In this document: piece by piece, positions 1-64,000 of the stretch | Position numbering within the stretch: position 1 is the first letter of the stretch | Layout of the letters: each line of letters starts with the position of its first letter | NCBI GenBank assembly: GCA_964480265.1 | Contig: CAYZNY010000006.1 | Coordinates: 1,219 to 65,218 of the forward strand | Direction: 5' to 3' | Length of the DNA stretch: 64,000 bases | From: an uncultured Candidatus Saccharibacteria bacterium | Lineage (GTDB): Bacteria > Patescibacteriota > Saccharimonadia > Saccharimonadales > Saccharimonadaceae | Notes under the pieces: generated by a model | What the model saw: only the letters and a program-made list of their open reading frames with translations | The model's database searches: none | Told to the model about the DNA's origin: nothing | Program-made: the position numbers and the translations under genes

Positions 1-804
1 TATCAAGGTGCATTTACTGGAGTAATGACGCGATGCGTTGCTCTTGAAACCAGAAAAAGCCCGATTAGTACGGAGGTAATTCTTGTAGGCGATAAAGAAA
101 GCTCCATCTTAAACAAATCCGAACTAACTCCTAAAAACTATTATTCTATCAACTTTACCAATTCCAAGGATGATGGAATACTTAACAAAATAAAAGACAA
201 AAAAGCTTATGATTTATCGAAGGCTATTTGGGCACTTGGTATCGTAACTGGCGATAATAAACATAAATTACTTGACAAGATGCAGGATGGGCTGGAGCCG
301 ATTTATACTGGTAAAGAAATTGCGCCATATAAACTAAAAACTGCAAAGAAGTATATTTTGTATGATAGAGCGAGCTTTCAGCAAGTAGCTAAAGACGAAA
401 TATACCGAGCACCAGAAAAACTGGCATACAAGTTTATCTCTAATAAGTTGATCTTTTCTATAGATACTTCCGGGCAATTATTCCTGAACAGCGCTAATCT
501 TCTCATTCCTAATATACCTGGCATGTCAATCAATACGGTTGCAGCCTTTTTAAACTCTGATCTTTATCAATTTGTCTATCAGAAAAATTTTGGTGGCATC
601 AAAGTTCTAAAAAGCAATCTACTTTTGTTGCCGTTCGTATCCCTCACCGAGCAGCAGAACGCATATATTAACGGTCTAGTGGATGAGATAATGGCTGACA
701 AACAGGATAAAAATATAGAGTTGCAACAGTATATTTATGGATTATTTAATATTACTAACGAAGAAATTACATATATAAAAGGAGAACTATATGGAAATAC
801 TTAA
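1..804 (+). CDS. DNA methyltransferase, C-terminal part (5' end cut by the window edge), with a TaqI-like C-terminal target-recognition domain as in Eco57I/MmeI/PglX-type N6-adenine methylases
   Basis: Frame 1 is open from nt 1 (YQGAFTGV precedes the listed Met at 25). The stretch IYTGKEIAPYKL...ILYD...APEKLAYKFISNKLIFSIDTSGQLFLNSANLLIP...LNSDLYQF resembles, by eye, the specificity domain that follows the catalytic core in these methylases. The catalytic motif would lie upstream of the window. Confidence 0.55.
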   Translation, partial: YQGAFTGVMTRCVALETRKSPISTEVILVGDKESSILNKSELTPKNYYSINFTNSKDDGILNKIKDKKAYDLSKAIWALGIVTGDNKHKLLDKMQDGLEPIYTGKEIAPYKLKTAKKYILYDRASFQQVAKDEIYRAPEKLAYKFISNKLIFSIDTSGQLFLNSANLLIPNIPGMSINTVAAFLNSDLYQFVYQKNFGGIKVLKSNLLLLPFVSLTEQQNAYINGLVDEIMADKQDKNIELQQYIYGLFNITNEEITYIKGELYGNT

Positions 805-1507
805 AAAGGTATTAGACGAGGACATTCAAAAATTACACGGCAAATACGATTTGTCAGAGTCAACACTTGATAACTTATATTCTGTATATCCATTTAATCG
901 ATTTGAATACATTATTAGTCATTTGATTGCCGAAAACATTTTATCATTAGACCAGTATTTAGAATTACGCAATAATTACCTTCGCCGCAATAAATATCTC
1001 TATATTTTTGAAATTACTGCACCGCGTACTTTTGGCGAAACTTGGGCGCAACGGCATCTCAATGAGCTAGTTCCAGAGCTAGATATACCATCAAACAAGT
1101 ATGATAAAACATATTCTGGGCAATATGATTTTTGGTATAATGGAATCAGAGTAGAAGTAAAGGCATCGAGGGCAGTTAGCCGTAAAAGCGGCGGAACTTT
1201 ACTGGAAAAAGCGCTGTCTATCACTTCCGAAAATGGTTTTGACATGAACTTTCAGCAGATTAAACCCGCCTGTGCGGACGTTTTCGTCTGGATTGCCGTG
1301 TGGCGTGACGCCATTAGGTATTGGGTGCTATCTAGTTATGAGGTTGAGCACGATCCATATTATTCTACCGGTCAGCATAGGGGTAATACTGGGGAGGGGC
1401 AATTATGGGTGACGAACAAGAATATACATGATTTTGATAGGTATTTAGTCGAACCACGTAATATACTTAACGCAATACGAGAAAAAGCTCAGGACCCTAG
1501 AAAGTAG
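791..1507 (+). CDS. putative restriction endonuclease partner (PD-(D/E)XK-like); function inferred
   Basis: It overlaps the methylase ORF by 14 nt, which suggests coupling. The segment DFWYNGIRVEVKASRAV fits a D...E-x-K nuclease core. No other motif was recognised. Confidence 0.4.
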   Translation: MEILKKVLDEDIQKLHGKYDLSESTLDNLYSVYPFNRFEYIISHLIAENILSLDQYLELRNNYLRRNKYLYIFEITAPRTFGETWAQRHLNELVPELDIPSNKYDKTYSGQYDFWYNGIRVEVKASRAVSRKSGGTLLEKALSITSENGFDMNFQQIKPACADVFVWIAVWRDAIRYWVLSSYEVEHDPYYSTGQHRGNTGEGQLWVTNKNIHDFDRYLVEPRNILNAIREKAQDPRK

Positions 1508-1883
1508 CCAACGTATCAGTTTCTAATATCTTCCATGCTACTTCATATCGCTATCTAGTTGATTTTGTTAAATGTAATACTGTTGATATGGCAGTTTTGC
1601 GTCCACTACCTTCTTTTGGTTGAAAAATACGAAGTCAAAGAGGGACGACGGCGCTAGCGAGATATAACGAATCGCGTATTAAATGTACGCCATTCCCGAC
1701 GGGCCGCTTGCACCCAAAGCGCGGGACGCGCGAAGTGACGAGGATGGCGAGGGAATTGAATGCATTTATGCGGACAATTCCGAGCGACGCAGTCAGAAAA
1801 TAGCGAAGCTATGACCGACGTCAGAGTGGCGAGAATGATACCGAATTCAAACGAATGAAATACGAGAAATCGATAATAAACTT

Positions 1884-2105
1884 GTGTTACTAGCATCCAA
1901 CTTCAAAGATTCTGGAATAACCGTTTCTAATCTATTAAAACTAGCCACCAATGCCAATGAGTTATTTAAAAGTTCGAAACCTACTGTGAAAAATCAGATT
2001 TTGAGATTGATGGTTTCGAACCTCACAATTCAAAAAAGACTCGACTCTCGTATTTACTTGGTGCCCGGAACAGGATTTGAACCTGCACCTGATTGCTCAG
2101 ACTAG
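1884..2105 (+). pseudogene. C-terminal remnant of a large serine recombinase
   Basis: NELFKSSKPTVKNQILRLMVSNLTIQK aligns by eye with AKLWRDGDLETKQAIQKMIFPNGIYFD of the intact recombinase at 32549..34231. No catalytic domain lies upstream. The ORF ends antisense to tRNA-Leu (..GTGFEPAPDCSD). Possible further decayed pieces lie at about 1620-1880. Confidence 0.35.
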
Positions 2106-2145
2106 CACCTGAAGCTAGCGCGTCTGCCAATTTCGCCATCCGGGC
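2059..2145 (-). tRNA. tRNA-Leu(CAG), class II with long variable arm, CCA encoded
   Basis: The reverse complement reads GCCCGGA TG ... CTAGC-TTCAGGT-GCTAG ... long variable arm ... GCAGGTTCAAATCCTGT TCCGGGC A CCA. It has a 7-bp acceptor stem and a TPsiC loop, and the anticodon is CAG. Confidence 0.9.
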
Positions 2146-2190
2146 ATACAAATATTATACCAAAAACCGGAGACATATCAATGGCAGCAA

Positions 2191-3513
2191 CTAGTTTCTT
2201 ACTGTGCCGTTATTATCGCAAGCCCCGTTACTCCAACCATCTTTCGTATACCAGCTGTGCCAGCAATTCGAAGTCACCCAAGAATTTTTCTCGATATTCG
2301 TACCCTGCCCGTCTGTGCTACTCAACTCGAACTCTGGATACGGGAAGAATATATCCGCGGCATCAAGGCGCGCCTCAACTCGGCGATACAGTTGGTTGGT
2401 CCGGCCAGTAGAATCCACACTAATCTGCGAGCCTTGGAAATTGATTTTTGATTCCACGCCAGCCTCGTTGGTTTTTGCGAGCTCGACCTTGAAATCCGTG
2501 AACGCATCACCATATGGCATATTCACAACCAAGAAAACGTTATCACCGTTATTCAGCAAACGCCCGGCGCCATCTGCAACTTCCAAATCAATGTTGCAGA
2601 CAAATTCGTCACCAGGAGCGCATTTTACGCCAAACGGCTTGTGATTGTCCTTGTTATAGCTAGAAATCACATTGCCAGCACCAGCAATTGTAGACCTGGA
2701 AATTGAGCTAACCACCTTATCGCCATCCGCCGGCAAAAGCAGTAATGAGCTATACAATACTTCGCTATTATTATCAGAATCCCAGAAATTCGACAAATCA
2801 GCTGCCGCACTGGCTTTTATCAACGTAATTTGCATAGCTGGTGGAGTGGTTCTTCCTGTGTAGTTCGGCAATACCCAAGTCCCTGAATCGTCATCATAGC
2901 CGGCAAGCGTAAATTCGATATTGCTACCCTGATTTAGCTCCGAATACCAGCTAAACTTAATTTTCGACACCTTCCCGATTCCCTCAGAATTGATCCCCGA
3001 ACCATTCACCGCCAGTGGTACTACACGCGTCCGCGTATCAGATGTCAAGGTTCCGCGATAATCCGGTGTGATATCAGAAATTATGACACACGTATAGGCC
3101 TGATCGACAAAGGTTTCGGAATTAGTCTGACCACTCTCCTGGATTTTGACTTCGCCGGTAAAATTGGTGCCGTATAAGACCCTCGCAAGCGGGAATCCCT
3201 GCGAACAATCGTCGTCGTGCTGTTCTCTCCCGCTAAATACGTTCTTGTTTTCGCACTGGGCCGCACCCTTTTCCTGGACACACTTATAATAATTATTCAC
3301 GGCAACTTTCGCGTCCTCAACCCCAGCTATCGCCGAGTCGTAGGCAGATTGCGATAGATCATCATTGCTACTCTGCGTGGCCTCAGAAAGGATAATCCGC
3401 GTGAAGCTGACCGTGATCACGCCAAACAGAATTGTTGCAAAAATCACCACATAGAGCGAAGCGACGCCGCGTTTAGTTTTTAGATTGGGTTTTTTGAATT
3501 GTATCTTCTTCAT
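2191..3513 (-). CDS. pilus-associated protein with a PilX-N/TadG-like N-terminal anchor
   Basis: The N-terminus KRGVASLYVVIFATILFGVITVSFTRIILSEATQSSNDDLSQSAYDSAIAGVEDA resembles the anchor of PilX_N/TadG-type minor pilus proteins. AGGAGG lies upstream of the ATG. The gap to the upstream gene is 10 nt. Confidence 0.5.
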   Translation of the reverse strand: MKKIQFKKPNLKTKRGVASLYVVIFATILFGVITVSFTRIILSEATQSSNDDLSQSAYDSAIAGVEDAKVAVNNYYKCVQEKGAAQCENKNVFSGREQHDDDCSQGFPLARVLYGTNFTGEVKIQESGQTNSETFVDQAYTCVIISDITPDYRGTLTSDTRTRVVPLAVNGSGINSEGIGKVSKIKFSWYSELNQGSNIEFTLAGYDDDSGTWVLPNYTGRTTPPAMQITLIKASAAADLSNFWDSDNNSEVLYSSLLLLPADGDKVVSSISRSTIAGAGNVISSYNKDNHKPFGVKCAPGDEFVCNIDLEVADGAGRLLNNGDNVFLVVNMPYGDAFTDFKVELAKTNEAGVESKINFQGSQISVDSTGRTNQLYRRVEARLDAADIFFPYPEFELSSTDGQGTNIEKNSWVTSNCWHSWYTKDGWSNGACDNNGTVRN

Positions 3514-3523
3514 CTCCTACCTC

Positions 3524-6500
3524 CTAATACCTTGGTGCCAGTTCCCTAGCATATGCATCGGTATAACTAGAATCATAACGCCCGGCTTGCGCAAATGACC
3601 ATAAATATGACAAAGCACTGAGATTGAACACTTCGCTAGATGTATTTTTAAAGGAACTTATGCCGTAGGCAAGATTATCGGCACCATAAGTCCGGTTCAG
3701 CGTCACCGACTTAGCAACCACCGGGCCATTGATTTGTAACCGATTATCGCAAGTGGTGTTTTGGTTACGATAGACGCTCTGGGTCTCGGTCGTCTTTTCT
3801 ACCCAGTCACTGCAAGTATTGATATTGCCATTTGCAATAATCCAAGCATCAAGCCTTGTCACACTCGGGGCAATCTCTACGTTTCCATCAACATAAATCA
3901 CGACTTGTGGCATCTCGTAAATCGTCTTGCCGCTGGTATTTGCCAGTTCAACATTGCTAGAAATAGTCAAAGTACCATTCTCCCCACCCGGATTGAAGTA
4001 GAGAATTCGCGTGTCGCCTACGCCCACCGCTCCATCATAAGACTTCTCCTCCTGGTCGGCGTTTGTCGCATGGCTCTTCAAATAAGCCGACAGCCTGGTA
4101 CTATATGAAGAATTATAGTTGATACCCGAATTACCGAGCGTAGTTCCATTGGCTACTAGTCCTATATTCGTGATTGTCTGCCAAGCCATATCCCATTGAT
4201 TACCGCTGACTAAGCCCGGGATACCGGCGCCATAGGCCCCGCTCGATGCAAACCGAGAAACTTCGCCTTGGGCTGCCACGATATTCTCGGCCCACGAACC
4301 ATAGGTAGTCTTCTCGCTATCATTATTAAGCTTGGTCGGCTGGCCATTATTTGCTTCGTTATGCCTTGGCGCGGTGGAAGACGACACCCCCGCACCAGAG
4401 AACAGGCTGCCATTCCATACTGCAAAACTTGGTTTCTTGGCAATCGTGCGGCAAGTGGCACTATAATTCGTCCAATAATCTTTGCCGGGGACATAAGTCC
4501 AAGTTGCAACATCGTCGGTCAAACCGCTCGCATCACTAGCTTTCGCAACGCCCCACCAATAGCCCCATTTGTAGCCATAGGAGTTGCAATACTTCCCACC
4601 AACGTTATCCGGAACAGCGATATCAAGTTGCTGCGTGAATGCATCCTGCTCGCTATTATTCGGGGTCGGAACAAGCTGGGTAGCCTTCCCGGCAATACCA
4701 TCGGCATTTTCTTCGATACTCAACCCATCACCGCTAAACTCAGCACAGTTCGCCCCACCAAACGATATCAATCGACCTCCACTCTTCGTGCGGAAATAAT
4801 TACATGGATCACTCGACACGTGGCCGCCAGCATTGACGACGCTTGCGCCTGTGACGTCATCCCGCACTACAAAACCTATCGCAGAATAATCCTTCACCCG
4901 GCGAGTCGGGACGGACTTTGCTGCAACTTTCCAGCCAATACCAGTGTGCTCGCCGGCATACATGATATCGGATGCGCTATCGCCGCCATTCTTAGGGCCG
5001 TATGGATCCGGGTCACCACCCTCAGGTGGATCTGCCGGGCGCGTGATCTCGATGCAGGCTTCAGAGTCCTCGGAATCGTTATTGGCTTGTGGAGTGCCGT
5101 AGTCCCATCGAGGACCAATAGACCACGGACCAGTCCAGATCAAGCTCTCCGTAATTGGGGTAGTATAAGTCTTCGGACTATATTTAATCTTGTGGCAAAC
5201 TTTATAAGTTTTGCCTGCCTCCATACCAGAAATTGTATAAGTATGGGTAGATACTTCTTCTCCGCCATTGTCTGTATCTTTATCGGTGCCAGCTTTATAG
5301 GTCGCGTCTTCGTCGTTATTATTCTCTACAACACCACCAGTATCACCGGTCAGTTCATAGCTTAAATTAGTCTGCGAGCCAACATACACCCAGTCACCAT
5401 TGCAAGAACCGTCGGCATTGGTCGAAATACACCCATCCCAATAACGCCACATATTTCTTGTCCAATCCGTCCAATCGAAATCCATATTATGCGAAAGTGT
5501 AAATTGCAAAGAGTCACTATCGGTGCTGACTTTGAGCCCGACCGCAGCATCCTTATCCGAAGTCTGTTTGCCGGGGTCGTACCCACCAAGCTGAGCACTG
5601 GCGTTCGGAACCTGCACGCTAGAAGTTGCCCAAAATTCATCCTTAGGCTCCGCAGGTTTGTCGATACGCTTCGCAACAACACAAACCGATGTGTGCGCAC
5701 GTCCTGTTTCTTTAACAATATCTCCACCGTCTGCGCTAGTAAAAACAAAGCGTAGTGGCTCAATGGTCATAGTCTGGCACTTTGTCGCAGTCGACCCGAC
5801 GTTATCAAGTTGTAACGTGTATGGCTTGTTGCCGACATTGGTATGCTCCTTCTTCTTTTTCCAAGGCTCGATCTCCCAATCCGTAGAACAAAGATCTCTA
5901 CCACCGCACGCGTCAACATCTCCATCGGCGATATCATACCAAAGATCTAATCTAAAACTACGATCAGACCATCGTTTTTTGGTTTCATCCCAGCTAGAAT
6001 CTTCATTTTGATAATACTGGTTATGCCACATATTCCCAGATACACTGCTATTAGATGTTTCCACAGTAATAGTCATAACATTATTCTTACCAAAACCAGT
6101 GCTGTCCGGGCCAACATCCGCCCCAGTCTTGGAGCCAGAAACCCCGTTAACGCTGACTCCCGAGTTGGCGGTCACATAGCCCTTACCTTTTGTCTCGTCA
6201 GTATAGTCTGAACAAAACCATGTGGTATTACCCCATGCGGCATCATCCGGTCCAATCAAGTTTAACTCCTTTGCTTTATCGTGTTGAGCTTTAACATCAT
6301 TCCATTTTTCTGTCCCCGCCAGACTTTCAATAACATTATAGCTTCCAGACCCACCCGCATAAGTAGGCTTCACTTGGTGTACCTGGACACCAGGATTAAA
6401 TGCTTGCTCACCCACAAATGACCAACTACTGGCCGAACTACCTTTTTTGACTTTCTCATAGGCAAGCACAAAGTAGCCCTTAGCCCCGATCGCACTACAC

Positions 6501-6733
6501 CTTGATTTCGCATTTGCATTTGCATTACTATTTACTTTGTAATATCGCCATGATACACCATAATGCCCACACCATGTTACTTTACTTACTGCGGTCGTAC
6601 ATTTACTTGTGCTGCTTGCAGTATCCTCGCCATCACTTTCGTAATCGCTTGCAAAAACCGCACTGGACATTGCCAAACATCCCAACACAATACCAGAGAT
6701 CAATAACGGGATTATCTTTCTACGTGCTAACAT
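3524..6733 (-). CDS. large secreted protein (1069 aa), function unknown; candidate pilus-associated adhesin
   Basis: It has a Sec-type signal peptide, MLARRKIIPLLISGIVLGCLAMSSAVFA|SD. Its start abuts the stop of the upstream gene, and the PilX-like gene follows it in the same operon. Confidence 0.75.
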   Translation of the reverse strand: MLARRKIIPLLISGIVLGCLAMSSAVFASDYESDGEDTASSTSKCTTAVSKVTWCGHYGVSWRYYKVNSNANANAKSRCSAIGAKGYFVLAYEKVKKGSSASSWSFVGEQAFNPGVQVHQVKPTYAGGSGSYNVIESLAGTEKWNDVKAQHDKAKELNLIGPDDAAWGNTTWFCSDYTDETKGKGYVTANSGVSVNGVSGSKTGADVGPDSTGFGKNNVMTITVETSNSSVSGNMWHNQYYQNEDSSWDETKKRWSDRSFRLDLWYDIADGDVDACGGRDLCSTDWEIEPWKKKKEHTNVGNKPYTLQLDNVGSTATKCQTMTIEPLRFVFTSADGGDIVKETGRAHTSVCVVAKRIDKPAEPKDEFWATSSVQVPNASAQLGGYDPGKQTSDKDAAVGLKVSTDSDSLQFTLSHNMDFDWTDWTRNMWRYWDGCISTNADGSCNGDWVYVGSQTNLSYELTGDTGGVVENNNDEDATYKAGTDKDTDNGGEEVSTHTYTISGMEAGKTYKVCHKIKYSPKTYTTPITESLIWTGPWSIGPRWDYGTPQANNDSEDSEACIEITRPADPPEGGDPDPYGPKNGGDSASDIMYAGEHTGIGWKVAAKSVPTRRVKDYSAIGFVVRDDVTGASVVNAGGHVSSDPCNYFRTKSGGRLISFGGANCAEFSGDGLSIEENADGIAGKATQLVPTPNNSEQDAFTQQLDIAVPDNVGGKYCNSYGYKWGYWWGVAKASDASGLTDDVATWTYVPGKDYWTNYSATCRTIAKKPSFAVWNGSLFSGAGVSSSTAPRHNEANNGQPTKLNNDSEKTTYGSWAENIVAAQGEVSRFASSGAYGAGIPGLVSGNQWDMAWQTITNIGLVANGTTLGNSGINYNSSYSTRLSAYLKSHATNADQEEKSYDGAVGVGDTRILYFNPGGENGTLTISSNVELANTSGKTIYEMPQVVIYVDGNVEIAPSVTRLDAWIIANGNINTCSDWVEKTTETQSVYRNQNTTCDNRLQINGPVVAKSVTLNRTYGADNLAYGISSFKNTSSEVFNLSALSYLWSFAQAGRYDSSYTDAYARELAPRY

Positions 6734-7501
6734 TTAGTCTCCCTCATGTAATTTAATATCTGCATCCTCTTCCAATTGTCGGTATTTTTCTGCCATCTCT
6801 GCGTCGCCTAAGGCAATGTAGGATGACTTAATAGCGGCATACACCAAGCTCTGCTCTTTTGAGCTAAGCGCATTAAAATCAAGTTGCTGAGATACATCTA
6901 TTACTTCGTCATACTCGCTATGTTGAAACAGGGTGATTAGCTCTGCTGCCTGGATGGCGTTCCTCTGCTTCTGGTCATTACTCGCCGATACTGCGTTCTC
7001 TGTTGCCGCCCTAACGCTGCCTATACCTTGCGCTCCAGAATTTTCTCCCGCCGATGCCTCATTATCTATTCCCGAAATTGACCGCAACTGAGTTAAATAT
7101 TTTTCAACAGCACTATTATCCCCATCGCTATCCCCCTCATAACTATTGCCAAGAGTTAATTCCGTTGGTTTTTTCTCATGATCTTTCGGCGATACTAGCA
7201 TCATAATCATCCATATGGTAGCCCCCATAATTGCAATGGTCAACACGCCCAAAACAATCCAAAACCACAATGGCCGCTTCGTTCTTACTCTTGAACCATT
7301 TTGAGGGAATTGTTTTGTCTTTTTAGCCTCTTTATCTTTTTTGTCTTTAACTTTCTTGACTTTTTCTGATTTGTGTTTTTTGCCCGAGCCAATCTTGCTA
7401 GCATCAAAACCAGCGTTTATAGCCGAAGTAGGCTTCACCGGTTGCACCGGGGCCTGATTCTGCACCTGCGGTGCAGTTGCACCCTTTCCCTCCTCGTTCA
7501 T
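6734..7501 (-). CDS. bitopic membrane protein: K-rich disordered N-terminus, one TM helix, helical/TPR-like C-terminal domain
   Basis: The TM segment is LWFWIVLGVLTIAIMGATIWMIMMLV. The C-terminus is similar by eye to 13039..13731. It is the first gene of its operon, with TGcTATAAT 7 nt upstream of the ATG (leaderless-type). Confidence 0.7.
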   Translation of the reverse strand: MNEEGKGATAPQVQNQAPVQPVKPTSAINAGFDASKIGSGKKHKSEKVKKVKDKKDKEAKKTKQFPQNGSRVRTKRPLWFWIVLGVLTIAIMGATIWMIMMLVSPKDHEKKPTELTLGNSYEGDSDGDNSAVEKYLTQLRSISGIDNEASAGENSGAQGIGSVRAATENAVSASNDQKQRNAIQAAELITLFQHSEYDEVIDVSQQLDFNALSSKEQSLVYAAIKSSYIALGDAEMAEKYRQLEEDADIKLHEGD

Positions 7502-7612
7502 GCTTATGATTATAGCATACTTTAACTCATTTTTATAATTTCACAAAGAATTGGCTCGCATTTCTGCGAGCCGTTACTTAAGGTGCTTTATTATGGGGGG
7601 ACATTTAAGTCA

Positions 7613-8806
7613 TCACCATTCCGATTTGGGAATATTTAACTTATAGACTATAATCTCATTGCCCATAGATACTCCATCAAATGTTTCATAGACCGCTTTT
7701 CTGCGTTCAATTAAACTAAATTGTTGCAACTGTTGTGTTTTCTTGATTTTCTTGATTGGCTTGACCTTTTTGTAAGGGCGACGATAAATTACATCCCTAT
7801 CCCAAACAAAAAAACCGACGTAATCATTATACGGTTCAAGTGCCCCATTCTCCAAGATTGCATAGCGTATGCCACCACTACGTGTCCTAACTTTAATCCT
7901 TGCTACTTCGCTCACTGCTCCCGAACCCTTCAAATGATCAAACTCACCAATGTTAAAGGCGGCGCATATTTTACATATTGCTATGGCATAGTCTAAGCAA
8001 TCACCATATGCTTTCTTTTTGAATAATGCCTTAAACGATTCATTCTCATCATTCCTTGAATCGGAGTGCCGCATTGACGCCCCCTCCCAGCTTTTACCGT
8101 CTGACCCTATTTCCAGCACTATTCTCGCCTTCATAGCACTTGATAAATTCCGGAATTTTGTTCCATGAAGGTACTTGCTCAATTCTTTCAAATTAGCAAT
8201 TGTCGTTTGCGTATCCAAGTATAGCTGTGCCCTGCTTTTATAATTAGCTTCATCCACCATAACCGTTCCAGACTGTAAGCCAGCGGCTAGATTTTCCGAT
8301 TCCTTCAATAGCTTGTCAATATACGCTCTAAACCCTTTGTATTCTTGTTCTACAAATTTAATGCCATAAATATACTCCTGGCAATGGAATTTCTTGACTA
8401 TGAATGTTGTATATTTCCCATTCTTCTTAGGATTATTATTCGTTCCATTCACATCAAAGTAAAGCGAATCTTTCATGCATATCGGAAACACATCAAACCC
8501 CACATCAGTCTGCTTAGCAACTTTCTTAGTCAGCTTCTGAAACTTCTTATAGAAGCTTTTCTCGCCGCCCTTGAACCGGATCGTAAAAGCTTTACCTTTC
8601 AAAAGCTGCTGATGAACCTTTTTGGCGGTCTTCTGATCAATCTTTTTGACCGTTATAACCTTGGCTTTCGCCTTTGCCTCCACCTCTGTCTGCTGGCAAA
8701 CTACGCTGCCTACCAAAATAAGTCCAAAGGTTAACAGTAATCCAGCCGCCATTGTTAATATGGGGCCAAGAAACAACTTGCTACAAAAATCATTTTTCAC
8801 CTTCAT
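7613..8806 (-). CDS. membrane-anchored transglutaminase-like cysteine peptidase domain protein
   Basis: There is an N-terminal signal anchor. The motif AYGDCLDYAIA fits the G-x-C-x-x-(F/Y)-A nucleophile context of transglutaminase-like proteins. GGAGGG lies upstream of the ATG. The gene sits in a visibly AT-rich segment. Confidence 0.5.
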   Translation of the reverse strand: MKVKNDFCSKLFLGPILTMAAGLLLTFGLILVGSVVCQQTEVEAKAKAKVITVKKIDQKTAKKVHQQLLKGKAFTIRFKGGEKSFYKKFQKLTKKVAKQTDVGFDVFPICMKDSLYFDVNGTNNNPKKNGKYTTFIVKKFHCQEYIYGIKFVEQEYKGFRAYIDKLLKESENLAAGLQSGTVMVDEANYKSRAQLYLDTQTTIANLKELSKYLHGTKFRNLSSAMKARIVLEIGSDGKSWEGASMRHSDSRNDENESFKALFKKKAYGDCLDYAIAICKICAAFNIGEFDHLKGSGAVSEVARIKVRTRSGGIRYAILENGALEPYNDYVGFFVWDRDVIYRRPYKKVKPIKKIKKTQQLQQFSLIERRKAVYETFDGVSMGNEIIVYKLNIPKSEW

Positions 8807-8889
8807 GATAATCCCTCCTGTCTGTAAAGGTACCTAAAATGCAAACGAGCAACAGAAAAATTATTGCCCATACTAATTGTTACCGCACA

Positions 8890-8918
8890 ATTGTACTATT
8901 TCTGAGTGAAAAATGCAA
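8890..8918 (-). promoter_or_regulatory. sigma70-type promoter for 7613..8806
   Basis: On the minus strand: TTGCAT, 17 nt, TACAAT. Confidence 0.55.
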
Positions 8919-8966
8919 AGTTAAGCGAGATGAGATATAGGTCATAGAGAAAAATTGAGAAGATCG

Positions 8967-8995
8967 ATAGTTGAGGGGCGAAGCCCCTCAACTAT
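8967..8995 (-). terminator. 13-bp perfect hairpin overlapping the stop codon of cassette a
   Basis: ATAGTTGAGGGGC-gaa-GCCCCTCAACTAT on the plus strand. It lies between cassette a and the promoter of the next gene. Confidence 0.5.
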
Positions 8996-9279
8996 TTCGC
9001 AACACAGCGGACGGCAAAACCTTGGCCGCGGATAGAGTAGGACTGTGAATCGACGTAGACACCATTGGAAAAGGAAAAGAATAAGAGATTGTTTGCAGAT
9101 TCAGATGAATATGCCGAGTGTGACCAGTAGTACCCTTCTGAGCCTAGTGCGCTTAATGATCCGATATTGTAATAATACTTACCTCCTAACTCAAACCCGA
9201 GCGGCGCGCTACGTAACTGGGTAGAACCGGAGAAGAAGTTAGAAATGTTGTAGTGCGCCGCTCGAAAAACATATCCCGT
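8992..9279 (-). pseudogene. cassette a: start-less C-terminal half of a Fibrobacter-succinogenes-major-paralogous-domain (FISUMP, lectin-like) protein
   Basis: The open frame between stops reads TGYVFRAAHYNISNFFSGSTQLRSAPLGFELGGKYYYNIGSLSALGSEGYYWSHSAYSSESANNLLFFSFSNGVYVDSQSYSIRGQGFAVRCVAK*. It contains no ATG, GTG or TTG. The YWS...G(F/L)(A/S)VRCV ending is the hallmark of that domain family. Confidence 0.7.
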
Positions 9280-9285
9280 CTATGC

Positions 9286-9313
9286 TTGTAGTTTTCTCAA
9301 AATTTGCTATATG
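9286..9313 (+). promoter_or_regulatory. candidate promoter of ncRNA unit 1
   Basis: TTGTAG, 16 nt, TGcTATATG. The predicted start is about 3-4 nt before the closing stem of the RNA. Confidence 0.45.
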
Positions 9314-9319
9314 CTGGAA

Positions 9320-9593
9320 GATAGGACGACAGAGCGCCATGCTACACCGCTCTACGAGAAACTTTAACAGCGGGGAGAAAGGAAGGAGTATGGGGCTCAC
9401 ACTAACCATACGCGTATGGAAATTACGCATAAAAATTAGTTTAGGCAAAGCCCAAACTAATAAAACCCTATCTATATCCTAGCACGCTAATCGCAGACGG
9501 TCAACACCATGTGGGCCGATAATCTACGATTATCGGCCCATCTGCGAAGTGAAACAATGCTAGTGGTGTAATAGCTCTGTCGTCCAGTTTTTT
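9320..9593 (+). ncRNA. unclassified structured ncRNA, unit 1 (about 262-nt core at 9324-9585)
   Basis: The 5' GGACGACAGAGC pairs with the 3' GCTCTGTCGTCC, and a T6 run follows. Internal hairpins include a perfect 12-bp stem, GGGCCGATAATC/GATTATCGGCCC. It is paralogous to unit 2, with compensatory changes between the two. Confidence 0.55.
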
Positions 9594-9600
9594 GATTTAC

Positions 9601-9807
9601 CCTCTCAACTTTCTCCGTACGGGGCACTACTATCGTGCAAATGGTAATATTAATGCTCGTACTCATCATGCTAATTGGTGGTCCGATACAAATATATCTG
9701 CATTTAGTGCATACAACTTGAATACCCGACCAGAGTCTATTGGAAATCAAAGTAGTAGCAACCGTGGTTACGGTTTTGCCATCCGCTGTGTAGTACGGGA
9801 GGGGTGA
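9601..9807 (+). pseudogene. cassette b: start-less FISUMP-like C-terminal fragment (second subfamily)
   Basis: PLNFLRTGHYYRANGNINARTHHANWWSDTNISAFSAYNLNTRPESIGNQSSSNRGYGFAIRCVVREG*. It lies between the 3' ends of the two ncRNA units. The only upstream in-frame start is a TTG inside the RNA terminator, with no RBS. Confidence 0.65.
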
Positions 9808-9840
9808 AATTCGTAGGAAACGGATGAAGAAAATCAGATT

Positions 9841-10106
9841 AAAAATCATGGAACGACAGAGCTACTACATCGTCGGCATCACCTCAACTTCGCGAGGAGT
9901 CTGACCGAAGGTCTTGACTCCTCGCGATCAGCATGCTAGGATGTAAATAGGTTGTTGATTGGTTTAGGCTTTGCCTAAACCAATTTTTACGCTAAGACAT
10001 AGCTTGCCTAGGCGCAGGGTAAGCTGAGCTTCCATTCCTATCTCTCCTTTCTCCCCGCTGTTAAAGTTTCTCGTAGAGCGTGTAGCATGGATGCTCTGTC
10101 GTCCTG
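9841..10106 (-). ncRNA. unclassified structured ncRNA, unit 2 (about 254-nt core at 10104-9851), paralogue of unit 1
   Basis: On the minus strand GGACGACAGAGC...GCTCTGTCGTTC closes the unit and is followed by a T-run. The first 65 nt or so are nearly identical to unit 1. The internal hairpin CGCGAGGAGTC...GACTCCTCGCG replaces the unit 1 hairpin at the same position. Confidence 0.55.
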
Positions 10107-10112
10107 ATCATC

Positions 10113-10141
10113 ATTATACCTCGTGCACCGACACAAAACAA
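10113..10141 (-). promoter_or_regulatory. candidate promoter of ncRNA unit 2
   Basis: On the minus strand: TTGTTT, 17 nt, TATAAT. The -10 ends 8 nt before the closing stem. Confidence 0.5.
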
Positions 10142-10322
10142 CCATATTTTTGCACTTTTCGCCCTTGTTGTAGCAAGGATAGTATCGGTCCCCCTCCCTA
10201 TCATATAGCAAATTTAGATGAAAGTACAAGCGTAAGCATGAAACTTCACAACTTTACGTTTAAAATGGTCAAAAATCTTGATTTTAAACGCAAAGACCAA
10301 TGCGCTTTGGCTACTCAGCCAC

Positions 10323-11318
10323 CTACGTCCCCGCCGTGCGCGCCGCAAAATTAAACTTATTGATACCACAATAGGTGAATTCTGACCCGACAGTTAGCAG
10401 CTCGCCGTTATCTTCGGTATAATCTTGTACATCACAATAATCACCCGAGCGCTCGATGTTCACATTACCCCGGTCCGTACCCAGGATAAATGTACCGGTC
10501 ATGAAGGTGCGCAGCGTCACTGCATCCTGCGAAATCGGAAAGATCGTCAACTCATAAAGCTGCAAATTGACATCCGACGCCGTGAGTAGTCCCTCGGTCG
10601 GGTCCGGGATGCGATTTGCACTACCATTAGCAAGCTGTGTAATGTCAACTTCAAGCGTGCCACCCCCGTCGACTTCCATCATATTCTTTCTATAACCTTC
10701 GTCTGGGCTGACCAACGCTGAACAAACTCGATAAGTCGGATCATAAACCTGTGCCAACCGAAACTTCCCCGACGACGGATCTTCTGGCAGATTCCCCTCC
10801 GAGCCATCGGATTTTAGATATTTGAGCGCTATTGCCACTTTCTTGTTTGCCGTATGCTCCAAACCATAGTATGTATTCCAAATATAAGAATAGTTGCCCG
10901 TGCAAAATACTCCACCCAGTTGCACGTTGTGATTTTCTTTTTCTGCCCGCCTAGTATTGTCAGAATAAGTACCGGTGCGCTCTTGGAAAATAAACTTATT
11001 CGCAAAATCAGCTTTACATTCATCAATCGCCGCCGCTGCCGCGGTCGAGCTGGCCTTAAAATAACTATTACAGAGACTAGTCGTATCGACCGATGGCGCC
11101 GCATTGATATTCGCCGTGAACTCGTCAATCAACCCGCGGCCAGTACTATTGACGGATTTTAGCGTCAGCCCCTTTTGATAAATTTGCGTCACCATACCGG
11201 CTACCACCGTAATCGAAATCAGCAAAGTCGCGATAAACGCTGTCGCTAGCGAAAACTCTACAATCGTAAAACCTTGCAAACTTTGCTCCATCAAAGGTTT
11301 TTTCTTTTTTCTAAGCAT
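10323..11318 (-). CDS. type IV pilin-like protein (pseudopilin/minor pilin)
   Basis: It has a prepilin-type N-terminal cleavage/methylation motif, SLQG|FTIVEFSLATAFIATLLISITVV. It overlaps the upstream gene by 8 nt. Confidence 0.8.
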   Translation of the reverse strand: MLRKKKKPLMEQSLQGFTIVEFSLATAFIATLLISITVVAGMVTQIYQKGLTLKSVNSTGRGLIDEFTANINAAPSVDTTSLCNSYFKASSTAAAAAIDECKADFANKFIFQERTGTYSDNTRRAEKENHNVQLGGVFCTGNYSYIWNTYYGLEHTANKKVAIALKYLKSDGSEGNLPEDPSSGKFRLAQVYDPTYRVCSALVSPDEGYRKNMMEVDGGGTLEVDITQLANGSANRIPDPTEGLLTASDVNLQLYELTIFPISQDAVTLRTFMTGTFILGTDRGNVNIERSGDYCDVQDYTEDNGELLTVGSEFTYCGINKFNFAARTAGT

Positions 11319-12174
11319 CTTTTGCCTCCGGATTATAAAGTCGAATTACCGAGTCGATCGAGGTAGGCGCATTGCTATTCGACCCAAACCAACACGTCTG
11401 AATATAAAAATCATAAAAATCATATTTGGTGTGAGTAGAATCATACTTTCCACCCACGGCAACTACCCAAATCCCCTCGGCATATTTGAGATAATCAAAC
11501 AATTGGGAAGACGATAGGTTATTCACCGAATTATTATCTTCGCCACTGCTAGCGTCTTTGGTATAAATCAACCTCGCTCCGAGCGTTGGCTCGCGAAATG
11601 CCTCCGGGTGCTCGCTGATCGAGATATAGACATTTTCGGAAAGTTCGTTTTTATTGGTGCTCGCATTCAGCTTGTCCTTGCCGATTTTGCGTGTATTCAG
11701 GACGAATGCCCTGTTTTTGGTCAATAAGTTAGAACCGGCTGGCTCATAATAATCCTTACAACTTCCCAAAATCCCCTCCGGCATACTAAAATCGTCGCTC
11801 ATGGCAGCGCCTTCCGTCCGCGGGGCCATGGCATTTTCTGCAATTTTTTTCCAAAGCGAAGCAAACTGCTGGCATTTCTCACCCGGATTATTTTTAACCT
11901 CTTGTGAATCGCAAGTCGGTAAAGTCAATTCCGAGACATACGAGCTATGAATGAAACGTAGCGCCTCAGCCTGGCCGTTCAGCTCGTTTCTGGCGGTGAC
12001 CAGTTCGAGCGAGCGTTCGCCGCTTGATACACCAGCATTCATCATTGAAATCGATATCACCGCTACCATCGAGAAAACCGCAATCGCGAACATTACCTCG
12101 ATCAGCGTATCGCCACGCTTAGCCCCAGAATTCTGAACCACCCGCCCGAGGATATTTTGCCATTTTTTACTCAT
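11311..12174 (-). CDS. type IV pilin-like protein (variant prepilin signal)
   Basis: KRG|DTLIEVMFAIAVFSMVAVISI is a class III signal-like motif with a conserved Glu at +5. It overlaps the upstream gene by 8 nt. Confidence 0.7.
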   Translation of the reverse strand: MSKKWQNILGRVVQNSGAKRGDTLIEVMFAIAVFSMVAVISISMMNAGVSSGERSLELVTARNELNGQAEALRFIHSSYVSELTLPTCDSQEVKNNPGEKCQQFASLWKKIAENAMAPRTEGAAMSDDFSMPEGILGSCKDYYEPAGSNLLTKNRAFVLNTRKIGKDKLNASTNKNELSENVYISISEHPEAFREPTLGARLIYTKDASSGEDNNSVNNLSSSQLFDYLKYAEGIWVVAVGGKYDSTHTKYDFYDFYIQTCWFGSNSNAPTSIDSVIRLYNPEAKDA

Positions 12175-13042
12175 TACACTGGTTCCCCTCCACGGTATTT
12201 CCCCAGGCGTCTTTTTCTAACCAATCGTCCTGGATATCGGTACTGAGCGTGCTGATTGCGCTGGTATTATGCCCATCTTTAGCGATCCGTACTTCGCGAT
12301 AGCGTGTGGCATTTTCCGAGGTTACGCAAATTCCAACATTCTGATAATAAAATCGCTTTTCTTTTTCAATCACTGCTTCGTTGTCGGCTTTTGCAAACTC
12401 GGACAAGCCAGAATTAAATTTTAAACTTGCATTATAATTGCCGTTACCACATTCATCCCTCAAATTATAAGTTTGTTCAGTATAAACTGTATGAATTGCC
12501 CCCGAGGTCGGCGTCCGGGCAATAATCACTGTCCCGGTGAAAGGCTTCCCCTGGTCTGGCTTTGTCTTAGTCAAATTCGATTGCCAGAGCGGCTCATAAT
12601 AGCTCACGCTCGACACCCCACCTCCGGAGTTTTCTCCAAGCTTCTGGCCGCAGTATAATTGGAGGTTTACATTTGCTAGTTCTTTGATAAAACCGCCGTC
12701 GATACTTTCTGGAATTTTTGCATCGCCGATAAGAATTGCACTATACACTTTGCGGTCGTCATCGTCGTTATCGTAATCATAGCCAAAAACTAGCGCTTTG
12801 CCATAGATGGCGTAACGCTGAGAATTTCCGGCTCCCAGCGACTCTGGGCTGAGCACCTCGCTATACTCCTGGCGCAAATACTCTGCAAACGAACGCACCG
12901 AATCCGAATAACGTTGCGACGCAATCGACGCAAAAGTCCCGCCTAGCAGCCCAACTAGTAGCATACCTGTCAGTCCAAGTACAAGCATAACCTCGATAAT
13001 TGTGAAGCCGGATTTTTCTGGTTCTTCGATATGTTTTGTCAT
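12167..13042 (-). CDS. type IV pilin-like protein
   Basis: EKSG|FTIIEVMLVLGLTGMLLVGLLGG is a prepilin motif. It overlaps the upstream gene by 4 nt. Confidence 0.8.
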   Translation of the reverse strand: MTKHIEEPEKSGFTIIEVMLVLGLTGMLLVGLLGGTFASIASQRYSDSVRSFAEYLRQEYSEVLSPESLGAGNSQRYAIYGKALVFGYDYDNDDDDRKVYSAILIGDAKIPESIDGGFIKELANVNLQLYCGQKLGENSGGGVSSVSYYEPLWQSNLTKTKPDQGKPFTGTVIIARTPTSGAIHTVYTEQTYNLRDECGNGNYNASLKFNSGLSEFAKADNEAVIEKEKRFYYQNVGICVTSENATRYREVRIAKDGHNTSAISTLSTDIQDDWLEKDAWGNTVEGNQCNE

Positions 13043-13731
13043 CTCGCCTCCAACGCCTTCTCAGCCTCGTGTGTTAGACGAGCATATTCGTTCGCAAGAT
13101 CAAAATTTGCCAAGGCTTGGTGGGCCGTCGAAAGCGCTGCATAATAACGCGCCCGCTCCGGCAAATCCAATTCTTCGGCCACAAGACCACTCAAAAGTTC
13201 TAGCGCACGATCATAGTTACCGTTAGCATTCATAAGTTCTATCTCGGTCAGGCGTACCTGAGCGGCATAATTCTTATCCCCACCAGCGCCAATTTTATCC
13301 TGAACAGCCTGGCTGACGGCCGCCACCGAATTCCCCGATTCAAGATTTTGCTGATAAATTTCCTGCAAAGTTTGGCGATATTCATCGGAATTGAGCTCCT
13401 CGGTGGTTTCGGCAATGATTGGTGATTCGGTCGGAGCCCCATTGACCGGGATTTCGGGGACTTCCACGATATTTGCAAGCCGAATTTCGCCCCAAATGCC
13501 AAAACCCAACACCACCAGGACAATCAAAACAACCGCCGCCCAAACCATGCCTTCGAGCACCTTTGACGAGCGTGTGTTGACAGATTTTGGACGTTTCGTG
13601 GCAGCGACCGGAGTTTGCTCAGTATCCTTAGTTCTATTAGCATTTTCAGCATTTTTGGCACCTCCAACCTCAGCAAGCTGTTTTGCTCGCTTGGCAGACT
13701 CCACCGGCAAGTCCTCCACGCCCTTTTCCAT
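13039..13731 (-). CDS. bitopic membrane protein with a TPR-like C-terminal domain; paralogue-like of 6734..7501
   Basis: It has a charged N-terminus and the TM segment MVWAAVVLIVLVVLGFGIWG. The helical C-terminus reads NGNYDRALELLSGL...YYAALSTAHQALANFDLANEYARL. It is the first gene of the pseudopilin operon, with TGcTAAAAT 6 nt upstream of the ATG. Confidence 0.7.
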   Translation of the reverse strand: MEKGVEDLPVESAKRAKQLAEVGGAKNAENANRTKDTEQTPVAATKRPKSVNTRSSKVLEGMVWAAVVLIVLVVLGFGIWGEIRLANIVEVPEIPVNGAPTESPIIAETTEELNSDEYRQTLQEIYQQNLESGNSVAAVSQAVQDKIGAGGDKNYAAQVRLTEIELMNANGNYDRALELLSGLVAEELDLPERARYYAALSTAHQALANFDLANEYARLTHEAEKALEAR

Positions 13732-13773
13732 ACGTCTATTTTAGCATAAACATAAAGGAAAGTCCAAGAATTC

Positions 13774-14205
13774 TCAATCTCCAAATAAGAATGCGACCCA
13801 TTGTTGGAAATTTGTCCGCTCCTCAGTCTCGCTAGCTAATTCCTCCGATGTGGCCTGATGCTTCGATTTTGCCGCGGCCGAGTTGGCCGGCAGATAGACC
13901 ATTACTTCACCGGGGAGCTTCTTGTTTTGATATTTGCGCGCCGCTAATTCTTGATATTCGTTGGAAAGATAATATTCATTTTCTAGTTCGAGCATTTCTA
14001 CTTCCAGTTCGAGCAGCGACTTCTCACGCTGATGCTCCAATACCTCCTGCGACAAAGACCAATTGCGCGACATTGCCGCAATCGATCCCCAAGTCCAAGC
14101 CAGACAAAAAGCTGCGGCTATGATGATAATCACGTTATCAAAGACCAAAAGATCGTGTTTTAACCAATAGATCCCCTTACGAATTTTGGTCGTAGTTTTG
14201 CCCAT
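13774..14205 (-). CDS. septum formation initiator family protein (FtsB/DivIC-like)
   Basis: It has a single TM helix and then a coiled coil, EVLEHQREKSLLELEVEMLELENEYYLSNEYQELAARKYQNKKLPGEVMVYLP, which is typical of FtsB/DivIC. TGtTATAAT lies 6 nt upstream of the ATG. Confidence 0.65.
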   Translation of the reverse strand: MGKTTTKIRKGIYWLKHDLLVFDNVIIIIAAAFCLAWTWGSIAAMSRNWSLSQEVLEHQREKSLLELEVEMLELENEYYLSNEYQELAARKYQNKKLPGEVMVYLPANSAAAKSKHQATSEELASETEERTNFQQWVAFLFGD

Positions 14206-14247
14206 ATCATTATTATAACATAAACGTTTATGTAAGCAGGAAGCGTC

Positions 14248-14269
14248 CTCTCAACTTTCTCCGTATGGG
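14248..14269. repeat. isolated 22-nt copy of the cassette b/e 5' flank (CTCTCAACTTTCTCCGTATGGG)
   Basis: It matches 9602-9623 at 21/22 positions. It also matches the reverse complement of 27134-27155. It lies 5 nt beyond the CCA end of tRNA-Met. Confidence 0.8.
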
Positions 14270-14274
14270 AGATT

Positions 14275-14350
14275 TGGTGGGGACAGCTGGGTTCGAACCA
14301 GCGACCAAGCGGTTATGAGCCGCCTGCTCTGACCACTGAGCTATGTCCCC
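14275..14350 (-). tRNA. tRNA with CAT anticodon (elongator Met, or Ile2 if lysidine-modified), CCA encoded
   Basis: The reverse complement is GGGGACATAGCTCAGTGGTCAGAGCAGGCGGCTCATAACCGCTTGGTCGCTGGTTCGAACCCAGCTGTCCCCACCA. Positions 1 and 72 are paired, so it is not an initiator. TGtTATAAT lies 8 nt upstream. Confidence 0.9.
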
Positions 14351-14375
14351 TTGATTACATTATAACATTTTTGCA

Positions 14376-14402
14376 CAAAAGAATAACCCCGCAACAGCGA
14401 GG
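14376..14402 (-). terminator. candidate intrinsic terminator
   Basis: On the minus strand: CCTCGC-tgtt-GCGGGG, followed by TTATTCTTTT. Confidence 0.35.
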
Positions 14403-14573
14403 CTTATCTTTTTTGGTGGGGGTGAATAGGCGGAACTAACTGAAATTCCGTATCTATTCGAGTCGAGGAGAAATATAGCGCGAGTTTGCGCTGGGTCAAC
14501 AAATAGCGTGACCGATTCCCTAGACCCGAAGTAAGATACTTGGGGAATCAGCGTAGAACCGCCACCCACCAAA

Positions 14574-14924
14574 TCAGTAGTTGTTACTATGGTAAGTTTT
14601 GCCAGTACTGCGGTCATAATACGTATCGCTGTTTGGGTTATACTCAGCCAAATGCCCGCTACCATAGCCACCGATGCCAAAGCCCCACAACCCCGGGTAT
14701 TCTCCCCTCTCCTTTTTAAGCTCAGAACAACACTCCTTCGCTCTGGAATTCCTAAAATACTGCCTACCACACCATTGACACTGGGCAGCAAAACTAAATT
14801 CAAGTTCCGCCAAAACCCAATCATAAATATGAAAAGGGATAAAGGTAATTACGCGATACGGTAACGACCGACGATCCCACACGTCTTGCCTCCGCGTAGA
14901 GTTATCTCTTGCAATTCCACACAT
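14574..14924 (-). CDS. small Cys-containing hypothetical protein (116 aa)
   Basis: The start was moved to MCGIARDN because AAAGGTGGTGG lies upstream. It contains CQWCG...ECC (zinc-ribbon-like?). It competes with overlapping ORFs, so the call is uncertain. Confidence 0.35.
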   Translation of the reverse strand: MCGIARDNSTRRQDVWDRRSLPYRVITFIPFHIYDWVLAELEFSFAAQCQWCGRQYFRNSRAKECCSELKKERGEYPGLWGFGIGGYGSGHLAEYNPNSDTYYDRSTGKTYHSNNY

Positions 14925-15009
14925 GCTAACCACCACCTTTTTCTGTAAATTTACCAGCTTTCGCTCAGTATGTCTATAATGTTACATCGGGTGCACCAAT
15001 AATGCAAGC

Positions 15010-18000
15010 TTAAGTATTTCCACCGCTTGGATTATTAAAACCATGCCGCTGGTTGTAGCGCTCGGCAGCAGCTCTCTCTCTGACATATTGGTTAAATGCC
15101 TCCTGTTCTGCCGCTGTCGGCGTGCGAGTCGGATTAGCGATATCCCTGAAATTACCATGTTCATCAAAGTTTGCCGGACGGGTTGGGATTGCACGCGGCT
15201 CAACCCCTCGGACTTGAATTGAAGCCGAATCCACCGCATCAAAAGTATGGCCTGTATCGTCCGATACTCCCATGTCTCGTGCCGCCTTAATAACATCCTG
15301 CATCGACTTAACCTGCTCCTGAGTATAGGTCTTGGTGCTATCTTTGAGCGCCGTTTGCGCATTCTGTGCCATGCCCTGGACCATCTTATACTCAGCACTA
15401 TTCGAAGCGTTAGCTGACGCGCCAAATTTCGATCCACCATTTGCTGAACGGATATACGCTGCGGCACTATCAATATCCCTAGCACTACTTCTGGCTAACG
15501 CATTGGAGCCAGCAGTGCTGGATGCATTCTTCGAAGCTCCTTGCGCATAACCAGCTGCGGCAAGCTGACGCAACCGCCCCTCCATCTCCGGCTTCACTTG
15601 GATGTTGTCATTAGCGAGAGCCTCCCTCGCGGATGCAGCAAGATTATTAAGTGCTGCACCCTTGATATTACCAGATTCTGCGCCAGCTACCAAACGGTCA
15701 ATCGCGCCCTCATCAGCATTCGCAAGCGACTGTGCAGTATACTTATCCGTGCCCATTGCACCATAATGCGATGCTGCGTTAGCCCCAGTCACAGCACTAC
15801 CGCTAGCAGCATCATTTACCATCGCAAATAGACCACGATCTGCACCCTTCATTGCACCCAAGAATTTATCGTCTCGACTAATCTCCCGTGCTGCCAAACC
15901 AATACCATTTGTTTGACCGTTAGTCAATCGACGCTCAAATGCTCGTTGAATGATAGCTCTCCCATGGTCTCCTTGTGAAGCAAACTTTTGTTGCCAAGCA
16001 CTTACATTGGTTAAGGCATCAACGTTCGTTGGATCCGCCTCCAAAAGGTCAAGCTGACGATTATACTCTGCTTCATTACTCCTATCATTCAAATCCCTCA
16101 TGACGTTCCCGTTATTATCATACATAATATCTCCATTTGCGTCTCTCATGACTGCTGCCTCCAATTGGTTATAATCAACCGGCTCACCAGCAGCACCAGT
16201 CATGTGGCTATATCGTGCTAAAGCATTTGCGATATCCGCTCGCCTCATTTCTTCTTGCTGACTATCACGTCTATCACGCAACATATTGTCTATTCCACCC
16301 GCAGAGAACATTCGACCTGCTTGCAGGGCAGCCGCATTGCGATCTCTGTCCGTAGACAACACCCGGCTGGTCAGTCTGCCAACTCGCTCTTGTTGCCTAT
16401 GAGACAACCTCCCTCCGTCAGCTTGCCTTCTTTGCATCCGATTAAGATATTTCCGATCTCGATTAAGCTGTCTTGTCTGCGCATTATACGCCCGGGTTTC
16501 TTCACGGTTATTAGTCCGCGCTTTTGCTCGTCGATTGATGCTATCACCGAGCCGCGACCCGACAAACATTCCACCGAGGAAGTTCCCAGCTTTCGACCCA
16601 AAATTACTGAGCTTCATGCCAATATTTCCTAATGCGCCCATCGAGTTCTTGATAATACCCGGGATCAGGAAGAACGGCGCCACCGACACCACAACTGCCG
16701 TCAAGAGCATAAAGAACCCTCCGGACCCGGTATACGCCCCTACCTGCATGAGTAACGCCGAAGCAAACTGCCCACCGCCCATCATCAAGCCGCAAATTGG
16801 GTATGCAATCAAAAGCGCCATAAATAACTTATACCATTTATCAAATAGTGACTTTGTATTCGGCAATGCATAGCAAACAATTGCTACTGGCGCTAGCGCA
16901 ATCAAGATAAAGATCCCAGCTTGACGCACTGCGAGGATAATAAAGAAGAATAGCACGCTTAGCAAGAAAGTTATCAATACGAGCAACAACGGAATTAGCC
17001 ACACGTCCCAATTCATTGCAACTGAAACACCAATGACGCCCAAGGTCCCCGCGACTCCCGCATTAAGGAACTTGTCCATTATCTCACCCAGGATATATCC
17101 GCCAAAGAAATTACTCCCTGACTCCCCAACTTGGCTAAAAATTTTTTTCGCCCAATCAGTCATCAACGTGTTCAATCCACTACCGAGCACATTTGATATA
17201 TCCACCATGAGCTGGCAGAGAATGAAAGAAATATTAACTAAGACAATCACCATAATCAAGCGTGGCAAAATTTTCTTGATGCCATAATTACTTAGTCCGA
17301 AACCGGTCAATTGCGACAAGATTACAAGCGCAAGTGCAACCGCAAAAATAACGTTCGCAATATTGCGAAATTGCGCCCAGGCAATATAGACTCCATCAGA
17401 GTGCCCGCTGTTACTCCCCCCATCTGTGCGGAGGGCGTCAGCATTCACTTGCAAAATTGGCTCAATTGCACTAGCATAGATACCTTGTGTAGCATTATTT
17501 AATGTTTCTGCCACCGGACAAATAATCCAGCTCAGCGATCCCGCTGCCTGCTGGCACGCCTTTTCGCTGGATCCATCCTCGTCCTCATTTTTTTCTTCTT
17601 GGGATTTACCCTTACGAACTAGCGAGCTAGTCTTGAAATCAGCCACGCTTCGTGTCTCCAAATCATCCACTACGCCCTGAAAATCTGTCAATTTCAACGA
17701 AGTTTCATTCTTTTCAATCGAAAAAATCTTTTTATTGTTAAGCTTAGTTTTGGACACGTTCTCCACTCCGGCAATTCGGCACCACATCTTCTTGCCATCC
17801 TTTTCCTTCTTGACTGGAACAATGTCAAAGCCTCTGTTCTTAACTTCATCTTTCGTGCCACAGTTTTTATCATCATCGTACAATTTTAGGATATTTGGAT
17901 ATTTGTCCATCATTGACTGAATATATTTCAAATCCAATGAAACAAAATCATAATTCTTAAATTTATAATCGCTAAATTTCGCATCAGATTTGCCGGTTAA

Positions 18001-19074
18001 AGTACGCAAAGCTTTACGCGCCGAACTGATCCGCCCACTTTCAGTCCCATTATCCATCAACTTTACCGAAGAGACTACATTTTGATTAGACATATTGGAG
18101 CTAAGCGCCGTCACCCTTGTCTTACTCGTTGCAGACACTGGCACTCCCGGAGTATTGGCTGAAAGCTGATATTCAATAGAAAATTGTTCAAGCATTTGCC
18201 TAGCTATGGATTCGTTATAATTTGGAGCATTTTTTAATTCATCTGGCATCTCCATCTTGTCTGCACCAGCTTTATTCCATGAAACAAGCCCGCCCTCACA
18301 TATCATGAGGAGTTTGTCCTTAATTACATGGTCTTTACCGTTCGTGTCTTTATATTTCAGCGTAACCACCGATCCGCCTTTGCCACCACATTCGGGCTCA
18401 ATAGTATGGACAGAGCCATCAGCGAACATACCCTGAGTGCTAGAACTTGCTGCCCGCACTGACAAATAAAGGTCCTTTTTCGCGACGCTACCAACCGCTC
18501 GTACTGTTTTAGGATACACAACACTCCCCTCGCCCTCACCAGTTGTGTTCATACAAACAAAATTAGAGGTTGCTTCCCTAAACGACGTGGATGTTTCTAG
18601 TTCATACGCAAACGAAATACACTTCTGATTGCTCCCGCCAGTTGATATGTAACCCCACGGTTCATACTGTGACGCTAGGCTACTCTTACCAAAATAGTTG
18701 ATTATCCCATCAAAGTGCCTAAAACCGTTACTTTGTTCTCCCGTCATCAGTTGATTACAATTCAGCTTAGGCTGGCTCAGAGTATTTTTCATCATGTACG
18801 GCAAAACAACTGTCCCCTCAGCTGGCATAGCGCTATTCATACTAAATTCTGAGTTAGCGCCCAAGCTAACCTCTGCCTTCGCCTTATTCTCGTAGCAAGA
18901 TTTCAGCCCCTGAATCATCGCTTTTTCAGCCAGTTCTTTCTTGCTAGTCTGTTTTACGTTGGATGCAGCATGGCTATTACCGTATCCCAAGGTCAACGCC
19001 ACCGATACCACGGTAAAAATTGCTACGGTTATAATTTTGCGCACACGTTTGTTACTCATCGACCTCCTCATCAA
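15010..19074 (-). CDS. giant polytopic membrane protein (1354 aa), function unknown
   Basis: It has an N-terminal signal/anchor and an extracytoplasmic domain of about 520 aa. A cluster of several TM helices follows (about aa 540-800), then a low-complexity cytoplasmic tail of about 550 aa rich in A/G/N/R. The topology is reminiscent of TrbL/VirB6-type proteins, but no T4SS ATPase is nearby. It overlaps the upstream gene by 23 nt. Confidence 0.75.
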   Translation of the reverse strand: MMRRSMSNKRVRKIITVAIFTVVSVALTLGYGNSHAASNVKQTSKKELAEKAMIQGLKSCYENKAKAEVSLGANSEFSMNSAMPAEGTVVLPYMMKNTLSQPKLNCNQLMTGEQSNGFRHFDGIINYFGKSSLASQYEPWGYISTGGSNQKCISFAYELETSTSFREATSNFVCMNTTGEGEGSVVYPKTVRAVGSVAKKDLYLSVRAASSSTQGMFADGSVHTIEPECGGKGGSVVTLKYKDTNGKDHVIKDKLLMICEGGLVSWNKAGADKMEMPDELKNAPNYNESIARQMLEQFSIEYQLSANTPGVPVSATSKTRVTALSSNMSNQNVVSSVKLMDNGTESGRISSARKALRTLTGKSDAKFSDYKFKNYDFVSLDLKYIQSMMDKYPNILKLYDDDKNCGTKDEVKNRGFDIVPVKKEKDGKKMWCRIAGVENVSKTKLNNKKIFSIEKNETSLKLTDFQGVVDDLETRSVADFKTSSLVRKGKSQEEKNEDEDGSSEKACQQAAGSLSWIICPVAETLNNATQGIYASAIEPILQVNADALRTDGGSNSGHSDGVYIAWAQFRNIANVIFAVALALVILSQLTGFGLSNYGIKKILPRLIMVIVLVNISFILCQLMVDISNVLGSGLNTLMTDWAKKIFSQVGESGSNFFGGYILGEIMDKFLNAGVAGTLGVIGVSVAMNWDVWLIPLLLVLITFLLSVLFFFIILAVRQAGIFILIALAPVAIVCYALPNTKSLFDKWYKLFMALLIAYPICGLMMGGGQFASALLMQVGAYTGSGGFFMLLTAVVVSVAPFFLIPGIIKNSMGALGNIGMKLSNFGSKAGNFLGGMFVGSRLGDSINRRAKARTNNREETRAYNAQTRQLNRDRKYLNRMQRRQADGGRLSHRQQERVGRLTSRVLSTDRDRNAAALQAGRMFSAGGIDNMLRDRRDSQQEEMRRADIANALARYSHMTGAAGEPVDYNQLEAAVMRDANGDIMYDNNGNVMRDLNDRSNEAEYNRQLDLLEADPTNVDALTNVSAWQQKFASQGDHGRAIIQRAFERRLTNGQTNGIGLAAREISRDDKFLGAMKGADRGLFAMVNDAASGSAVTGANAASHYGAMGTDKYTAQSLANADEGAIDRLVAGAESGNIKGAALNNLAASAREALANDNIQVKPEMEGRLRQLAAAGYAQGASKNASSTAGSNALARSSARDIDSAAAYIRSANGGSKFGASANASNSAEYKMVQGMAQNAQTALKDSTKTYTQEQVKSMQDVIKAARDMGVSDDTGHTFDAVDSASIQVRGVEPRAIPTRPANFDEHGNFRDIANPTRTPTAAEQEAFNQYVRERAAAERYNQRHGFNNPSGGNT

Positions 19075-20344
19075 GCACCTCGTCTACGACTTCTTCGCCA
19101 TTATTCATCGCTCTGAGCGTTTCGGTACGCGCCTTAAAGTCACTCTTAACTGCACTAAGATTATCGCTAATCAAATCCGCCGCCCAGTTCATATTTTCTT
19201 CATATTCAGCAAAGTTAGCGTTGCTGTAAACTTCTTCTTTCTCGCACTCATTAATGGACCCGTCTGTTTCTATACAGTCAGCGCTCCGGTAAATTTCTAG
19301 CATCTTGATATAATTCTCAAAATAATCTACCAGTGAGATCATTACCATATTTGCCGTTTCGTCTTGGACAGGCACTATTTGGCTATCGACGTATTCTTCT
19401 GCTGCTGGTTTTCCTTGTGCAAGATATAACTCCGCGGTCTTTTGCGCAATTCTTTCCATATCGGATGCTCCAATGACCGCCAGTAGTAATCCTTGGTATA
19501 ATTCACTCTCGCTTTTTAGCTCGCTTTCTCCTGCACTAAGCGACCCCAAATATGTTTGATATGCTGAACGCACATCACCAATATAAGCATCATGGTCGGC
19601 ATTATCAACCGCCGTGAAATCACCCCGCAAGAAATACCAGGTTTCCTCTTCCTCATCACCGCTGCCGCCTTCGTCAGTTGCGACAATCGGCATATAATCA
19701 TTTTCGTCATTGCTATCATTGCCGTCGTTGTCCACGTCTTGAATGACTAAAATATCATTCACGCCATCGCCGTCATCAGTTTCGGTTTCATCACTTTCTT
19801 CATTTTCCCCCTCTTCCTCATCCGTGCTCGCTGAGTCGTCGCTTGGCCCTTCCACCACCAACTTATAATACGCTTCAAAATTGCTTTGTGAATTACCGGC
19901 AACTCCACCCTTTCGCGTCACCAGCAAAATCACGACTATCGCGATAATCGCCACCACTCCAATACCAATGATAATCAGCGGGATTTTGCTGCGCTTCCGG
20001 CGCGGCGTTTTCCCCAACTTAATATCCCCAGTCGCAGTCGACTGGGTTACAGCATTGGCTCCACTCGGGACCAAAGATTTATTCTGCGAAGCATCCGTGC
20101 TCGCAAAAGCTGCCGCCACGCGCGAAGCATCGCCGCTCGCTGTGGCCGTCGGCGCTGGCGCATCTGCCACATCACTGGCATCAGCGCCGCTGAACTTCTC
20201 CGGGATCGCATCTTTCTCGATGGTCAAATCCGGGTTACTAAAAATCGCCCCGCCGCTTGCCGGCGTGTCGTTATTCTCTGGCAAACCAGCCCCCTCAGGA
20301 TTCTGGGGATTAACCGGCTCATTACCACCATTCTGACCATCCAT
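19052..20344 (-). CDS. bitopic membrane protein with an acidic extracytoplasmic domain, function unknown
   Basis: It has a disordered N-terminus and the TM segment IPLIIIGIGVVAIIAIVVILLV, followed by a D/E-rich stretch. TGtTATAAT lies 9 nt upstream of the ATG. Confidence 0.7.
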   Translation of the reverse strand: MDGQNGGNEPVNPQNPEGAGLPENNDTPASGGAIFSNPDLTIEKDAIPEKFSGADASDVADAPAPTATASGDASRVAAAFASTDASQNKSLVPSGANAVTQSTATGDIKLGKTPRRKRSKIPLIIIGIGVVAIIAIVVILLVTRKGGVAGNSQSNFEAYYKLVVEGPSDDSASTDEEEGENEESDETETDDGDGVNDILVIQDVDNDGNDSNDENDYMPIVATDEGGSGDEEEETWYFLRGDFTAVDNADHDAYIGDVRSAYQTYLGSLSAGESELKSESELYQGLLLAVIGASDMERIAQKTAELYLAQGKPAAEEYVDSQIVPVQDETANMVMISLVDYFENYIKMLEIYRSADCIETDGSINECEKEEVYSNANFAEYEENMNWAADLISDNLSAVKSDFKARTETLRAMNNGEEVVDEVLDEEVDE

Positions 20345-20380
20345 ATCTTACCTATTATAACATAAGCTTTTTCAAAATAG

Positions 20381-20411
20381 CAAAAAATCCCTTGCTATTG
20401 CAAAGGGATTT
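20381..20411 (-). terminator. intrinsic terminator after 20500..21930
   Basis: There is a 9-bp stem, AAATCCCTT/AAGGGATTT, and on the minus strand it is followed by a T-run. A second hairpin, TGGATGGCCC/GGGCCATCCA, lies at about 20460-20490. Confidence 0.6.
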
Positions 20412-20499
20412 CTCGTTCTACCATTTATGGAGCGATCAATCTCGACCTTTCGCCACCCGTGGATGGCCCCACGAAAGGGCCATCCAAAATGGTACTACC

Positions 20500-21930
20500 T
20501 TAGCGCAACTGTTTGCGGCTAGCTAGGAAGTAGCCCGCAGCAGTCACCACTGCGCCAGTAGCGATTACGCCACCAGTCACAGCCATCGGACCAGTATTCG
20601 GGAGCGAGCTCGGAGTGTCAGTAGTTGGCACATCCGGCATTTCGTTTGGAGCACAAACTTTGTTGGTGCGTACCATGGCAGAATCCTCATTCAAGGTGTT
20701 GCCATAGCTTGCCTGACCCCAGTTGTAGATGAAGTTCTCACCACAAGCAAGATCAGTATCAACCACTTCTGCGGTAAAGCGGATATACGCATTACCACCG
20801 TTTTGGCCATCGGCGCTACCAACGTAGCTACCGATGTTCACACCACGGGTTACAATGTCGCCATCCGGAGTGAGGGTAGCCCACTGTGGGTAGCTTGCAT
20901 TGTAAAGCTTAGTTGTGCCAGGAACATATTTTAGGTTACCTGGAAGAACGTCGCGAATCATCACGTCGTTCTGGGTCTCAGTGCCAGTGTTGTTGTACTC
21001 GATTTGGAATTCGACTTGGTCACCGATTTCAGCATCAACGACCTCTTTCCATTCCGTTTCGCCTAGTTTGCGAACTTTCTTCTCAACTGTGTATGGTGCG
21101 TCAAAGACGGCCTTCACGCGAATTGTGATATAGCTCGAATACTCATAACAACCCGGAACGTTACCATCAAGGGCATCAAACCCAATCAAGGTACCATCGT
21201 TGCTGCCAGCTTTCTCGACGATATCGTCAGAAAGTGGCTTACCAGTGATCTTCTGAGCTTTCAATTGCTCGTCGGTAGCAGTCATCATGTCTGCGGCCGA
21301 GATTGGATCAGTCGTGCCAGTAGCACCACGGTTATAGATCATTGCCGAGCCATAGACATAATCTAGGTGGAATGAGGTGTTGCTATTGAAGCGGACGTAG
21401 TCCCAGTACTCGTGTGGGGTTGCGTTCTCCGAAGTAATAAAGCCGTTCAGCTCAACTTCTTGCTTACCATCTTTGTTGGTCTTGCTCTGCCAGGTACCGT
21501 GCTCGTTCACGCCGCTAATTGCGACCTTGGTACCAGTAGATACACCAGCAGTACCCTTCGGGCTGTTATTGTGGACATAAAGACGCACAATGTATTCTTG
21601 GCCATCTTCGACGGTAATATCGCCACCTTCCCACATACCGTGTGGGTCAATTGCGAGACCATCCGGAGCAGCTTTCTGCACCGAGGTAAAGTCAATCTCG
21701 TTACCAGTCTCAGCGACATCGGTAATCGAGTTGAAGGTAATTTTGTTACCTAGCGCACCGTTATTGATGTCAGCTAGTTTATAGAGGGTACGGAATTGAC
21801 CTGCCTGGCCACCCTCTAAGTAGGTACTGTCACCCCAAGCCGTAACAGCATAGGGGACAGCAATTGCTGCACCTGCAACAGCAGCGGCACCAGCCGTCAC
21901 TGCCAAGGTATTTTTGATAGCTTTTTTCAT
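20500..21930 (-). CDS. LPXTG-anchored cell-surface protein
   Basis: It has a signal peptide and a C-terminal sorting signal: LPNTG, a hydrophobic stretch, then RKQLR. The internal segment ...GDQVEFQIEYNNTGTETQNDVMIRDVLPGNLKYVPGTT resembles DUF11/pilin-like Ig-fold repeats. Confidence 0.8.
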   Translation of the reverse strand: MKKAIKNTLAVTAGAAAVAGAAIAVPYAVTAWGDSTYLEGGQAGQFRTLYKLADINNGALGNKITFNSITDVAETGNEIDFTSVQKAAPDGLAIDPHGMWEGGDITVEDGQEYIVRLYVHNNSPKGTAGVSTGTKVAISGVNEHGTWQSKTNKDGKQEVELNGFITSENATPHEYWDYVRFNSNTSFHLDYVYGSAMIYNRGATGTTDPISAADMMTATDEQLKAQKITGKPLSDDIVEKAGSNDGTLIGFDALDGNVPGCYEYSSYITIRVKAVFDAPYTVEKKVRKLGETEWKEVVDAEIGDQVEFQIEYNNTGTETQNDVMIRDVLPGNLKYVPGTTKLYNASYPQWATLTPDGDIVTRGVNIGSYVGSADGQNGGNAYIRFTAEVVDTDLACGENFIYNWGQASYGNTLNEDSAMVRTNKVCAPNEMPDVPTTDTPSSLPNTGPMAVTGGVIATGAVVTAAGYFLASRKQLR

Positions 21931-22138
21931 AATAATCTCCTTTCACAAAGATTACTTAATTAACTGTTTTATTCACTTAAAGTTGTTAGTTTTCCTGGTC
22001 CAAATTGTTAACTTCCCTCAGTGCAATCGAATCATCTCAAACACAAATTTTGCTCTGCTGCTCTTTGAAGATCCGGAGTCCAATGCTATCACATCGGGCT
22101 CCGGTATTTTCAAGGTACTTCGTGTCTACATATCTATA

Positions 22139-24124
22139 TTAATCAGACGGCGGTGGAACCTTAGTGTTCGGTTTGCCATCCGAGGTGTTAGTTGTAGTCG
22201 AGCCGCCATTCGGATCGGTCACAGTCGCATTAGTGTCCTTATGGACAGGGACCGGCTCTTTTTTGCCGCTACCGCTGCTGTCGCCGTTGCCCGCTGGGGC
22301 ATTCGGCTTCTGCGTCGGTTTGGTGTCCGGTTTCTTAGTCGGCTGAGCCGGCACCGGCTTATGATCCACCTTTGGCGGCTTCGTCGGCTGGGCCGTTGTA
22401 TTGTTATTCGTCGGCCCATCTCCCGTTGGCCGGCGATCCGGCTTTTTCGGCTTATCCGGCTTCGGGGTCGGTGTCCCCGGTTTTGGTGTGTTCGGCTTTG
22501 GTGTCACCTTGGGCTTATTTGGCTCCGGTGTAACCTTCGGCGTCTTTTTGCCCGGCTTCGGGGTTGCCTTTGGTGGCGTCTTTTTGCCAGGATTCGGGTT
22601 GTTCCCCGGGTCGGGGTTACTCCTCGGTCCTGGTGTCACCTTGGGCACCGGCTCCTTAATCGGTGGCTCTTTTTTGGCCTTTTTCGTCAACGGGAATATT
22701 TCCAGCCGCTGATCAAATACGTCGGAACCCGCCTTTATTGCCGTACGAGGCTTATACCTGTACAGCCAGATCACTGCTGGCTCTTCCTCCTGATCCTTTT
22801 TCTTGGCCAGTTTGCTCACCTTAGCGGTTTGAGCATCCTTACCAAAGGCCAGGTGCCAATTAATCTTAGACTTCGGACTCTGAACCGTGTTCAATGCCGG
22901 AGTAAACTCGTCAAACATCAAACAAATCCTCGCCGCGTTCATTACGTACTCTTTCCTGAGTACTTTCGCAGCATCTGCACTACCCACCGGCTCGAAGAAC
23001 ACCGATATCCCAGCAACGATCTCATTACCTTCGGCGTTCTGAACCTTGTTACTAACGTCGTTGGCCTGGTCAAATTCTGCCTTAAAATCAGGTAGCCAAG
23101 CTTCATTCCGCGAGATAATCTCCGGGAACTCTTTTGCTAATTCATAAAAGAACTCCACATACATTTCGCAGAATCGCGGGTTCCGCAGAATCTGGTCGTA
23201 TTGAACCAGCCGAATTTTCTCGTCGACGAATTTTAATTTCTCATCCGCCGACATCTTTTTCCACTTGTCAGTGTGGTAGATGGCGATCAAATCGTCCATT
23301 GGGAACCACACTGGGTCCGAGAACCCTTGTTTCTTGTTGTCCCCGTACCACTTGCGCATTGCTGCTTTGGCACGGCCTTTACGCTCGTTGTATTTACTCG
23401 GGAAAAGATCGTCAGAAAAGCTATTCTGATACTCGTCCCAAGTGAAATCTTCCCCGAATTTCTGCTGCATCGCTTTCAGCAAGTCCTCTTCCGAAAAATC
23501 TGCTGCGGCGAATGCACCCGGTGGCAGCTTGCCATTATCCAGATCGTCAGCATCGAAATCTGCTGCTGACCCACTAGCAGTTGCCGTTGGCTCAGGCGTA
23601 GACGGTGATTCTGATTTCTTCCCCGGACCTGCCAAAGCAGATGCGTTGGAGTAAATCAACCATCCGCCAATCGCCACTAACACAATCAGCAGCAGTACTC
23701 TCAACGTGTTGCCAAGCCCACCACGATTTCTCCATTTACGGATAATCGCGATCAGCCAAATAACCCCCAGGATTATGAGCAGAATACCTCCGCCGAGTCC
23801 CAGTTTATTCAGCCAGCTTGCACCACCTTTGTCTTCTGTCGGCTGAGCGCTCTCGCTCGGTGCCGGTGTAGCTGTTGGCGCTGGTGTTTCCACGGCTTTG
23901 CTACCCGATGCTCCGGAAACAATTCCCGGAATGCTATGACATCCTATCACTATTGCCCCGATGAGTAATCCCGCCGAGACAATTATCAGGATCACGGCAA
24001 TAAGCCTTTTGCCTATTGTTGTGTCGTCATCCCAACTACGGATGGCATGGATTGCTTTGACGCACAAAAATACAGCGCCAGCGATCATCACGATCGCCAA
24101 GATTGTCAATACGATATTCATCAT
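22139..24124 (-). CDS. multi-TM protein with a long Pro/Lys/Thr-rich C-terminal tail, function unknown
   Basis: It has four predicted N-terminal TM helices, a central globular region, and a tail of about 150 aa made of KTPPKATPKPGKKTPKVTPEPNKPKVTPKP-type repeats. Confidence 0.75.
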   Translation of the reverse strand: MMNIVLTILAIVMIAGAVFLCVKAIHAIRSWDDDTTIGKRLIAVILIIVSAGLLIGAIVIGCHSIPGIVSGASGSKAVETPAPTATPAPSESAQPTEDKGGASWLNKLGLGGGILLIILGVIWLIAIIRKWRNRGGLGNTLRVLLLIVLVAIGGWLIYSNASALAGPGKKSESPSTPEPTATASGSAADFDADDLDNGKLPPGAFAAADFSEEDLLKAMQQKFGEDFTWDEYQNSFSDDLFPSKYNERKGRAKAAMRKWYGDNKKQGFSDPVWFPMDDLIAIYHTDKWKKMSADEKLKFVDEKIRLVQYDQILRNPRFCEMYVEFFYELAKEFPEIISRNEAWLPDFKAEFDQANDVSNKVQNAEGNEIVAGISVFFEPVGSADAAKVLRKEYVMNAARICLMFDEFTPALNTVQSPKSKINWHLAFGKDAQTAKVSKLAKKKDQEEEPAVIWLYRYKPRTAIKAGSDVFDQRLEIFPLTKKAKKEPPIKEPVPKVTPGPRSNPDPGNNPNPGKKTPPKATPKPGKKTPKVTPEPNKPKVTPKPNTPKPGTPTPKPDKPKKPDRRPTGDGPTNNNTTAQPTKPPKVDHKPVPAQPTKKPDTKPTQKPNAPAGNGDSSGSGKKEPVPVHKDTNATVTDPNGGSTTTNTSDGKPNTKVPPPSD

Positions 24125-24381
24125 ACTGACGCACCCCCTTCCTTGTTCATGTGAATGTGATCGTTTTGTTTTTTATAATCACTACCAGGGGGTACCAACC
24201 CCCAGTAGGAGTTGGCGAACCAACTACCAACCAGCCAATCCGGCTGATCGTTAGACACGATATATATCAACAGATACAACCTCGCAGTTACCATTATGGC
24301 AACGGTATTGTATCTGAGATGATTCGATTGTTAAGTGGACCTCTGGCCGGGCCGCTCCCGTAGCTCTTCCAGACTGCTTCC

Positions 24382-24410
24382 ATTGTAGCACACATCGTCA
24401 AAAAAGTCAA
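24382..24410 (-). promoter_or_regulatory. consensus sigma70 promoter for 22139..24124
   Basis: On the minus strand: TTGACT, 17 nt, TACAAT. It leaves a leader of about 250 nt. Confidence 0.65.
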
Positions 24411-24672
24411 TAGTTTTTCTATATTTTAGGCATAAAAACAATAGAAATAAGCGTTATAGGTATAAAACAGAGGTGAAAAAGCCGCGCCCTAGCATTTTGA
24501 AATGCTTATGTATAGGGGTGATATAAACTTGACCGTTATAACAGTAAAATGCTTTTGCTAAAAACTTTGTCGATTTCTTGTCAAGAACATGACATTTTGG
24601 GCATGAAAAAGGCCCACCCGATATCCAGGTAAGCCTTCCCAACGTGCTAAGGTGTCAAATTTCGTGGTTTCA

Positions 24673-25899
24673 TCAGCCTTTATCGAAAATCGTATTAATC
24701 ATGTTCTCGACCTGTTCCGCTGTGACATTTTTCCCCTTATCCCGAAGAAGAAGGATCGTCTGATAAAGCTTCCTAAGCTGATCCTGCGAAAAGCCGTCAA
24801 ATTTCAGCTCCACATCAACATTAATTTTGTCCAGTCGAGCATTGATATATTGAATATCTTCCTGGTTAGTGAGGAGCGGTTCCTCCTCTTCCAGGGCGGC
24901 TGCTTCTTCCGCGGTCAGGGTTTTCAACCCTGCGGCAGATTCCTCGCCCTCCTCAGACTGCGGCTGCGTAGCCGGTTCTGCCGATTCTGCTGATTCTGTC
25001 GATCCTGTCGATTCCGTCGATTCTGTCGGGGATGCGGTCGGCTCAGACTCAGTCTGGACTTTTTTGGCCTTTTTGGCCTTAGCCTTCTTCTGACCCTCAG
25101 CCCTCGCCTTATCGATAGCCTGCTGATAAACTTTATAGAGCTTCTTCGAGCCGAGACTGGCCAGTTCCGCTGCCGTGGTATACTCACTGTGTAGCAGGAC
25201 CAATTCGATTTCATCTTTGGGCATATTGTCGAACTTTAATCGCTTCGGCTTATCCTTTGTTTTTCCGCGAGTAGTCTTGACCGCCTGCCCATTGACATAG
25301 GCGGCGTAATCCGCCACATAAGCATCCTCAATTGGCGCCCACGCTTCGAGGAAAACATCCTCATAGCGGGTAGGGAAACGCTCTACATAGAGCTTGCCCT
25401 CCTCATCAATGGTTACCGAAAACACAGCCTTGTCCTCCGACCATGAAGATTTATCGTCCGGATGTGGTAAAAGCTTTACCAACTCAGATAAAGAGATGTA
25501 CTCCTCATCTGCCGGCCGACGATAGCCAATCATCCAGCCGGATGGAGCGATCGGCACACCATCCCTGGTCCGAGAGATCTTAATATTGAATCTACTCGAT
25601 TTCGTAACCGGAAAGCCGTCAGCGGCCGCAGCTTCGCGGGCACTCTCGCTATCCCCATCGAAGTAATCGGCCTCAGTCTCATCTAGGGCTGCGAGGAGAG
25701 CTTCCTCGCTTGAACTATCCAGATCATCAGGCCCGTCCGGTTTTTTCTTGCGACGAGGCCGCTCTGTCTGGCGCTCATCCTTGTAGCTCTGTTTAGCCGC
25801 CTCCTGGACTTCCCTTCTCTTGGCCCGATCAGCCTTCCTTTTTGCCCGATCTTCTTTCAATTCTCCTGGGGTCTTGCTTAAAAAATCGTTCATTAACAT
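24673..25899 (-). CDS. hypothetical charged protein (408 aa)
   Basis: The start was moved to MLMNDF (25899). GAAAGGAAGG lies upstream of it, and the listed upstream Met would overlap the promoter. It contains a (T/A)ES tandem repeat. Confidence 0.7.
   Translation of the reverse strand: MLMNDFLSKTPGELKEDRAKRKADRAKRREVQEAAKQSYKDERQTERPRRKKKPDGPDDLDSSSEEALLAALDETEADYFDGDSESAREAAAADGFPVTKSSRFNIKISRTRDGVPIAPSGWMIGYRRPADEEYISLSELVKLLPHPDDKSSWSEDKAVFSVTIDEEGKLYVERFPTRYEDVFLEAWAPIEDAYVADYAAYVNGQAVKTTRGKTKDKPKRLKFDNMPKDEIELVLLHSEYTTAAELASLGSKKLYKVYQQAIDKARAEGQKKAKAKKAKKVQTESEPTASPTESTESTGSTESAESAEPATQPQSEEGEESAAGLKTLTAEEAAALEEEEPLLTNQEDIQYINARLDKINVDVELKFDGFSQDQLRKLYQTILLLRDKGKNVTAEQVENMINTIFDKG
24974..25027. 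repeat. six tandem 9-bp units (GATTCTGTC-like) inside the CDS
   Basis: ggttctgcc gattctgct gattctgtc gatcctgtc gattccgtc gattctgtc. On the minus strand this encodes the repeat TESTESTGSTESAESAE. Confidence 0.8.
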
Positions 25900-25996
25900 A
25901 GAAACACCTTCCTTTCTGTAAATGTGCCACCCCCTGTGGGGCGGCATTTGGTTTTCGTTGATTGACACCTGCCGCCCAAAATGGGCCTCTGCTTCC

Positions 25997-26025
25997 ATTG
26001 TATCACAGATTACCAAAAATGTCAA
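25997..26025 (-). promoter_or_regulatory. consensus sigma70 promoter for 24673..25899
   Basis: On the minus strand: TTGACA, 17 nt, TACAAT. Confidence 0.65.
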
Positions 26026-26098
26026 TAGTGTAAAATGTATCTTGATTACCTTGCAAGAATATTACAATACCAAATCAAAACTGTTTTCATACGAATAG

Positions 26099-26407
26099 TT
26101 ATATAAAGGCTGGACCTTACCTTCCTCCGCCGATTATGCGAATCTTATCACCACTACCTACAATATCCCTAACTCCTCCTCCGGTTCTACCCAGCTACGT
26201 AGCGCGCCGCTCGGGTTTGAGTATACGGGTAGTTATGTGTATTTCAGCGGTTCATTAACTCAGATCGATATAGCTGGTAGATATTGGTCTCGTTCAATAC
26301 ATTCTGATAGCGAAGCTTACAATCTAATCTTTGAGTCTGCTGATGTTTCTCCACGGTCCTATTATCGTCGTGGAGATGGTTTTGCCGTCCGCTGTGTTGC
26401 GAGATAG
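26099..26407 (+). pseudogene. cassette c: start-less FISUMP-like fragment (longest copy, begins at the GW.LP core)
   Basis: The open frame after a TAG stop reads LYKGWTLPSSADYANLITTTYNIPNSSSGSTQLRSAPLGFEYTGSYVYFSGSLTQIDIAGRYWSRSIHSDSEAYNLIFESADVSPRSYYRRGDGFAVRCVAR*. There is no usable start codon and no RBS. Confidence 0.7.
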
Positions 26408-26484
26408 TTGAGGGAGGAGACATCACGACCCGTTATTAGACGAATAGCAGCTTTTGAAAGAAAGTATGTTATAATGAGAGAGTT

Positions 26485-26577
26485 GGAGGGTTACCCAAGT
26501 GGCTGAAGGGGACGGTTTGCTAAATCGTTAGTCTGGGGAGACCTGGAGCGGGAGTTCGAATCTCCCACCCTCCGCCA
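26485..26577 (+). tRNA. tRNA-Ser(GCT), class II, CCA encoded
   Basis: GGAGGGTTACCCAAGTGGCTGAAGGGGACGGTTTGCTAAATCGT + long variable arm + GCGGGAGTTCGAATCTCCCACCCTCCGCCA. Confidence 0.9.
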
Positions 26578-26590
26578 TAGGGGATTTTTC

Positions 26591-26611
26591 GACCTTTTGA
26601 AGGTCTTTTTT
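26591..26611 (+). terminator. intrinsic terminator of tRNA-Ser
   Basis: A GACCTT/AAGGTC hairpin followed by T6. Confidence 0.6.
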
Positions 26612-26842
26612 GATGGTTCTACCCAGTTACGTGGCGCGCCGCTCGGGTTTGAGTATACTGGCATTTATAACTACGATGGCTCAGTGAGTACTGTCGCCTA
26701 CGGGTACTATTGGTCGCGCTCGGCAAGATCAGATATAGCTACCTATAACTTCTACTTTGGGTCTAGTTTTGTAAATCCGCAGAGTAGTTACTTCCGTGGT
26801 AACGGTTTTGCCGTCCGCTGTGGGGTGGAACGTAAGGAATAA
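26612..26842 (+). pseudogene. cassette d: start-less FISUMP-like fragment that begins exactly at the conserved head
   Basis: DGSTQLRGAPLGFEYTGIYNYDGSVSTVAYGYYWSRSARSDIATYNFYFGSSFVNPQSSYFRGNGFAVRCGVERKE*. The listed TTG start lies inside the tRNA terminator. Confidence 0.65.
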
Positions 26843-26949
26843 CCAAGTTCGCTTTGAACATTGAAAGACACCACCGAGGCCTGCCCGTGACCGAGCTTTG
26901 GTGTAGCGTCAGGGTATGTTCAAAAAGAACTATCCTATCCCCTATTCCT

Positions 26950-27182
26950 TCACCCCTCCCATACTACACAGCGGATGGCAAAACCGTGTCCGCAGTAATC
27001 GTTACCCTGAGGGTCGACATTCGTCAGGTTCGTATGCAGGTAGCGACCGTACGCAGCCGAATAGCTAGCATCCGACCACCAGAGGCCACCTACGGTACGA
27101 TTGAAGATGTAGCCATTGGAACGACCGTAGAGGCCCGTACGGAGAAAGTTGAGAGCGGCGCGCTACGTAGCTGGATAGAACC
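26950..27182 (-). pseudogene. cassette e: FISUMP-like fragment with head and body in different frames
   Basis: The body reads LNFLRTGLYGRSNGYIFNRTVGGLWWSDASYSAAYGRYLHTNLTNVDPQGNDYCGHGFAIRCVVWEG*. The head (GSIQLRSAP) is joined to it out of frame, because the junction is 2 nt longer than in a, c and d. Confidence 0.65.
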
Positions 27183-27202
27183 GGAGGAGATTTACCGTTA
27201 GA

Positions 27203-27243
27203 TGTAGACAATTAATTTTTATGCTATAATAAAATTGTCTACA
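27203..27243. promoter_or_regulatory. 11-bp inverted repeat (TGTAGACAATT/AATTGTCTACA) bracketing a TGcTATAAT -10 element; operator-like
   Basis: The arms are at 27203-27213 and 27233-27243, and the -10 is at 27225-27230. A third TGTAGACAA copy is at 27339-27347. Confidence 0.5.
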
Positions 27244-27370
27244 CAATTAGTGAACAAATCGAAAATCTGCAAAAAACAGATCGATTAAGGTTAATAGGCG
27301 GCAACTGTCCTAAGACAATCTTAATCAGATTTGTTCGGTGTAGACAACCAAAGGCGGTTGTCGCTTTTTG
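27237..27370 (+). promoter_or_regulatory. structured 5' leader (or small RNA) ending in a terminator-like hairpin
   Basis: Nested pairings: GAACAAATC(27252)/GATTTGTTC(27328), ATCTG/CAGAT, GATTAAG(27283)/CTTAATC(27320) and TAGG/CCTA. Then GACAACC/GGTTGTC (27343-27362) followed by GCTTTTT. Confidence 0.45.
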
Positions 27371-27407
27371 TTAGTAACCTATGATGCATCAAGATTATGG
27401 AGGTAAC

Positions 27408-28376
27408 ATGCGCAAAAATCTCAAAAAAACAACTGATCCAGCTGGCAGTGATTTCCCCTCCGGCAATTTAAACTACCTCGATGAGGTGAAGGATATCAAG
27501 ATCACTAAGCGTCGCCGTTCCCTAAAACCCGTGCTCGTCATGCTTTTAGTGGCGACTGGACTGGCCGGAGGGGTGATAATGGTAATGATTGACGCTGCAA
27601 ACCGCCCAGTTGAAGAAGTAGCAACAGATGAATCGGAAAGTAATACTATTGACGCGCAAACTCGGCTAAATACCTGCCTAAAAGTTGCCCGGTCCGACAT
27701 CCAGGAAGGCGATCCAGAATTCTACCCAAAGCTGATTGCAAATTATAAAACTCAGATTGATTGTTATAATAAATTCGACAGTGAGAACCCGGCCAAGCAA
27801 GACCTAGAAAACGAACTCGGGAATGCAGAAATTGCTGCCCGTAATGCAGGAATCAGTCAAGCAGCGATTGACGCAGAATACAACCGAAAGGCAGCACAAA
27901 TTGAGGAAGATTATCGTGTTCAAATGGCGGCTCTAGATGCAAGAGCAGCCAAACAAGACGCCGAAACGAGGCGCTGGCTTCAAGAGGATGCTGAAAACGC
28001 AGCTAGGCGCCAAGCAGAGTGGAAATCTGAACAAGCTCAATATGACACACAACAAAAGGCGCGAGATGAGGCAAATACTAGGGCTGAACAAGAAAAAATT
28101 GCAAAATGTAATGCATACCGAGCACAATATGGAACAAAGACGCCACAGGAATTGGCCGAAAATGACCCAGAGGTGAAAGGACTGAGAGAGGTATGGCAAA
28201 GAAGCACAGAGCGCAGCCAAGCAGCAGGACATAGTAACAATGTAGCCGGCCAATCAACAGCAACTGAAAAAGCTAGTGAACTCAAAAAACAAACACTCAA
28301 CGATTACAACGCTTATAATACCAAACTACGAGAAAAAATAAATTATTATGCCAATCTCAGTTTGGTATGTAATTAA
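27408..28376 (+). CDS. bitopic coiled-coil membrane protein, function unknown
   Basis: The start was moved to MRKNLKK because GGAGGT lies 4 nt upstream. The TM segment is VLVMLLVATGLAGGVIMVMI, followed by a Q/A/E/R-rich coiled coil. Confidence 0.7.
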   Translation: MRKNLKKTTDPAGSDFPSGNLNYLDEVKDIKITKRRRSLKPVLVMLLVATGLAGGVIMVMIDAANRPVEEVATDESESNTIDAQTRLNTCLKVARSDIQEGDPEFYPKLIANYKTQIDCYNKFDSENPAKQDLENELGNAEIAARNAGISQAAIDAEYNRKAAQIEEDYRVQMAALDARAAKQDAETRRWLQEDAENAARRQAEWKSEQAQYDTQQKARDEANTRAEQEKIAKCNAYRAQYGTKTPQELAENDPEVKGLREVWQRSTERSQAAGHSNNVAGQSTATEKASELKKQTLNDYNAYNTKLREKINYYANLSLVCN

Positions 28377-28450
28377 ACTCAGGTTTTTATTTGCGCTCCT
28401 GTCGCCCGTAAACTATTCAACCATCTCCTTTCTACGCCACAGAGCCACAA

Positions 28451-28480
28451 AAAACTCTGAGCAAAAACTCAGAGTTTTTT
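28451..28480. terminator. bidirectional intrinsic terminator
   Basis: AAAACTCTGAG-caaaaa-CTCAGAGTTTT, with A/T runs on both sides. It lies between 27408..28376 (+) and tRNA-Gly (-). Confidence 0.7.
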
Positions 28481-28482
28481 GT

Positions 28483-28557
28483 TGGTGCGAGTGGAGAGAG
28501 TCGAACTCTCATCTCAAGTTTGGAAAACTTGCATACTAACCGCTGTACTACACTCGC
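28483..28557 (-). tRNA. tRNA-Gly(TCC), CCA encoded
   Basis: The reverse complement is GCGAGTGTAGTACAGCGGTTAGTATGCAAGTTTTCCAAACTTGAGATGAGAGTTCGACTCTCTCCACTCGCACCA. Confidence 0.9.
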
Positions 28558-29310
28558 AAAACTACCCTGGGGTGCCTTGTCGAGTCGAAATGGAACCAAA
28601 TTGCCTCAGAGTTTTTCAGAGTTAAACATATTATCTCTGTTTCTCCTCTATCGGCATATTGCCATCGATGACAAGCTACCTACCGCGTTACCCCTATGCT
28701 TATATAAGATGTAGGCCTTATCTTCTACACCTTATGACTGATTATAACACGAATAATTGAGTAAAAGCAAAAAATAGAGAATAGGTGAATATCCCCCTTG
28801 TTGCCTTGGAACTTATACTGATAGGTCTCGTTGTGACACTAACTCTAACACACTTAGTGGATATAGATTAAACAGACATAGACCGATACACTCAAGAGAG
28901 ATAACTGATACGATTTCAGTTTGATCAAGACCAACCAAAGAGAAGTGGTAGAGAAATAGAGTACACTAATACTAGCTCGCGCTAAGATAGCAGATACTCA
29001 ATCACTGGGGAGTTAAGATCCTAGTTCATACACTCGATATCTCATCAAGCTTCTGATATTCTACCCCTAGTGTAGCATGATATCGGCGAGGTGTTTTTTA
29101 TTTTTGGGGACTTTTTTGCTGATTTTTGGTTGTTTTGGATGATTTCGATGAAGCAAAACTAATGACCCCTATCGTTATATAGAGATATGCCAGTTCCTTG
29201 CAGACCAAATGCGACAACCTATAAAAATGAAATTGGTCTGATACTATAAGAGATGGAGGTCTAGTTGCCTCCTATTGTATAAATATTTATAAGAACACGG
29301 AGGAATTTTG

Positions 29311-29724
29311 ATGTTCAAAGATATAATTAACCAAATAGTAAGAGATTATCCCGAAGAGCAGCTATTATCAGCAATAGAAAATCTCGACGGAGAGGAATGG
29401 ACGACGGATTATAGAACGGCTATTATAGAAAGCGATAGCAACGGTTCTTTTGGTGATGCGTCAAAGATTAAGGATAAATATGATGCAGTCTACAATTTTC
29501 AACCAGAGATTCATCCATCTGGAATTAACTTTGTTATAAAAACACATAGCTCTGATTTTTGGGTTGCTATGCCTTTGCTTCCGTTTGTGAGCTGCTTTGG
29601 GCTGAATAATATTCTGTATTCTGGAGAAGGCTTTGACTGGCAATTCAAACTAATCGAGGAAACTGCTAGAATGTGTGGTGTTGAACCGAGCAATGATATT
29701 ATTCGGCATATGTATATGGCTTAG
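29311..29724 (+). CDS. hypothetical protein (island cargo)
   Basis: The ATG has GGAGG 8 nt upstream. No motif was recognised. Confidence 0.55.
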   Translation: MFKDIINQIVRDYPEEQLLSAIENLDGEEWTTDYRTAIIESDSNGSFGDASKIKDKYDAVYNFQPEIHPSGINFVIKTHSSDFWVAMPLLPFVSCFGLNNILYSGEGFDWQFKLIEETARMCGVEPSNDIIRHMYMA

Positions 29725-29852
29725 TGGCTAATTAAATGGGTTTTGCCGTATTATCGTATACTTTTAGTCTCTAGACTAGCCATTCTCTCTATATCATTTC
29801 TCTTTGACAACCAAAAAATCATCAGCAGATAAAATGGTATAGTAAAACTATT

Positions 29853-30419
29853 ATGGCTAGACCGTCAAAATACAACAAAGAACTAGTAGCGCAAATTGTC
29901 GACTATATCGCTGATGGGCTAACTATCCGTGATACTTGCTATGGGGCTGGGATATCTGAGGACACTTTTTGGAGATGGAATCGAGAAAAGCTAGAGTTTG
30001 CTGAAGTTATCAAAGAAGCTACCAATCGCCAAAAGTGGACTAGCGAAGCTTTGAAGCGTACGAGCGAGTACCGAAGGTACACGAGAAAGGCTCATATCTA
30101 TTCTAGAAAGACGCTGAAGCGTCAGAAGCCTGTCCGTGTTCGTATCGCATCAGAAAAGCCCTTAGAACGAGCCCTAGAAGCCTCAGAGGGCATAATTAGC
30201 CAAAACACTGGTAGACGGCAGCCAAGTCCAAGAAATATCCTTCCGACTCGTTCTGAGGCTCCGATTAATGCTTTTGGTGAATTGGTATTCTCTAGGCCCT
30301 ACTACAACCAAACTACCGACCGAGTTGAATGGATTGAGAAAGAAACCTACGGTAGATATGTCCTCCACTCGTGTAGGGTGGAAGTGTGGGAGGAATCGTT
30401 AGCAAAGAATGAGGGATAG
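29853..30419 (+). CDS. HTH DNA-binding protein resembling phage terminase small subunits
   Basis: The N-terminus MARPSKYNKELVAQIVDYIADGLTIRDTCYGAGISEDTFWRWNREKLEFAEVIKEA follows the RPSKY...I...G.S...C...GIS..TF..W...EF pattern common in phage small terminase/HTH proteins. Confidence 0.4.
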   Translation: MARPSKYNKELVAQIVDYIADGLTIRDTCYGAGISEDTFWRWNREKLEFAEVIKEATNRQKWTSEALKRTSEYRRYTRKAHIYSRKTLKRQKPVRVRIASEKPLERALEASEGIISQNTGRRQPSPRNILPTRSEAPINAFGELVFSRPYYNQTTDRVEWIEKETYGRYVLHSCRVEVWEESLAKNEG

Positions 30420-30463
30420 CCCAGTATTAGACTATCCCTCACAAGTACTGCAAATAGCTAAAA

Positions 30464-31861
30464 CTATTTGTTATTCTTTTTGCGTAGAATTTGCCTTCGA
30501 GCCACAATAGTAGCACCAGCAGCAGTTAGAACCGATACAACACCAGCAGCAATTTTAATGCCAGCTGTTGCAGCAGATGAGCCGTCACTCTTGGCGATAA
30601 CACCACTGTTTGGGGCTTTGCCTTTTGGATATTCAACAATACCGTAGACACTAAAGTGGTCAGTCTCAAAGGTTAGCCAACCGTCACTACTGACTTTAAC
30701 ACCCTTGATGGCTTGGGCTTGGTCGGTGAGATATTCGCCATTCATAGCCATCGGAACATAATAGACGACAAAATCGCTATTTACATTCATATTGCTTGGC
30801 AGTTTGATAGATACTTGGACTTTGCCAGTATCAGTGACGACATTGTTTAGGCTATCACGGATGTAGATATCGTAGAAGGCTTGGTTGAGACTATTCTTGA
30901 AGTTATTGCCAGTTAGTTTGAGCAAATCATCAGCAACTTTATCGACATTCAATGTGTAGTTGATATTGATGTTGACACCACTGACTTTGACATTCTTGTC
31001 GCTACTCTCGATAGTATTACTTGGTTTATTGTCCGTATTGGCATTATCACCAGTTGGAGGAGTAGTAATATCCCCACCGTTGTCACCAAATGGGTCGGTA
31101 CTGAGGATGTAGTTTACTTTGAAGTTGGGGTCAATTTGGGTAGCAGCACAGACGAGCTCATAAGCAGCGTATTTGTAGTCAAAGCTGCCGTCATCTTGTG
31201 TCACACTTGGGTCTAGAGATTTTGATAACTCGAATATTGATTCATACTGATAGAAAATAGACTCACCAAAGACAGTCTTATTATAGTGGTCAATAACTCT
31301 ATTCCGTAAAGTGCCCAAGTCAGAGGTGTCAGAAACATTTATTGATGGATATGCTGCTTTGATAGCATTCTTGTAGGTGGTTAGCATCTCTGCATAAGAT
31401 TTCTCTGCTTTTGATACTGCGGCTTGTAATGCCGTATCTGTGTCATAACCGTCTGTTTTTTTGACCTCTTCTATAACGGATTCATAAGAGCGTCCATCGA
31501 AATCATACCAATCCTTGATGGCACCAGCTGCTTTTGCTTCGGTTATTAGAGTGCTGGTTATTGTAGAGAGCGTTTCACCCATTGTATTGTCAGCATTTTG
31601 GAATTTAGCAAAAGCGTCATATCCATCCACTTTTTTAGCAGAGTTGAGAATATCGGTAAAATTCCCCTTGCTAATTTGCACATTATCCCACGATGACGGC
31701 ATTGGTACATTGGGGCTACAAGCAGCACCTCCTCCAGCATACACAGCTCCATTCCCCATCATTAGATTTGTGGCGATTGGAGCCAGCGACAAAGTCGCAC
31801 AAAGTGCTCCAGTACCAATCGCAGCACAGATGCTACGAGCGTTAAAGTTGATTTTTGGCAT
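30464..31861 (-). CDS. secreted, C-terminally anchored surface protein (island cargo)
   Basis: It has a signal peptide and a C-terminal TM helix plus a basic tail (AAGVVSVLTAAGATIVARRQILRKKNNK), preceded by KAPNSG, which may be a degenerate sortase motif. GGGAGG lies upstream of the ATG. Confidence 0.7.
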   Translation of the reverse strand: MPKINFNARSICAAIGTGALCATLSLAPIATNLMMGNGAVYAGGGAACSPNVPMPSSWDNVQISKGNFTDILNSAKKVDGYDAFAKFQNADNTMGETLSTITSTLITEAKAAGAIKDWYDFDGRSYESVIEEVKKTDGYDTDTALQAAVSKAEKSYAEMLTTYKNAIKAAYPSINVSDTSDLGTLRNRVIDHYNKTVFGESIFYQYESIFELSKSLDPSVTQDDGSFDYKYAAYELVCAATQIDPNFKVNYILSTDPFGDNGGDITTPPTGDNANTDNKPSNTIESSDKNVKVSGVNININYTLNVDKVADDLLKLTGNNFKNSLNQAFYDIYIRDSLNNVVTDTGKVQVSIKLPSNMNVNSDFVVYYVPMAMNGEYLTDQAQAIKGVKVSSDGWLTFETDHFSVYGIVEYPKGKAPNSGVIAKSDGSSAATAGIKIAAGVVSVLTAAGATIVARRQILRKKNNK

Positions 31862-31915
31862 AATGTTTGCCTCCCTTGTTTTGGTTAAGTTAACTTATCC
31901 CCACAAGGTATCCAA

Positions 31916-32074
31916 AAACAAAAAGGACACCGTGCATTGGGTGTTTAGAGTCCAATTAGCAAGTAGGCTTTCGCCCCCTTGGCACGATGTCCTAGTTTGG
32001 GGCGAAAAGCACTGGTATTGAGTGTTTTCTTACCTACAGCTGCTAATTGATTGACTCTAAACAGTTTTATTATA
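31916..32074 (-). promoter_or_regulatory. extended -10 promoter plus structured leader (or sRNA) of about 147 nt with a terminator-like end, upstream of 30464..31861
   Basis: On the minus strand, TGtTATAAT is at 32069-32077. The outer stems are GTTTAGAGTC/GACTCTAAAC (10 bp) and AATTAGC/GCTAATT (7 bp). The inner stems are GTAGG/CCTAC and CTTTCGCCCC/GGGGCGAAAG. Then comes ACACC/GGTGT followed by TTTTTGTTTTT. Confidence 0.45.
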
Positions 32075-32298
32075 ACACAAAAACAAGTGGGAATACGGAA
32101 AATGCGTTGCTGGTAATAGGGGTAGGATAGTGTGAAATACACAAAGCGTACGAAAATAAAAAATCCTCTAGCGATTGCGTGCTAGTATAAAACTATACAA
32201 GACTTCGTCTGACTAATAGGCTAACAGACGGACAATCTTAATGACATCTATTGGTGACGCTCACCGGCATAACAACTCTTAGCCATAGGTGATTGCAG

Positions 32299-32526
32299 AT
32301 GTCAAAGGATATTTTCAGCCACTCAAAAACAGACAAGGCAAAACAAAAACAGTCAATTGAGGATCTCCTCGATAAGCCAATCATTAGTGTTAAGGAGGCG
32401 AGAAAGATTATTGGCAAAGAGGCCTCAAGTCGGTTCTCAGACGAGGAGCTTGGGTATATTATTGGTCAGATGAACTTTCTTGCCAACAAGATGCTCGACG
32501 CAAGTTTGGTTCCACAAAAACGATAA
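32299..32526 (+). CDS. small hypothetical protein immediately upstream of the recombinase
   Basis: It is 75 aa from the first ATG and lies 22 nt before the recombinase gene. A role as a regulator or directionality factor is speculation. Confidence 0.4.
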   Translation: MSKDIFSHSKTDKAKQKQSIEDLLDKPIISVKEARKIIGKEASSRFSDEELGYIIGQMNFLANKMLDASLVPQKR

Positions 32527-32548
32527 CTAATGGTATTATGGAGATTAT

Positions 32549-34231
32549 ATGGACGGCATTAGAAAAAAGGCCTATGGTTACAGACGCGTTTCTACCGTAG
32601 GGCAAGTAGACGGAGCTTCTCTGGGAACACAGACAGAGAAAATAACAAGTTATGCAGAAGCAAACAATATCGAAATCGTGGATTGGTTTGAGGATCCAGG
32701 TTATTCAGCGAAAGATGCTAATAGGCCAGACCTTCAAAGAATGCTTGAGTCAATCAAGAAACACAAGGGTGAAGTTGACTTCGTTATCATTCACGACAGC
32801 ACACGGTTATCCAGAAACCTAGCTTCTTTTTATGTCGATATTTGGCCCACGCTGCACAAGAACGGTGTACGGCTCTTATCAGCAACAGAGAATTACGGCG
32901 ACGAAAAAGACCCGACTGGCGACATTCCAATGATTTTCGGTGTTCTTACTGGTCAAATTGACAATAAGAATAAATCTAATTCTACTAAAAATAATATGGA
33001 TGACCTTTTTAGCAACAGTGGCTGGTGGATGGGTGGCAGAACGCCACTAGGATATAGGATTGAACGCATATTCGTTGAAGGAAGGCAGCGCGATGGTCAT
33101 CAGAAGTCCCACGCCATACTGGTGCCAGACAACACCAATGGTCTTGCAGATAAAATTGCTTTTTTGCTTAACCGTTTTTCCGAGGGTGATTTGTTATCAT
33201 CGGATCTACTTCAAATCGCCCATAAAATAGATATCCGCGGCTTCAAAGGTGAACTGCTCGCGCAAAGCACTCTAGATGGCATCTTAACAAACGAAATCTA
33301 TGCTGGATATCATACATCAAAAACGATGGCCAACCAGCAAAGGGTTAAAATGAGGTTCGGAGGCATAATATCGTTAGAGACATACGAGAAAAATCAAAGA
33401 ATTATAAATAAAAATGGCAAACCCCACGAAAAGAGTAATGAATTGGAATATCCACTCAGCAAAACTGCTTGTTGCGCTATTTGTGGCGCAATGATGACCG
33501 ACGAGGAAAGAGAAGTAAAAACCACAAAAGGCAAGCTTCCATACCTTCGTTATAGCGCACCAAAAAGTGGTTCCGGCAAGCACACTCCACGCTATAGTTG
33601 TAAATGTAGAGGACACGGATCTATTCGTGCTTCCGATGCCCATCAGATTTTTGAATGCTATCTCAAGCAAATTACGCCAACCAAAGAAATGGTAAAGTTA
33701 TTCAAAGAGATTGTGAGACGCACGGCCCTCAAAAAACTCGGCAATACCAATAAACAAATTAGCGAGCTTGAAGCAAAAAGTAAAGAGATTCGGAATGATA
33801 AAGAAAATGCTCTTAAGAAGCTTTTAAAGAACGATATGGGGCTCGACGACGGTGAACAGCGAGAGCTAATGGGGTCATATGATGCCGATCGTAGTAGGAT
33901 TGAGTCTGAACTCGCAGATCTGAAGCAAATCCAGTTATTGAGAGAAGCCGACATTGAGTATGTCTGCAACTTTATGAGTATGCCAGCTAAACTTTGGCGA
34001 GATGGCGATTTAGAGACTAAGCAAGCTATTCAAAAGATGATTTTTCCAAATGGCATATATTTTGACCTCAAGAATAAAAAGTGTGGAACCAACGAAATTA
34101 GCCCTCTGTTCTCTGTTACAGACATCAAAAAAGCACCTTCTGGTGCAGATTTGAATGCTCTGGGGTGGGATATCGGAATTGAACCGACGACCTTCTGGAC
34201 CACAATCAGACGCTCTAACCAACTGAGCTAA
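32549..34231 (+). CDS. large serine recombinase (resolvase-type catalytic domain + recombinase domain + zinc ribbon + coiled coil)
   Basis: The N-terminus is YGYRRVSTVGQVDGASLGTQ...DPGYSAKDANRPDLQRML...FVIIHDSTRLSRN, with the catalytic Ser in RVST. Cys clusters are CCAICG...YSCKCRGH. The last 35 codons or so are antisense to the tRNA-His terminator and tRNA-His. Confidence 0.85.
   Translation: MDGIRKKAYGYRRVSTVGQVDGASLGTQTEKITSYAEANNIEIVDWFEDPGYSAKDANRPDLQRMLESIKKHKGEVDFVIIHDSTRLSRNLASFYVDIWPTLHKNGVRLLSATENYGDEKDPTGDIPMIFGVLTGQIDNKNKSNSTKNNMDDLFSNSGWWMGGRTPLGYRIERIFVEGRQRDGHQKSHAILVPDNTNGLADKIAFLLNRFSEGDLLSSDLLQIAHKIDIRGFKGELLAQSTLDGILTNEIYAGYHTSKTMANQQRVKMRFGGIISLETYEKNQRIINKNGKPHEKSNELEYPLSKTACCAICGAMMTDEEREVKTTKGKLPYLRYSAPKSGSGKHTPRYSCKCRGHGSIRASDAHQIFECYLKQITPTKEMVKLFKEIVRRTALKKLGNTNKQISELEAKSKEIRNDKENALKKLLKNDMGLDDGEQRELMGSYDADRSRIESELADLKQIQLLREADIEYVCNFMSMPAKLWRDGDLETKQAIQKMIFPNGIYFDLKNKKCGTNEISPLFSVTDIKKAPSGADLNALGWDIGIEPTTFWTTIRRSNQLS
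34127..34146 (-). terminator. intrinsic terminator of tRNA-His, inside the recombinase ORF
   Basis: On the minus strand: GCACC-agaa-GGTGC followed by T6, 15 nt after the tRNA CCA end. Confidence 0.55.
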
Positions 34232-34238
34232 TCCCACC
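34161..34238 (-). tRNA. tRNA-His(GTG) with extra 5' G(-1), CCA encoded
   Basis: The reverse complement is G-GTGGGATTAGCTCAGTTGGTTAGAGCGTCTGATTGTGGTCCAGAAGGTCGTCGGTTCAATTCCGATATCCCAC-C-CCA. Confidence 0.85.
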
Positions 34239-34287
34239 ACACCAGTACGCCATCATTATACCACAATGTAGAGGCGCGCTCAATACC

Positions 34288-35766
34288 TTACTGGAAGAAG
34301 AATAGATATGCCAGCGCTCCCACCGTCGCGCCAAGAATCACCGTCAGAAGTAGCAACGCGACCAGTGGCGCATTCGAGCGATGATGCGCCGGGATGATCA
34401 TCGTCGGTTGATTAATATCGCGCGGGACCTTCTTCGCCTTCTTTTCTACGGTGTTTTTCGGCTTTTTAGCTTTTTTGGCATTTTTCTTGTATTGATTCTT
34501 TTTCGGCAATTCTTCTTCAAGGTCCTGCCCAGCGTGAACCGATGTTGCCACCTCAGTCTGCGCGCGCGGCACGCCATTGCCCGACAGTGGGCGCTTCTTC
34601 ATTTCTTTCTCTGGTTTGAGATAATACGGCGATTGCGCACTCAACGCGTATTTATTATTATCCGGCGAATCCCGCCTAAGCACCGTGGCCGGCTTATCCT
34701 TTGCGACTTCTTCGCTAGAACTATAATCTTCAATCATACCAAGCCCAGCCTCGGCCGCCATTTTATCACGATTAACTTGCACGCCCTTTGCGTTCCCTAC
34801 CAACTCATCCTCCGACAAACCGTAATAATGCGTCGCGTCGTCAGTCGCCGGGACGGATTTGGTCGCATGGCTCGGATTCAGATAATCTTCCACTTGATAC
34901 GGACGATCTGGGCGTGCCTCACGAGAATTATTGGCCGCAAACCCCTTTGGCGCCGGTGCAAATTTCTTTTTAATTGAATCAATTGGGCTAGGTTTCGTCG
35001 TGTGGGTGCTCCCGGTACCTGGTTTCAGAACCGGTTTCTCAATATCGTCTTGTTGTCCCGGCAAAACCTTTTTCAGCCGGATATCGGCATTACTGGCAGC
35101 ATTCCCCGCCGGCTGGTTCGGTTTCGACACTGTAACTTCCTCAGGTTTCTGGGCAACATCCTTCGTTTTAGCAACCGGTTTCTTTCCGGGCCCAACCCGC
35201 ACTACATCTTGGAATACCTGCGGATTATGAGTATGAACCTGACTCAGAGAAATCTGCTGTTTTGGCAGGCGAATACCGCTATTTGCACGAGTTTTCGCCT
35301 CCGATGGAACCTTCACGGTTGGTTTTTTGGGTTTCAATTTTAGAGAAGTCCGCACCACGGTTGGCGCCTTACTTTCAATCTTCTCTGGCCCAACCTCTAC
35401 CGGCTTTGCGCCTTGCCCACTCGCTTTATGCGCAATCGGATCCGTCGCTTGTAGCCGGTTGGAGGGAGTCTTCGTACGTGAAGAGGCCATCTTCATTAAC
35501 GCCGACGCCGATGTCCGTACTGATTCTATGCGTTGGTTGCGCGCATTTTTGGCGTGTTTATGCAAATTTGCCGCCGATTTTGCCTCGGCGCCTTTTTTCT
35601 GATCAGTCGCATTGACGATTTCCCGCGCCGACATTGCCAAATAATCCCCCAAACCAGACTGCTCTTTATCGGCATACATAGCATTAATCGCCTCTTTCGC
35701 CGAACGTACCGCGACCGGCTTCTTGGCCGGTTGGTCTTCCCGAGAATCTTTGGCTACTTTGTCCAT
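34288..35766 (-). CDS. hypothetical K/P-rich protein with a C-terminal TM anchor
   Basis: It is mostly low-complexity and basic. The C-terminus is PLVALLLLTVILGATVGALAYLFFFQ. Its start abuts the tpiA stop. Confidence 0.65.
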   Translation of the reverse strand: MDKVAKDSREDQPAKKPVAVRSAKEAINAMYADKEQSGLGDYLAMSAREIVNATDQKKGAEAKSAANLHKHAKNARNQRIESVRTSASALMKMASSRTKTPSNRLQATDPIAHKASGQGAKPVEVGPEKIESKAPTVVRTSLKLKPKKPTVKVPSEAKTRANSGIRLPKQQISLSQVHTHNPQVFQDVVRVGPGKKPVAKTKDVAQKPEEVTVSKPNQPAGNAASNADIRLKKVLPGQQDDIEKPVLKPGTGSTHTTKPSPIDSIKKKFAPAPKGFAANNSREARPDRPYQVEDYLNPSHATKSVPATDDATHYYGLSEDELVGNAKGVQVNRDKMAAEAGLGMIEDYSSSEEVAKDKPATVLRRDSPDNNKYALSAQSPYYLKPEKEMKKRPLSGNGVPRAQTEVATSVHAGQDLEEELPKKNQYKKNAKKAKKPKNTVEKKAKKVPRDINQPTMIIPAHHRSNAPLVALLLLTVILGATVGALAYLFFFQ

Positions 35767-36537
35767 CTAAGATTTCACCTTCTTTGCGGTTTCGATTATA
35801 TCAACAAATTGGTCAGCGATCAAACTCGCGCCACCAACCAACAGACCGTTCACACCTGGTATAGTTAAATACCCTCCGGCATTGTCCGGATTCACACTCC
35901 CACCATACAATACAGCAATTTCTTCACTGATCTCTTTGCCATAAGCATCAGCAATAATCCGCCGGATAAACTTCACGGCCTCTGCGATATTGTCAGGGCT
36001 GGCCATGCTAGCGCCACTAGTCGTACTGATCGCCCAGACTGGCTCATAGGCAATGATAACCTTTTCTAGTTCCTCTGCCGACACTTCCGAAAGCCCGCCA
36101 AGCACTTGGTCGCGCAAAACGTCGAAAGTCTCGCCAAAAGTCCGCTCGGTTTCGGTCTCACCAACACAGAGAATCGGCCGAATTTGATTCCTGAGTGTCG
36201 CTGCCACAGCCGCACGGATGTACTTGTCGCTCTCGTGGAAAAGCTGCCGACGCTCCGAGTGACCAATAATGCAATAATCAACAATCCCGCGCAGCTGCGC
36301 CGCTGATACTTCGCCAGTATAGGCACCGAAATCACGCGGATTTGCCGTTTGTGCTGCTAGTTTCAACTTTTTGCGATCAATCTGCAAGGATAATGGCTGC
36401 AAAGCTACTAGTGACGGCGCCACGACTACCTCAATGTCACGGTACGCGTGCACGCGCCCAGAAAGTTTATGAAGATATACCGAAGATTCTCCTACTGTGA
36501 AGTTCATCTTCCAATTGCCCACGATGTATGATTTCAT
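35767..36537 (-). CDS. tpiA: triosephosphate isomerase
   Basis: It has the motifs VGNWKMN, IIGHSERR, AYEPVWAI and GGASL. TGcTATAAT lies 7 nt upstream of the ATG. Confidence 0.95.
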   Translation of the reverse strand: MKSYIVGNWKMNFTVGESSVYLHKLSGRVHAYRDIEVVVAPSLVALQPLSLQIDRKKLKLAAQTANPRDFGAYTGEVSAAQLRGIVDYCIIGHSERRQLFHESDKYIRAAVAATLRNQIRPILCVGETETERTFGETFDVLRDQVLGGLSEVSAEELEKVIIAYEPVWAISTTSGASMASPDNIAEAVKFIRRIIADAYGKEISEEIAVLYGGSVNPDNAGGYLTIPGVNGLLVGGASLIADQFVDIIETAKKVKS

Positions 36538-36579
36538 ACAGTATATTATAGCACAAGACTAAGCGTATAAAAAGAAAGA

Positions 36580-36602
36580 GGGCATGCGAATATCGCATGC
36601 CC
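36580..36602. terminator. bidirectional terminator hairpin
   Basis: GGGCATGCGA-ata-TCGCATGCCC (10 bp), flanked by A/T runs. Confidence 0.65.
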
Positions 36603-36642
36603 TTTGTTGCAACAAAAATAGAGTTCTTCCAATATGGAGTAT

Positions 36643-37056
36643 TCAGTCGATCGGCGGGGCGACATGTCCATTTACTTTGCCAGAAACCTCTTCAATGGAT
36701 ACCGTCACCGGTAAGTCATCACGTGATGTCCTCGCCAGAAAACAAATGACGATTAGTATAAAAGCAATACAGACAACAACTAAGTTTACCCGTCTCAAAA
36801 CCTTCGTCATCCTGACTAAGCATTCCGACCTTTCATCGCACAACCTCTCTGGCTCTAACAATTTATCCTTTTTTTCTTCAAGACAAACAGAAGCCATATA
36901 AATGATTGTCGATATGGCAAATACGAGAAGATGGGTGTCTACAAGACCAGACATCACGCCAACCTTAGTCCTCATAATCAAATAACAGATGAAGCCCAAC
37001 CCGCTTATGGACATAAGGACAAACTGGGCGTTCTCCAAAAATCTACTTTTTCTCAT
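36643..37056 (-). CDS. small multi-TM membrane protein
   Basis: The start was moved to MRKSRF because AGGGGG lies 7 nt upstream. Three to four hydrophobic helices are present. Confidence 0.6.
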   Translation of the reverse strand: MRKSRFLENAQFVLMSISGLGFICYLIMRTKVGVMSGLVDTHLLVFAISTIIYMASVCLEEKKDKLLEPERLCDERSECLVRMTKVLRRVNLVVVCIAFILIVICFLARTSRDDLPVTVSIEEVSGKVNGHVAPPID

Positions 37057-37173
37057 ACAAATTCCCCCTTTTTTTATATTTTTTGAGAAAATTTGCTGCA
37101 AACTTTTAATTTACCTAAGGCCCTACGCCTTAGGTATCGAGCCCGCAGCGTAATTTATTAGCCTTATGCTTTC

Positions 37174-37202
37174 ATTGTAGCATAGATTGGCAAAAAAGTC
37201 AA
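37174..37202 (-). promoter_or_regulatory. consensus sigma70 promoter for 36643..37056
   Basis: On the minus strand: TTGACT, 17 nt, TACAAT. Confidence 0.6.
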
Positions 37203-37223
37203 TAGTTTAAGCATATTTTATGG

Positions 37224-37252
37224 TTGACTACCATGCAAATACGTGTTACACT
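37224..37252 (+). promoter_or_regulatory. candidate promoter for 37482..38906
   Basis: TTGACT, 17 nt, TACACT. It would give a leader of about 220 nt. Confidence 0.45.
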
Positions 37253-37481
37253 AATCAGTATAGGCTAGTTTAGTCTGGTATCTTAATAACAAGTTGACAA
37301 ATGCAATTTTTATGTTTGTCTTTGACATATCCTAACCTAGGTAGCTATAAAAGAACCTATACGGTTGTTTTATAGCTGCCTAGGCAGTCGCGTCACTGCG
37401 TAGACAAAGTTCTACTGCAATATGGGGTAGACCCTCGGCATTGGCGTGCTGGTTACGACCAGATATAGAAAGGAGGCCATT

Positions 37482-38906
37482 ATGGCTAAGACAAACAAAA
37501 CTGAAACCCGTAGACCCAGCACCGAAGAAGTAAAGGAGACGACAAAAACGGTAATGAACAAACTGACCACCGAGACTCGACTCCTTGAAACCGTATTTTC
37601 GGCATCAGGCGAAGAAAGCTTGTTGAAAGCAATCGAGCATGCTCGCGAAACGATGCCAGCTCATGAAGAAATGGAGGCGGATAACATTGTGGACTTGTTC
37701 TCCAAGCTTGGGCGTAATTTTACGCCGATGGAGGAGGTGACAGTCGGTGATCTGACATCTTTGGGGCGTAAATATGCCCAGAAGTTCATTTGCGGTACGG
37801 TATTTGCTTCCGTGCAAGATCATGGTCACTATTTCTCCTGGAAATCCACGGAGAAATATGCTCCAAGCATCATCATGGAGGCAGACAATACTTTACGGCT
37901 CAGATACGGTAAGTTCGGCGATATATCAACGATCGTCAACTACACGGATGCCGACGATGTATTACCACATTTACCATTTGATCCTGCAGGCAACGATTTC
38001 GATTGTGTTATTGCCTGGGGCATTGCAAGCGAAAAAGACGGCGATTGGCGTTTTAGGGCTAAACCGTTATCTGACGCAACCGATTTACTCCTGGCTGTAC
38101 CATGGGGTGGAGCGCACAGCAATACCAATGGTAGAAAAAGGGACGAACTATTCTTCAAGCATAATCCAGAAATTAGGTTCTTTGAAAAGCAATCCTCAAA
38201 ATCTGGTGGTGAAGGTATTGATTATTACGTCATAAAACTCATACCAGGAGATTTGCAGGATGCAGTTGCTGTCACCGAGGCACGCCTGATGGATGAGGAT
38301 CACGAGGCAGAGCTCTACTTCTATGCTAAGTATCTGCAAATCAAAGTACTAAAACAGATGTGCGATGATATAGAAGAGAAAATGCAGGAAGAGATCAAAG
38401 AGCTTGAATGTCTTTATGGTGATATTGATGATCAGGTCGAAGCCCTATGCAAAAAGTATAAGGATGCACATATTTTCAGTGCACCAAAACGAGAGTCTAT
38501 ACCGAATGGGATCTCTCGCGAATACAGCTATAAGATGTCGATCGGCGAGCTAACAAGCTATGCTGAAAAGCAACTTCTCGATGCGGAAGTCGAATTCGTG
38601 CGAGCTCTGGAAAAAAATAAGTTGATGGCACGGTCGTATGCGAATCTGGTACCAAAATACGCACAGTTGGCTTCATGCGTATATAACAAGTGTCGTGGCA
38701 GAATGGAAATACTGAGCGATGGAGTGATTTTGTGCTTACCAAGCACCGAAGAAGGAGGTCACAAATTCGTTAAGCATTCATTTGGCTTTACGGAGTCGCA
38801 GCTCGGGCTGTGCATAGAGTTAATTTACAACTTTATCGACACAGAAAAAAACAACGCCGAAGGAAACGCCAAATTACTTAAACAACTCTGCGAAAATAAG
38901 AAGTAA
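37482..38906 (+). CDS. hypothetical cytoplasmic protein (474 aa)
   Basis: The start was moved to MAKTNK because AAGGAGG lies 6 nt upstream. No motif was recognised. Confidence 0.7.
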   Translation: MAKTNKTETRRPSTEEVKETTKTVMNKLTTETRLLETVFSASGEESLLKAIEHARETMPAHEEMEADNIVDLFSKLGRNFTPMEEVTVGDLTSLGRKYAQKFICGTVFASVQDHGHYFSWKSTEKYAPSIIMEADNTLRLRYGKFGDISTIVNYTDADDVLPHLPFDPAGNDFDCVIAWGIASEKDGDWRFRAKPLSDATDLLLAVPWGGAHSNTNGRKRDELFFKHNPEIRFFEKQSSKSGGEGIDYYVIKLIPGDLQDAVAVTEARLMDEDHEAELYFYAKYLQIKVLKQMCDDIEEKMQEEIKELECLYGDIDDQVEALCKKYKDAHIFSAPKRESIPNGISREYSYKMSIGELTSYAEKQLLDAEVEFVRALEKNKLMARSYANLVPKYAQLASCVYNKCRGRMEILSDGVILCLPSTEEGGHKFVKHSFGFTESQLGLCIELIYNFIDTEKNNAEGNAKLLKQLCENKK

Positions 38907-38969
38907 GCAATAACTCGCTACTTTGTCAATTTGTTTGTCACCCTCCTAGACACGTCTAGGAGGGTTTTC

Positions 38970-39758
38970 CTACTCTACTATCCCCACAATTCCCCTGAGC
39001 GCATACAGCGTATCCTCGTGCGAACGCACGGTAATTGTCTTTACGCCCATCTGGACCACCGGATAATCATTCCCGCCTGGCTGGGTCATATCTCCGAAAT
39101 AAAGCACATCGTCTTTCCCGACTTTTAGCTCTTCAAAGAGGTGAGTCATGCCAAATTCCTTATTCATCCCCGGCGCAGCGACATTGATAGAGGTAGTCCC
39201 GCCAATTTCATAGAGAAAATCTGGCAATTTTTCACGACATTTCGCCACAATTGCCTCGCGCTTCTTGCAATCTGGGTCCCAAGCATATTTTGCCTCTGTC
39301 CCAGCCGCTTGACCAAGTGCCGAAAATGTGATTTGCGAAAGACGATTCTCGATAATTTCGTCACCCTCGGCCAATTTATCTGCTTCCCAGTAGCCCAAAT
39401 CGCGCGCTGCCTCCTCTAATACTGTTGTAATTTTTGCAACATCTTCCTCTTTGAGCGGATAATTATAAACTTGCTGCCAATCAGCGGGGTCATAAGCCTC
39501 CGATTTGCCAATATACTTATAATATTGCGTGCCTTGAGCAACAAACAGGTGCAGATGTTGGAGCTCGTCTGGGGTCGCGCCAGCCTTGATCAGCGGATCA
39601 ACGATTTGGATCAAAAATTGCTCGAATTTTTGCCCCGAAATCGGGCAAATCTCAAACAAGCGCAGACATTCCCGAAGCACTTCCGCCATCTCTGGTGGGA
39701 TTGGGGTTTTGGCGACATTCACAGTCTGGTCAACATCAAATGCAATTACTTTTTTCAT
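38970..39758 (-). CDS. HAD-superfamily (IIB-like) phosphatase/phosphomutase
   Basis: The start was moved to MKKVIAFDVDQT because GGAGG lies upstream. It has DxD motif I (FDVDQT) and a C-terminal YFGDMTQPGGNDYP motif, typical of HAD-IIB/PMM-like enzymes. Confidence 0.65.
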   Translation of the reverse strand: MKKVIAFDVDQTVNVAKTPIPPEMAEVLRECLRLFEICPISGQKFEQFLIQIVDPLIKAGATPDELQHLHLFVAQGTQYYKYIGKSEAYDPADWQQVYNYPLKEEDVAKITTVLEEAARDLGYWEADKLAEGDEIIENRLSQITFSALGQAAGTEAKYAWDPDCKKREAIVAKCREKLPDFLYEIGGTTSINVAAPGMNKEFGMTHLFEELKVGKDDVLYFGDMTQPGGNDYPVVQMGVKTITVRSHEDTLYALRGIVGIVE

Positions 39759-39898
39759 CTTACCTCCAAAGTTATACGCCAATTGTAACACAGAAAGCGC
39801 CCACAAGCACAAGCTTCTTGACTTTTTGGATCAAGTGTGATATAATGGAAGATAGGCATATGTGTGGCGAGCCTGGTCAAGAATTTTAAAGAAAGGAT

Positions 39899-40669
39899 GT
39901 GATTTGTTTGCTAGACATCACTACGAACAATTTATTGCCAAAGGTTATATTGATTTTGTATCTAATCAATATAATATCGTGCACCGTCGCAAGGCTCTAT
40001 CATGGAGGGAAACTGATTATTGATGATCAAACTCCAGAAGCGCCTAGCAAAGCTTGGCTGATTGCTGGTTTGCAAAACCAGCCCAAAACCGCGTACCGCT
40101 ATATTGATATTGAAGGCTACGAAAAGGCTTACCTGGAATACTCTTATTTTGGTTTCAATCCAAAAGCCGCAGCCCAACAGGTAGAAGATATCGCCCAAGC
40201 AGATGATATCGTGTGCGCAGTTTCCGTTGGTGCAAAACCATTAGAGTATGCAGAAAATCTCGGAACGATTCAAATTATCCTAATTAATCCATGTAGTCAC
40301 CCAGAGGCTTTGCGCTCCGAGTTTTACTACCTGACACGCTGTCTTTCGCCCCTGGCAGAAGTGATATCATACGCATTGGGATGGTTGGCAGTAGCCCCCA
40401 TAATCCCGGCTGACATCGGAACCTGTACTTCTATTGCACTACTCGTTGATGAACTGTTTTGGATAGGTTGGGGAGATCCTCAGTCTGATTATGTAAATTG
40501 TGGCGTAATAGTAAGTACTGAGGATGAATTCTTAGAGCTGGAATCGTTGTATCAAATTTATGATGGCGCCATTTTTGCAGAAATTGACACAAAACATGGC
40601 AGAATTGGATCCGAGAGTAATGACGACGCCACAAAATATCAGCAAGCGGTCAACTCTCTTTTGCGCTAA
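39899..40669 (+). CDS. hypothetical protein, possibly alpha/beta-hydrolase-like; start uncertain
   Basis: AVSVGAK is a possible nucleophile elbow. A consensus promoter (TTGACT, 17 nt, TGaTATAAT) lies at 39818-39846. Confidence 0.45.
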   Translation: MICLLDITTNNLLPKVILILYLINIISCTVARLYHGGKLIIDDQTPEAPSKAWLIAGLQNQPKTAYRYIDIEGYEKAYLEYSYFGFNPKAAAQQVEDIAQADDIVCAVSVGAKPLEYAENLGTIQIILINPCSHPEALRSEFYYLTRCLSPLAEVISYALGWLAVAPIIPADIGTCTSIALLVDELFWIGWGDPQSDYVNCGVIVSTEDEFLELESLYQIYDGAIFAEIDTKHGRIGSESNDDATKYQQAVNSLLR

Positions 40670-40722
40670 TAGTGAAACCGTCGTTTGTTTTATAAACGGC
40701 GGTTTTATAGTATAATTATTCC

Positions 40723-41943
40723 ATGAAATTATCAGAAGAACTAATTTGGCGTGGCTTCCAGGCCGAAACAACCATCAAAGATCCAACCGAACTTGACAAT
40801 CGTCCTTCAAAAAAGTTCTATTTGGGCGCTGATCCATCGGCCGATAGCTTGACGATCGGCAATCTTGCTTCCCTGATGATGTGCGCTTGTTTTGTGCGCC
40901 ACGGCTATGATCCATACTTATTAGTCGGCGGGGCAACTGGCCAAATTGGCGATCCAAAGGACAACGGCGAGCGCGATCTAAAATCGCTCGAAGAAGTTAC
41001 GCACAACAAAAAATGCATCGGCGAGCAGATGAGGCAGATCATCAACGTTCCCGATTTGACAATGGTCGATAATTATGATTGGTTCAAAGATATTAAATAC
41101 CTCGATTTCTTGCGCGAGATTGGCAAGGCTTTCTCGATGACGCAACTACTTGACCGCCAGTTTGTCCAAGCTCGCATCGGTGAAGGTGGTTCGGGGATTT
41201 CTTATGCCGAGTTTTCATACACTTTGATTCAGGGTTATGACTTCTTACATCTCTATCGTAAATATGGCATTGATTTGCAGCTCTGTGGCGCAGATCAATT
41301 CGGGAATTGTTCGAGTGGGATTCACCTTATCCGCCGTCTGGAGAATAAAAATGCCGATGCATGGAGCACGCCACTTATTATCGATCCGGCCTCGGGGCGC
41401 AAGTTCGGCAAGTCTGAGGGCAATGCAATTTGGCTTGCAGCAAAGGATAATGGCGGCGGGAATTACACATCAGTGTTTGATTTTTATCAATTCTGGCTGG
41501 GGCAGCCCGATGACGCCGTCGAATATCTGCTGAAAATCTACACTTTGCTCGAAAAACCTGAAATTGAGCAAATTATGAAAGAACAAGTCGAACATCCAGA
41601 GGAGCGCACTGCTCAGAAAGCTCTGGCGCGCGGAGCAACGACCGTCGTCCATGGTGCCGACAAAGCCGATAAAGTCGAGCAAATGACTGCAAAATTATTC
41701 GGCGGGGAGCTATCCGAAGGCGAAATTGCGGACCTCGATGGCTATTTGGCCTCCGCAGCGCGCGGGACTACGCTCTTTGATGCGCTCGTGCAAACTGGGC
41801 TCGCCAGCAGCAAAACCGATGCACGCAAGTTGGCAAGTGCTGGGGCAATCTCGGTCAACGGCGAGAAAATCCGCGAAGATATCGAGTTAAATAAGGTTGC
41901 ATTATTGAAACGTGGCAAAAATAAATTCGCCATCGTGAGATAG
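40723..41943 (+). CDS. tyrS: tyrosine--tRNA ligase
   Basis: It has a class I Rossmann N-terminus (GADPSADSLTIGNL), a KMSKS-type loop KFGKS, and a C-terminal S4 domain. TATAAT lies 6 nt upstream of the ATG. Confidence 0.9.
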   Translation: MKLSEELIWRGFQAETTIKDPTELDNRPSKKFYLGADPSADSLTIGNLASLMMCACFVRHGYDPYLLVGGATGQIGDPKDNGERDLKSLEEVTHNKKCIGEQMRQIINVPDLTMVDNYDWFKDIKYLDFLREIGKAFSMTQLLDRQFVQARIGEGGSGISYAEFSYTLIQGYDFLHLYRKYGIDLQLCGADQFGNCSSGIHLIRRLENKNADAWSTPLIIDPASGRKFGKSEGNAIWLAAKDNGGGNYTSVFDFYQFWLGQPDDAVEYLLKIYTLLEKPEIEQIMKEQVEHPEERTAQKALARGATTVVHGADKADKVEQMTAKLFGGELSEGEIADLDGYLASAARGTTLFDALVQTGLASSKTDARKLASAGAISVNGEKIREDIELNKVALLKRGKNKFAIVR

Positions 41944-41960
41944 CGTGCTATAATAGTTAT

Positions 41961-44711
41961 ATGGCAGATTTGGCAAAAAAAGCAAAAGATTTATGGGGGA
42001 AAGCCAAGAAGAAGGTGAATAAACCCAGCGGGCGGGGCGACATGGGCGTCTATTCCAATTTAGCCGTCCAGAAAAAAACTATTTCAGAACGAGCGAAAGA
42101 TATGAAGACTGGCGTAAAAAAACGTCTAGATAAAAAATCAACTTCTCCCACCGGGAAAAGATTGCGCCCCTTGCCAGAAACTCAGCCGGCGCGGTTTTTT
42201 GCCCATTTCCGCTGGGAGAGGGTCAAGGCTTATTGGTTCTCGAAAGCCGGTTTGAAGCGCATCGGCAAGATTTTTGCCGCCATGATTTTGATTGGTATCA
42301 TCGCTGTGGGCGCACTATTTATTTATTATAAAAACCAAATCAAAGAGATCGAACTCAGCGACCTCTCAATTTCCGATACTATCAATACTTACTACGATCG
42401 TAATGGTGATCTTCTCTGGGAGGATAAAGGCGACTCTGATTACCGCCTCACCGTCGAAGAAGACCAAATTGCAACTTATGCCCGCCAGGCGACCGTTGCC
42501 ATTGAGGACCGCAATTTCTACTCGCATGCCGGGGTAGATTTTGGGGCGCTAGTACGGGCGACGCTTTCGACTTTGAGTGGGAAAGGCGTCCAGGGTGGTT
42601 CGACTTTGACTCAGCAGCTAATCAAGCAAGTCTATTTCGCCGACGAAGCGGCCTCAAAAAACCGTGGTGGTATTTCGCGTAAAATTCGCGAGCTTATCCT
42701 CTCGATCGAGCTCGAAAAGATGTACAACAAAGAGCAGATTATCACAATGTACCTCAATATTTCGCCATACGGTGGGCGCCGCAACGGGATCGAGAGTGCT
42801 GCCCAGACCTACTTTGGTAAGAGTGCCAAAGATCTTACTTTGGCCGAGTCTGCTCTGCTCGCGGCTATCCCAAATAATCCCGCCGTGCTAAACCCATATA
42901 ACGAAGCTGGCAACGAAGCTCTGATCGCACGTCAACACAAGACGCTGGATGTGATGGCCGAGCTTGGCTATATCACCAAGGAGGACGCCGATGCCGCCAA
43001 GCAAGTGCCAATCCTTGATCAGATTTTGCCAGAGAGCAATCAGTACAAAGACATCAAAGCTCCGCACTTCGTGATGGAAGTTAAGAAGCAACTCGAAGAA
43101 AAATATGGCATCCAAACTATGCGCCAAGGTGGTTATACCATTAAGACGACTCTCGATTACCGCGCACAGCAGATTGCGCAAGACGCAGTAACAACTGGCG
43201 CCGGCCTCCGCTACACAAACGGTAGCGATAATATCGCGCTCGCCTCGGTCGACGTCGAAACTAGCCAGGTTATCGCCATGGTGGGCTCAGTTGATTGGAA
43301 TACGCCAATCTATGGCGAGGTCAATGCGACCACATCCCTGATTGAGCCAGGTTCCACCATCAAGCCAATTCTTGATTACGCTCCGCTCTTCTCGATGGAA
43401 GGAGACCAAGTCTATGGTCCAGGCAGTATCACCGTTGATGAAAATATCGACTCAATGTATTGTGCCGGCTATACTGGTAGCTGCACCCTACATAACGCAA
43501 CCGGCAAATTCTATGGTACAATCACATTCCGCGAATCGCTCTCGAACTCACTCAATATTGGCGCAGTCAAAGCACTTGCGACAGTCGGGATCGATAAAGG
43601 TCTCGAAACCGCACGCGCCCTTGGTGATATTTCCTACTGTCAAGAAAATTCTACGGCCGGCCTCTCGATGGCGATTGGTAGTGGCTGCGGAGTCAAACTA
43701 ATCGAGCACGCCAATGCTTATGCCTCGCTGGCCCGTGGCGGTACATTCAAGGATCTCAGCTATGTCCTAGAAGTCAAAGATTCGAGCGGCAAAGTAATCG
43801 AAAGCTATCAAGATACCGAGGGCGAGCGGGTGATCGACGAGCAGGTCGCTTATGAGCTTTCGAGCGTCCTCAGCGATGCTAAATCTCGCGCCAAATATAA
43901 CTTCGGTAATCAATCCTACTCCTTTGGTTTCGTCGTGCCAGGTGTCTGGACCGCCAGCAAGACCGGTACCACCACCACTGCTCGCCGTGGCCAAGGTAAA
44001 GACTCCCTTATGGCAAGTTATTCCACCGTCGTTGCGACCTTAGTTTGGAATGGCAATCACGATGGTTCTGGCCTCACTAGCACCAGCAATACAATTGTCC
44101 GCCGCGTCATCAACGATTACATGGAACGTGTACACAAAGAAGTTTATGGTCCAGATGGTAAGTGGAAGTCTGGGGACGAGCCAAGGCGTCCAGCTGGACT
44201 GCAAGACCTGACGGTCAACGGCCGGACTGATATCTGGCCAAGCTGGTACAACAAGGAAAAATCTGGCACTAGTACTTTTATGGTTGAGTTCAATGCCGAA
44301 AACGGGCTCCAAGCTAGTGATTGTACACCAGCTGGCAAGCGTATCAAGATCGAGGTAACAAAGTATAAAGATCCGATCTCTGGAAGCGAAAGTTTCTCGG
44401 TTCAGGAACCGTATAAATATGGGCAGATGGATGTCTGTACGGATGAGCCGACCAACAAGGAACCAACCGTCAGCAGCACTACCGTAGTTGATTTTAAGAA
44501 GAGCGAAAACGGCGATAAACTGACTATCACTTTCAAGACCGGGAATAAACTTGGTAACTACGAAATTAAGATCGACGGAGCATATGCTAAATCCGGCTCA
44601 GCTTCTGGCGAAGTGACAATTGACTTGCTTGATACTTACAAAATCATCCAGGTCGATACGACTAGCGCCGACGGTAGCACAATCTATCGCAATAGTTACA
44701 AGCTGAATTAA
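41961..44711 (+). CDS. bifunctional class A penicillin-binding protein (glycosyltransferase + transpeptidase)
   Basis: The GT51 motifs are EDRNFYSHAGVD and GGSTLTQQL. The transpeptidase motifs are STIKP, SLN and KTGT. There is an N-terminal TM anchor. TGcTATAAT lies 6 nt upstream of the ATG. Confidence 0.9.
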   Translation: MADLAKKAKDLWGKAKKKVNKPSGRGDMGVYSNLAVQKKTISERAKDMKTGVKKRLDKKSTSPTGKRLRPLPETQPARFFAHFRWERVKAYWFSKAGLKRIGKIFAAMILIGIIAVGALFIYYKNQIKEIELSDLSISDTINTYYDRNGDLLWEDKGDSDYRLTVEEDQIATYARQATVAIEDRNFYSHAGVDFGALVRATLSTLSGKGVQGGSTLTQQLIKQVYFADEAASKNRGGISRKIRELILSIELEKMYNKEQIITMYLNISPYGGRRNGIESAAQTYFGKSAKDLTLAESALLAAIPNNPAVLNPYNEAGNEALIARQHKTLDVMAELGYITKEDADAAKQVPILDQILPESNQYKDIKAPHFVMEVKKQLEEKYGIQTMRQGGYTIKTTLDYRAQQIAQDAVTTGAGLRYTNGSDNIALASVDVETSQVIAMVGSVDWNTPIYGEVNATTSLIEPGSTIKPILDYAPLFSMEGDQVYGPGSITVDENIDSMYCAGYTGSCTLHNATGKFYGTITFRESLSNSLNIGAVKALATVGIDKGLETARALGDISYCQENSTAGLSMAIGSGCGVKLIEHANAYASLARGGTFKDLSYVLEVKDSSGKVIESYQDTEGERVIDEQVAYELSSVLSDAKSRAKYNFGNQSYSFGFVVPGVWTASKTGTTTTARRGQGKDSLMASYSTVVATLVWNGNHDGSGLTSTSNTIVRRVINDYMERVHKEVYGPDGKWKSGDEPRRPAGLQDLTVNGRTDIWPSWYNKEKSGTSTFMVEFNAENGLQASDCTPAGKRIKIEVTKYKDPISGSESFSVQEPYKYGQMDVCTDEPTNKEPTVSSTTVVDFKKSENGDKLTITFKTGNKLGNYEIKIDGAYAKSGSASGEVTIDLLDTYKIIQVDTTSADGSTIYRNSYKLN

Positions 44712-44713
44712 TT

Positions 44714-45511
44714 CTAACTTGATTGCTTATTCACGCGCTTCGTTTTTGTAGCCGGTTTCGTGACGGCCTTCCGCGCAGGTACTTTTATGGCTTTTGCAGT
44801 GGTTCTGGATGTTTGGCGCCGGGTTGCCACTTGTTTTGCAAACATCATCGTTCCGGAGGCGGTCTGATTCAGACGTACGAACTCCACCTCAATTTCTTTG
44901 CCGATCTTCTTTTCTGCATCATCGACTACGACCATCGTCCCATCACGCAGATACCCTACACCTTGATGGTTGCCAGATCCAGCTGCTACAATTTTCACTT
45001 TTGCGCGCTCACCCGGCACATATTCATTTCTCAATGCCAAAGCTAAGTTATTTAAATTTAGCACATCAATATGCTCAGTTTCGGCGACTTTCTGCAAATT
45101 ATAATCATTAGTCAAGATGCAACCATGGTTCGCCTTGGCTAGTTCTAGCAAACGGTTATCAACCGGCGTATGATCAAGCGGATCTTCGAGCAAAACCATC
45201 TCAAAATAAACCACCCGTTCGAGCTCGCGTACCGCATCAAGCCCGGCGCGTGCCCGCGCCCGCTTCTCCGAGTCTTTGCCATCGGCCAGAAGTTGCAATT
45301 CGTTCGTCACACTCCGTGGCACTACCACTTCGTCGGCAATAAATCCAGTTCCAGCCACCGGTAATAGTCGCGGGTCCATCAGCGCCGATGTATCAACATA
45401 GACTTTGCGCCTCTGCCCAGCCCCAATCAACGGCTTTCTGGCCGATTTAACCGTCAATATTGTCGTCTCCAACAAAATTGGCACCAAAATAAGTAAAATT
45501 ATTAGTTCCAT
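44714..45511 (-). CDS. PIN/TRAM domain protein (YacL-like)
   Basis: It has an N-terminal TM helix, a PIN-like VYVDTSALMD...LTNDYNLQKVA, and a TRAM-like C-terminal beta domain. Confidence 0.7.
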   Translation of the reverse strand: MELIILLILVPILLETTILTVKSARKPLIGAGQRRKVYVDTSALMDPRLLPVAGTGFIADEVVVPRSVTNELQLLADGKDSEKRARARAGLDAVRELERVVYFEMVLLEDPLDHTPVDNRLLELAKANHGCILTNDYNLQKVAETEHIDVLNLNNLALALRNEYVPGERAKVKIVAAGSGNHQGVGYLRDGTMVVVDDAEKKIGKEIEVEFVRLNQTASGTMMFAKQVATRRQTSRTTAKAIKVPARKAVTKPATKTKRVNKQSS

Positions 45512-45524
45512 AATCTATCTCTCT

Positions 45525-45553
45525 ATTGTATCACAGATAGCTGATTTTGTCAA
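45525..45553 (-). promoter_or_regulatory. consensus sigma70 promoter for 44714..45511
   Basis: On the minus strand: TTGACA, 17 nt, TACAAT. It overlaps the 3' end of the upstream gene. Confidence 0.6.
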
Positions 45554-46709
45554 TACCGTTTTGCTGAGCAAAAGCACGATTCTCGTCAATCACCTTTTGA
45601 TATTTCAATGCAAGATCTTCTCTGTCCTCCATTTTTGCGACCTCAATCGCCAAATCATAGCGCGAGGCCTGGTTCAGGCTCAGCATTTCAAACGGTGTAG
45701 TTGTGCTGCCCTGCTCATTATATCCATGGATATGCAGCCTCTTACCATCGGTATATTCGGCCAAAATCGACTTCAAAGCACCGGCATAGCCATGGAAATT
45801 GCCAATAATCGGAACTTTCTTTGAGAATAGTTCGTCGAACTTCTTCTGGCTAAGTGTCTTGCCGACTAAGCCGATTTTACCATAACTGAGAGCACAAATA
45901 TTCACAAAACGGAATTTCTTATCTGGCAAATCTCCCCGCAAAATCTCGATTGCGCGAATCGCCTCGCCCGAGACAATATCCCCCGCTCCGATCAAAACAT
46001 AATCTGGCTCGCCATCATCAGAAATAAAATCTAGTACACCCGCACCACCATCGTGCAACATCTGATCGGCCTGATGCGAATCGATCCAACGTGGTAAATC
46101 AATCTTGTTGAAAGTATTAAGATTTACTACGTCCTGCGATTTCAGCATATAAATCATACTCGCCTCAGCTGCAACATCGTCAATCGGGAAAAGACAATTG
46201 GCTAGACCACTGGGATTACCAAGCAGCATCGAGACTAGCTCTGGCGATTGGTGAGTGAAACCATTATGATCCTGCCGCCAACAAGTACTGGTCGAGAGCA
46301 AATTGATTGCTGGAATCGGCTCGCGCCAGGCTACTGATTTTGATTGTTTGATAAATTTTAGCTCTTGCATCACCTGCGAGCCAATAATCGTGAAGAACGA
46401 CTCGTAGCTAGTCATTGCGGCTGGCTCACCATTCATAAGGTGCCCAACCATACAGGCGAATAGCGCATTCTCAGAAAGCATTTCCACGATATGCCCATTT
46501 GGTGACTCGGGCAAATCCCAGGCCTCCTTTGGTAAATCCCACAGGCGGCTACTAACCTCATAAACCACGTCAAGCTTGTTGCTGGTAGTTTCGTCGGGCG
46601 AGAATAAATAGAAGTCGTCGTGATGCAACATATAGCTCGCCAAGACGGCACCAATCTTCTTGGCCGGAGAGAATAGATCCTTGCCAGGGTTTTTGACTTG
46701 ATCAATCAT
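45531..46709 (-). CDS. xfp: phosphoketolase, C-terminal two-thirds (separate ORF)
   Basis: FYLFSPDETTSNKL matches the FR.FGPDE..SNRL block, and the remainder resembles the XFP middle and C-terminal domains. The start ATG overlaps the stop of the N-terminal ORF (ATGA). Confidence 0.8.
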   Translation of the reverse strand: MIDQVKNPGKDLFSPAKKIGAVLASYMLHHDDFYLFSPDETTSNKLDVVYEVSSRLWDLPKEAWDLPESPNGHIVEMLSENALFACMVGHLMNGEPAAMTSYESFFTIIGSQVMQELKFIKQSKSVAWREPIPAINLLSTSTCWRQDHNGFTHQSPELVSMLLGNPSGLANCLFPIDDVAAEASMIYMLKSQDVVNLNTFNKIDLPRWIDSHQADQMLHDGGAGVLDFISDDGEPDYVLIGAGDIVSGEAIRAIEILRGDLPDKKFRFVNICALSYGKIGLVGKTLSQKKFDELFSKKVPIIGNFHGYAGALKSILAEYTDGKRLHIHGYNEQGSTTTPFEMLSLNQASRYDLAIEVAKMEDREDLALKYQKVIDENRAFAQQNGIDKISYL

Positions 46710-47809
46710 TGCAAAAATCCTTTCTTGGCATCAAATAGCTCGTTAAACTCATAGCTTTTCAGCCAGCTGCTTAGCATTTTTAGCTGCTCGGGGTCGGTCT
46801 TTGCCTCCGGAAGCGGAATTTGATGGGCAAGATAATTCCCCGCTACTTTTTTACCATCAAGCTCTTTCGGGCCAGTTTCGCCTTTCTCGCTTCTGAAAAT
46901 AATAAACGGATGCTCAATCCTAGCCGACTCGCGCAAAGCAGCCTGGAAAACATCCGGCGCATCACCCTCAACCCACAGCGGCGTATATCCAAAACCACGC
47001 ACAAGCTCTGAAAGCTCACGCCTAGACTTGCGGCCATAAACCGTTGGACCGGAGATCTTGTATCCATTCAGATGTAGGATCGGCAAGACCAAACCATGAT
47101 AATGCTGATCCCCCACTAGCTTAATAAGATTTAATGACGCCAGTGCAGTGGCGGTTTCTAGCTCGCCATCTCCTAACATAACGGCAATGGTTTGCTCCGG
47201 GTGACCAAGCGCAAGCCCATAAGCTGCCCCCAGTGCATAACCGAGCTCGCCACCCTCACAAACTACACCCGGCGTAATCGGGCTAGCATGTGACGGGAAC
47301 CCCCCTGGCCAAGAAAAATTATGACAAATATAAGCCAAGCCATCCGCATCACGTGTCGCCTTGGGATCGACGGTTTCTAAATCTCCGTCATAAAACAAAT
47401 TTGCCTGCAAAGCTGGAAAACCGTGGCCCGGCCCAAGGATAAACCGAAAATTCTCACAGACTTCGTTTTTGATAGACTTTCTCGGTAGACGGTCTCGAAT
47501 AGCAATTGCCTGCTCGGTCGCAACCTTGGTTTTGGACCGCCCTGCCGCCCGCAGCACCGCCTCTCGGTCGCTATCGCTGGCAGTCGCCCCTTGACCCTCC
47601 GGGCAAAAATAAGCTCGCAAATTTGCATAAGCAACGTTGATCCCGTGACAAGTCCCCCAGTGGCCAAGCAGGCGCGGCTTGATATCCTCCGCCGATAGAG
47701 GTTTTTCAAGCAAAAAATTATTTTGCAAAAAAAGTTGCGCCACCGCGAGATAATCGCACGCCCGCACGCGCCGTTGAATCTCCTCATTACCTCCATGGTG
47801 ACCATTCAT
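46706..47809 (-). CDS. xfp: phosphoketolase, N-terminal thiamine-diphosphate-binding part (separate ORF)
   Basis: It has LLGHWGT and the XFP signatures EGGELGY and GDGELETA. Relative to my memory of canonical enzymes, there is an insert after GHWGT. TGcTATAAT lies 7 nt upstream of the ATG. Confidence 0.8.
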   Translation of the reverse strand: MNGHHGGNEEIQRRVRACDYLAVAQLFLQNNFLLEKPLSAEDIKPRLLGHWGTCHGINVAYANLRAYFCPEGQGATASDSDREAVLRAAGRSKTKVATEQAIAIRDRLPRKSIKNEVCENFRFILGPGHGFPALQANLFYDGDLETVDPKATRDADGLAYICHNFSWPGGFPSHASPITPGVVCEGGELGYALGAAYGLALGHPEQTIAVMLGDGELETATALASLNLIKLVGDQHYHGLVLPILHLNGYKISGPTVYGRKSRRELSELVRGFGYTPLWVEGDAPDVFQAALRESARIEHPFIIFRSEKGETGPKELDGKKVAGNYLAHQIPLPEAKTDPEQLKMLSSWLKSYEFNELFDAKKGFLQ

Positions 47810-47867
47810 ACTTATGATTATAGCATAGTTTTCCTCCGTTTTACCTTAATTATGATACAATAAGCTT

Positions 47868-48473
47868 ATGAATAATCTTGAATATCTGAACCAGATTTCT
47901 AAGACTAGCCGGCCGGTCAAAACTGGCGCCAAGGCCCAAGGTTTTGGCACGATCATAAAAATCGCTATTGCTGGTGTTGCGGTTTTCGTTATTCTGCTAA
48001 TTGTCGGCGCTATTATTGGCAAAAAGTCCAATCCCACCGCCAATCTTGGCCCACAAATTTATCTGCGCACTTCTAATCTTGAAAAGACTGTCACGACTTA
48101 TAACCGGTCGCTGCGTTCATCCAAGCTACGTTCGATTGGTCTGACTCTGTCGTCCACGCTTACTGCTGCGATCAACCAGATGGACCCAACCTTCAAGAAC
48201 TCTGCTAGCAGCAACAAAGAACTTTCAACTAGCGAAAGCGAATATACAACCAACCTCGAAAGCACTTTGACCGACGCCAAGCTCAATGGTATGCTCGATC
48301 GCACTTACGCCAACCAGATGTTGCTTCAAACTTCCCTCCTGCTCTCGATGCTCGAACAAGCCATCAATCATACTTCCGACGAAAATCTCAAAAACATTTA
48401 CTCGCAATATCAATCCAATCTTGCCACTTCTAATTCCGACTTAGCAAACTATTCTGCCAGTAGTGACAATTAG
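47868..48473 (+). CDS. hypothetical bitopic membrane protein
   Basis: The TM segment is IIKIAIAGVAVFVILLIVGAII. TGaTACAAT lies 6 nt upstream of the ATG and there is no SD. Confidence 0.65.
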   Translation: MNNLEYLNQISKTSRPVKTGAKAQGFGTIIKIAIAGVAVFVILLIVGAIIGKKSNPTANLGPQIYLRTSNLEKTVTTYNRSLRSSKLRSIGLTLSSTLTAAINQMDPTFKNSASSNKELSTSESEYTTNLESTLTDAKLNGMLDRTYANQMLLQTSLLLSMLEQAINHTSDENLKNIYSQYQSNLATSNSDLANYSASSDN

Positions 48474-48496
48474 ATTTTATCTGTTATAATTGTTTT

Positions 48497-48997
48497 ATGG
48501 CAACTCAGAAAAAATCTAATACCCAGCCTAATCTGGTCAAAACCGTTGCTGAATCAGCTTTTATGAAAGAATTTCGCGAATTCCTAAATCGCGGTAGTAT
48601 TGTTGATCTCGCGATTGGTGTCGCAGTTGGTGGCGCATTTACGAGTATCGCCAATTCCCTCGTCAACGATGTCATCATGCCGATTGCAAGTTTGTTGATG
48701 GGTGGTCTGGATTTCTCCTCGCTCTCAATCGACATTCCAAATATTTTTGGGCTTAATACCACCGCTCACATTGCATACGGTAACTTTCTCCAAAACGTCG
48801 TAAATTTCTTGGTGATCGCCTTCACGGTGTTCATCCTGGTTCGGACTATCAACCATCTCAACACGCGCCACGACGAGCGGCAAAAAGCAGAAAAATCCGA
48901 AAGAGCCGCAGAAAAACGTGAAAAAGAGCAAAAAAGTGCTCAGAAGCTAGCTCAAAAAATCGTCAAAGAGTCGATGCAAAATCCCAAAGCTAATTAA
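48497..48997 (+). CDS. mscL: large-conductance mechanosensitive channel
   Basis: FREFLNRGSIVDLAIGVAVGGAFTSIANSLVNDVIMP is the canonical MscL N-terminus/TM1. TGtTATAAT lies 6 nt upstream of the ATG. Confidence 0.9.
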   Translation: MATQKKSNTQPNLVKTVAESAFMKEFREFLNRGSIVDLAIGVAVGGAFTSIANSLVNDVIMPIASLLMGGLDFSSLSIDIPNIFGLNTTAHIAYGNFLQNVVNFLVIAFTVFILVRTINHLNTRHDERQKAEKSERAAEKREKEQKSAQKLAQKIVKESMQNPKAN

Positions 48998-49592
48998 GTC
49001 TTTCCTTGTCGCACCACAGTACTAGTATCATAAAAGTCAAAATATAAATCGATTCAAAGAATAGCAGTCCAGCGTAAAAAACACCAAGCCCCATCAAAGC
49101 TGCGACTGCACAAAAGACCGCATAGCCGACAAAAACTGCTAAGACTATCCGAAGCGGCTTGCTTTTGGCCCTGATCATCAAAAATGCTACTGTCACGGCC
49201 ATTGCAAAAAACATCGTGCGCGAGCCAGCCTTATGTAGATAACTGATTAAACTTTCACTAGCTTCGGAATCAAAATATCCAAGCGGAAACACTGATAACC
49301 AGGCTAAGGCGACCACTAATAGGGCGACGAAAAAGAAATACGCTCGGGGCATTTTCCACGCCATCCCCAGCGACCACAAAAACTGACTCATTAAAATCGC
49401 GAGGATACAATTCCCCAGTGCAAATAGCAACGCGCTCCAAGTCCGGCTGCCGACATACCAAGAGATTGAATTGCCGAATAACCATGGTCGCGCAGTGCCC
49501 ATATAGGCCAACGAATTTATCAAAACCGCCAGGACCACCACAGTCCAAAAAATTCCCATCGCCAGCAAAAGTTTACGCCGCGCCGGATTCAT
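48990..49592 (-). CDS. multi-TM membrane protein, function unknown
   Basis: About six hydrophobic helices are present. It overlaps the upstream gene by 4 nt. Confidence 0.65.
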   Translation of the reverse strand: MNPARRKLLLAMGIFWTVVVLAVLINSLAYMGTARPWLFGNSISWYVGSRTWSALLFALGNCILAILMSQFLWSLGMAWKMPRAYFFFVALLVVALAWLSVFPLGYFDSEASESLISYLHKAGSRTMFFAMAVTVAFLMIRAKSKPLRIVLAVFVGYAVFCAVAALMGLGVFYAGLLFFESIYILTFMILVLWCDKERLN

Positions 49593-49894
49593 GCTTTTTG
49601 CAAGGTTAAATTATAACTTAATCGCACCAAATCTTCGATTTCCGGATCAGAAATTTGGCCAGTCGGGATAATCTCTATTCCGCCTTTGCCAAAATAGCGA
49701 CTTTCCATCACAGTTTCGTAACGATCCTTCAAAACATCGCGCAGTTTCTGGTCGCAACGCAGCTCAATTGTCTTCGTTCGTAGCACTGCAAAAGCCCTCC
49801 CGTTCGGTGCTTCAAAAATCAAATCTTGGTTTTTGTCACCATGTTTATGCTCAGTATATTCGCCAATTCCTGATATTTTTGCAATCTCAATCAT
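49589..49894 (-). CDS. MmcQ/YjbR-family protein
   Basis: The start was moved to MIEIAK, giving an ATGA overlap with the orn stop. The pattern ...FAVLRTKTIELRCDQKLRDVLKDRYE...YFGKGGIEI is YjbR-like. Confidence 0.5.
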   Translation of the reverse strand: MIEIAKISGIGEYTEHKHGDKNQDLIFEAPNGRAFAVLRTKTIELRCDQKLRDVLKDRYETVMESRYFGKGGIEIIPTGQISDPEIEDLVRLSYNLTLQKA

Positions 49895-50424
49895 TTTTCG
49901 TCTTTCAACATGCTTACATACCACTGCAATTCTTCGATGCTTCCACGGATGTCATCAAGCGCTCGATGTAGGTCTCGTTTTAAGAACTTTTGCCCGCGCG
50001 CACCTTCCATATAAACTTTCCAAGCGCTCACATCGAGCATCCGATAATGCAACCGCTCTGCTAACTTTGGCCATTCACGGTCGATAAACTTCCGATCTTG
50101 ATGGATCGAATTCCCAGCCAAAATTATTTCTTTACCAAACCACTGGTCGACAAAATCTAATAACTCGTTTTCGATTACGCTAACGGTTTTACCATGCTCG
50201 TTCTGCTGAACCAGCCCATCACGGCTTTCATGATTCTTTTCCCAGAACTCTCCCACCATCCGCTCTTTAATTAGTTTATCATCCACTTTCACGACGCCTT
50301 CGTAGCTCGCCATCTCCGCGAGATCCCAGCTAGTTGCAATCGCCGCGACTTCAAGAATCCGGTCTTTTTCTGGATCGAGTCCGGTCATTTCAAGATCAAT
50401 CCATAACAGCTTTGCTTTTTTCAT
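49891..50424 (-). CDS. orn: oligoribonuclease (DEDDh 3'-5' exonuclease)
   Basis: It has WIDLEMTGLDPEKDRILEVA (ExoI), the ExoII/III motifs, and H in HRALDDI. Confidence 0.85.
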   Translation of the reverse strand: MKKAKLLWIDLEMTGLDPEKDRILEVAAIATSWDLAEMASYEGVVKVDDKLIKERMVGEFWEKNHESRDGLVQQNEHGKTVSVIENELLDFVDQWFGKEIILAGNSIHQDRKFIDREWPKLAERLHYRMLDVSAWKVYMEGARGQKFLKRDLHRALDDIRGSIEELQWYVSMLKDEK

Positions 50425-52131
50425 TTACATTTCCTCCGGAACATCAATACTCAGTATCCCCAGCCCATGTTCCATTACATTAAGATACGCCGTGACGAGT
50501 AGTTTTAGCTCCTGCTCTTGATCACTCCCCGCCACTTTGACATGCTCATAAAACCGCGAAAACTCTTGCGCTAGTTCATATAGATAGGTACAGAGTTTGC
50601 TTGGTGACTTGTCATCAATAGCTTCTGCGAGCACCTCAGGATACCGCGCAACTTTTACTCTCAATTTCCGTACATAACTATTAGGATCAACTCTTTCGCC
50701 ATCGGTCTTTCGGGATACCTCTAAGTGACTAGATCCATCCATGACCTCACCGCCACTATTTTGCAAAATTTTCTTTGCCCGCACCACAGCATACAGCAAA
50801 TACACCCCCGAATTTCCAGTCGTCGCGACTGAGTCTTTCGGATCAAAAATAATATCCCCGCCTAGTCGATATTTCAAGAAAGCATATTTCACCGCCGCCA
50901 GCACTACTTTCGGATCAGTCTTTTCTGCGACCTTCGCTAGCTCAGACTTAACCATATCCAGCACATCGACCGCTTTTAGGAAATTTCCTTTGCGGCTCGA
51001 CATTTTCTGGTTGCCAGCGAGCCGAACTTGGCCATGCGTCAGATGTCGCGTCCGTTCAGATAGCTTCGGCTCCATTTCGCTGACGCTCGCCAGCACTACT
51101 TTCATATAATCAATGATGTCGTTTCCGGTGATTACTACACTTTCGTCAAAGCGCCAATCGTCCCACTTGGTGAAAATCAGCCCAACATCCTTGGCCTCGT
51201 AAGTCGGTAAGCCTTCACGATTAATGAATACGCGTGTATGCAGACCAAGCTTCTCGCCACGGTAAACCACCGCGCCATCGCTTTCATCATACACTCCGCG
51301 GTCCAGACCAATCCGCACTTCTTCTAGACCACGCAGCGCCACGGTTGATTCTGGATAAAACTTATCAAAATGCACGCCGATTTCGTTATAAAAATCTTTG
51401 AAATACTGATAACTTAGCTCGCGCCCATGCCAATATAGCTTTGCGAGATCAGAATCGTGGCAATCATTTAGAGCGATATTATAAATCTCAGAATTCAGCT
51501 TAGTAATTTCTTGATGAGCTTTCTCATTTTCCTCATAAGCCCTGGTGCCCTCAACATAAGCTTTTGCAATGTCCTCAATCGTCAAACTGTCTAGGTTTGT
51601 TGTGTCTATTTCTTTTCGCAAAACCCACATAGTCTTCCCTACATGCAGGCCGACATCACCACCAAAATTTGCTCGCACCACTTTTGCGCCGGCACATTCG
51701 AGCAGTCTTGCAATACTATCGCCGACAATACTGGTATACAAATGTCCGACATGCAAAACTTTAAATGGATTTGGGTCGGAAAATTCGCAAACCACAGTTT
51801 TACCAGCATAATTTTGTTTTTCCAGCTTCACACCCTCAGCCAATTCGTCCACTTTGTCCTGCAATGCGTCGTCGCTAAGTCGGAAATTCAAAAAACCCGG
51901 CCCAGCCACGCTAAGCTCAAAATTCTGCTCGCCCGATTCCTCTATTTTTGTTTTTATCTCCTCCGCGATCACCACTGGCGACTTATGAACCAACTTTGCA
52001 AGCTGCATAGCCAAATTAGTTGCATAATCTGCGCCAGTATTTTCCGGAGCAGGAGCAAGCTCGGCCGAGGTACCAATGCCATATAATTCATCCCCAGCCC
52101 GCGCTAAAATCTTCTGCAAGTCGTCAATCAT
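50425..52131 (-). CDS. argS: arginine--tRNA ligase
   Basis: The start was moved to MIDDLQ, giving an 8-nt overlap with the upstream gene. It has the HIGH-type motif HVGHL, MSSRKGN, and a DALR anticodon-binding C-terminus. Confidence 0.9.
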   Translation of the reverse strand: MIDDLQKILARAGDELYGIGTSAELAPAPENTGADYATNLAMQLAKLVHKSPVVIAEEIKTKIEESGEQNFELSVAGPGFLNFRLSDDALQDKVDELAEGVKLEKQNYAGKTVVCEFSDPNPFKVLHVGHLYTSIVGDSIARLLECAGAKVVRANFGGDVGLHVGKTMWVLRKEIDTTNLDSLTIEDIAKAYVEGTRAYEENEKAHQEITKLNSEIYNIALNDCHDSDLAKLYWHGRELSYQYFKDFYNEIGVHFDKFYPESTVALRGLEEVRIGLDRGVYDESDGAVVYRGEKLGLHTRVFINREGLPTYEAKDVGLIFTKWDDWRFDESVVITGNDIIDYMKVVLASVSEMEPKLSERTRHLTHGQVRLAGNQKMSSRKGNFLKAVDVLDMVKSELAKVAEKTDPKVVLAAVKYAFLKYRLGGDIIFDPKDSVATTGNSGVYLLYAVVRAKKILQNSGGEVMDGSSHLEVSRKTDGERVDPNSYVRKLRVKVARYPEVLAEAIDDKSPSKLCTYLYELAQEFSRFYEHVKVAGSDQEQELKLLVTAYLNVMEHGLGILSIDVPEEM

Positions 52132-52954
52132 TCTTTTTCTCCGCTTTGGTCGTAATTTCAACCGCACCAACTCCGGATTCGATTTCAACTTGATTTAACC
52201 CAGATCCCCATTTCTCGTCATCATGCAGATCCGCGCCATCGAGCGTAACGCTACCGAGCCCTTTATGGACTAGAATCTTATAATCATCCCTGCTGCCATC
52301 AAGGCCGAGTTCTAGCTTTCCGGTGCCTGTCTGGATTTTACTATCGCCAACTAGACGCAGATTGATCGCAACCTTGCCAACGCCCATTTCTAAATCAAGA
52401 TCTTTCACCTTCCCATGATGGACTTCCAGCAGTCCTGCGCCAGTTTCAATCTTGGCTTGATCGTTCACATATAGCTCTTCGATCGTTGCATGCCCGGCAC
52501 CCAGATCCATTGCCAACCTCTGCGTACTGATCCTAGCCGTCGCCGTTAACGTACCAGCTCCAACCTCCAAATTCACGTGCTCAAAGTGAGCGTTCTTGTG
52601 GAGATAAATCGTAGTCACGCCAACTGCATTCCAACCAAAAATGCCATGGCTGCGCTCCGTAATATGCAAAGTATTGCCATCCTGCCATTGATCAATATAT
52701 TTGCTCGTGGTTTCTACCCGCACCGGATCGTCATCAGTTTCTACAATTTTTAGCTCAGTAGCTTTGACATTAATATCCAGCTCGCGCACATCTGTATAGC
52801 CGGCATCCGTCACGACAGTATACTCGGTTTCAGACTTGTGCCCGAGCAACCCCAGCGCCTCGACGCCTGCAACAGCCGCACCCACAATTGATACAATAAT
52901 CATTACTGCGAGAACGATTGCAAAGGCCTTGATGATTTGGAAAGTCGTCCTCAT
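52124..52954 (-). CDS. DUF4097/LiaG-like putative adhesin (beta-helical) with an N-terminal TM helix
   Basis: It has repeated G.G.(V/L).(I/V) beta-strand units. It overlaps the LiaF-like gene by 4 nt. Confidence 0.55.
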   Translation of the reverse strand: MRTTFQIIKAFAIVLAVMIIVSIVGAAVAGVEALGLLGHKSETEYTVVTDAGYTDVRELDINVKATELKIVETDDDPVRVETTSKYIDQWQDGNTLHITERSHGIFGWNAVGVTTIYLHKNAHFEHVNLEVGAGTLTATARISTQRLAMDLGAGHATIEELYVNDQAKIETGAGLLEVHHGKVKDLDLEMGVGKVAINLRLVGDSKIQTGTGKLELGLDGSRDDYKILVHKGLGSVTLDGADLHDDEKWGSGLNQVEIESGVGAVEITTKAEKKND

Positions 52955-53667
52955 TTGATCTCTACCCCACCAAAGATACAGGTTGCGTCAACATAGACTG
53001 TTTTCTTGGCTGGCTTAGAGTTCTTGTGATCATTAGTCACGCCACCAAAAAGTGCTGACGAAGTAGTCTCAAAACTAATATCGCTATCGGCAATGATTTT
53101 GACACCACCAAATATGCTACTAGATTTAATAACGGCATCTTTGGTGATTTTTGCCCCGCGAAGATCGAGCTCTACTGCCCCAAATACCGCTTCGAGACGG
53201 CAACCTTTGAACGTCTTGCCGCTATAACTAATCTTTTGCCCAGAAAAGGTAGCCCAGTATTCTGGATCGTCATCCTCGACTACTTCACCTTCGCGCAGTT
53301 TTGCGCGTCGCTCGTGCTCGCGTTCTTTTGCAACTTTGTGCGCCTTGTCACTACTTGTCGCGCCTTTAAGGATGACTTTCAAGCCAATAATGATAAGTGT
53401 TACCGGGATTAGCAACCGCCAAACAATATCAAAATCAAGCACATCCAGGCATCCAGCCAGCAATAAAATCCCAATCAACACCCCTAATAAACTGCCCAAC
53501 TTATCACTCGAAGTAATCAAGCTAATTGTACACGGCACGATAATAAATAGCGTCCACCAGCCCGGGAAAAAGATGTCGATATCCGCCACGTCCATAGCAT
53601 TAAGTCCAAAGATAACCCCCAGAGTAATCAAAACAATTCCCCACAAACATTTATTTACTTTATTCAT
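52951..53667 (-). CDS. LiaF-like cell-wall-stress membrane protein
   Basis: The start was moved to MNKVNK because GGGAG lies upstream and a TGtTATAAT promoter lies downstream of the listed Met. It has four TM helices and a C-terminal FGGV repeat domain. Confidence 0.55.
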   Translation of the reverse strand: MNKVNKCLWGIVLITLGVIFGLNAMDVADIDIFFPGWWTLFIIVPCTISLITSSDKLGSLLGVLIGILLLAGCLDVLDFDIVWRLLIPVTLIIIGLKVILKGATSSDKAHKVAKEREHERRAKLREGEVVEDDDPEYWATFSGQKISYSGKTFKGCRLEAVFGAVELDLRGAKITKDAVIKSSSIFGGVKIIADSDISFETTSSALFGGVTNDHKNSKPAKKTVYVDATCIFGGVEIK

Positions 53668-53743
53668 TAGAATCTCCCATTCCTTTACTCTAATTATAAC
53701 ATCATTCCCTATCTGTGCCAATCCAGGACCCGTCTGGTCAGGC

Positions 53744-55333
53744 TTATTTCAGACTTTTTATGAACTCAAAGAAAAGTGGATGCACATTTAGCGGGCGACT
53801 CTTGAACTCCGGATGAGCCTGCGTCGCGACAAAGAATTTGTGCCCTGGCGCCTCGACAAACTCGACTAGCTTCCCGTCTGGGCTGGTCCCCGCGACTATC
53901 AATCCGCCTTTTTCAATTTCTGGCAAGAATTGCTGATTAACCTCATATCGGTGCCGATGTCTTTCAACTACTTTTTCTTGACCGTAAATTTTTGCGAGCT
54001 TGCTACCCTTCTTCAATTTGGCCGGATAATCGCCCAAGCGCATCGTGCCGCCAGTTGACTCTTTGCCAGCCTGCCCGTCCATAATATATATAATATTTTG
54101 GCCAGCTTTTGCGCCAAATTCCTCCGAGCTGGCATCCTTGATGCCTCCACGCCTTGCCGCCGCCACGCAAGCCATTTGCATACCAAGACAGAGCCCGAGA
54201 TACGACACATCTTTTTCGAGCGCATACTCGGCTGCTCGAATCTTCCCCTCAGCACCACGCTCGCCAAATCCGCCTGGCACCACCAGACCATCGACTCTCG
54301 CAAAATCTTTATCAGTGGCGTCCTCAGCATTGATCCACTGAATTTCTAAATTCACGCCATTCCACGCCGCAGCCGCCTTCAAAGCCTCGGTCACACAAAT
54401 ATAAGTATCCTCGTTTCCGACATACTTTGCTACCAACCCAACTTTGACCGTCCGATCATATTTTTCGCCACGTTTTTTAGAAAATTCCTGCCATTTCCTC
54501 ATGTCTGGCTCGCTATCGTCGTTCATAAATTTATTCAAAATTTCTAGCACGCCAGATTTCAGGACATTAAATGGCACATCATAGACCGAATCAATATCTG
54601 GCAAGTTCAACACGGCATCGCTCGAAATCCCCGAGAACGATGCGATCTTCTCGCACATTGAGCGAAGTGCTGGGCGCTCAGTCCGACAGACTACCACATC
54701 CGGGATGATCCCAAAACCGCGCAAATCTTTCAGGGCATTTTGGGCCGGCTTAGTTTTTAGCTCCTTCGAGGTGTTGATCCACGGCACATAAACCACGTGG
54801 ATATAAAGACAATTTTCCCGCCCAACTCGATTAGCAAAAAGTCGGATCGCCTCGATAAAGCTCAAACCTTCATAATCGCCAACAGTACCGCCGATTTCAA
54901 CGATATGAATGTCGCTACCACGCCCCGCAGCAGCAATTTTTTCTTGCACCAAATCCGTAAAGTGCGGCACCATCTGCACGGTTTTGCCCCGAAATCCGCC
55001 GCTACGCTCTTTTTCAATTAGCTCAGAATACAGTGCACCCGAAAGTACCGCCGAATATTTATTCGTCTCAAAATCAAGAAATCGCTCGTAGTGTCCCAGG
55101 TCGAGATCGGTCTCTCGCCCGTCAGCCGTCACAAAACATTCACCGTGCTCCACTGGGTTCAAAAGTCCAGCATCAACATTTAGATATGGATCACATTTTT
55201 GGATCGAAACTTTGTAGCCCTTCGCCTTCATAATGGCGCCAATTGACGCTGCCGTGATACCCTTGCCTACGCCAGAAAGCACACCGCCAGTCACAAAAAT
55301 ATACTTTGGCGTTTTATGATTTTTATCTTTCAC
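53744..55333 (-). CDS. pyrG: CTP synthase
   Basis: It has KYIFVTGGVLSGVGKGI and the GATase motifs GLCLGMQ and HRHRYE. The start is GTG, with GGAGGTG upstream. Confidence 0.95.
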   Translation of the reverse strand: MKDKNHKTPKYIFVTGGVLSGVGKGITAASIGAIMKAKGYKVSIQKCDPYLNVDAGLLNPVEHGECFVTADGRETDLDLGHYERFLDFETNKYSAVLSGALYSELIEKERSGGFRGKTVQMVPHFTDLVQEKIAAAGRGSDIHIVEIGGTVGDYEGLSFIEAIRLFANRVGRENCLYIHVVYVPWINTSKELKTKPAQNALKDLRGFGIIPDVVVCRTERPALRSMCEKIASFSGISSDAVLNLPDIDSVYDVPFNVLKSGVLEILNKFMNDDSEPDMRKWQEFSKKRGEKYDRTVKVGLVAKYVGNEDTYICVTEALKAAAAWNGVNLEIQWINAEDATDKDFARVDGLVVPGGFGERGAEGKIRAAEYALEKDVSYLGLCLGMQMACVAAARRGGIKDASSEEFGAKAGQNIIYIMDGQAGKESTGGTMRLGDYPAKLKKGSKLAKIYGQEKVVERHRHRYEVNQQFLPEIEKGGLIVAGTSPDGKLVEFVEAPGHKFFVATQAHPEFKSRPLNVHPLFFEFIKSLK

Positions 55334-55414
55334 TAGGCACCTCCTCGATTTTAGACTGACTTTTTGCCCACACTTCCTATGCTTATTCTATCATAGATTT
55401 AATTCTAAGTACAT

Positions 55415-55440
55415 GGAAAAGCCGGCAAGAGATTGCCGGC
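55415..55440 (-). terminator. intrinsic terminator after the radical-SAM gene
   Basis: On the minus strand: GCCGGCA-atctct-TGCCGGC followed by TTTTCC. Confidence 0.6.
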
Positions 55441-55496
55441 TTCCTTCCTAAATATACCAGGGCTATATATAATATATAACCCTCCAATGCATTGGA

Positions 55497-56495
55497 CTAC
55501 TCAAACGCCTGCGTGCGCATCATCAACTCGTCAGACGAAAGATCGCAGCCGCCACAGCTCACCGGGCAACCACCGCCACATTTTTCCAGCATATTACACT
55601 CCTGACACGTCTGCAAAAGATATTTCTTCTCGCGAAATCTCCTCAAATCAGGATGTTGCTCCCAGAGCTGCTTCAATGGTAATCCCGGATCCAAGATATT
55701 CCCAATCGGAATCTGGTTCACCGCACAGCGCGATAAATTCCCCTTCATATCCACATAGGCCGTGCTGTACCCCCAATCACATCTTGCAGTGTACTTCCGC
55801 AGGTCTTCCGGCAACAAACACATCGGATAAGAATCGACAACTTCAATCTCGATTCCCCATTTTTGGTCCACCATCTGGACCTGCTGGAAAACCCTGATAA
55901 CGTCGCTTAGTTCGAGCCTATACGCACCATTTGCTGCACCACCGAATGGCCCGACCCGTTGAACCTGGATATAATCAATCGGCAGATCATTCGCCAGCTC
56001 GCTGATTGTATCATACAAACTCTCTGTTATCACCGGCGTAAAGTTCACCGTGATACCGATCTGCTGATCCGAACGCTTCATATTAGCAAACGATCGCAAC
56101 CGCCGCAAAGTTTCCTTATAGGCTCCATGCGTCGTATAGGCATCATGATATGGTTGCTGCCCATGTACCGTCCATTCCAAAGATGCCACATATGGTGCAT
56201 AATCATGCCAAGAAAAATGCGTGTTGGACAGAATATGGACATTCAATCCGCTATCTTTCAGATAGTGCGCCAAAACTCCAATCCGCGCGTACTCGGCCGG
56301 ATCGCCCCCGACCAGTTCGACATCCTCTATCCCCGCTTCCACCAGCTTATCGCCAATGTGGAATAAGGTTTTGAGGTCACCATCGTGCCGTTCCCGACGT
56401 TCCAAGTTTGCCGTTTCATAGCAAATATCACACCAATGAGAGCATTTGGTGGTAATTCCCAATGCTACTGCTTTTAATTTATGCCCGTTTGTCAT
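55497..56495 (-). CDS. radical SAM protein with a SPASM-type C-terminal Cys cluster
   Basis: The CX3CX2C motif is CSHWCDIC. The C-terminus is CQECNMLEKCGGGCPVSCGGC. Confidence 0.8.
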   Translation of the reverse strand: MTNGHKLKAVALGITTKCSHWCDICYETANLERRERHDGDLKTLFHIGDKLVEAGIEDVELVGGDPAEYARIGVLAHYLKDSGLNVHILSNTHFSWHDYAPYVASLEWTVHGQQPYHDAYTTHGAYKETLRRLRSFANMKRSDQQIGITVNFTPVITESLYDTISELANDLPIDYIQVQRVGPFGGAANGAYRLELSDVIRVFQQVQMVDQKWGIEIEVVDSYPMCLLPEDLRKYTARCDWGYSTAYVDMKGNLSRCAVNQIPIGNILDPGLPLKQLWEQHPDLRRFREKKYLLQTCQECNMLEKCGGGCPVSCGGCDLSSDELMMRTQAFE

Positions 56496-56579
56496 ATCTC
56501 ATCGCCCCCTTTTCTACTTTTATGACAATTTTAAGCATTACAATACTAGACTGTCGCCGTACGACAGCCTTATCTCTCC

Positions 56580-56608
56580 ATTGTAGCACACATTGCTAAT
56601 TTTGTCAA
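56580..56608 (-). promoter_or_regulatory. consensus sigma70 promoter for the radical-SAM gene
   Basis: On the minus strand: TTGACA, 17 nt, TACAAT. Confidence 0.6.
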
Positions 56609-56623
56609 GTATAGTACCAGATT

Positions 56624-57388
56624 CTAGCGCTTGAAGACCTTTTCGGCCAGATTCACACCAGTTACGCGGTAATATCCAGCAAACTGCGGCGAACGGTTCA
56701 CCTCGATGATCATCAACTTGCCATTTTCTTGCACGGCCAAATCCACGCCCACAAAGTCAAGCTCTGGCATCTTAGCCATTGCCCGTTTCACAAAATCCAT
56801 CTCGGCATCCGACAAATCACGATAGCCAGTCGCCTTGACCTTTTGGGTTTCAGTCTTGCTAGTACGCGTTTCTGCCGTGCGCAGGACCTCACCACGCAAA
56901 TAGAACACCCGCATTTCCTCGCAGATTTGCCGCCGATCCTGGACAATATATTCCGCTAAGTCCACATCGCTTGGCTTCTCGAAGTGAATATCACGACAAC
57001 GACAAGACACTCGTTTCTTCAAAATATGCTCCTGCGGAATAAATTCTACCTCACTAGCCAACCAAGTCTGCGGCATAAATTCAAGACCAAACCTCTGGAA
57101 CTGGCGATATTTGTCTTCGATATAATAATCGTCAATCGTATGAATTCCGTCTAGCGAATATGATTCTGGATTATCTACAAAAAATCGCCGTGTAATCTCG
57201 TCAATTTTGTCGTCGCTAATCGGCAGACTCGGCTCGTTGAACGGATCGCGGAAATAAACCTCGGAGATTTCCGGAAAATGCTCTGGCAAGTCCTCTTTAT
57301 AATAATATATCTGGTCGACGTTACCCTCCCAAAGCGGAAGTGCTTTATCGGCACGGGTTGTGAAGAGGGCTGATTTTAGCTTAGTCAT
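56624..57388 (-). CDS. ATP-grasp (RimK-like) ligase
   Basis: The C-terminal LDFVGVDLAVQENGKLMIIEVNRSPQFAGY matches the ATP-grasp Mg/ATP loop. It overlaps the GT2 gene by 8 nt. Confidence 0.6.
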   Translation of the reverse strand: MTKLKSALFTTRADKALPLWEGNVDQIYYYKEDLPEHFPEISEVYFRDPFNEPSLPISDDKIDEITRRFFVDNPESYSLDGIHTIDDYYIEDKYRQFQRFGLEFMPQTWLASEVEFIPQEHILKKRVSCRCRDIHFEKPSDVDLAEYIVQDRRQICEEMRVFYLRGEVLRTAETRTSKTETQKVKATGYRDLSDAEMDFVKRAMAKMPELDFVGVDLAVQENGKLMIIEVNRSPQFAGYYRVTGVNLAEKVFKR

Positions 57389-59021
57389 TTTTTACCACCT
57401 TTTCTGTTACATCAAATTTTTCCATATACTTGCCAAACATCAAACGCGTCTGCGAATAAAACGCGGCCGCACTCTGATAAACAATTGCGATTACCGGCAT
57501 CAATATCCATTGCAAGACCATCAGGAAAGTGCGATTTTTCTTGTACTTTTCTGGCCGAGTCGGCAACATCCTGAGCGAAGTAATCACGGTAATAATCAGC
57601 CCGACCGCAGCAATCGTCTGGATCACGCCAACCACATTTGGGAGATTAAATGCCAGCGCACCCCGCGTGCTTAGGTTCATCAACATCGGCACCCAACCGC
57701 CAAAAGCTACAATCGGAGCCATATAAGCTAGCGTGACATGGCCATCCAAAAGTCGCACAAATTTCGGGAAAAGTTGCCAAAACGGAATCTTGCAATCTTT
57801 TGAAAATAGATAATCCCCAACATAAGCAATATCACTCGCGCCATAATCCCAGCGCCGAAGTTGCACAAATTGTGCTTTCAAGGTTTTCCAAAATGTATCG
57901 GACAGCACGGCATCCTGGCCGATTGCCACCCGAATTGGCACAACGCTATATTTTCCATCAAAATAGAACAACGAGCGCCAATATTGGTGGCCATCCTCAA
58001 CAATCGTATGTTTGCTCCAAAAATCCATGCCTTCAAGCGCAGCTAGTGGCTGCGAATGCGAAGCGAAGTTTCTGAGCAAGTGCGGGCGCATCGTTGAAAT
58101 AATATTGAAAAATGAATTCGAAACAGCAATCACGCGCATTGGCGCAGCGGCATCCCAAATATTATTCGTAAAAATTGATATAGGCTGATAGCTATAATGT
58201 TGGCGGTCTGGGCGCACGCAAAATTCGTATGCAACATAGTCCAAATATTTTTTGCTCATGCGATTATCACTATCGAGCGAGGTGACGATAACATTTTCTT
58301 TTGGAATGTCTGATTTCTCGATATATTTTGCCAGCTGATGCCCAGCATAAACTAAATTCGGACCTTTGCCGACAATCTCGTGCTTTAAATTTTCTGGGTG
58401 CTTGACCAAAATAAAATCTTTGAAACACCCATCGAATTGCTCTTTAAGTTCTTTTGCGGTTTGCTCCATTTTTTTGCCCCCGCGCTCCTCATATGCCAGC
58501 ACAAAAATAATCCGTTCGTCCGGGAAAGTTCCGTCACGCACTGCCTCGACCGACGGCACTAAAGTTTCTAGACCTTCATTATAAGCCGTCATGATAATAG
58601 CGTGATAAATTTCTTTTGGTTTCAGAGCTTGCTCGCCTTCGAGCGCCGAAAGCAAACGCAAATTCTGGACATGCTCGTCAAAGTTATAACTTTTATCGTC
58701 CTCATCACGACGTTTTTCGTAGGCGGCATGTGGATTTTCGAGGTCGTTTAGCCGCTTCGCCCAGTCAACCCGCTCGGCTTCCAACATGATTTTGTGACCC
58801 TGGATAGTCCGAAAAGCCGACCCAATCGCTTTGACTAAAGTTGTGGCGATAATGATCAGCAAATAAATCGCTCCCAAAACTGGGTTAATCAGCGAAAGGA
58901 CAAAAAGCAAAATCACCGCCATGTAGCTTAGCAACCCTGGCAAAATCTCGAAAAACCGATATTTCTTGGTGCGCTTCCCCTCGGGAATTTCCGGAACGTT
59001 ATTTACCTTCGACATTACCAC
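57381..59021 (-). CDS. membrane-embedded processive family-2 glycosyltransferase (cellulose/chitin/PNAG-synthase-like)
   Basis: It has AIIMTAYNE, SLDSDN and QLRRW (the Q-x-x-RW motif), with TM helices at both ends. Confidence 0.75.
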   Translation of the reverse strand: MVMSKVNNVPEIPEGKRTKKYRFFEILPGLLSYMAVILLFVLSLINPVLGAIYLLIIIATTLVKAIGSAFRTIQGHKIMLEAERVDWAKRLNDLENPHAAYEKRRDEDDKSYNFDEHVQNLRLLSALEGEQALKPKEIYHAIIMTAYNEGLETLVPSVEAVRDGTFPDERIIFVLAYEERGGKKMEQTAKELKEQFDGCFKDFILVKHPENLKHEIVGKGPNLVYAGHQLAKYIEKSDIPKENVIVTSLDSDNRMSKKYLDYVAYEFCVRPDRQHYSYQPISIFTNNIWDAAAPMRVIAVSNSFFNIISTMRPHLLRNFASHSQPLAALEGMDFWSKHTIVEDGHQYWRSLFYFDGKYSVVPIRVAIGQDAVLSDTFWKTLKAQFVQLRRWDYGASDIAYVGDYLFSKDCKIPFWQLFPKFVRLLDGHVTLAYMAPIVAFGGWVPMLMNLSTRGALAFNLPNVVGVIQTIAAVGLIITVITSLRMLPTRPEKYKKNRTFLMVLQWILMPVIAIVYQSAAAFYSQTRLMFGKYMEKFDVTEKVVKND

Positions 59022-59440
59022 TCCCCGACTAATCGGAATAATACTAGCAAAGTTGCCATCACTAGCACAATTGACATCACAGCAAATATCATTGCAACAT
59101 CGCGTCCATATTTACGATAGATCCTCAGCACCAGCAAGTTATGCAAAATCCCATAAATCAAGGCTAAAATCGGGAAAGCTAGCATCATTATCCAGCCACT
59201 ACGCCGATAGCCACCACTGATTCCGGCAATCTCGCCATAGACATCACCGTATCCAATAATAACTACATTGCTGCTTGGGCGAAGCACTGTCAGCGACAAA
59301 ATAAACAGCAACAAGCTCGCCACCGTCAAGATAATCATTGCAATTAACAAACTTTTTTGTTTACGATAGACTTCTTGCCACACCGCACGCAAGCGATCTT
59401 TATTTTCTGCGACTTCATCGGTTTTTTTCGTAGTTTTCAT
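59015..59440 (-). CDS. small 4-TM membrane protein, first gene of the GT2 operon
   Basis: It overlaps the GT2 gene by 7 nt. TGgTATAAT lies 8 nt upstream of the ATG. Confidence 0.65.
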   Translation of the reverse strand: MKTTKKTDEVAENKDRLRAVWQEVYRKQKSLLIAMIILTVASLLLFILSLTVLRPSSNVVIIGYGDVYGEIAGISGGYRRSGWIMMLAFPILALIYGILHNLLVLRIYRKYGRDVAMIFAVMSIVLVMATLLVLFRLVGEW

Positions 59441-59461
59441 TGTATATAATTATACCATAAC

Positions 59462-60043
59462 TTACTTATATTGATAAATCCCCGGCGCCGCTAATAGCTC
59501 GCCGAGCGACTGATATTTCTTGAATTCGGTATCGTTTTTCATATAAATTGCCTCTGGGTGGCTCGACAACCGCTTCACTTCATCGAAGCTCATTTCTAGC
59601 ACCTCGATTTCTTCCCCAGCGTCAAGTTCCTGCGGACCCTGCTCCACGAAATCCGTCGCTAGAAAAGTATAGACCAGCCAATCAATCTTAATGAACGGTT
59701 GCTTTACATCGATCAGCTTCCAATTTTTAAAAACCATGCCGGTTTCTTCGCGCAGTTCGCGCTTTGCCGCAGCGAGCTCATTTTTGGCCGGATTATCATG
59801 CCGCCCGCTCGGGAAATCATAATACCAATCCAAAGTCGGCTGGCGCTGCCGCACAATCACGATTTTATCACCTTTTACTGCAATAATTTTTACTGTGTCC
59901 GGCCGGCTAACCATCTCAAACGTCGCTTCTGAGCCATCAAATAATTTTTGTGGCCATTGATAGACGTTATAAATCTCGCCCTGGAAAACGTTTTTGGCTT
60001 GCTTTGGTATTGCGCGCGCGGTTTTGGGTGTAAATTCTCGCAT
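59462..60043 (-). CDS. NUDIX hydrolase
   Basis: The Nudix box is ...ELAAAKRELREETGM (R-E-U-x-E-E-x-G-U). Confidence 0.75.
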   Translation of the reverse strand: MREFTPKTARAIPKQAKNVFQGEIYNVYQWPQKLFDGSEATFEMVSRPDTVKIIAVKGDKIVIVRQRQPTLDWYYDFPSGRHDNPAKNELAAAKRELREETGMVFKNWKLIDVKQPFIKIDWLVYTFLATDFVEQGPQELDAGEEIEVLEMSFDEVKRLSSHPEAIYMKNDTEFKKYQSLGELLAAPGIYQYK

Positions 60044-60046
60044 AAA

Positions 60047-60832
60047 TTATTTTTCCTTCTTTTGGTTATCCTTTTCATTATCCGAATGGTGGCCAGAATG
60101 CTTTTTTAGAAAACTCAAAATTCGCTCGCGCTGCCAAATCCCGATCCCTAGCAAAACTACCGCAATAATCGAAATTGTAATTACTCCTGAAAGATTAGTT
60201 GTGAGCCCTGCGCCGAGATAATTTGTCACAATAATTACCGGCAAGCGTCCCAAAATTAAAATCAGCATTAGTTTGCGCACCGGCAAAGTTGTGAGCCCCG
60301 CAATATAACATATCAAATCATCCGGAAAACCCGGCAACAAATAGATCAGGAATAATATTAACGACGCGCTTTTGGAATTAATGATAAAGTCAAACCGATC
60401 AACGGCAGATTTCTTGAAAATCTTTTCCAAAAATGGGCGCCCAAAACGTTTCGAAAGCTTGAAAACAATGTAGCAGCCAAGCAATGTGCCAATTGATGTC
60501 CAAAGAATTCCCCACGGTCCAAAAATAAATCCGCCAATACTGCCCACGACTTGCCCTGGAATTGGCGCAACTACCGTTTGCAAAACTTGCAACAAAACGA
60601 AAAGTAATGGCGCAAAAATTCCCCAAGATTTCACGCTAGCGATTAGCTCGTCGCGGTTTGTTAGGAATCGCATTAACGGCCCGGTAGCAATAATATCCCA
60701 AGTTAGATAGCCAATCAATGCAATCACAACAATGATAACTAGCCAAAGTTTGACGATAGTCTTGGTACTGAGGCGTTTTTTGAGTGGAGAGCCAGCCGTC
60801 TGCCCCACCGCATCCGGATTTTTACTTGGCAT
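60047..60832 (-). CDS. TVP38/TMEM64 (DedA-related) family membrane protein
   Basis: VLQTVVAPIPGQVVGSIGGFIFGPWGILWTSIGTLLGCYIVFKLSKRFGR is typical of the family. Confidence 0.7.
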   Translation of the reverse strand: MPSKNPDAVGQTAGSPLKKRLSTKTIVKLWLVIIVVIALIGYLTWDIIATGPLMRFLTNRDELIASVKSWGIFAPLLFVLLQVLQTVVAPIPGQVVGSIGGFIFGPWGILWTSIGTLLGCYIVFKLSKRFGRPFLEKIFKKSAVDRFDFIINSKSASLILFLIYLLPGFPDDLICYIAGLTTLPVRKLMLILILGRLPVIIVTNYLGAGLTTNLSGVITISIIAVVLLGIGIWQRERILSFLKKHSGHHSDNEKDNQKKEK

Positions 60833-62339
60833 ATTCGACAGCGCGCGTTTCGCGGATTACATTCACTTTTATAATGCCTGGATACGACATCGTAGCTTCG
60901 ATTTTATTTGCAATATCGCGAGCTAGCTTCAATGCCGAAAGATCATCAATTTGCTTCGGCTCAACGATCACCCGAATTTCACGACCTGCCGAAATTGCAT
61001 AGGCCTTATCAATCCCCGGAAAACTCGTAGCAATGTTTTCGAGATCGCGCATCCGCTCAGCGAAATTCTCGGCCGAGATATTCCGTGCACCCGGGCGAGC
61101 CGCCGAAAGCGAGTCGACAATCTTCACAATCACCGCTTCTGGCGTTGTCGGTTCAATATCATCATGATGCGCCGCCATAGCGTGGACGATTTCATCCGAC
61201 ATGCCATATTTCTTTGCGAGCTCTGCGCCAATCTCGGCGTGTTTACCCTCGATTTTGTGCGTCACGGCTTTGCCAATATCGTGCAACAAAGTCGCGGTTT
61301 TGGCCACTCGCTTATCGGCACCGATTTCTTCCGCAATCATACCTGCGATGTGGGTCATTTCGACCGAATGTAGCAAAACATTCTGCCCATAACTTGTCCG
61401 GAATTTTAACTCACCAAGCAAATGTAGCAACTCCCGCGGAATCCCCACCACGCCAACTTCACGAGCGGCATCCTCACCTGCCCGCATCACTTCTTTTTCG
61501 ATCTCGCGCTCGGCCTTAGCAACTGCCTCCTCGATACTCGATGGGTTAATCCGACCATCTTTCATTAAACGCTCTAAGGCATAACGTGCAACCTGCCGAC
61601 GAATTGGATCAAAACTCGACAGTACCACCATACCCGGTGTGTCATCCACCATAATATCAACGCCAGTTGCACGTTGCAGAGCTTGAATATTCCGACCTTC
61701 TTTACCGATAATCCGACCCTTCATATCATCGTCTGGCAGTTTCAGTGCTGTCACAGTACGATCGGCCGTAACTTCTGACGACATTCGCTCCATCGCTGTA
61801 AGCAAAATTGCTTGCGCGGTTTCATCGAGGTCGTGTTTAATTTCTTTTTGCTCTTTGACAACTAGCCCAGCCAAATCCTGCTTGATATCGCGTTCAGTCA
61901 TCTGCATCAACTTATCACGTGCATCAACTTTCGAAAGACCGGCAATCTTTTCTAGTTTTTCTTGCTGACGATTACGAATCTCGCGTACCTCGTTTTTAAG
62001 ATCATCAAGTTCCTTTTCTTGACGCACCAAACGCTCAGTCTTCTTTTCGAGCTGGTCCAACTTGTTGTCGAGATTATTTTCACGCTCGGTCAAGCGACTC
62101 TCGGTTTTTTTCCATTCTTTGCGACGCGAACTTTCTTCTTCCTGCGATTTCGATGCGATTTCCGAAGCCTCGTTTTTGGCCTTTAAGACAATGTCTGAAG
62201 CCTCGTTTTTGGCTTTCCGCACAAGATCATCCGCCTTGTTTTTTCCACCGTTTTCATTTTTCTTATTATATACAAAAATTCCACCCGCACCAGCGCCAGC
62301 GCCTAGCACAAGGGCAATAATTACTGGAATTACATCCAT
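60822..62339 (-). CDS. rny: ribonuclease Y
   Basis: It has an N-terminal TM helix, a coiled coil, a KH domain (GRIIGKEGRNIQAL) and an HD domain (LLHDIGK...HH). Confidence 0.9.
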   Translation of the reverse strand: MDVIPVIIALVLGAGAGAGGIFVYNKKNENGGKNKADDLVRKAKNEASDIVLKAKNEASEIASKSQEEESSRRKEWKKTESRLTERENNLDNKLDQLEKKTERLVRQEKELDDLKNEVREIRNRQQEKLEKIAGLSKVDARDKLMQMTERDIKQDLAGLVVKEQKEIKHDLDETAQAILLTAMERMSSEVTADRTVTALKLPDDDMKGRIIGKEGRNIQALQRATGVDIMVDDTPGMVVLSSFDPIRRQVARYALERLMKDGRINPSSIEEAVAKAEREIEKEVMRAGEDAAREVGVVGIPRELLHLLGELKFRTSYGQNVLLHSVEMTHIAGMIAEEIGADKRVAKTATLLHDIGKAVTHKIEGKHAEIGAELAKKYGMSDEIVHAMAAHHDDIEPTTPEAVIVKIVDSLSAARPGARNISAENFAERMRDLENIATSFPGIDKAYAISAGREIRVIVEPKQIDDLSALKLARDIANKIEATMSYPGIIKVNVIRETRAVEYAK

Positions 62340-62467
62340 AGTTTAGCCTTTCTCATTGTTATCGACATTTTTCTCTATGTCGATGGGGTAACAAAAAATA
62401 TAAATTAATAACTTTCCGCTCTCATTGTATCATAAAAATGCCAAAAAGAAAACCCCAGGACGGTCAC

Positions 62468-63778
62468 TCAAAGTTCATTCATAACTTTACTAAGCAAATA
62501 AAACGACCCGGTCACCAATAATTTTTCGTTTTCGTGAGTATTTTCTAACGCCGCCCGAATGGCTTCCTGATAGTTATCGTTCGCAATGAAATCGACACCA
62601 GCCGCCCGGAAGGCCGATTCAATATCAGCCAAATCCGCGGCTCTGGTACCACCCGAAACCGTCAAATAGACTTTCTCAAAACGTTCCCGAAAAAGTAACA
62701 CAATGTGCGACAAATCTTTCCCGGCGCTTATAGTAAAAAGCAAATTATATTTTTGGTCCGGATATAAAGTTTCAAGCGTGTGGAGCGTTTGCTCGATGCT
62801 CGTCGGAGTATGCGCACCGTCAAGAATTACCCTTCCATGCTGTTCAAATCGTCCCGGTAAACTTGCTTTCGCAAGACCACGTTCGATGACAGATTCAGTA
62901 AGCTCTGGCAACAAAATTTTTGCCGCCAAAGCCGCAAGCGCAGCATTCTCGGCTTGCTTTTCGCCTAGCATTTTGAGCTTCAAATTTAACGGCCGTTGCC
63001 ATAATTTCCCAGTCATATTCATACACATCTGCGAATCTTCATAATGCAATTCAGAAATTTGGCAATAGTCTTCCACGAAATAAATCGGCGCATCAAGTTT
63101 GGCGGCTGTATCCCGAAAGACCTTCACGACCGATTCTTTTGCTTGTTTTGAAACCACGACTGGCGTCCTAAGTTTGATAATCCCGGCTTTTTCCGCTGCA
63201 ATTTTTTCAAGTGTATCACCAAGCAAGGCCATATGTTCGAGCTCAATCCGATTAATGATTGCGAGCTCCGGATTCACGATATTTGTCGCATCGAGTCGTC
63301 CGCCACAGCCAGTTTCGATTACGGAATACTTTGTCTTGGCGTTTTTTGCACACAAAAATCCAAACGCCGTGGTTAATTCATGCCAGCTTACCTGCGTCAA
63401 ATTATCCCGAGCGACTACTTCTTTTAGTTCCTGAATCGATTTTTCATAGACATCGTCGTCATAAAATCCACGCGACGTGCAGACCCGTTCCCGGAAATCA
63501 TAAACATGGGGCGAAGCATAAATCGAAATTGGCGAGCCCACAGCTTCATCCAAAATGCAAGCCAACATTTTTGCAGTCGAGCCTTTCCCCTTCGAACCAG
63601 CAATATGAACTGTCGGCACGGCTTCTTCTGGCGAGCCTAACCTTTTCGATAAATCACGTATTGGCTCCAAGCTAAAAATGTGATCATCGCTAGTATATTT
63701 ATTTAGCACCGCTTCATAATTAATAAAGCCCGTCAGCCATTCCAAAAAATCAGTGATATATTGTGGAGTCTGCATCAT
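62468..63778 (-). CDS. folC: Mur-ligase-family folylpolyglutamate synthase-like protein
   Basis: It has the P-loop HIAGSKGKGST and the FolC-type domain order. Confidence 0.65.
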   Translation of the reverse strand: MMQTPQYITDFLEWLTGFINYEAVLNKYTSDDHIFSLEPIRDLSKRLGSPEEAVPTVHIAGSKGKGSTAKMLACILDEAVGSPISIYASPHVYDFRERVCTSRGFYDDDVYEKSIQELKEVVARDNLTQVSWHELTTAFGFLCAKNAKTKYSVIETGCGGRLDATNIVNPELAIINRIELEHMALLGDTLEKIAAEKAGIIKLRTPVVVSKQAKESVVKVFRDTAAKLDAPIYFVEDYCQISELHYEDSQMCMNMTGKLWQRPLNLKLKMLGEKQAENAALAALAAKILLPELTESVIERGLAKASLPGRFEQHGRVILDGAHTPTSIEQTLHTLETLYPDQKYNLLFTISAGKDLSHIVLLFRERFEKVYLTVSGGTRAADLADIESAFRAAGVDFIANDNYQEAIRAALENTHENEKLLVTGSFYLLSKVMNEL

Positions 63779-63787
63779 CGTCTTCTT

Positions 63788-64000
63788 TCACTTTCTAGGT
63801 GTAGAAATATTTGCTGGCCGACCATAATCTGGCAAAATAATCTTATGTTTCTCGCCATGTTGGTCGTATAACGGAATTTGTAATTGATCTGCCAATGTAT
63901 TCACAATTGTTGCGCCAATCCGAAGCCCAGTGAACGATCCTGGGCCAGCAAAATAATGAATTTCTGTAATATCCTTCCAATCCGCACCATTCTCCTGCAA
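63788..64000 (-). CDS. tsaB: tRNA threonylcarbamoyladenosine biosynthesis protein TsaB (3' part; the N-terminus lies beyond the window)
   Basis: It has the FAGPGSFTGLRIG motif of YeaZ/TsaB. Confidence 0.8.
   Translation of the reverse strand: MQENGADWKDITEIHYFAGPGSFTGLRIGATIVNTLADQLQIPLYDQHGEKHKIILPDYGRPANISTPRK

Follow-up and report, generated by a model that had tools for sequence, protein, structure and literature searches.

Diversity-generating retroelements (DGRs) are generally seen as acting on the ends of ligand-binding genes that are expressed. Both these elements and the CLec2 class of their targets are already known. CLec2 is a published DGR target class (DUF1566 / DUF823 / Fib_succ_major; PMC5758913), and its type example is Legionella LdtA, category 'd' in the same study (PMC5758913). 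A variable repeat (VR) lying outside any coding region has been described only once, as an oddity, in Pelodictyon (PMC3521204).

We analysed a 64-kb stretch of DNA from an uncultured Saccharibacteria bacterium, here called the window. It holds five short lectin-type fragments, cassettes a to e, which an initial annotation had read as the silent cassettes of an antigenic-variation system. A scan of a genome collection provided 56 further loci for comparison, from gut and rumen Saccharibacteria metagenome-assembled genomes (MAGs) and from mouse-gut Lachnospiraceae genomes. The cassettes are probably (about 70%) orphan copies of the VR end of CLec2-class DGR target genes. Family membership, the adenine signature, and the mutagenesis of start-less units are seen in the relatives, from which we infer the origin and the behaviour of the window copies.

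Five start-less lectin fragments in the window

Five copies of the 19-nt tail GGTTTTGCCRTCCGCTGTG are present in the window and none in shuffled sequences, confirming that the cassettes form a five-member family. In all five, the frame is open across the whole homologous stretch and the stop codon lies at the homologous site or within a few codons of it (Table 1). None has a convincing start: cassette b contains an in-frame TTG at 9592, and no GGAGG-type ribosome-binding site is visible upstream from it when the sequence is read by eye. In a Pfam search, four cassettes, a to d, aligned with the C-terminal portion of Fib_succ_major (PF09603), and a, b, and d matched positions 126/127–185/186 of 187. 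E-values for a to d range from 9e-5 to 0.07, and their scores (13.9–23.2 bits) are all under the gathering cut-off of 33.9 and short of a whole-domain match, which is expected because the cassettes are part-domains. Cassette e has no Pfam match and was placed in the family by nucleotide alignment and by a tblastn match to a full-length target.

Table 1. Positions of the cassettes, the structured RNA copies, and an adjoining tRNA gene (coordinates in the window unless a locus is named).
Feature	Position	Strand	Remarks
Cassette a	8992-9279, stop to stop	-	putative a/c/d-type orphan VR fragment; homology ~8995-9262; no start codon
Hairpin of cassette a	8967..8991	-	perfect 13 bp, 3-nt loop; begins at the stop codon of a
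Cassette b	9553-9807, open frame, stop to stop	+	homology from 9601
Cassette b unit	9601..9810	+	b/e type: CCTCTC, then AACTTTCTCCGTACGGG ... GGTTTTGCCATCCGCTGTGTAGTACGGGAGGGGTGA
Cassette c	26099-26407	+	longest of the five; Pfam model positions 69-186
Cassette d	26507-26842, open frame	+	homology 26615..26842
Cassette e	26950-27162, open frame	-	homology up to ~27190
Arm RNA, left copy	9320-9590	+	directly 5' of b, same strand
Arm RNA, right copy	9846-10108	-	inverted, convergent with b
Arm RNA, third copy	L004 5419-5691 (RACS_029)	+	just upstream from a b-type unit; opposite-facing unit on the other side
tRNA-Ser	26485-26577		c ends 78 nt before, d starts 38 nt after; surrounded by c, d, and e

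The ends of the cassettes are conserved and their cores are divergent. Cassettes a and c are identical at 45/48 positions of the head, 79/168 of the core, and 19/19 of the tail; for b and e the figures are 22/23, 68/143, and 39/44. Overall, heads and tails of the window copies are 89–100% identical and cores ~48%. Cassettes a, c, and d differ from one another by indels as well as by substitutions, and in cassette e an a/c/d-type head of ~45 nt is fused upstream from the b-type head. Cassettes b and e retain ~94% of the nearly invariant columns of the family (60/64 and 59/63, respectively), and differ from every other unit at no less than 34% (b) and 22% (e) of sites. Thus, b and e are not freely decaying, because they keep the columns that hardly vary elsewhere. 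At the 3' end, the recipient-type, G/C-rich ACGGGAGGGGTGA is present in b and e and absent from the template L015 described below. The hairpin of cassette a (−14.8 kcal/mol, z = −7.1) occupies the same place as the hairpin of canonical DGR VRs. No VR-type hairpin was found at b, c, d, or e, and c and d also lack the G/C-rich 3' recipient element.

We looked for the hallmarks of a DGR in the window. Neither a motif scan (DGR-clade criterion: [LIV]GxxxSQ in motif 4 plus YxDD) nor Pfam on 40 large ORFs revealed a reverse transcriptase in the 64 kb, and tblastn with the reverse transcriptase of a complete DGR (L008, see below) gave no match at E-values up to 1. The window contains no copy of the template leader. 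When b and e are treated as a template/VR pair, 33 of their 80 mismatches fall at adenines of b, so the pairing fails. No complete lectin-fold target ORF with a VR on its C-terminus is present in the window, a to e being start-less part-domains, and no full-length expressed gene there has matching flanks.

Much of what the initial annotation had described is borne out by these results: start-less, C-terminal lectin fragments that belong to one five-member family, flanks conserved well beyond chance around divergent cores, and no expression locus in the window. It had extended cassette a to 9279, and homology starts near 9262.

Homologous repeats in related genomes

Three related genomes have full DGRs with this repeat type, in which a target gene is joined by a reverse transcriptase and by a template rich in asparagine codons, and the VR departs from the template at template adenines only. 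In the Saccharibacteria genome MGBC122299 (L008), the target is a secreted protein of 563 aa that matches Fib_succ_major above threshold (34.8 bits), and it is accompanied by an accessory gene and a reverse transcriptase (RVT_1, 1e-13; GNLTSQ...YVDD motif). The N-rich template of L008 (9164-9375, minus strand) lies on the opposite strand and differs from the VR only at template adenines. In L059, which is laid out in the same way, the target (P0014) is 499 aa long and shares 51% identity with cassette c; accessory gene, reverse transcriptase, and template are all present. Three VRs in RGIG2268 each carry 16–20 mismatches to the template, 100% of them at adenines. Canonical VR hairpins, of 13 bp in L008 and 10 bp in L059, stand just past the end of template homology, and the 5' edge of template/VR homology in L059 and L015 corresponds to the head of the b-type unit. 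L015 is an AAY-rich template copy in RACS_029 (16 AAY codons, 25% adenine). L015 (5757-6201) and L008 share a leader of ~240 nt before the template, found also in L063 (10001-10436), and this leader appears to have its own promoter. No reverse transcriptase was found within 10 kb of the template loci L015 and L063, which come from two samples of one species.

The b/e unit is essentially fixed in length, since 60 of the 61 copies in these loci and the window are exactly 204 nt long; the remaining one, in L039, is 207 nt. Homology begins at (CCTCTC)AACTTTCTCCGTACGGG and ends at ...GGGAGGGGTGAGA(GAGG), and the sequence outside is unrelated among copies. In the 56 loci, b-type copies lie in short open frames: the in-frame stretch is put at no more than 109 codons, or at less than 115 in all but a few cases. 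Similarly, all 50 proteins among the matches listed for the b/e unit are 62–112 aa long, with unrelated N-terminal junk. The initial annotation had proposed a search for an intact gene with matching flanks: for the b/e type, no full-length gene was found among those 50 database matches or in the 56 loci, whereas the a/c type is found both terminating long proteins and repeated in tandem within ORFs. Scaffold codons show a pN/pS of ~0.3 across units, a constraint that we read as inherited from translated or templating ancestors. A tblastn search of phage and plasmid collections with the unit peptide gave no match, and a protein word search with cassette e gave no candidates.

Mismatches between start-less units and the template are concentrated at adenines. 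Some 20 units of RACS_029 have 65–92% of their mismatches to the L015 template at adenines. L060 and L061 show the same start-less unit locus, upstream from rpoB, in two strains or samples. The flanks of this locus differ at 8 positions in ~1640 nt (99.5% identity) and the unit core at 22 sites over a span of ~130 nt; compared with the L015 template, 24/28 and 19/24 mismatches of the two units fall at adenines. Judged from these alignments, start-less units are still being rewritten at template-adenine sites in the relatives.

Some units at different loci, in unrelated surroundings, have the same contents down to the state of each adenine site, and the identity begins and ends exactly at the unit boundaries. 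The unit at L039 9181-9384 is identical to that at L051 2571-2774; the unit at L004 5741-5944 is identical to L006 6217-6420 and nearly so to L060 3139-3342, which comes from a different assembly. Other near-identical pairs are mosaics whose differences are confined to the ends. Because identical contents occur at different loci, units are evidently copied from unit to unit in the relatives as well as mutated, with the proviso that most relatives are MAGs and some repeat identities could be assembly artefacts. Two related islands have flanks that are 85–100% identical around unit cores that are 42–54% identical, and the changes extend beyond adenine sites and include synonymous ones. In L046, the DNA between two units is deleted relative to L035 and L018.

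The tandem array of six cassettes in RGIG2268 has 41–72% of its template mismatches at adenines and carries a stop and indels, a pattern that fits older, decaying copies. Head-to-tail arrays of four to six start-less VR cassettes are found in L012 (5568-6992), P0006, and P0029. The cassettes in these arrays begin upstream from the template limit and end before the 3' recipient element, and their non-adenine divergence increases along the array. In RACS_029, a GGAGG and an ATG are present at the long a-type copy (L004 5945-6294, P0002), together with a short leader of lipoprotein type, MGFSLFLLLVC. It is thus possible that real small lipoprotein genes exist among the half-domain copies; cassette c of the window has no such leader.

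A structured RNA and the surroundings of the cassettes

Cassette b is flanked by two copies of a sequence with a predicted conserved fold, which we call the arm, and a third copy is present in a relative (Table 1). The arm RNA is ~265 nt long and its fold is closed by a 12-bp terminal stem. The three copies have 70 pairs in common, 12 of them with compensatory changes, and fold with z-scores of about −8. We assigned the strand because of the many G-U pairs. Upstream from the right arm, ~125 nt of conserved sequence (10109-10234) include a TATAAT box. A search of Rfam under gathering and E-value thresholds returned only tRNAs and noise, a covariance model detected no more copies in 468 kb of related loci, and exact scans of viral and metagenome collections with the arm core returned none. 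The sequence of the arm is unrelated to that of the true template leader. The arm is a candidate structured RNA, previously undescribed.

The cassettes have company that recurs in another phylum. Four window genes (3524-6733, 6734-7501, 7613-8806, and 20500-21930) have homologues that are 41–58% identical (best 50–58%) in Lachnospiraceae, in genomes that include isolates, and these homologues adjoin b-type units (loci L018, L025, L035, L041, L046-L049). Likely serine recombinases, judged by their N-terminal motif, are encoded near them. Since the homologues stand beside units there as well, the cassettes seem to ride on, or sit in, an island common to both phyla, and the gene comparisons hint at gene flow between Saccharibacteria and Lachnospiraceae. 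The 397-aa and 331-aa neighbour proteins have no relatives in viral and metagenome collections, and exact look-ups returned none. The initial annotation had given weight to the proximity of pilus genes. This adjacency looks incidental, because the pilin-like genes have no partners in the Lachnospiraceae islands, and because the module of unit, structured RNA, and unit recurs in L004 in another context, where a search for homologues of these window proteins found none.

Three of the cassettes surround a tRNA gene (Table 1), and tRNA-adjacent units are also found in L039, L005, L050, L051, and L006. A tRNA gene is found no more than 150 nt away from 11 of the 53 units in the Saccharibacteria loci, whereas 2000 random trials gave 3.6 such units on average and 10 at most; because coding density is not part of the null model, the enrichment is a lead only.

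Several other explanations of the arrangement were considered and set aside. A shufflon or invertase is not indicated, as no constant region abuts any cassette and no recombinase is adjacent. The nearest upstream minus-strand gene, a pilin-like ORF, ends at 10323, which leaves ~1 kb to a and 430 nt to b, and the single recombinase of the window, a large serine enzyme, is encoded 23 kb away. No target-site duplications of the kind left by a miniature transposon are seen in the flanks. A variant genetic code that hides starts was dismissed because other window genes read well under table 11, and the antisense ORFs over b and e (9487-9849 and 26854-27201) are what a sense frame with NNC codon bias would be expected to produce. 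Pairing of head and tail of the b-type unit as a general recognition stem was also rejected: no such complementarity is seen in repeats of the L008 and RGIG2268 types.

Further features of the window deserve a record. The large serine recombinase (32549-34231, plus strand) overlaps tRNA-His (34161-34237, minus strand) with its 3' end. This may be the border of an integrated element that also contains a terminase-small-subunit-like HTH protein at 29853-30419. Phosphoketolase is encoded in two ORFs on the minus strand, 45531-46709 and 46706-47809, with a 4-nt overlap; one of them has XFP_N and the other XFP and XFP_C. The split may reflect a sequencing error, a frameshift, or a pseudogene. A repeat of 34–41 nt lies just before gene starts at 24374-24414, 25989-26029, 37166-37206, 45522-45555, and 56572-56612. 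Read on the other strand it contains TTGAC-N17-TACAAT, and it is probably a common strong promoter of leaderless or short-leader genes. A second promoter-like 39-mer is shared by 7497-7535 and 47805-47843.

Origin of the cassettes and comparison with known systems

How would orphan copies of DGR target ends come to look like the window cassettes? In such an element, the RNA of an adenine-rich template repeat (TR) is turned into cDNA by a reverse transcriptase that misreads adenines, and this cDNA takes the place of the VR. The core would be the mutagenised stretch and hence hypervariable. The tail of a, c, and d would stay conserved for want of adenines to mutate, and a G/C-rich stretch specific to recipients would come next (ACGGGAGGGGTGA in b and e); the head would be conserved by lying at, or just upstream from, the 5' limit of template homology. 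What the initial annotation had called recombination handles can be reinterpreted as these two features, an adenine-free repeat end with its G/C-rich recipient stretch and the limit of the template. The window copies would be passive recipients or leftovers, with the DGR enzyme and template outside the 64 kb or lost. The 3' ends of the orphans are of the recipient type, and in some of them target-gene sequence extends beyond the 5' template limit; they are therefore not simple insertions of template cDNA. We do not think that a to e are expressed on their own.

The cassettes had been proposed to be silent donors that feed, through gene conversion, a lectin or adhesin gene expressed from another locus, a process that could also act on top of DGR mutagenesis. 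Part of this proposal survives, because relatives do contain tandem arrays and signs of unit-to-unit copying: the same contents in units whose locations and surroundings are unrelated, mosaics with differences confined to the ends, the deletion between two units in L046, and divergent cores within well conserved flanks, with substitutions not confined to adenine sites. An orphan in L017 of MGBC122299 even carries exactly the VR of the expressed L008 target. Against it, the window has no expression locus, a b/e expression gene is likewise absent from the 50 matches listed and from the 56 loci, the array copies resemble decaying ones in having gathered a stop, indels, and changes away from adenines, and some of the identities could be artefacts of MAG assembly. 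The main diversifier in the family is, on the mismatch patterns, adenine-directed mutagenic retrohoming and not gene conversion from silent donors, and we regard silent donors as an improbable account of a to e. Decay without any retroelement or function, which would make the cassettes random remnants of Fib_succ_major genes, is less probable again. It is favoured by a window without start codons, reverse transcriptase, or template, by the indels among a, c, and d, and by two changes in e, Arg to Cys and Arg to Trp, at conserved positions. Such debris would hardly be expected to have discrete unit boundaries common to different phyla, with heads and tails identical at the nucleotide level, nor open frames in all five copies; b and e retain nearly all of the family-invariant columns, and the family is demonstrably linked to DGRs.

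Could cassette b itself be a template repeat, forming with the structured RNA the substrate of a remote reverse transcriptase? Of the 43 units with distinct cores, only the bona fide template is richer in adenine and in AAY codons than b. As in true templates, b lacks a start and follows, on the same strand, a conserved RNA region (~250 nt) that possibly bears a promoter. The 3' end of b is, however, of the recipient type and not of the template type. In b, Asn occupies only 6 of the 17 positions at which the template encodes asparagine; the rest are His, Tyr, Ser, Gly, and Arg, the typical products of mutagenesis. Moreover, e mismatches b at non-adenine sites, the unit downstream from the same arm RNA in L004 is a mutated VR, and the arm shares no sequence with the real template leader. 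We consider a template role for b the least probable of the accounts weighed here. The origin from DGR target ends has a bolder extension, which is tentative and in our view unlikely. In some gut Saccharibacteria, and in the island they have in common with Lachnospiraceae, DGR recipients would be dozens of stand-alone, start-less 204-nt units in place of genes, both adenine-rewritten and shuffled with unit precision, as a two-tier store of lectin-tip variants with a dedicated structured RNA beside some of them; a to e and the arms would then be parts of this store and not debris.

Taken together, these comparisons suggest that the machinery known from expressed genes keeps rewriting gene-less repeats, in genomes of <1 Mb that otherwise shed useless DNA. 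On one reading, the junk is produced and kept up by retrohoming itself, a point relevant to the recognition and the birth of recipient sites; on another, the orphans are a reservoir, or have a use independent of translation. As far as our literature searches reached, dozens of gene-less, still-mutated units per small genome, unit-precise copying, tandem arrays, and an adjacent structured RNA are undescribed. A practical rule also emerges: where start-less lectin fragments with conserved ends turn up in small-genome candidate phyla or gut Firmicutes, the adenine signature should be checked before they are called silent cassettes or pseudogenes.

The closest described systems are the CLec2 DGRs. 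The relatives L008, L059, and L016, whose repeats are homologous to a to e, resemble them in the lectin sub-fold, in a variable stretch at the extreme C-terminus, in an AAY-rich template with adenine-only mismatches, and in a hairpin after the VR. Unlike in those systems, the repeats described here are gene-less and number dozens in some genomes, the b/e type turned up in no long ORF, and the template locus can be >10 kb from any reverse transcriptase. The published maximum of remote DGR target genes is seven (Treponema, PMC5758913), compared with at least 25 units in the loci of the single genome RACS_029 that we examined. The arm resembles retron msr-msd RNA in its length, in the closing stem built from its two ends, and in having short conserved hairpins in the 5' half and a long hairpin with a variable tip in the 3' half; it is not followed by a reverse transcriptase gene, and the likeness is one of shape only. 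With silent-cassette systems (Neisseria pilS/pilE, Borrelia vls, Mycoplasma MgPa, and Anaplasma msp2), the family shares partial copies that lack a promoter and have variable cores between conserved flanks, both dispersed and in tandem, and, in relatives, the signs of copying between units. It departs from them in that no expression site is found here and in that the bulk of the variation bears an adenine signature, which those systems lack.

Follow-up and report, generated by a model that had tools for sequence, protein, structure and literature searches.

Two convergent, paralogous and strongly folding units around a cassette of a surface-protein gene in an uncultured Saccharibacteria bacterium: candidate RNA genes

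What are the two similar units of about 260 nt that converge on a silent fragment of a lectin-type surface-protein gene (cassette b) in an uncultured Candidatus Saccharibacteria bacterium? The units lie within a 64-kb stretch of a single contig (64,000 nt, hereafter the window) and may be read as RNA genes, as parts of the cassette system or as elements acting at the level of DNA. A sequence-only reading had described them as a convergent pair of paralogous structured RNAs.

9324-9585, forward strand: unit A, 262 nt, GGACGACAGAGC...GCTCTGTCGTCC, then AGTTTTTTG
9324-9335 with 9574-9585, forward strand: predicted closing helix of unit A, 12 bp
9586-9594, forward strand: T-run AGTTTTTTG directly 3' of the unit A closing helix, a possible termination point
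9602-9808, forward strand: cassette b, an ATG-less gene fragment, the C-terminal end of a Fib_succ_major-type domain
10104-9851, reverse strand: unit B, 254 nt, GGACGACAGAGC...GCTCTGTCGTTC, then CATGATTTTTAATCTGATTTTC
10104-10093 with 9862-9851, reverse strand: predicted closing helix of unit B, 12 bp with one G-U pair
9843-9824, reverse strand: T-runs 3' of the unit B closing helix

Two paralogous units with conserved intramolecular pairing

The two units are genuine paralogues, and pairing within each of them is conserved. Aligned with MAFFT, they have a mean column identity of 82%; an identical block, 36 nt in length, lies at the 5' side (CGCTCTACGAGAAACTTTAACAGCGGGGAGAAAGGA), and later blocks are common to both (TAAAAATT, GTTTAGGCAAAGCC, ATCCTAGCA and GCGAAGT), so that the pair described by the sequence-only reading stands. 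Outside the 5' block the two have diverged by approximately 25%. The covariance model R1, built from units A and B themselves, scores them at 312 and 307 bits, respectively. The resemblance to the cassette head (GCTAC..CCGCTC) that had been noticed within the units proved too weak to serve as evidence.

The predicted minimum free energies of -106.8 (unit A) and -109.4 kcal/mol (unit B) compare with means of -63.7 and -68.9 kcal/mol for dinucleotide shuffles (z = -8.9 and -8.6), no shuffle folding as well as the units (0/200). In both predicted folds the 5' 12-mer pairs with the 3' 12-mer and a T-run follows, as had been claimed. The consensus fold comprises 61 pairs, every one of which is kept in both copies (61/61), six pairs having changed on both sides with pairing kept and five on one side, whereas slid controls left just 31-43% of cells paired. 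This covariation is drawn from two sequences only, because no homologue turned up anywhere. At one internal position the units carry unrelated yet perfectly paired hairpins, in agreement with the earlier description: UCGCAG/CUGCGA together with a 14-bp helix (GUGGGCCGAUAAUC/GAUUAUCGGCCCAU) in unit A, and a 12-bp helix (UCGCGAGGAGUC/GACUCCUCGCGA) at the equivalent position in unit B. Wholly different paired hairpins at a single site speak for selection acting on how each unit folds by itself and not on pairing between the units. The GTTTAGGC hairpin (GCC..AAAC type) does vary in a manner that keeps or restores pairing, the A-C mismatch of unit A being a perfect pair in unit B and a flanking A-U pair being exchanged for G-C.

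The reverse strands fold alike (z = -7.4 for unit A and -7.1 for unit B), and by consensus fold the reverse strand reaches -65.8 kcal/mol versus -61.2 kcal/mol for the sense strand, with eight pairs changed on both sides. Since the reverse strands fold equally well, the fold itself cannot tell which strand is the relevant one; choosing a strand by thermodynamics or covariation failed, both strands scoring alike. A multi-branched "hairpin" of 250 nt is also an unusual intrinsic terminator, and the terminator scan employed, which needs a small loop, could not flag the T-run of unit A.

No known RNA family was matched when the units were put through Rfam. Rfam 15, whose families include ribozymes, returned at the gathering score only five tRNAs in the whole window and no match on the units; at E<=10, positions 8900-10500 gave only chance-level matches far under the gathering scores. 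The related loci yielded nothing in Rfam, and ARAGORN found no tmRNA, which bears out the earlier statement that the units match neither RNase P, tmRNA, 6S and SRP RNAs nor group I/II introns. A third copy was found neither in the 64-kb window nor in any searchable collection. In the viral collection an exact 25-mer pattern had 0 matches and a 16-mer had 41, among which nhmmer detected no real similarity to the units (best E-values 3.6 and 7.8). The 20-mer ACGAGAAACTTTAACAGCGG had 0 matches in metagenome contigs and 0 in genome contigs, a promoter-leader pattern was absent from metagenome and viral contigs alike (0 matches in each), neither phages nor plasmids gave a blastn match, and the translated unit frames gave no candidates as protein queries. 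About 196 kb of related loci, from a set (L042-L064) gathered via homologues of the cassettes and of a neighbouring 397-aa protein, were searched by nhmmer (L042-L059 and L061-L064) and by R1 (13 loci), in which no third unit was present. Within the window, guide-like 11-mer matches of the units to the remaining sequence stood at chance level, and the best hybrid energies of the 5' block did not surpass those obtained with shuffled versions of it. A single 15-mer of unit B (nt 225-239) recurs in the same sense at 37947-37961 of the window.

Promoters, opposite-strand signals and a short reading frame

9281-9315, forward strand: putative promoter P1 of unit A, TTGTAG, 16-18 nt spacer, TGCTATATGCT, with a predicted start at about 9322-9324
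10105-10141, reverse strand: putative promoter P2 of unit B, TTGTTT (10141-10136), 17 nt, TATAAT (10118-10113)
10142-10244, reverse strand: second P1 copy followed by a conserved leader of about 50 nt, AGGGAGGGGGACCGATACTATCCTTGCTACAACAAGGGCGAAAAGTG

The predicted P2 start, 7-8 nt downstream, coincides with the first base of the unit B closing helix. P1, which the consensus scan missed because its -35 box is weak, forms an inverted repeat (I9, 85%) with 10202-10234. It is proposed that the second unit copy came from an inverted segmental duplication taking in P1, given that the co-duplicated promoter lies outside the 12-bp repeats, which speaks for segmental duplication and against transposition. 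The region upstream of unit B is kept on two unrelated metagenome contigs, with 84% identity over 143 nt to L043 (902-1043) and about 90% over about 86 nt to L059, the P1 element being likewise conserved in both. L043 also has a P2 counterpart (TTGATT-17-TATACT, then GGAGC...), and both loci show a GGA... hairpin at the predicted transcript start; in L059 this is a mini-hairpin (GGACGAA-16 nt-TTCGTCC) identical to the closing helix of the units in its outer half. The suggestion that each unit has its own promoter is thus upheld as regards a plausible placement and a promoter region kept in L043 and L059; from these promoter-like sequences we infer that the sense strands are transcribed. A peptide in the P1 leader was considered and rejected, the three loci differing mostly at second codon positions, and is also disfavoured by the overlap of its ATG with the -10 box.

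9504-9476, reverse strand: promoter-like TTGACC, 17 nt, TGcTAGGAT within the antisense site of unit A (9435-9504)
9461-9435, reverse strand: terminator-like hairpin and T-run in unit A, 14 nt past the promoter, flagged by the scan
9914-9942, forward strand: promoter-like TTGACT, 17 nt, TGcTAGGAT, flagged by the scan, within the antisense site of unit B (9914-9988)
9958-9988, forward strand: hairpin ATTGGTTTAGGC-TTT-GCCTAAACCAAT and T-run in unit B, 14-15 nt past the promoter
9390-9482, forward strand: candidate ORF of unit A, 30 codons, MGLTLTIRVWKLRIKISLGKAQTNKTLSIS, after the tract GGGGAGAAAGGAAGGAG
9964-10035, reverse strand: candidate ORF of unit B, 23 codons, MEAQLTLRLGKLCLSVKIGLGKA

Both units harbour an internal antisense promoter-like site and a terminator-like hairpin that the sequence-only reading did not report. 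The antisense hairpin of unit B was read from the sequence and corresponds by homology to the one that the scan flagged in unit A, and the promoter architecture fits a motif repeated in this genome, TTGACT-17-TGCTACAAT (family D1). On the antisense strand the A-C mismatch of the unit A hairpin becomes a G-U pair.

A conserved short ORF likewise went unmentioned before. That of unit A shares its frame and stop with ORF 9282-9482, and the ORF of unit B has the same start position and frame. A 6-nt indel inside the ORF preserves the frame, codons 2-4 differ between the units by a +1/-1 shift, and the 11 substitutions in codons 5-23 fall 7, 0 and 4 at codon positions 1, 2 and 3, a coding-like pattern for this stretch as judged from two copies; over the whole ORF, codons 2-4 included, non-synonymous change about equals synonymous change. 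The peptides, approximately 52% identical, are cationic and alternate between hydrophobic and polar residues; neither has a hydrophobic transmembrane stretch, and NCBIfam models gave no match to either. In the minimum-energy fold the AUG of unit A would sit within a 6-bp stem, and the purine (Shine-Dalgarno-like) tract is predicted to pair with CCU/UCU/UCC in unit A and with CCUAUUU...UCCU in unit B. Given the candidate short ORF and the antisense promoter- and terminator-like signals, a purely non-coding structured RNA is just one of several readings.

Candidate functions of the units

We consider it more likely than not that the units are independent and self-folding RNA genes. A sense-strand RNA gene is supported by the strong paired-up structure kept in both copies, by the duplication of P1 along with the unit (I9) and by the conservation of P1, leader and P2 with a GGA... 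hairpin at the start in L043 and L059. Each unit would constitute a complete gene whose RNA, about 255-262 nt long, starts at the first base of the 12-bp 5'/3' closing helix and probably ends at the T-run just past it.

Going a step further, the likeliest mechanism, albeit a tentative one, is that these genes form a sense/antisense module whose architecture is analogous to type I toxin-antitoxin systems. The long RNA would then be a closed and translationally silent small mRNA, its Shine-Dalgarno-like tract paired with a downstream pyrimidine tract, encoding a cationic amphipathic peptide of 23-30 codons; a cis-antisense RNA of about 40 nt would run from the internal promoter, starting near 9469 (-) in unit A and near 9950 (+) in unit B, to its own terminator hairpin, overlapping the 3' part of the ORF. 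Transcription, translation, antisense control and toxicity would all have to be supposed of the units. Such an architecture draws support from the closing helix, the same-frame AUG ORF with its frame-preserving indel and its substitution pattern in codons 5-23, the paired purine tract, the antisense promoter-like site and hairpin, the G-U pair gained by that hairpin in unit A, and a setting resembling a mobile element (a T4SS-type neighbourhood, a large serine recombinase and tRNA genes). Type I toxin-antitoxin modules typically reside on mobile elements and duplicate locally. The combination of 5'-3' pairing with a sequestered ribosome-binding site that characterises an inert mRNA is present in both predicted folds. 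Counting against the module are the lack of any homologue, the peptide identity of about 52% and the near-equality of non-synonymous and synonymous change; the identical 5' block of 36 nt also has no part in it. Most type I toxins have a hydrophobic transmembrane stretch, and the predicted antisense RNA would be shorter than any antitoxin RNA known to us. The location of the module around cassette b might be incidental, or might serve to stabilise the locus.

It is rather unlikely that the units are non-coding structured RNAs working with the cassette system, whether as a pair of cis terminators or insulators silencing cassette b or as a template-flanking scaffold in which the four 12-mers could pair so that the cassette loops out, as do the stems of retron and DGR template RNAs. 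Cassette b sits between the 3' ends of units A and B, which both face it with their T-runs. The P1-leader module lies 50-400 nt from the 3' end of a family-II cassette in 3/3 loci (the window, L043 and L059), and in L043 the same promoters lead directly into a short, adenine-rich, cassette-like segment. Cassette b is moreover the richest in adenine and Asn among the 14 cassettes compared, and its A positions differ by 60-74% from four of the five cassettes compared position by position, as against 31-33% for other positions, whereas the rates are 42% and 40% against the L043 cassette; the 5' 65 nt of the units are also conserved far beyond the needs of the short ORF. Set against this, Pfam searches of the 64-kb window and of about 130 kb from related loci revealed no reverse transcriptase (in the window, 39/54 picked ORFs of at least 80 aa were scanned, including almost all those of at least 200 aa, and none matched RVT_1). 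The cassette differences also extend beyond adenines and include synonymous third-position changes, and 33% of non-A sites differ even from the closest relative, cassette e. A role for cassette b as a DGR template was rejected as it stands, the scans having found no reverse transcriptase and the mismatches not being restricted to adenines. Furthermore, the 5' block has no significant complementarity elsewhere in the window, and the cassette loci of the nearest relatives (L050, L061 and L056-58) are without units, which are therefore not needed for a cassette to exist or to be replaced. The promoter module recurs beside cassettes; the units do not. The case for a role of the units in cassette biology is circumstantial, proximity being the sole evidence.

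An element acting at the level of DNA appears quite unlikely. It could take the form of a 260-bp inverted repeat flipping the 265-bp segment that carries cassette b, recombination sites formed by hairpins, a MITE-like mobile element ending in 12-bp inverted repeats, or the single-strand replication origin of a conjugative-type element. Either strand folds equally, as palindromic DNA would, and the units constitute a large inverted repeat around the cassette. Related elements do rearrange, L056 and L058 being 99.9% identical apart from an inverted 185-bp segment and one swapped cassette, and both serine and tyrosine recombinases occur among these elements. Single-strand origins of rolling-circle plasmids have a promoter-like site in the folded strand, followed by a nearby stop, which may also be counted in favour. 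Inversion, however, requires no self-complementary arms, and the unrelated hairpins of the two arms cannot cross-pair. There are two adjacent copies only, and no dispersed copies, as would be expected of a MITE, were found in the window or, with the patterns used, in the viral, metagenome, genome, phage and plasmid collections. No target-site duplication exists at the units (flanks ..GGAAGATA / AGTTTTTT.. and ..GATGATCA / CATGATTT..), the duplicated P1 lies beyond the 12-bp repeats, the conserved external promoters are placed to start exactly at the helix, and the nearest recombinase (32549-34231) is about 22 kb away from the units instead of adjacent.

That the units have little or no function, being a lineage-specific expansion of the 5' hairpin of the promoter module that was recently duplicated and is decaying neutrally, is improbable: L059 has only the mini-hairpin with the same outer stem and place, no search found a homologue and the nearest relatives are without units, yet 61 pairs including six both-side changes are kept despite the divergence outside the 5' block and the 36-nt block is still identical, which is not what neutral decay gives. 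It is a very long shot that the units are the RNA scaffold of an undescribed rewriting of surface-protein cassettes, in which the conserved promoter module would emit structured RNAs bracketing an adenine-rich, template-like cassette, the four 12-mer copies would allow the RNA to alternate between a state with each unit closed and one with the cassette looped out, and the RNA would act as template or guide for replacing the cassettes of about 200 bp that differ between otherwise identical mobile elements, with a polymerase or recombinase encoded elsewhere or of an unrecognised type.

Known systems and significance

The closest parallels to the preferred reading, RNA genes possibly organised as a sense/antisense module, are hok/sok of plasmid R1 and aapA1/IsoA1 of Helicobacter pylori, type I toxin-antitoxin systems in which the mRNA has a long-distance 5'-3' closing helix. 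The units resemble them in an RNA of about 250 nt whose ends are predicted to pair and whose ribosome-binding tract would be sequestered, in a candidate ORF of 20-30 codons for a cationic peptide, in a predicted short cis-antisense RNA with its own promoter, and, as with type I modules in general, in being duplicated in a mobile-element-like region. Unlike these systems, the units show no sequence similarity to them, their peptides lack a hydrophobic helix, and the antisense RNA of about 40 nt would lie over the 3' end of the ORF instead of the leader. No paper joining type I toxin-antitoxin systems with Patescibacteria, Saccharibacteria or CPR was found in the literature.

Retron msr-msd RNAs share with the units a 12-bp 5'/3' stem, a size of about 250 nt and a conserved 5' half followed by a 3' half with a variable, perfectly paired hairpin; in contrast to retrons, no reverse transcriptase gene was found downstream of the units or among the window ORFs scanned, and the closing stem is followed by G in unit A and by A in unit B. 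As with DGR template RNAs, the units adjoin a non-coding copy, rich in Asn and adenine, of a lectin-type surface-protein gene's 3' end, and self-pairing sequences flank cassette b. Unlike DGRs, neither a reverse transcriptase nor an Avd gene was found, cassette b has no variable-region counterpart departing from it at adenines only, and there are two convergent units with putative promoters of their own in place of a single transcript. Bacterial MITEs, such as the Correia elements, are similarly short and non-autonomous-looking, with terminal inverted repeats, strong folding and promoter- and terminator-like motifs; the units differ from MITEs in having no target-site duplication, dispersed copies or parent insertion sequence, and in that a flanking promoter was duplicated along with the unit.

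If expressed, the units would represent a new orphan class, either of large structured RNAs or of small closed mRNAs paired with an antisense RNA, in a group in which, to our knowledge, almost no regulatory RNA has been described. Should they turn out to be nothing more than an addiction module of this locus or a hairpin that has expanded, their interest would be limited. They also mark a storage locus of silent lectin-type cassettes. In related elements such cassettes are exchanged among nearly identical copies, and the stretches examined there contain no reverse transcriptase; insight into the promoter module and its RNAs could reveal by what means these host-attached bacteria diversify a surface protein.

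Sequence, fold and orphan status of the paired units

The sequence of positions 8800-10700 bears out the pair of paralogous, self-folding units that the sequence-only reading had described on either side of cassette b:

9324-9585, plus strand: unit A, 262 nt
10104-9851, minus strand: unit B, 254 nt

Each unit starts with GGACGACAGAGC, the complement of which forms the 3' end (GCTCTGTCGTCC in unit A, GCTCTGTCGTTC in unit B) and is followed by a T-run, just as had been claimed. The aligned units are 82% identical and have in common a 36-nt block, CGCTCTACGAGAAACTTTAACAGCGGGGAGAAAGGA, which occurs nowhere else in the window with up to three mismatches allowed. Folding energies of -106.8 (unit A) and -109.4 kcal/mol (unit B) correspond to z-scores of -8.9 and -8.6 against dinucleotide shuffles, with 0 of 200 shuffles folding as well. 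All 61 pairs of the consensus fold are kept in both units, with two-sided changes at six and one-sided changes at five, and sliding the partners by 1-3 columns as a control lowered pairing to 31-43%. The predicted folds also uphold the earlier observation of unrelated hairpins at one internal position, each perfectly paired, which are hard to explain unless selection acts on folding within each unit. Given the shuffle z-scores, the kept pairs and these hairpins, the pair is a real feature and not due to chance.

That the sequence-only reading could match the units to no known RNA signature was borne out, in that Rfam returned no family match, whether the gathering score or a cut-off of E<=10 was applied; ARAGORN reported five tRNAs only and no tmRNA. 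Exact-pattern scans of viral, metagenome and genome collections gave no real match to the units, nor did blastn against phages and plasmids. Relatives in NCBI, ENA and Logan assemblies were sought via proteins, using translated cassette b, the translated unit frames (which yielded no candidate) and the 397-aa protein encoded nearby, and contigs L042-L064 were thereby retrieved. No third unit was found by nhmmer in L042-L059 and L061-L064, or in 13 of the contigs by R1, a covariance model built from units A and B themselves. The units consequently remain orphans, and the covariation is that of two paralogues. Their identity as a dispersed repeat was rejected, there being two copies only, side by side. 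A 15-nt string, GATGCCGACGATGTA, is common to nucleotides 225-239 of unit B (9880-9866, minus strand) and to 37947-37961 (plus strand) within the ORF at 37446-38906, where about 0.03 such matches would be expected by chance.

Putative promoters and probable direction of transcription

The fold leaves the strand undecided because the reverse strands fold equally well (z = -7.4 and -7.1, with an equally good consensus fold). Unit A is preceded by the putative promoter P1, TTGTAG...TGCTATATGCT, and unit B by P2, TTGTTT-17-TATAAT, farther upstream of which lie another copy of P1 and a roughly 50-nt leader; P1 was co-duplicated with the unit, as seen in the inverted repeat (I9) between P1 of unit A and 10202-10234. 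This P1-leader(-P2) module, which has no Rfam match, is kept in two contigs of another sample, with 84% identity to the window over 143 nt in L043 and about 90% over 86 nt in L059.

P1 and the leader of about 50 nt, about 84-90% conserved
10142-10244, minus strand: window
902-1043: contig L043
997-1083: contig L059

The consensus of the three loci reads AG[G/A]GAGGGGGACCGATACTA..CTTGCTA.AACAAGGG.AAAAAGTG, and at all three (window, L043, L059) the module adjoins a family II cassette, a sharp-ended segment coding for LNFLRTG...GFAIRCVVREG. At the predicted start, L043 carries the hairpin GGAGC-AACAAG-GCTCC and then a short adenine-rich cassette-like segment, and L059 the hairpin GGACGAA-16 nt-TTCGTCC, which corresponds to the outer half of the helix that closes the units. 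A conserved module with such a GGA... start hairpin suggests that the units would be transcribed in the sense first proposed, and that they may represent an expanded form of the module's 5' hairpin or, conversely, L059 a collapsed form. No outside evidence for an RNA gene is stronger than the conservation of this module in L043 and L059, which is also all that ties the unit RNAs to cassette loci. The earlier proposal of a structured RNA with its own promoter is partly supported: the conserved pairing and the promoter placement speak for it, while the fold serves either strand. On balance, the units are probably independent, promoter-driven, self-folding RNA genes that were duplicated in inverted orientation.

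A candidate toxin-antitoxin-like architecture

Though without a family, the units have an architecture that resembles known kinds. The mRNAs of hok-type and aapA1-type are about 250 nt long, pair their 5' and 3' ends and carry an ORF of 20-30 codons that codes for a cationic peptide, and type I toxin-antitoxin modules are typical of mobile elements; the units are alike in size, in predicted 5'-3' pairing and in the length of a candidate cationic-peptide ORF. The latter, which the sequence-only reading had not remarked upon, starts with AUG at the same position and in the same frame in both units:

9390-9482, plus strand: candidate ORF of unit A, 30 codons
10035-9964, minus strand: candidate ORF of unit B, 23 codons

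A conserved GGGGAGAAAGGA tract precedes the ORF in both units, a 6-nt indel inside it keeps the frame, and the 11 substitutions in codons 5-23 fall 7, 0 and 4 at codon positions 1, 2 and 3. Evidence for coding is nonetheless weak, because a +1/-1 shift separates the two units in codons 2-4 and non-synonymous change overall roughly equals synonymous change. Two further features had likewise gone unremarked. The minimum-energy folds of both units pair the purine tract with a pyrimidine tract further downstream and place the start codon within or beside a stem. The opposite strand of both carries a promoter-like TTGAC(C/T)-17-TGcTAGGAT, and 14 nt past it a terminator-like 12-bp hairpin with a T-run; the sole A-C mismatch of the unit A hairpin becomes a G-U pair on the antisense strand. 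This promoter architecture is that of the genome's repeated motif TTGACT-17-TGCTACAAT (family D1), which seems to be the standard strong promoter of the organism.

Five copies of a 34-nt motif, the opposite strand of which reads TTGACT-17-TGCTACAAT
24379-24412
25994-26027
37171-37204
45522-45555
56577-56610

The best explanation, put forward tentatively, is that each unit follows the plan of a type I toxin-antitoxin system: the long RNA would be a small mRNA in a closed fold that sequesters its ribosome-binding site, and a very short antisense RNA would be made in cis alongside it. Against this likeness, the predicted peptides have no hydrophobic helix and the predicted antisense RNA is unusually short.

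Cassette replacement and rival readings

Five cassettes in the window code for C-terminal ends of a Fib_succ_major-type domain, with diverged middles and with conserved heads (GGTTCTACCCAGCTACGTAGCGCGCCGCTC) or tails (GGTTTTGCCNTCCGCTGTG) in common:

9236-8994, minus strand: cassette a, no ATG start
9602-9808, plus strand: cassette b, no ATG start, TTG only; last 68 or so residues of the lectin-like domain
26183-26407, plus strand: cassette c
26615-26842, plus strand: cassette d
27182-26949, minus strand: cassette e

The head of cassette e is not in frame with its body and hence probably acts as a site in the DNA, not as part of the coding sequence. At 9199-9263 (minus strand), the a-type head is the 3' arm of a 14-bp inverted repeat (GAGCGGCGC.CTAC ... 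GTAGCG.GCCGCTC, loop of about 27-37 nt), which is kept in L050 at 2050-2110. A tRNA-Ser gene (26485-26577, plus strand) lies between cassettes c and d, and four more tRNA genes are spread across the mobile-element-like region of the window.

Family II cassettes (192 nt as extracted in 12 of the 14 distinct ones compared, 189 and 177 nt in the others) are found as orphan fragments in regions resembling mobile elements, in assemblies that are of Saccharibacteria type or labelled Lachnospiraceae, together with a T4SS coupling protein, a relaxase, and serine and tyrosine recombinases; in one case, the cassette is the C-terminus of a 607-aa secreted protein. Because the mobile elements L056 and L058, 99.9% identical over about 16 kb, differ almost only in the cassette at 11307-11498 (55 mismatches in about 160 nt, some synonymous, with sharp boundaries), cassettes are actively replaced in this family between near-identical elements. 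A 185-bp segment (L056 9413-9597), flanked by the repeats ATGTAACA.../...TGTTACAT, is inverted in L058. Its position upstream of the gene homologous to the window's 397-aa gene makes it a likely phase-variable switch, and a gene for a 190-aa tyrosine recombinase is found 3 kb away. Upstream of the 397-aa homologue, all four of contigs L061-L064 break off at a distance of about 210 nt, and such a common breakpoint in independent assemblies suggests a repeat or variable segment there. A conserved promoter, TGCTATAAT...CATGAA, is predicted to drive the window's 255-aa gene; in related elements this promoter and the first 4-9 or so codons of that gene are fused directly to a family II cassette.

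Occurrences of the promoter TGCTATAAT...CATGAA
7497-7535: window
47805-47843: window
about 1820-1862: L050
1365-1396: L056
11266-11300: L056

The housekeeping part of the window has 65-71% nucleotide identity to a Candidatus Saccharibacteria assembly, and its phosphoketolase gene (45531-47809, minus strand) is interrupted at the same point as that of L045 (628-2786, Candidatus Saccharibacteria), giving two ORFs in each, which is one hint to the taxon of the window.

A non-coding RNA that acts with the cassettes, whether as an insulator/terminator pair or a template scaffold, would suit the recurrence of the promoter module beside cassettes and the template-like make-up of cassette b, but this is rather doubtful given that all other cassette loci are without units and that a reverse transcriptase was not found. 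Cassette b is the richest in adenine and Asn among the 14 cassettes, and 60-74% of its A sites differ, against 31-33% of its other sites, in four of the five other cassettes compared by position; against the L043 cassette, the figures are 42% and 40%. The bias recalls a DGR template, an identity rejected on the grounds that non-A differences are common and a reverse transcriptase was seen in no locus: none was present in the 21-kb and 17-kb stretches of L056 and L058 examined, and RVT_1 had no Pfam match in the 39 ORFs scanned out of 54 selected ORFs of at least 80 aa, including almost all of at least 200 aa. Less probable still is an element acting at the DNA level, be it an inversion repeat, a hairpin recombination site, a MITE or a single-strand origin. 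The strand symmetry of the fold and the known rearrangements in the family could speak for it, but it is at odds with internal hairpins that are unrelated, with flanks that show no target-site duplication, with a promoter that was duplicated along with the unit and with the exact spacing from promoter to helix. That a hairpin merely expanded by neutral change is very improbable, as neither the preserved pairing nor the identical 36-nt block fits it. Transcription of the units and a link to cassette replacement, if shown, would sharply raise their interest.

Follow-up and report, generated by a model that had tools for sequence, protein, structure and literature searches.

Cassettes c, d and e, which lie around a tRNA-Ser gene in the 64-kb stretch of DNA analysed here (the window), are promoterless end-pieces of a lectin-like surface-protein gene stranded in intergenic DNA. 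Together with two further units, a and b, located 17 kb from c/d/e, and a 22-nt remnant, they probably represent orphan copies of the variable repeat (VR) of a diversity-generating retroelement (DGR), mostly surviving as relics in the window, the target genes being secreted proteins with a C-terminal Fib_succ_major (FISUMP) domain. The adenine pattern of a template repeat (TR) and a complete locus in relatives (L040/L041) identify family-2 units (in the window b and e) as DGR variable repeats, the adenine pattern being seen directly in the relatives and indirectly for e, and family 1 (a, c, d) presumably belongs to the same DGR process.

In a complete DGR, a reverse transcriptase copies TR RNA, misincorporating opposite adenines, and the mutagenised cDNA replaces the VR, here the stretch from the head-equivalent region to the tail, just before the stop codon. 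For the BPP-1 DGR the 3' end of the VR and a downstream hairpin are sufficient for target recognition, the upstream gene being dispensable (Guo et al. 2011, PMC3240598). Because recognition needs these two elements only, detached units of about 200-300 bp can persist and be rewritten, and they would also act as dispersed repeats for homologous or microhomology recombination, giving rise to chimeras such as e.

Orphan units in the window

All five units encode the C-terminal part of the Fib_succ_major/Lcl_C domain, ending in ...GFA[VI]RCV followed by a stop codon; both Pfam families presumably have a C-type-lectin-like fold. The clear Pfam matches cover the last third or half of the domain with scores under the gathering cut-offs, because only half a domain is present, as seen for unit c (Fib_succ_major E=9e-5, Lcl_C E=0.008, both under the cut-offs; profile positions 69-186 of 187). 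Family-1 bodies (a, c, d) read GSTQLRSAPLGFEYTG...YWSRS... and family-2 bodies (b, e) PLNFLRTG...WWS.... None of the five bodies contains a stop codon; an in-frame stop lies within 59-99 codons 5' of each tail, and no unit has a plausible start codon. Unit c, open from the codon after a TAG through its own TAG stop and likewise without a start codon, keeps 28 codons 5' of the head (KGWTLPSSADY...), followed by head, body and tail, and unit d has body and tail intact. Unit b is A/Asn-rich and strongly diverged, and is flanked on both sides by the 3' end of a structured RNA-like element, present in two copies. Reading around all five units, we found neither a complete, expressible target gene nor an upstream constant ORF leading into the heads. 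The absence of start codons and of a complete target gene, the frameshift in e and the ancient divergence of the bodies suggest that the window units are mostly relics and not active substrates, although they could still serve as DGR substrates or as a recombination archive.

Table 1. Coordinates of units and neighbouring features, in window positions except where a related locus (L number) is given
Feature	Position	Strand	Remark
Unit a	8993-9290	-	family-1 unit
Inverted head core and head, unit a	9250-9263 vs 9199-9212		
Inverted head core and head, L002	6544-6557 vs 6500-6513		
Inverted head core and head, L012	about 10103-10170		
Structured RNA-like element, copy 1	9322-9597	+	unit b starts 8 nt past its T-run
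Unit b	9598-9807	+	family-2 unit with VR-type ends
Structured RNA-like element, copy 2	9845-10106	-	converges on b
Solo 22-nt 5' end of family-2 unit, CTCTCAACTTTCTCCGTATGGG	14248-14269	+	beside 3' end of tRNA-Met
Unit c	26099-26407	+	family-1 orphan VR-type unit, longest copy
tRNA-Ser(gct)	26485-26577	+	between c and d; context, outside the unit family
Intrinsic terminator of tRNA-Ser	26591-26611	+	stem 26591-26605, then T-run
Unit d	26615-26842	+	family-1, 5' end cut inside conserved head block, TAA stop
Hairpin between d and e	26848-26929		9-bp inverted repeat and 5-bp outer stem
Unit e	26950-27200	-	family-1 head and complete family-2 unit; faces d
Unit e, family-2 unit	27155-26950	-	own TGA stop
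Unit e, family-1 head	27190-27153	-	from sequence
190-aa tyrosine recombinase, L012	9320-9892		Phage_integrase, E=6e-25
190-aa tyrosine recombinase, L013	1070-1642		Phage_integrase, E=6e-25

Re-reading the sequence and the open frames confirms the existence of the three cassettes around tRNA-Ser as described in an earlier sequence-only reading, and the coordinates bear out the order of unit c, tRNA-Ser and terminator as well as the convergence of e on d from the opposite strand. One detail of unit d had to be corrected: it does not begin at the first nucleotide of the conserved head, being cut about 8 nt inside a block that reaches at least 8 nt further upstream (CTCCTCCG) in a, c, e and the two closest foreign copies, L002 and L012. 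It starts 4 nt past the terminator T-run. The 9-bp inverted repeat reported between d and e is real, its arms lying at 26853-26861 and 26916-26924 instead of about 26855-26923 as proposed. As + strand RNA this hairpin folds with z = -3.1, and weak partial matches (84-88% over 25 nt, E 0.008-0.1) are located downstream of family-1 units in L004, L010 and L023. A perfect 11-bp hairpin at 8970-8994 overlaps the stop codon of unit a and runs past it; units c and e have no downstream hairpin. Within 300 nt of a tRNA gene we found 11 of 61 units, compared to 7% expected from all positions, a modest enrichment that may reflect shared intergenic space only, and we therefore set tRNA adjacency aside as evidence for a mechanism.

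The conservation of the unit ends is a property of the DNA. The head TCTAYCCAGYTACGTRGCGCGCCGCTC occurs four times in the window (a, c, d and e only) against 0 copies expected, and the tail GGTTTTGCCRTCCGCTGTG five times against 0.03 expected, with head identities of 91-97% among the window units and tails being about 100% identical (18-19 of 19 positions across all five units). Comparing c, d and a with L002 and L012, the heads differ at 2-5 of 42 nt and head plus tail are 88-100% identical despite the diverged family-1 bodies, the third codon positions of which differ at 42-67%, in addition to indels. Head conservation therefore exceeds protein constraint, and the intuition of the sequence-only reading that something acts on the DNA itself was sound, the head being kept while third positions are saturated. 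Bodies so far apart and carrying indels cannot have been written recently from one template; DGR homing alone does not explain conserved family-1 heads and tails around saturated bodies. In a, L002 and L012 the head is preceded, at a distance of 30-36 nt, by an inverted copy of the 14-nt head core GAGCGGCGCRCTMC. A hairpin of 12-14 bp could form there, at the very point where homology to longer copies stops; the inverted copy could originate from fold-back synthesis, or be an inversion scar or a recombinase site.

The two copies of the structured RNA-like element flanking unit b, each about 265 nt in length and 79% identical, are closed by a 12-bp stem, carry promoter-like hexamers, have a T-run at the 3' end and fold with -107 and -109 kcal/mol (z = -9.4 and -8.6). 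A homolog with a family-2 unit directly 3' of it is present in the distant MAG OOIH01 (L019 1432-1724), and the three sequences show eight compensatory base pairs. Rfam returned tRNAs only, both for the entire window and, at E<=1, for 9200-10300, and the element is probably an undescribed structured RNA.

Several further features of the window were recorded. A large serine recombinase ORF at 32549-34231 (+) overlaps tRNA-His (34161-34237, -), and a terminase-small/HTH_Tnp_1-like gene (29853-30419) lies 2 kb upstream of it, suggesting an integrated mobile element bordering c/d/e. The motif TGTAGACAA, present three times (27205-27260, 27339-27352) and twice palindromic around a TATAAT box, is found upstream of a 331-aa gene at 27381 and is probably an operator. 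Repeats of 34-41 nt at 24379, 25994, 37171, 45522 and 56577 (TATTGAC-N17-TACAATGGA, minus strand) are a strong promoter consensus shared by minus-strand genes downstream and not a mobile repeat. Phosphoketolase (XFP) is encoded by two adjacent ORFs of 367 aa and 392 aa (45531-47809, -), which could be due to a frameshift, a pseudogene or a genuinely split gene.

Template repeat and adenine bias in related genomes

Comparison of the locus with related contigs, as proposed in the sequence-only reading, recovered units in which a triad of family-2 (+), family-1 (+) and family-2 (-) recurs intergenically (L004, L005, L009, L010), accompanied by many further copies; distant lineages share the unit types, their boundaries and the arrangement of the triad. 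Judging by gene content, L004, L005 and L009 may derive from Saccharibacteria. A profile of the family-1 units matched thousands of FISUMP proteins, the close family-1 homologs all being short ORFs of 70-242 aa. Family-2 homologs have 60-118 aa in all 120 matches listed from a collection of 5.8 billion proteins, with no full-length family-2 protein among these. Only one of 56 tails in all the DNA examined ends a long ORF (L008/L024), and complete targets were found in L008/L024 and L040 only. The complete-domain gene of L008 (P0172) and the orphan units have almost the same head, over about 130 nt. A search of PDB sequences with P0172 returned no meaningful match, and its AlphaFold2 model was unusable (mean pLDDT 41).

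Scanning genome contigs with the head DNA retrieved L002 only, labelled as an uncultured Clostridia MAG, plus the chance match L001. IMG/VR scans for head, tail and RNA element gave nothing or the chance match L003, and a JGI scan with a family-1 peptide pattern gave no match. Our literature search returned no paper on FISUMP, nor on the domain together with Saccharibacteria, and the passages of DGR surveys consulted do not mention orphan or intergenic VR units.

The origin of the family-2 diversity became apparent from the copies of a single genome, whose differences upon alignment are nearly confined to the first two positions of scattered codons, with few A in the invariant columns. A metagenome scan with an invariant 20-mer yielded 25 loci, most of them from one MAG, OOIH01, and one MAG contains no fewer than 28 full-length family-2 units together with a template repeat. 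All hypervariable codons of this TR (L031/L039) read AAC or AAT, and at its 3' end it diverges from the VR tail. Across 37 distinct family-2 copies, 28 of them full-length, mismatches to the TR are found at 730 of 1673 positions (43.6%) at its adenines compared to 201 of 4561 (4.4%) at other sites; one copy differs at 18 of 50 A sites and at 0 of 136 others. The first A of the AAY codons of the L031 TR is altered in 26-32 of 35 copies and the second A in 9-15, while adenines in TAC and ACT are altered in 0-2 of about 35 copies (0-5 for TAC, ACT and CAC together). This unevenness points either to a strong context dependence of the reverse transcriptase or to selection acting on sequences without obvious expression.

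The family-2 TR stands alone between an SDR gene and tRNA-Glu (L031 about 845-1029, -; L039 10001-10436), behind promoter-like hexamers (TATAAT, assigned by eye). No reverse transcriptase was found within 10 kb of the TR in the unit-richest MAG, nor in roughly 370 kb of loci covered by an RT motif screen with Pfam check of the motif matches, and a TR standing alone without a nearby reverse transcriptase is unusual for a DGR. A complete locus is present in L040/L041, comprising a 563-aa secreted FISUMP target and a TR together with a 335-aa accessory gene and a 425-aa RVT_1 reverse transcriptase. In L040 all 16 mismatches between TR and VR, over 207 aligned nt, fall on TR adenines, and in L040/L041 the TR-VR homology begins at FLRTG, which is where the family-2 units start. 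The reverse transcriptase of L010 was rejected as a DGR enzyme, being part of an unrelated type VI retron (HTH_VI + RT_VI; 2647-3925) with no TR nearby, which lies in a strain-specific island upstream of ftsH.

Using TR positions taken from the template of the relatives, we compared unit e with its two nearest relatives, both in L012. Differences from f2b affect 58% of TR-A sites but 11% of the remaining ones (p=2e-10), and those from f2a 46% and 13% (p=6e-6), indirectly indicating that e carries the adenine-mutagenesis signature. Unit b shows 33% differences at non-A sites, with codon positions one to three affected alike, and is more decayed than e. We rejected unit b as a TR, as both of its ends are of VR type and 35% of its non-A sites mismatch the TR, and c/d as a VR/TR pair, as their mismatches are not adenine-specific and include indels. 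Family-1 units in the genomes of relatives show a pattern similar to family 2 but less clean, and a family-1 TR was found nowhere. The window contains neither a template repeat nor a full-length FISUMP gene, and Pfam detected no RVT_1 in its ORFs of at least about 140 aa outside longer opposite-strand ORFs.

The likeness to DGRs of the Bordetella phage BPP-1 Mtd type and to the cellular DGRs of Patescibacteria ('clade 2' of Roux et al. 2021, PMC8144416) comprises the position of the VR at the extreme 3' end of a lectin-like domain, the conserved 3' tail, a hairpin downstream of units a and d and, in relatives, a TR with AAY codons and adenine-specific mismatches as well as one complete locus. 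The units differ from such DGRs in being detached from a target gene in the window and at most related loci, in reaching tens of copies per genome and in being copied between loci, in the one TR standing alone and in the lack of a reverse transcriptase or TR in the window itself.

Exchange between copies and competing explanations

Unit e supports the earlier description of a family-1 head placed on a family-2 body. In a, c and d the junction reads GCGCGCCGCTC-GGG-TTT and in e GCGCGCCGCTC-TCAAC-TTT, the 2 extra nt putting head and body out of frame. Fusion of a family-1 head with a complete family-2 unit at a CTC microhomology makes e a chimera. Family-2 units of three lineages show a 5' boundary of their own, CCTCTCAAC, beyond which the upstream DNA is unrelated; their 5' ends are ragged around this sequence and their 3' ends constant. 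Unit e is thus a family-2 unit abutting a solo family-1 head, which fits recombination between copies.

Transfer between copies as such was seen in the relatives only. At the EF-P locus, two strains with 99.9% identity otherwise have different VRs, and each of these matches a unit at another locus (21 of 22 and 18 of 19 informative sites), compared to a median of about 19% shared informative adenine-site states for pairs of units. Contigs that share 99.7% identity downstream have a unit body exchanged precisely at the tail, the mosaic L012_f2a combines an L002-like 5' part with an e-like 3' part, and L005-9323 and L036+13290 differ near the 3' end only, as partial homing would give. The possibility raised with the sequence-only reading that the fragments decay without any exchange between copies is countered by the EF-P-locus VRs and L012_f2a. 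Of its recombination model the exchange is real, but the main source of diversity is adenine hypermutation, so that recombination between copies is secondary.

A tentative extension of the DGR explanation, which we regard as rather unlikely, is that the escaped multi-copy VR units form a genome-wide two-tier library feeding a few expressed FISUMP proteins from a trans-acting TR. Such a library would combine hypermutation with cassette exchange: tens of intergenic copies would stay substrates for adenine-mutagenic homing, one preferred unit position would be directly behind the structured RNA of about 265 nt, and the TR would work in trans, far from its reverse transcriptase.

Quite unlikely in our view is an archive of silent cassettes, in which promoterless donors are transferred by gene conversion via head and tail into an expressed FISUMP gene elsewhere, a DGR perhaps seeding the diversity. 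The preservation of head and tail far beyond the synonymous sites of the bodies would suit this explanation, as would the identical variable patterns at different loci, the mosaic units including the body swapped exactly at the tail, and the orphan-like head of the complete-domain gene P0172 in the relatives. The few changes at TR adenines in Tyr/Thr codons likewise fit sequences once filtered by expression. That all five bodies are stop-free also counts in its favour, but AAY-to-NNY mutagenesis cannot create stops, so that open frames need no selection. Against an archive, the window has no expression locus, the 120 family-2 matches listed include no full-length protein, and the frameshift in e, the ragged 5' ends and the 22-nt solo end resemble debris. 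With Neisseria pilE/pilS and Borrelia vlsE/vls the units share promoterless partial copies with conserved flanks and a variable core and, in the relatives, mosaics and inter-locus exchange. They differ from these systems in that no expression site was identified, in being scattered instead of arrayed and in a diversity that carries the adenine signature of a reverse transcriptase and not accumulated point mutations. No expression locus, recombinase, template or reverse transcriptase for a working pilS-like system was seen in the window.

Highly improbable is a shufflon-like inversion, in which the head would be the site of a small tyrosine recombinase and inversion of c or d relative to e would swap C-termini. 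The heads of c and e, 940 nt apart, do make up an inverted repeat of 37 nt with 97% complementarity, and a, L002 and L012 each carry the 14-nt core in inverted orientation before the head. The closest relatives of the a/b locus, L012 and L013, have a 190-aa Phage_integrase gene that stops 25 nt short of a family-2/family-1 pair. As in the R64 shufflon and other multiple-inversion systems, alternative C-terminal segments occur in both orientations bounded by short conserved repeats, and the small tyrosine recombinase adjoins units in L012 and L013. However, the window has no homolog of the L012 recombinase, its large serine recombinase lying 5 kb off beside tRNA-His and looking like a mobile-element integrase, and no constant 5' gene segment leads into any head. 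Family-2 units, moreover, have no head, leaving one unit family without the repeat, and the head-equivalent DNA of the unit-richest lineage is neither palindromic nor GC-rich. Inert debris of rearranged paralogous FISUMP pseudogenes without any ongoing process is hardly credible either: missing start codons and promoters, the frameshift in e, ragged truncations and saturated bodies would be expected of it, but neutral decay would erode head and tail as fast as the third positions of the bodies, all five frames are intact, and types, boundaries and triad recur in distant lineages.

Possible consequences for surface-protein variation

In DGRs as described, one template rewrites the VR of a single complete target gene or of a few such genes. 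Most VR-type units found here stand detached in multiple copies and lack promoters, and in the relatives they show a fresh adenine signature and are copied between loci. For genome analyses this is of practical importance, as the units break assemblies and are called as 'hypothetical proteins' of 60-120 aa in many MAGs. If the orphan units are by-products, DGR target sites can spread and persist selfishly, which is possible because recognition needs the 3' end of the VR only. If they are functional, a cassette archive would be linked to hypermutation by a retroelement, providing a new way for a host-dependent bacterium with a small genome to vary a surface lectin.

Follow-up and report, generated by a model that had tools for sequence, protein, structure and literature searches.

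A 39-nt repeat conserved at the nucleotide level as a possible homology block among silent FISUMP-tip cassettes in a Saccharibacteria genome

Introduction

Why would a 39-nt sequence stay nearly unchanged in several copies within one bacterial contig when the coding sequence directly downstream of each copy is highly diverged? The question arises in the window analyzed here, a 64,000-nt stretch of DNA from an uncultured Candidatus Saccharibacteria bacterium. A preliminary description of the window had read this conservation as a sign of a DNA- or RNA-level function, such as a recombination site, a crossover hotspot, or a protein binding site, in a sequence that contains a 10-bp palindrome followed by GCGCGC. 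It had named ongoing gene conversion as the alternative and had held that protein constraint alone would not suffice.

Results

We searched the window with a degenerate form of the 39-mer (Y/R at two positions). It matched with no mismatch to the pattern at 26183–26221 and 26615–26653 on the plus strand and at 9190–9228 on the minus strand, and its first 30 nt recurred with one mismatch at 27153–27182 on the minus strand. The chance expectation from 100 shuffles of the window was none, so that the repeat family is present as first described, and a sliding 16-mer search of the window found no partial copies beyond these four. We refer to the copies as the heads of cassettes A (26183), B (26615), C (27182), and D (9228). 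Upstream of the 39-mer, identity continues for 14 nt (CTAACTYCTYCTCC) in A and D, and for 7 nt in C (CTCCTCC, to 27189). The 3′ edge is abrupt, with 100% identity through GAG and ∼55%–60% beyond it. The head core has five adenines in 39 nt. A genome-wide inventory with a 27-mer from the head returned a single match (in contig L001) among 185,579 species genomes, and the 22-nt head core had no matches in JGI metagenomes or IMG/VR.

Each head opens a 5′-truncated, start-less fragment that corresponds to the last 70–100 residues of a FISUMP (Fib_succ_major, C-type-lectin-like) domain. With a fifth fragment, which lacks this head and had been missed in the preliminary description, the number of such cassettes in the window rises to five, three of type 1 (A, B, and D) and two of type 2 (C and E). 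Four of the five match the last third of PF09603/TIGR02145 (PF09603 positions 126–187 of 187; E = 3.5e-4 to 0.04), all of them under the PF09603 gathering score and with only a third of the domain present; the longer homologues P0018 and P0093 exceed the Pfam cut-off of 33.9 bits (37.7 and 35.3, respectively). The translated frames run for ∼70 codons and end in ...RGxGFA[VI]RC... followed by a stop. No start-codon ORF reads into any head; the cassettes are promoter-less and have no upstream gene part, and the N-terminal half of FISUMP was not found in the 64-kb window.

Cassette A (26099–26407, plus strand) has its head at 26183–26221 (extended, 26169–26221) and a tail at 26378–26396. Its frame opens at 26099 (LYKGWTLPSS...), its first in-frame ATG, GTG, or TTG comes no earlier than 26237, and its peptide reads LYKGWTLPSSADYANLITTTYNIPNSSS-GSTQLRSAPLGFE-...GFAVRCVAR*. 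Cassette B (26615–26842, plus strand; head 26615–26653, tail 26804–26822) begins 38 nt past the tRNA-Ser gene, right behind the tRNA terminator. Cassette D (8992–9242, minus strand) has an extended head at 9190–9242 and a tail at 9003–9021. The additional cassette E (9598–9807, plus strand) is Asn-rich and of type 2, with a type-2 head at 9602–9623, a tail at 9772–9790, and no type-1 head. Cassette C (26950–27189, minus strand; tail 26967–26985) is a hybrid, in which 30 nt of the type-1 head (27153–27182) are joined, between CCGCTC and TCAAC, to a type-2 head (27134–27155) and body (NFLRTG...VREG). Head and body are out of register by 2 nt at the join, and a TAG in the body frame falls inside the head.

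Two further conserved blocks had escaped the preliminary description. A 19-nt tail (GGTTTTGCCRTCCGCTGTG), adenine-free and G+C-rich, is conserved on every cassette, and the type-2 head (CTCTCAACTTTCTCCGTAYGGG) occurs at 9602, 27155 (minus strand), and 14248. The last of these is an isolated 22-nt copy (14248–14269, plus strand), 5 nt from the 3′ end of tRNA-Met, and looks like a rearrangement remnant. In a DNA alignment of seven cassettes (the five of the window and two of L001), the ∼150-nt bodies between the conserved head and tail were 52%–70% identical, with indels. All five bodies in the window are still open reading frames with their scaffold residues (G, Y, W, and RGxGFA[VI]RC) intact.

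We compared codons among four type-1 cassettes, using only columns with one amino acid in all four. At these conserved residues the codon varied in 11 of 13 body columns versus one of 12 head columns and none of six tail columns (Fisher p = 1e-5). Third-position C↔T differences, counted over pairs, showed the same partition (43/78 in the body, 0/39 in the head, and 0/36 in the tail, or 0/75 for both ends together). These transitions reflect ordinary divergence, because adenine mutagenesis cannot make C↔T changes. The bodies are thus old at their synonymous sites, with amino-acid selection still acting, and both ends are held identical at the nucleotide level. The bodies evolved as coding sequence, as they have kept open frames and scaffold residues despite saturated synonymous sites. 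The absence of synonymous drift in the head, noted in the preliminary description, is therefore correct and significant. Its further argument, that protein constraint alone is insufficient, also holds: The head is free of synonymous drift where body codons are saturated, and the head of C is out of frame with an in-frame TAG.

The composition of the bodies is unusual. NNY codons make up 70% of them versus 51% in other genes (p = 2e-9), the residues K, E, Q, and M make up 4.7% versus 19.6%, and stop codons are absent. The bodies probably descend from DGR-diversified tips.

A structural role for the palindrome fared less well. The 10-bp palindrome GCTACGTAGC is perfect in only two of the four head copies, A (26183) and C (27182); both variable positions of the head fall inside it and break it in B and D. 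The window has 71 palindromes of 10 bp (62 expected), and shuffled sequences fold as well as the heads of A, B, and C (z = +0.6, +0.4, and −0.5, respectively). The palindrome is missing where homologous heads of other genomes spell this peptide, as in GGTTCTACTAAGCTCAGACAG... (OOIH01 assembly) and GGATCTACTAAGTTGCGTTCT... (OFGG contigs). We therefore ruled out the palindrome, or secondary structure, as the functional element, and the earlier idea of palindrome plus GCGCGC as a conserved DNA signal falls with it. We treat the palindrome as incidental, a by-product of the codons chosen for Leu-Arg-Ser. Stronger structures exist around cassette D: An inverted copy (13/14) of the right half of the head at 9249–9262 (minus strand), 36 nt upstream of the D head, pairs into a long-range stem (z = −3.5) and has a counterpart in L001, and a 13-bp G+C-rich hairpin at 8967–8995 (minus strand; z = −6.8) overlaps the D stop codon. 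Of the cassettes, only D is followed by a strong 3′ hairpin.

Relatives allowed us to ask how the head behaves between genomes. Contig L002 is colinear with the window over 20.3–46 kb at 75%–77% identity and has one cassette at the position of A. Its head is identical to the window head at 30 of 39 positions, three of the differences being synonymous third positions, and its tail too differs at synonymous sites. Since 30/39 equals the genome-wide identity of 75%–77%, the head is conserved between these species no better than average coding DNA. Heads in further genomes spell the same peptide, GST[KQ]LR[SQ][AS]PL.F, in other codons, the OFGG loci matching the window head at 25/39 positions and OOIH01 at 23/39. 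A signal conserved across relatives is thus not what we observe; the divergence is the ordinary synonymous one that the preliminary description itself had named as grounds for refutation.

Contig L001, which shares segments with the window at 81%–94% identity, has two tandem cassettes, one of which carries a 39-mer identical to that of cassette D. (L001 was deposited as an uncultured Clostridia MAG; some cassette homologues are named Candidatus Saccharibacteria.) Within genomes the picture is the reverse. Three cassettes in L006 have a common 17-nt head and 36-nt tail, the L032 cassettes likewise share their ends, and four cassettes in OOIH01 have more than 70 identical nucleotides upstream of the variable part. 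Identical ends within genomes and drift between them is the pattern of concerted evolution inside a genome lineage, and ongoing gene conversion, the alternative offered in the preliminary description, fits best.

Two species ∼24% diverged have both retained a truncated cassette at one syntenic position, and the number of cassettes at the locus differs between related species. The next-closest species (L010, L011, and L013) has yet another arrangement, with contigs that all end inside a cassette tail; the same-species contigs L015 and L016 end before reaching the cassette locus.

A rearrangement is apparent around tRNA-Ser. The extended heads of A and C, the most similar pair among the window heads, form inverted arms of 37 nt (26176–26212 and 27153–27189; 36/37 identical, 97% complementary) that lie 940 nt apart. 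The segment between them (26213–27152, 940 bp) comprises the body of A, tRNA-Ser(gct) (26485–26577, plus strand), cassette B, and the body of C. In L002 and L026 the order is a plus-strand cassette followed by tRNA-Ser, tRNA-Gly, and tRNA-His, the three tRNAs co-oriented on the minus strand; the window has A(+), tRNA-Ser(+), B(+), and C(−), and farther on tRNA-Gly(−) and tRNA-His(−). The window tRNA-Ser thus lies on the strand opposite to its orthologue. In a blastn comparison with L002 everything is colinear except 26460–26577, which is reversed onto L002 9790–9673 (95.8%). Flipping the 940-bp interval restores the L002 orientation of tRNA-Ser and also the L002 cassette type (type-1 head with type-2 body, as in P0005). 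A crossover at cassette ends therefore seems to have inverted the tRNA-Ser segment, a reading of the alignments that draws on two species at ∼76% identity, with the alternative orientations seen between species only. L026 proved to belong to the species of L002 and was dropped as a third one for the tRNA-Ser orientation. Recombination between the tails of A and C, which are likewise inverted, could flip the tRNA as well, and either way the inversion would end in conserved cassette blocks. That inverted heads flank a segment reversed relative to colinear L002 lends weight to the earlier proposal of the head as a crossover point.

Hybrid cassettes tell a similar story: Cassette C is one, and P0005 and P0138 are others from outside the window. 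The junctions lie at microhomologies, CTC in C and CAAC in L001; the latter joins the first codons of a homologue of the window gene at 6734–7501 to a type-2 cassette.

We surveyed the family more widely. A cassette profile search recovered 435 proteins in 90% clusters, nearly all of 65–160 aa, and 5,900 proteins in an exhaustive search; the latter included giant proteins in which as many as 13 stretches matched and proteins of 500–700 aa that have a signal peptide and match once, at the C terminus. Full-length family genes occur elsewhere (P0144, P0229, P0253, and the L007 target). We also fetched 56 metagenomic cassette loci by cassette similarity alone. In 54 of these 56 loci neither the N-terminal FISUMP half nor an expression locus lies within 10 kb of the cassettes.

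The preliminary description had suggested looking for a recombinase near other copies, and here the outcome was mixed: A tyrosine recombinase accompanies the cassettes of several relatives, and none was found in the window. Directly upstream of the tandem cassettes in L006 is a gene for a tyrosine recombinase of ∼190 aa (Pfam Phage_integrase, E = 3.8e-25). It is a catalytic-domain-only protein of FimB/FimE size; its match to ‘tyrosine-type DNA invertase’ (1.9e-8) falls short of the cut-off. A ∼90% identical homologue is found in 12 of the 56 loci, usually 200–500 nt upstream of a cassette; recombinase-bearing loci include L006, L029–33, L035, L040/41/55/57, and L049. Their other flanking genes differ, and some of them share other genes with the window. 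The recombinase loci are distinguished by inversions that end near the cassettes, which occur in both orientations.

In the 64-kb window we found no tyrosine recombinase (tblastn with the relatives' recombinase, E > 1; Pfam) and no RT (tblastn with the L007 RTs; no RVT_1 in Pfam searches of the ORFs), and no small invertase was found either. The window's only recombinase is a large serine recombinase of 560 aa (32549–34231; Resolvase and Recombinase domains). It sits at one edge of the 5.6-kb insertion that separates tRNA-Gly from tRNA-His, 5.4 kb away from the closest head. L002 and L010 lack this insertion; the 97%-identical strain L016 has it. The known RNA families in the window are five tRNAs only. 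Many window genes have no Pfam family, a hint at a small genome and a Saccharibacteria-like gut bacterium. Exact-protein look-ups with two genes of the window next to the cassettes, and with P0001 and P0042, returned no record.

RT genes were present in two of the 56 cassette loci. Canonical DGRs, with RT, accessory gene, FISUMP target, and TR together, are found in L007–L009 and L017–L019, and Fib_succ_major is a reported DGR target class (PMC4159848; PMC11661182). With L007 and L017 as positive controls, every TR/VR mismatch in the DGRs of relatives was at a TR adenine. Applied to the window, L001, and L002 cassettes, the same pairwise test ruled out a TR/VR relation among the window cassettes, with 14%–39% of mismatches at adenines in all ordered pairs, plus indels. 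In active DGRs the TR/VR identity starts ∼17 nt before the first variable adenine (at NFLRTG/SFSRSG codons), downstream from the 39-mer. Seven cassettes of OOIH01 differ in a codon-limited, DGR-like manner, with no RT nearby.

Two other arrangements were considered and set aside. The last pilin-like gene of the adjacent type IV pilin operon has no FISUMP or head end, and in L027 several kilobases separate the pilin genes from the cassettes, which disfavors a PilV-like shufflon. An integron-like reading (recombinase plus cassette array) was rejected as the cassettes are incomplete ORFs, with no attC-like structure seen.

Discussion

We conclude that the 39-mer is most likely a homology block of a multicopy family rather than a conserved palindromic signal and that the DNA-level cause of its conservation is most probably recombination between the members. 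Our more specific reading, which we offer tentatively as one that may well be right, is that the 39-mer serves as the 5′ homology block, and the 19-nt tail as the 3′ block, for recombination among silent FISUMP-tip cassettes. Each cassette is a promoter-less, 5′-truncated copy of the last 70–100 codons of a FISUMP/C-type-lectin-like surface domain, the copied part being the putative ligand-binding tip that related bacteria diversify by DGRs. Cassettes would recombine with one another through the short, G+C-rich head and tail blocks, by gene conversion and reciprocal exchange. Concerted evolution would then be confined to blocks still identical enough to recombine, while bodies would stay different, and a crossover between inverted heads would flip the intervening DNA, as seems to have occurred with the 940-bp tRNA-Ser segment. 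The anatomy of the cassettes, the codon statistics, the divergence of heads between genomes, and the inversion relative to L002 are observed; we infer that exchange is driven by homology rather than by a dedicated recombinase and that the cassettes donate sequence to a full-length gene located beyond the window.

Several observations weigh against a homology block. Conversion tracts are usually longer than 39–53 nt and would tend to homogenize the bodies too, so that only if selection favors different bodies, or if the patches are very short, would the ends alone stay identical. The sharp 3′ edge of the head is also against it, as is the lack of an expression locus in the window or near the cassettes in 54 of 56 loci, and the small tyrosine recombinase beside cassettes in several relatives favors a site-specific mechanism. 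In such a mechanism, which we consider unlikely, the head (maybe also the tail) would be the target of a dedicated site-specific recombinase encoded outside the window, as part of a shufflon- or inverton-like system that swaps C-terminal tips. The L006 recombinase (∼190 aa) and its homologues in 12 of 56 loci with otherwise different flanking genes speak for it. Both orientations of the cassettes, inversions that end near them in the recombinase loci, the placement of the window heads as inverted repeats at a constant/variable junction, like sfx and gix sites, and the retention of C's head although it is out of frame all agree with this. Yet no homologue of the recombinase was found in the window, where the only recombinase is the large serine type of the tRNA-Gly/tRNA-His insertion. 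The head varies between genomes despite ∼90% conservation of the recombinase, its dyad symmetry amounts to an imperfect 10-mer and nothing beyond, no constant N-terminal ORF reads into any cassette, and the hybrid junctions in C and L001 lie at microhomologies (CTC and CAAC), not at one fixed core.

Rather improbable, in our judgment, is a direct DGR origin of the repeat, in which the cassettes would be variable repeats of a DGR with RT and TR elsewhere in the genome, and their adenine-poor ends would be rewritten unchanged in each round of homing. Relatives do carry canonical DGRs on exactly the FISUMP domain, itself of a reported target class (PMC4159848; PMC11661182). The NNY-rich, K/E/Q/M-poor, and stop-free bodies, the adenine-free tail, the five adenines in the 39-nt head core, the strong hairpin that ends D, and the DGR-like variation of the seven OOIH01 cassettes without a nearby RT point the same way. 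The mismatches do not, however: Adenine accounts for 14%–39% of them, with no ordered pair concentrated there, and indels and many third-position C↔T changes go beyond adenine mutagenesis. Only about one-third of the body columns are invariant, the window yielded no RT, TR/VR identity in the active DGRs examined sets in only downstream from the 39-mer, and the cassettes are missing the upstream gene part. To functionless decay we assign the least probability. Cassettes would then be remnants of duplicated or rearranged FISUMP genes, with ends alike through historical chance and strong amino-acid constraint. All copies lack starts and upstream parts, one is frameshifted, a 22-nt remnant sits beside tRNA-Met, cassette number varies between related species, and junctions lie at microhomologies, much as decay would have it. 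But the codon statistics exclude protein constraint as the cause, whole cassettes cannot have been duplicated recently, given the saturated synonymous sites of their bodies, a truncated cassette persists at the same syntenic site in two species ∼24% diverged, and all bodies are open with their scaffold residues kept.

The recombining-cassette reading, which we prefer, has parallels in known systems. Silent-cassette conversion, as known for Neisseria pilE/pilS, Borrelia vlsE/vls, Mycoplasma, and Treponema donors, likewise involves promoter-less, 5′-truncated copies of a surface protein that are clustered, lie in both orientations, have nucleotide-identical short blocks around diverged segments, and form hybrids. 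Unlike in those systems, the protein part here is a FISUMP/C-type-lectin tip and not a pilin or lipoprotein, the bodies bear a DGR-like codon signature, and the window is without an expression locus, transfer into an expressed gene being our proposal from sequence. DGR VR/TR systems with C-type-lectin-fold targets (Fib_succ_major/DUF1566; PMC4159848; PMC11661182; PMC8144416) affect the same part of the same domain. The cassettes resemble DGR repeats in their conserved ends and variable middle, their NNY-rich and Asn-Ser-Tyr-Gly-rich composition, and their adenine-free 3′ block; they depart from them in that the window has no RT, TR, or adenine-specific mismatches and in that its cassettes show indels and pyrimidine transitions relative to one another.

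Shufflons (Rci/sfx, PilV C-terminal segments; PMC5430464; PMC11852207) and intragenic invertons (10.1101/2023.03.11.532203) are alike in having inverted short repeats at a constant/variable junction. In the window, the short conserved repeats that bound C-terminal coding segments in inverted arrangement are at 26176–26212(+), 26615–26644(+), 27153–27189(−), and 9190–9242(−). Inversion of the intervening DNA and, in relatives, a small tyrosine recombinase beside the segments are further likenesses. Against these stand the lack of a tyrosine recombinase within 64 kb and of a constant N-terminal ORF reading into the segments, and a repeat that is not conserved between genomes. The tail-fibre switches of serine invertases (Gin/Cin/Min) differ in using a small serine invertase and ∼26-bp sites, whereas the window's sole serine recombinase is a large one of 560 aa.

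We found no description of the recurrent pairing of cassette array and small tyrosine recombinase in metagenomic loci in the literature searched. Should the cassettes supply sequence to an expressed adhesin, they would give the cell a recombination route to changing its ligand-binding tip, on top of the DGR hypermutation of its relatives or in place of it. A bolder version, which we think improbable, is that the cassettes form a working archive, in which DGR-diversified tips are stored silent and later swapped through head and tail into a full-length FISUMP adhesin, or inverted, in either case by the FimB/E-sized tyrosine recombinase that accompanies such arrays in relatives. Were the archive reading true, it would mean a two-tier combination of hypermutation and cassette shuffling in a small-genome, probably episymbiotic gut bacterium. 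Recombination-based change of the tip, if it takes place, would bear on how such a bacterium tracks the changing surfaces of its hosts or partners.

Cassette tails and flanking repeats

The five 5'-truncated FISUMP (C-type-lectin-like) fragments of the window, cassettes A–E, share a 19-nt tail (GGTTTTGCCRTCCGCTGTG; codons GFA[VI]RC) that lacks adenine and in which synonymous sites are identical across all five copies. The tails lie on the plus strand at 26378-26396 (A), 26804-26822 (B), and 9772-9790 (E) and on the minus strand at 26967-26985 (C) and 9003-9021 (D). Among type-2 cassettes, tail identity extends further, to GTAGTAYGGGAGGGGTGA.

An inverted copy of GTAGCGCGCCGCTC was observed 30-36 nt upstream of the head of cassette D (9249-9262, pairing with 9199-9212) and of the type-1 cassette in L001, a relative carrying the head (6543-6556, pairing with 6500-6513). 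Both pairs form stems of 14 bp, with z = -3.5 for cassette D and z = -3.1 for L001. The heads of A, B, and C have no inverted GTAGCGCGCCGCTC copy upstream.

Cassette E is flanked on both sides by imperfect inverted repeats of ∼270 nt (9325-9597 and 9815-10120) with a perfect core of 36 nt (9348-9383 and 10045-10080). Each arm contains an outward-pointing promoter-like site, and the left arm also has a terminator-like hairpin; the repeat region matched no family in Rfam. The arrangement is like that of an invertible element or of a long hairpin RNA. About 90 nt from this region lies the end of a minus-strand operon (10323-13731) comprising four genes for type IV pilin-like proteins with N-terminal GFT[IL][IV]E motifs; one of the four had an N_methyl match.

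Other features of the window

A ∼5.6-kb insertion (28575-34160) separates tRNA-Gly from tRNA-His, which are neighbors in L002, L026, and L010; the insertion is shared with L016, a 97%-identical strain. It carries a terminase-small/HTH-like ORF (29853-30419) and a large serine recombinase of 560 aa (32549-34231) that overlaps the tRNA-His end. The insertion probably represents a mobile element that has integrated here.

We also noted a ∼34-nt motif repeated at 24379-24412, 25994-26027, 37171-37204, 45522-45555, and 56577-56610. Read on the minus strand, it is a near-consensus promoter sequence (TTGACA-17-TACAAT with an extended TG) located upstream of minus-strand genes, and it is also kept in L002. 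At the window edge, ORF 25-804 (plus strand) has a C-terminal TaqI-like specificity domain (PF12950, E = 1.6e-19) and may belong to a restriction-modification gene.

Junctions, arrays, and truncated targets in relatives

In L001 and in L006, a relative with tandem cassettes, the promoter and first six codons (ATGAATGAGGAGGGAAA...) of the homolog of window gene 6734-7501 are fused to a type-2 cassette (L001 6745-6841; L006 about 3760-3800; window counterpart 7475-7571). Both joins are out of frame, the one in L001 sits at a 4-nt microhomology, and in each of the two relatives the join lies downstream of a homolog of the 397-aa gene 7613-8806.

Assembly OOIH01 (contigs L020-L023, L034, and L036) holds at least seven type-1-like cassettes, arrayed with type-2 cassettes in both orientations. 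These type-1-like cassettes are identical at 130 of 202 aligned columns, and their variation is limited to particular codons, as in diversity-generating retroelements (DGRs). No reverse transcriptase was found in the fetched flanks.

For one DGR, with an identical template-repeat ORF (P0006), the target is 563 aa in one assembly (L007 12840-14531) versus a truncated 103 aa in another (L009 6405-6716). The truncated form (P0010, P0016, P0021, and P0025) occurs on many contigs with differing variable-repeat sequences, and it therefore seems that a 5'-truncated fragment is still being diversified by a DGR.
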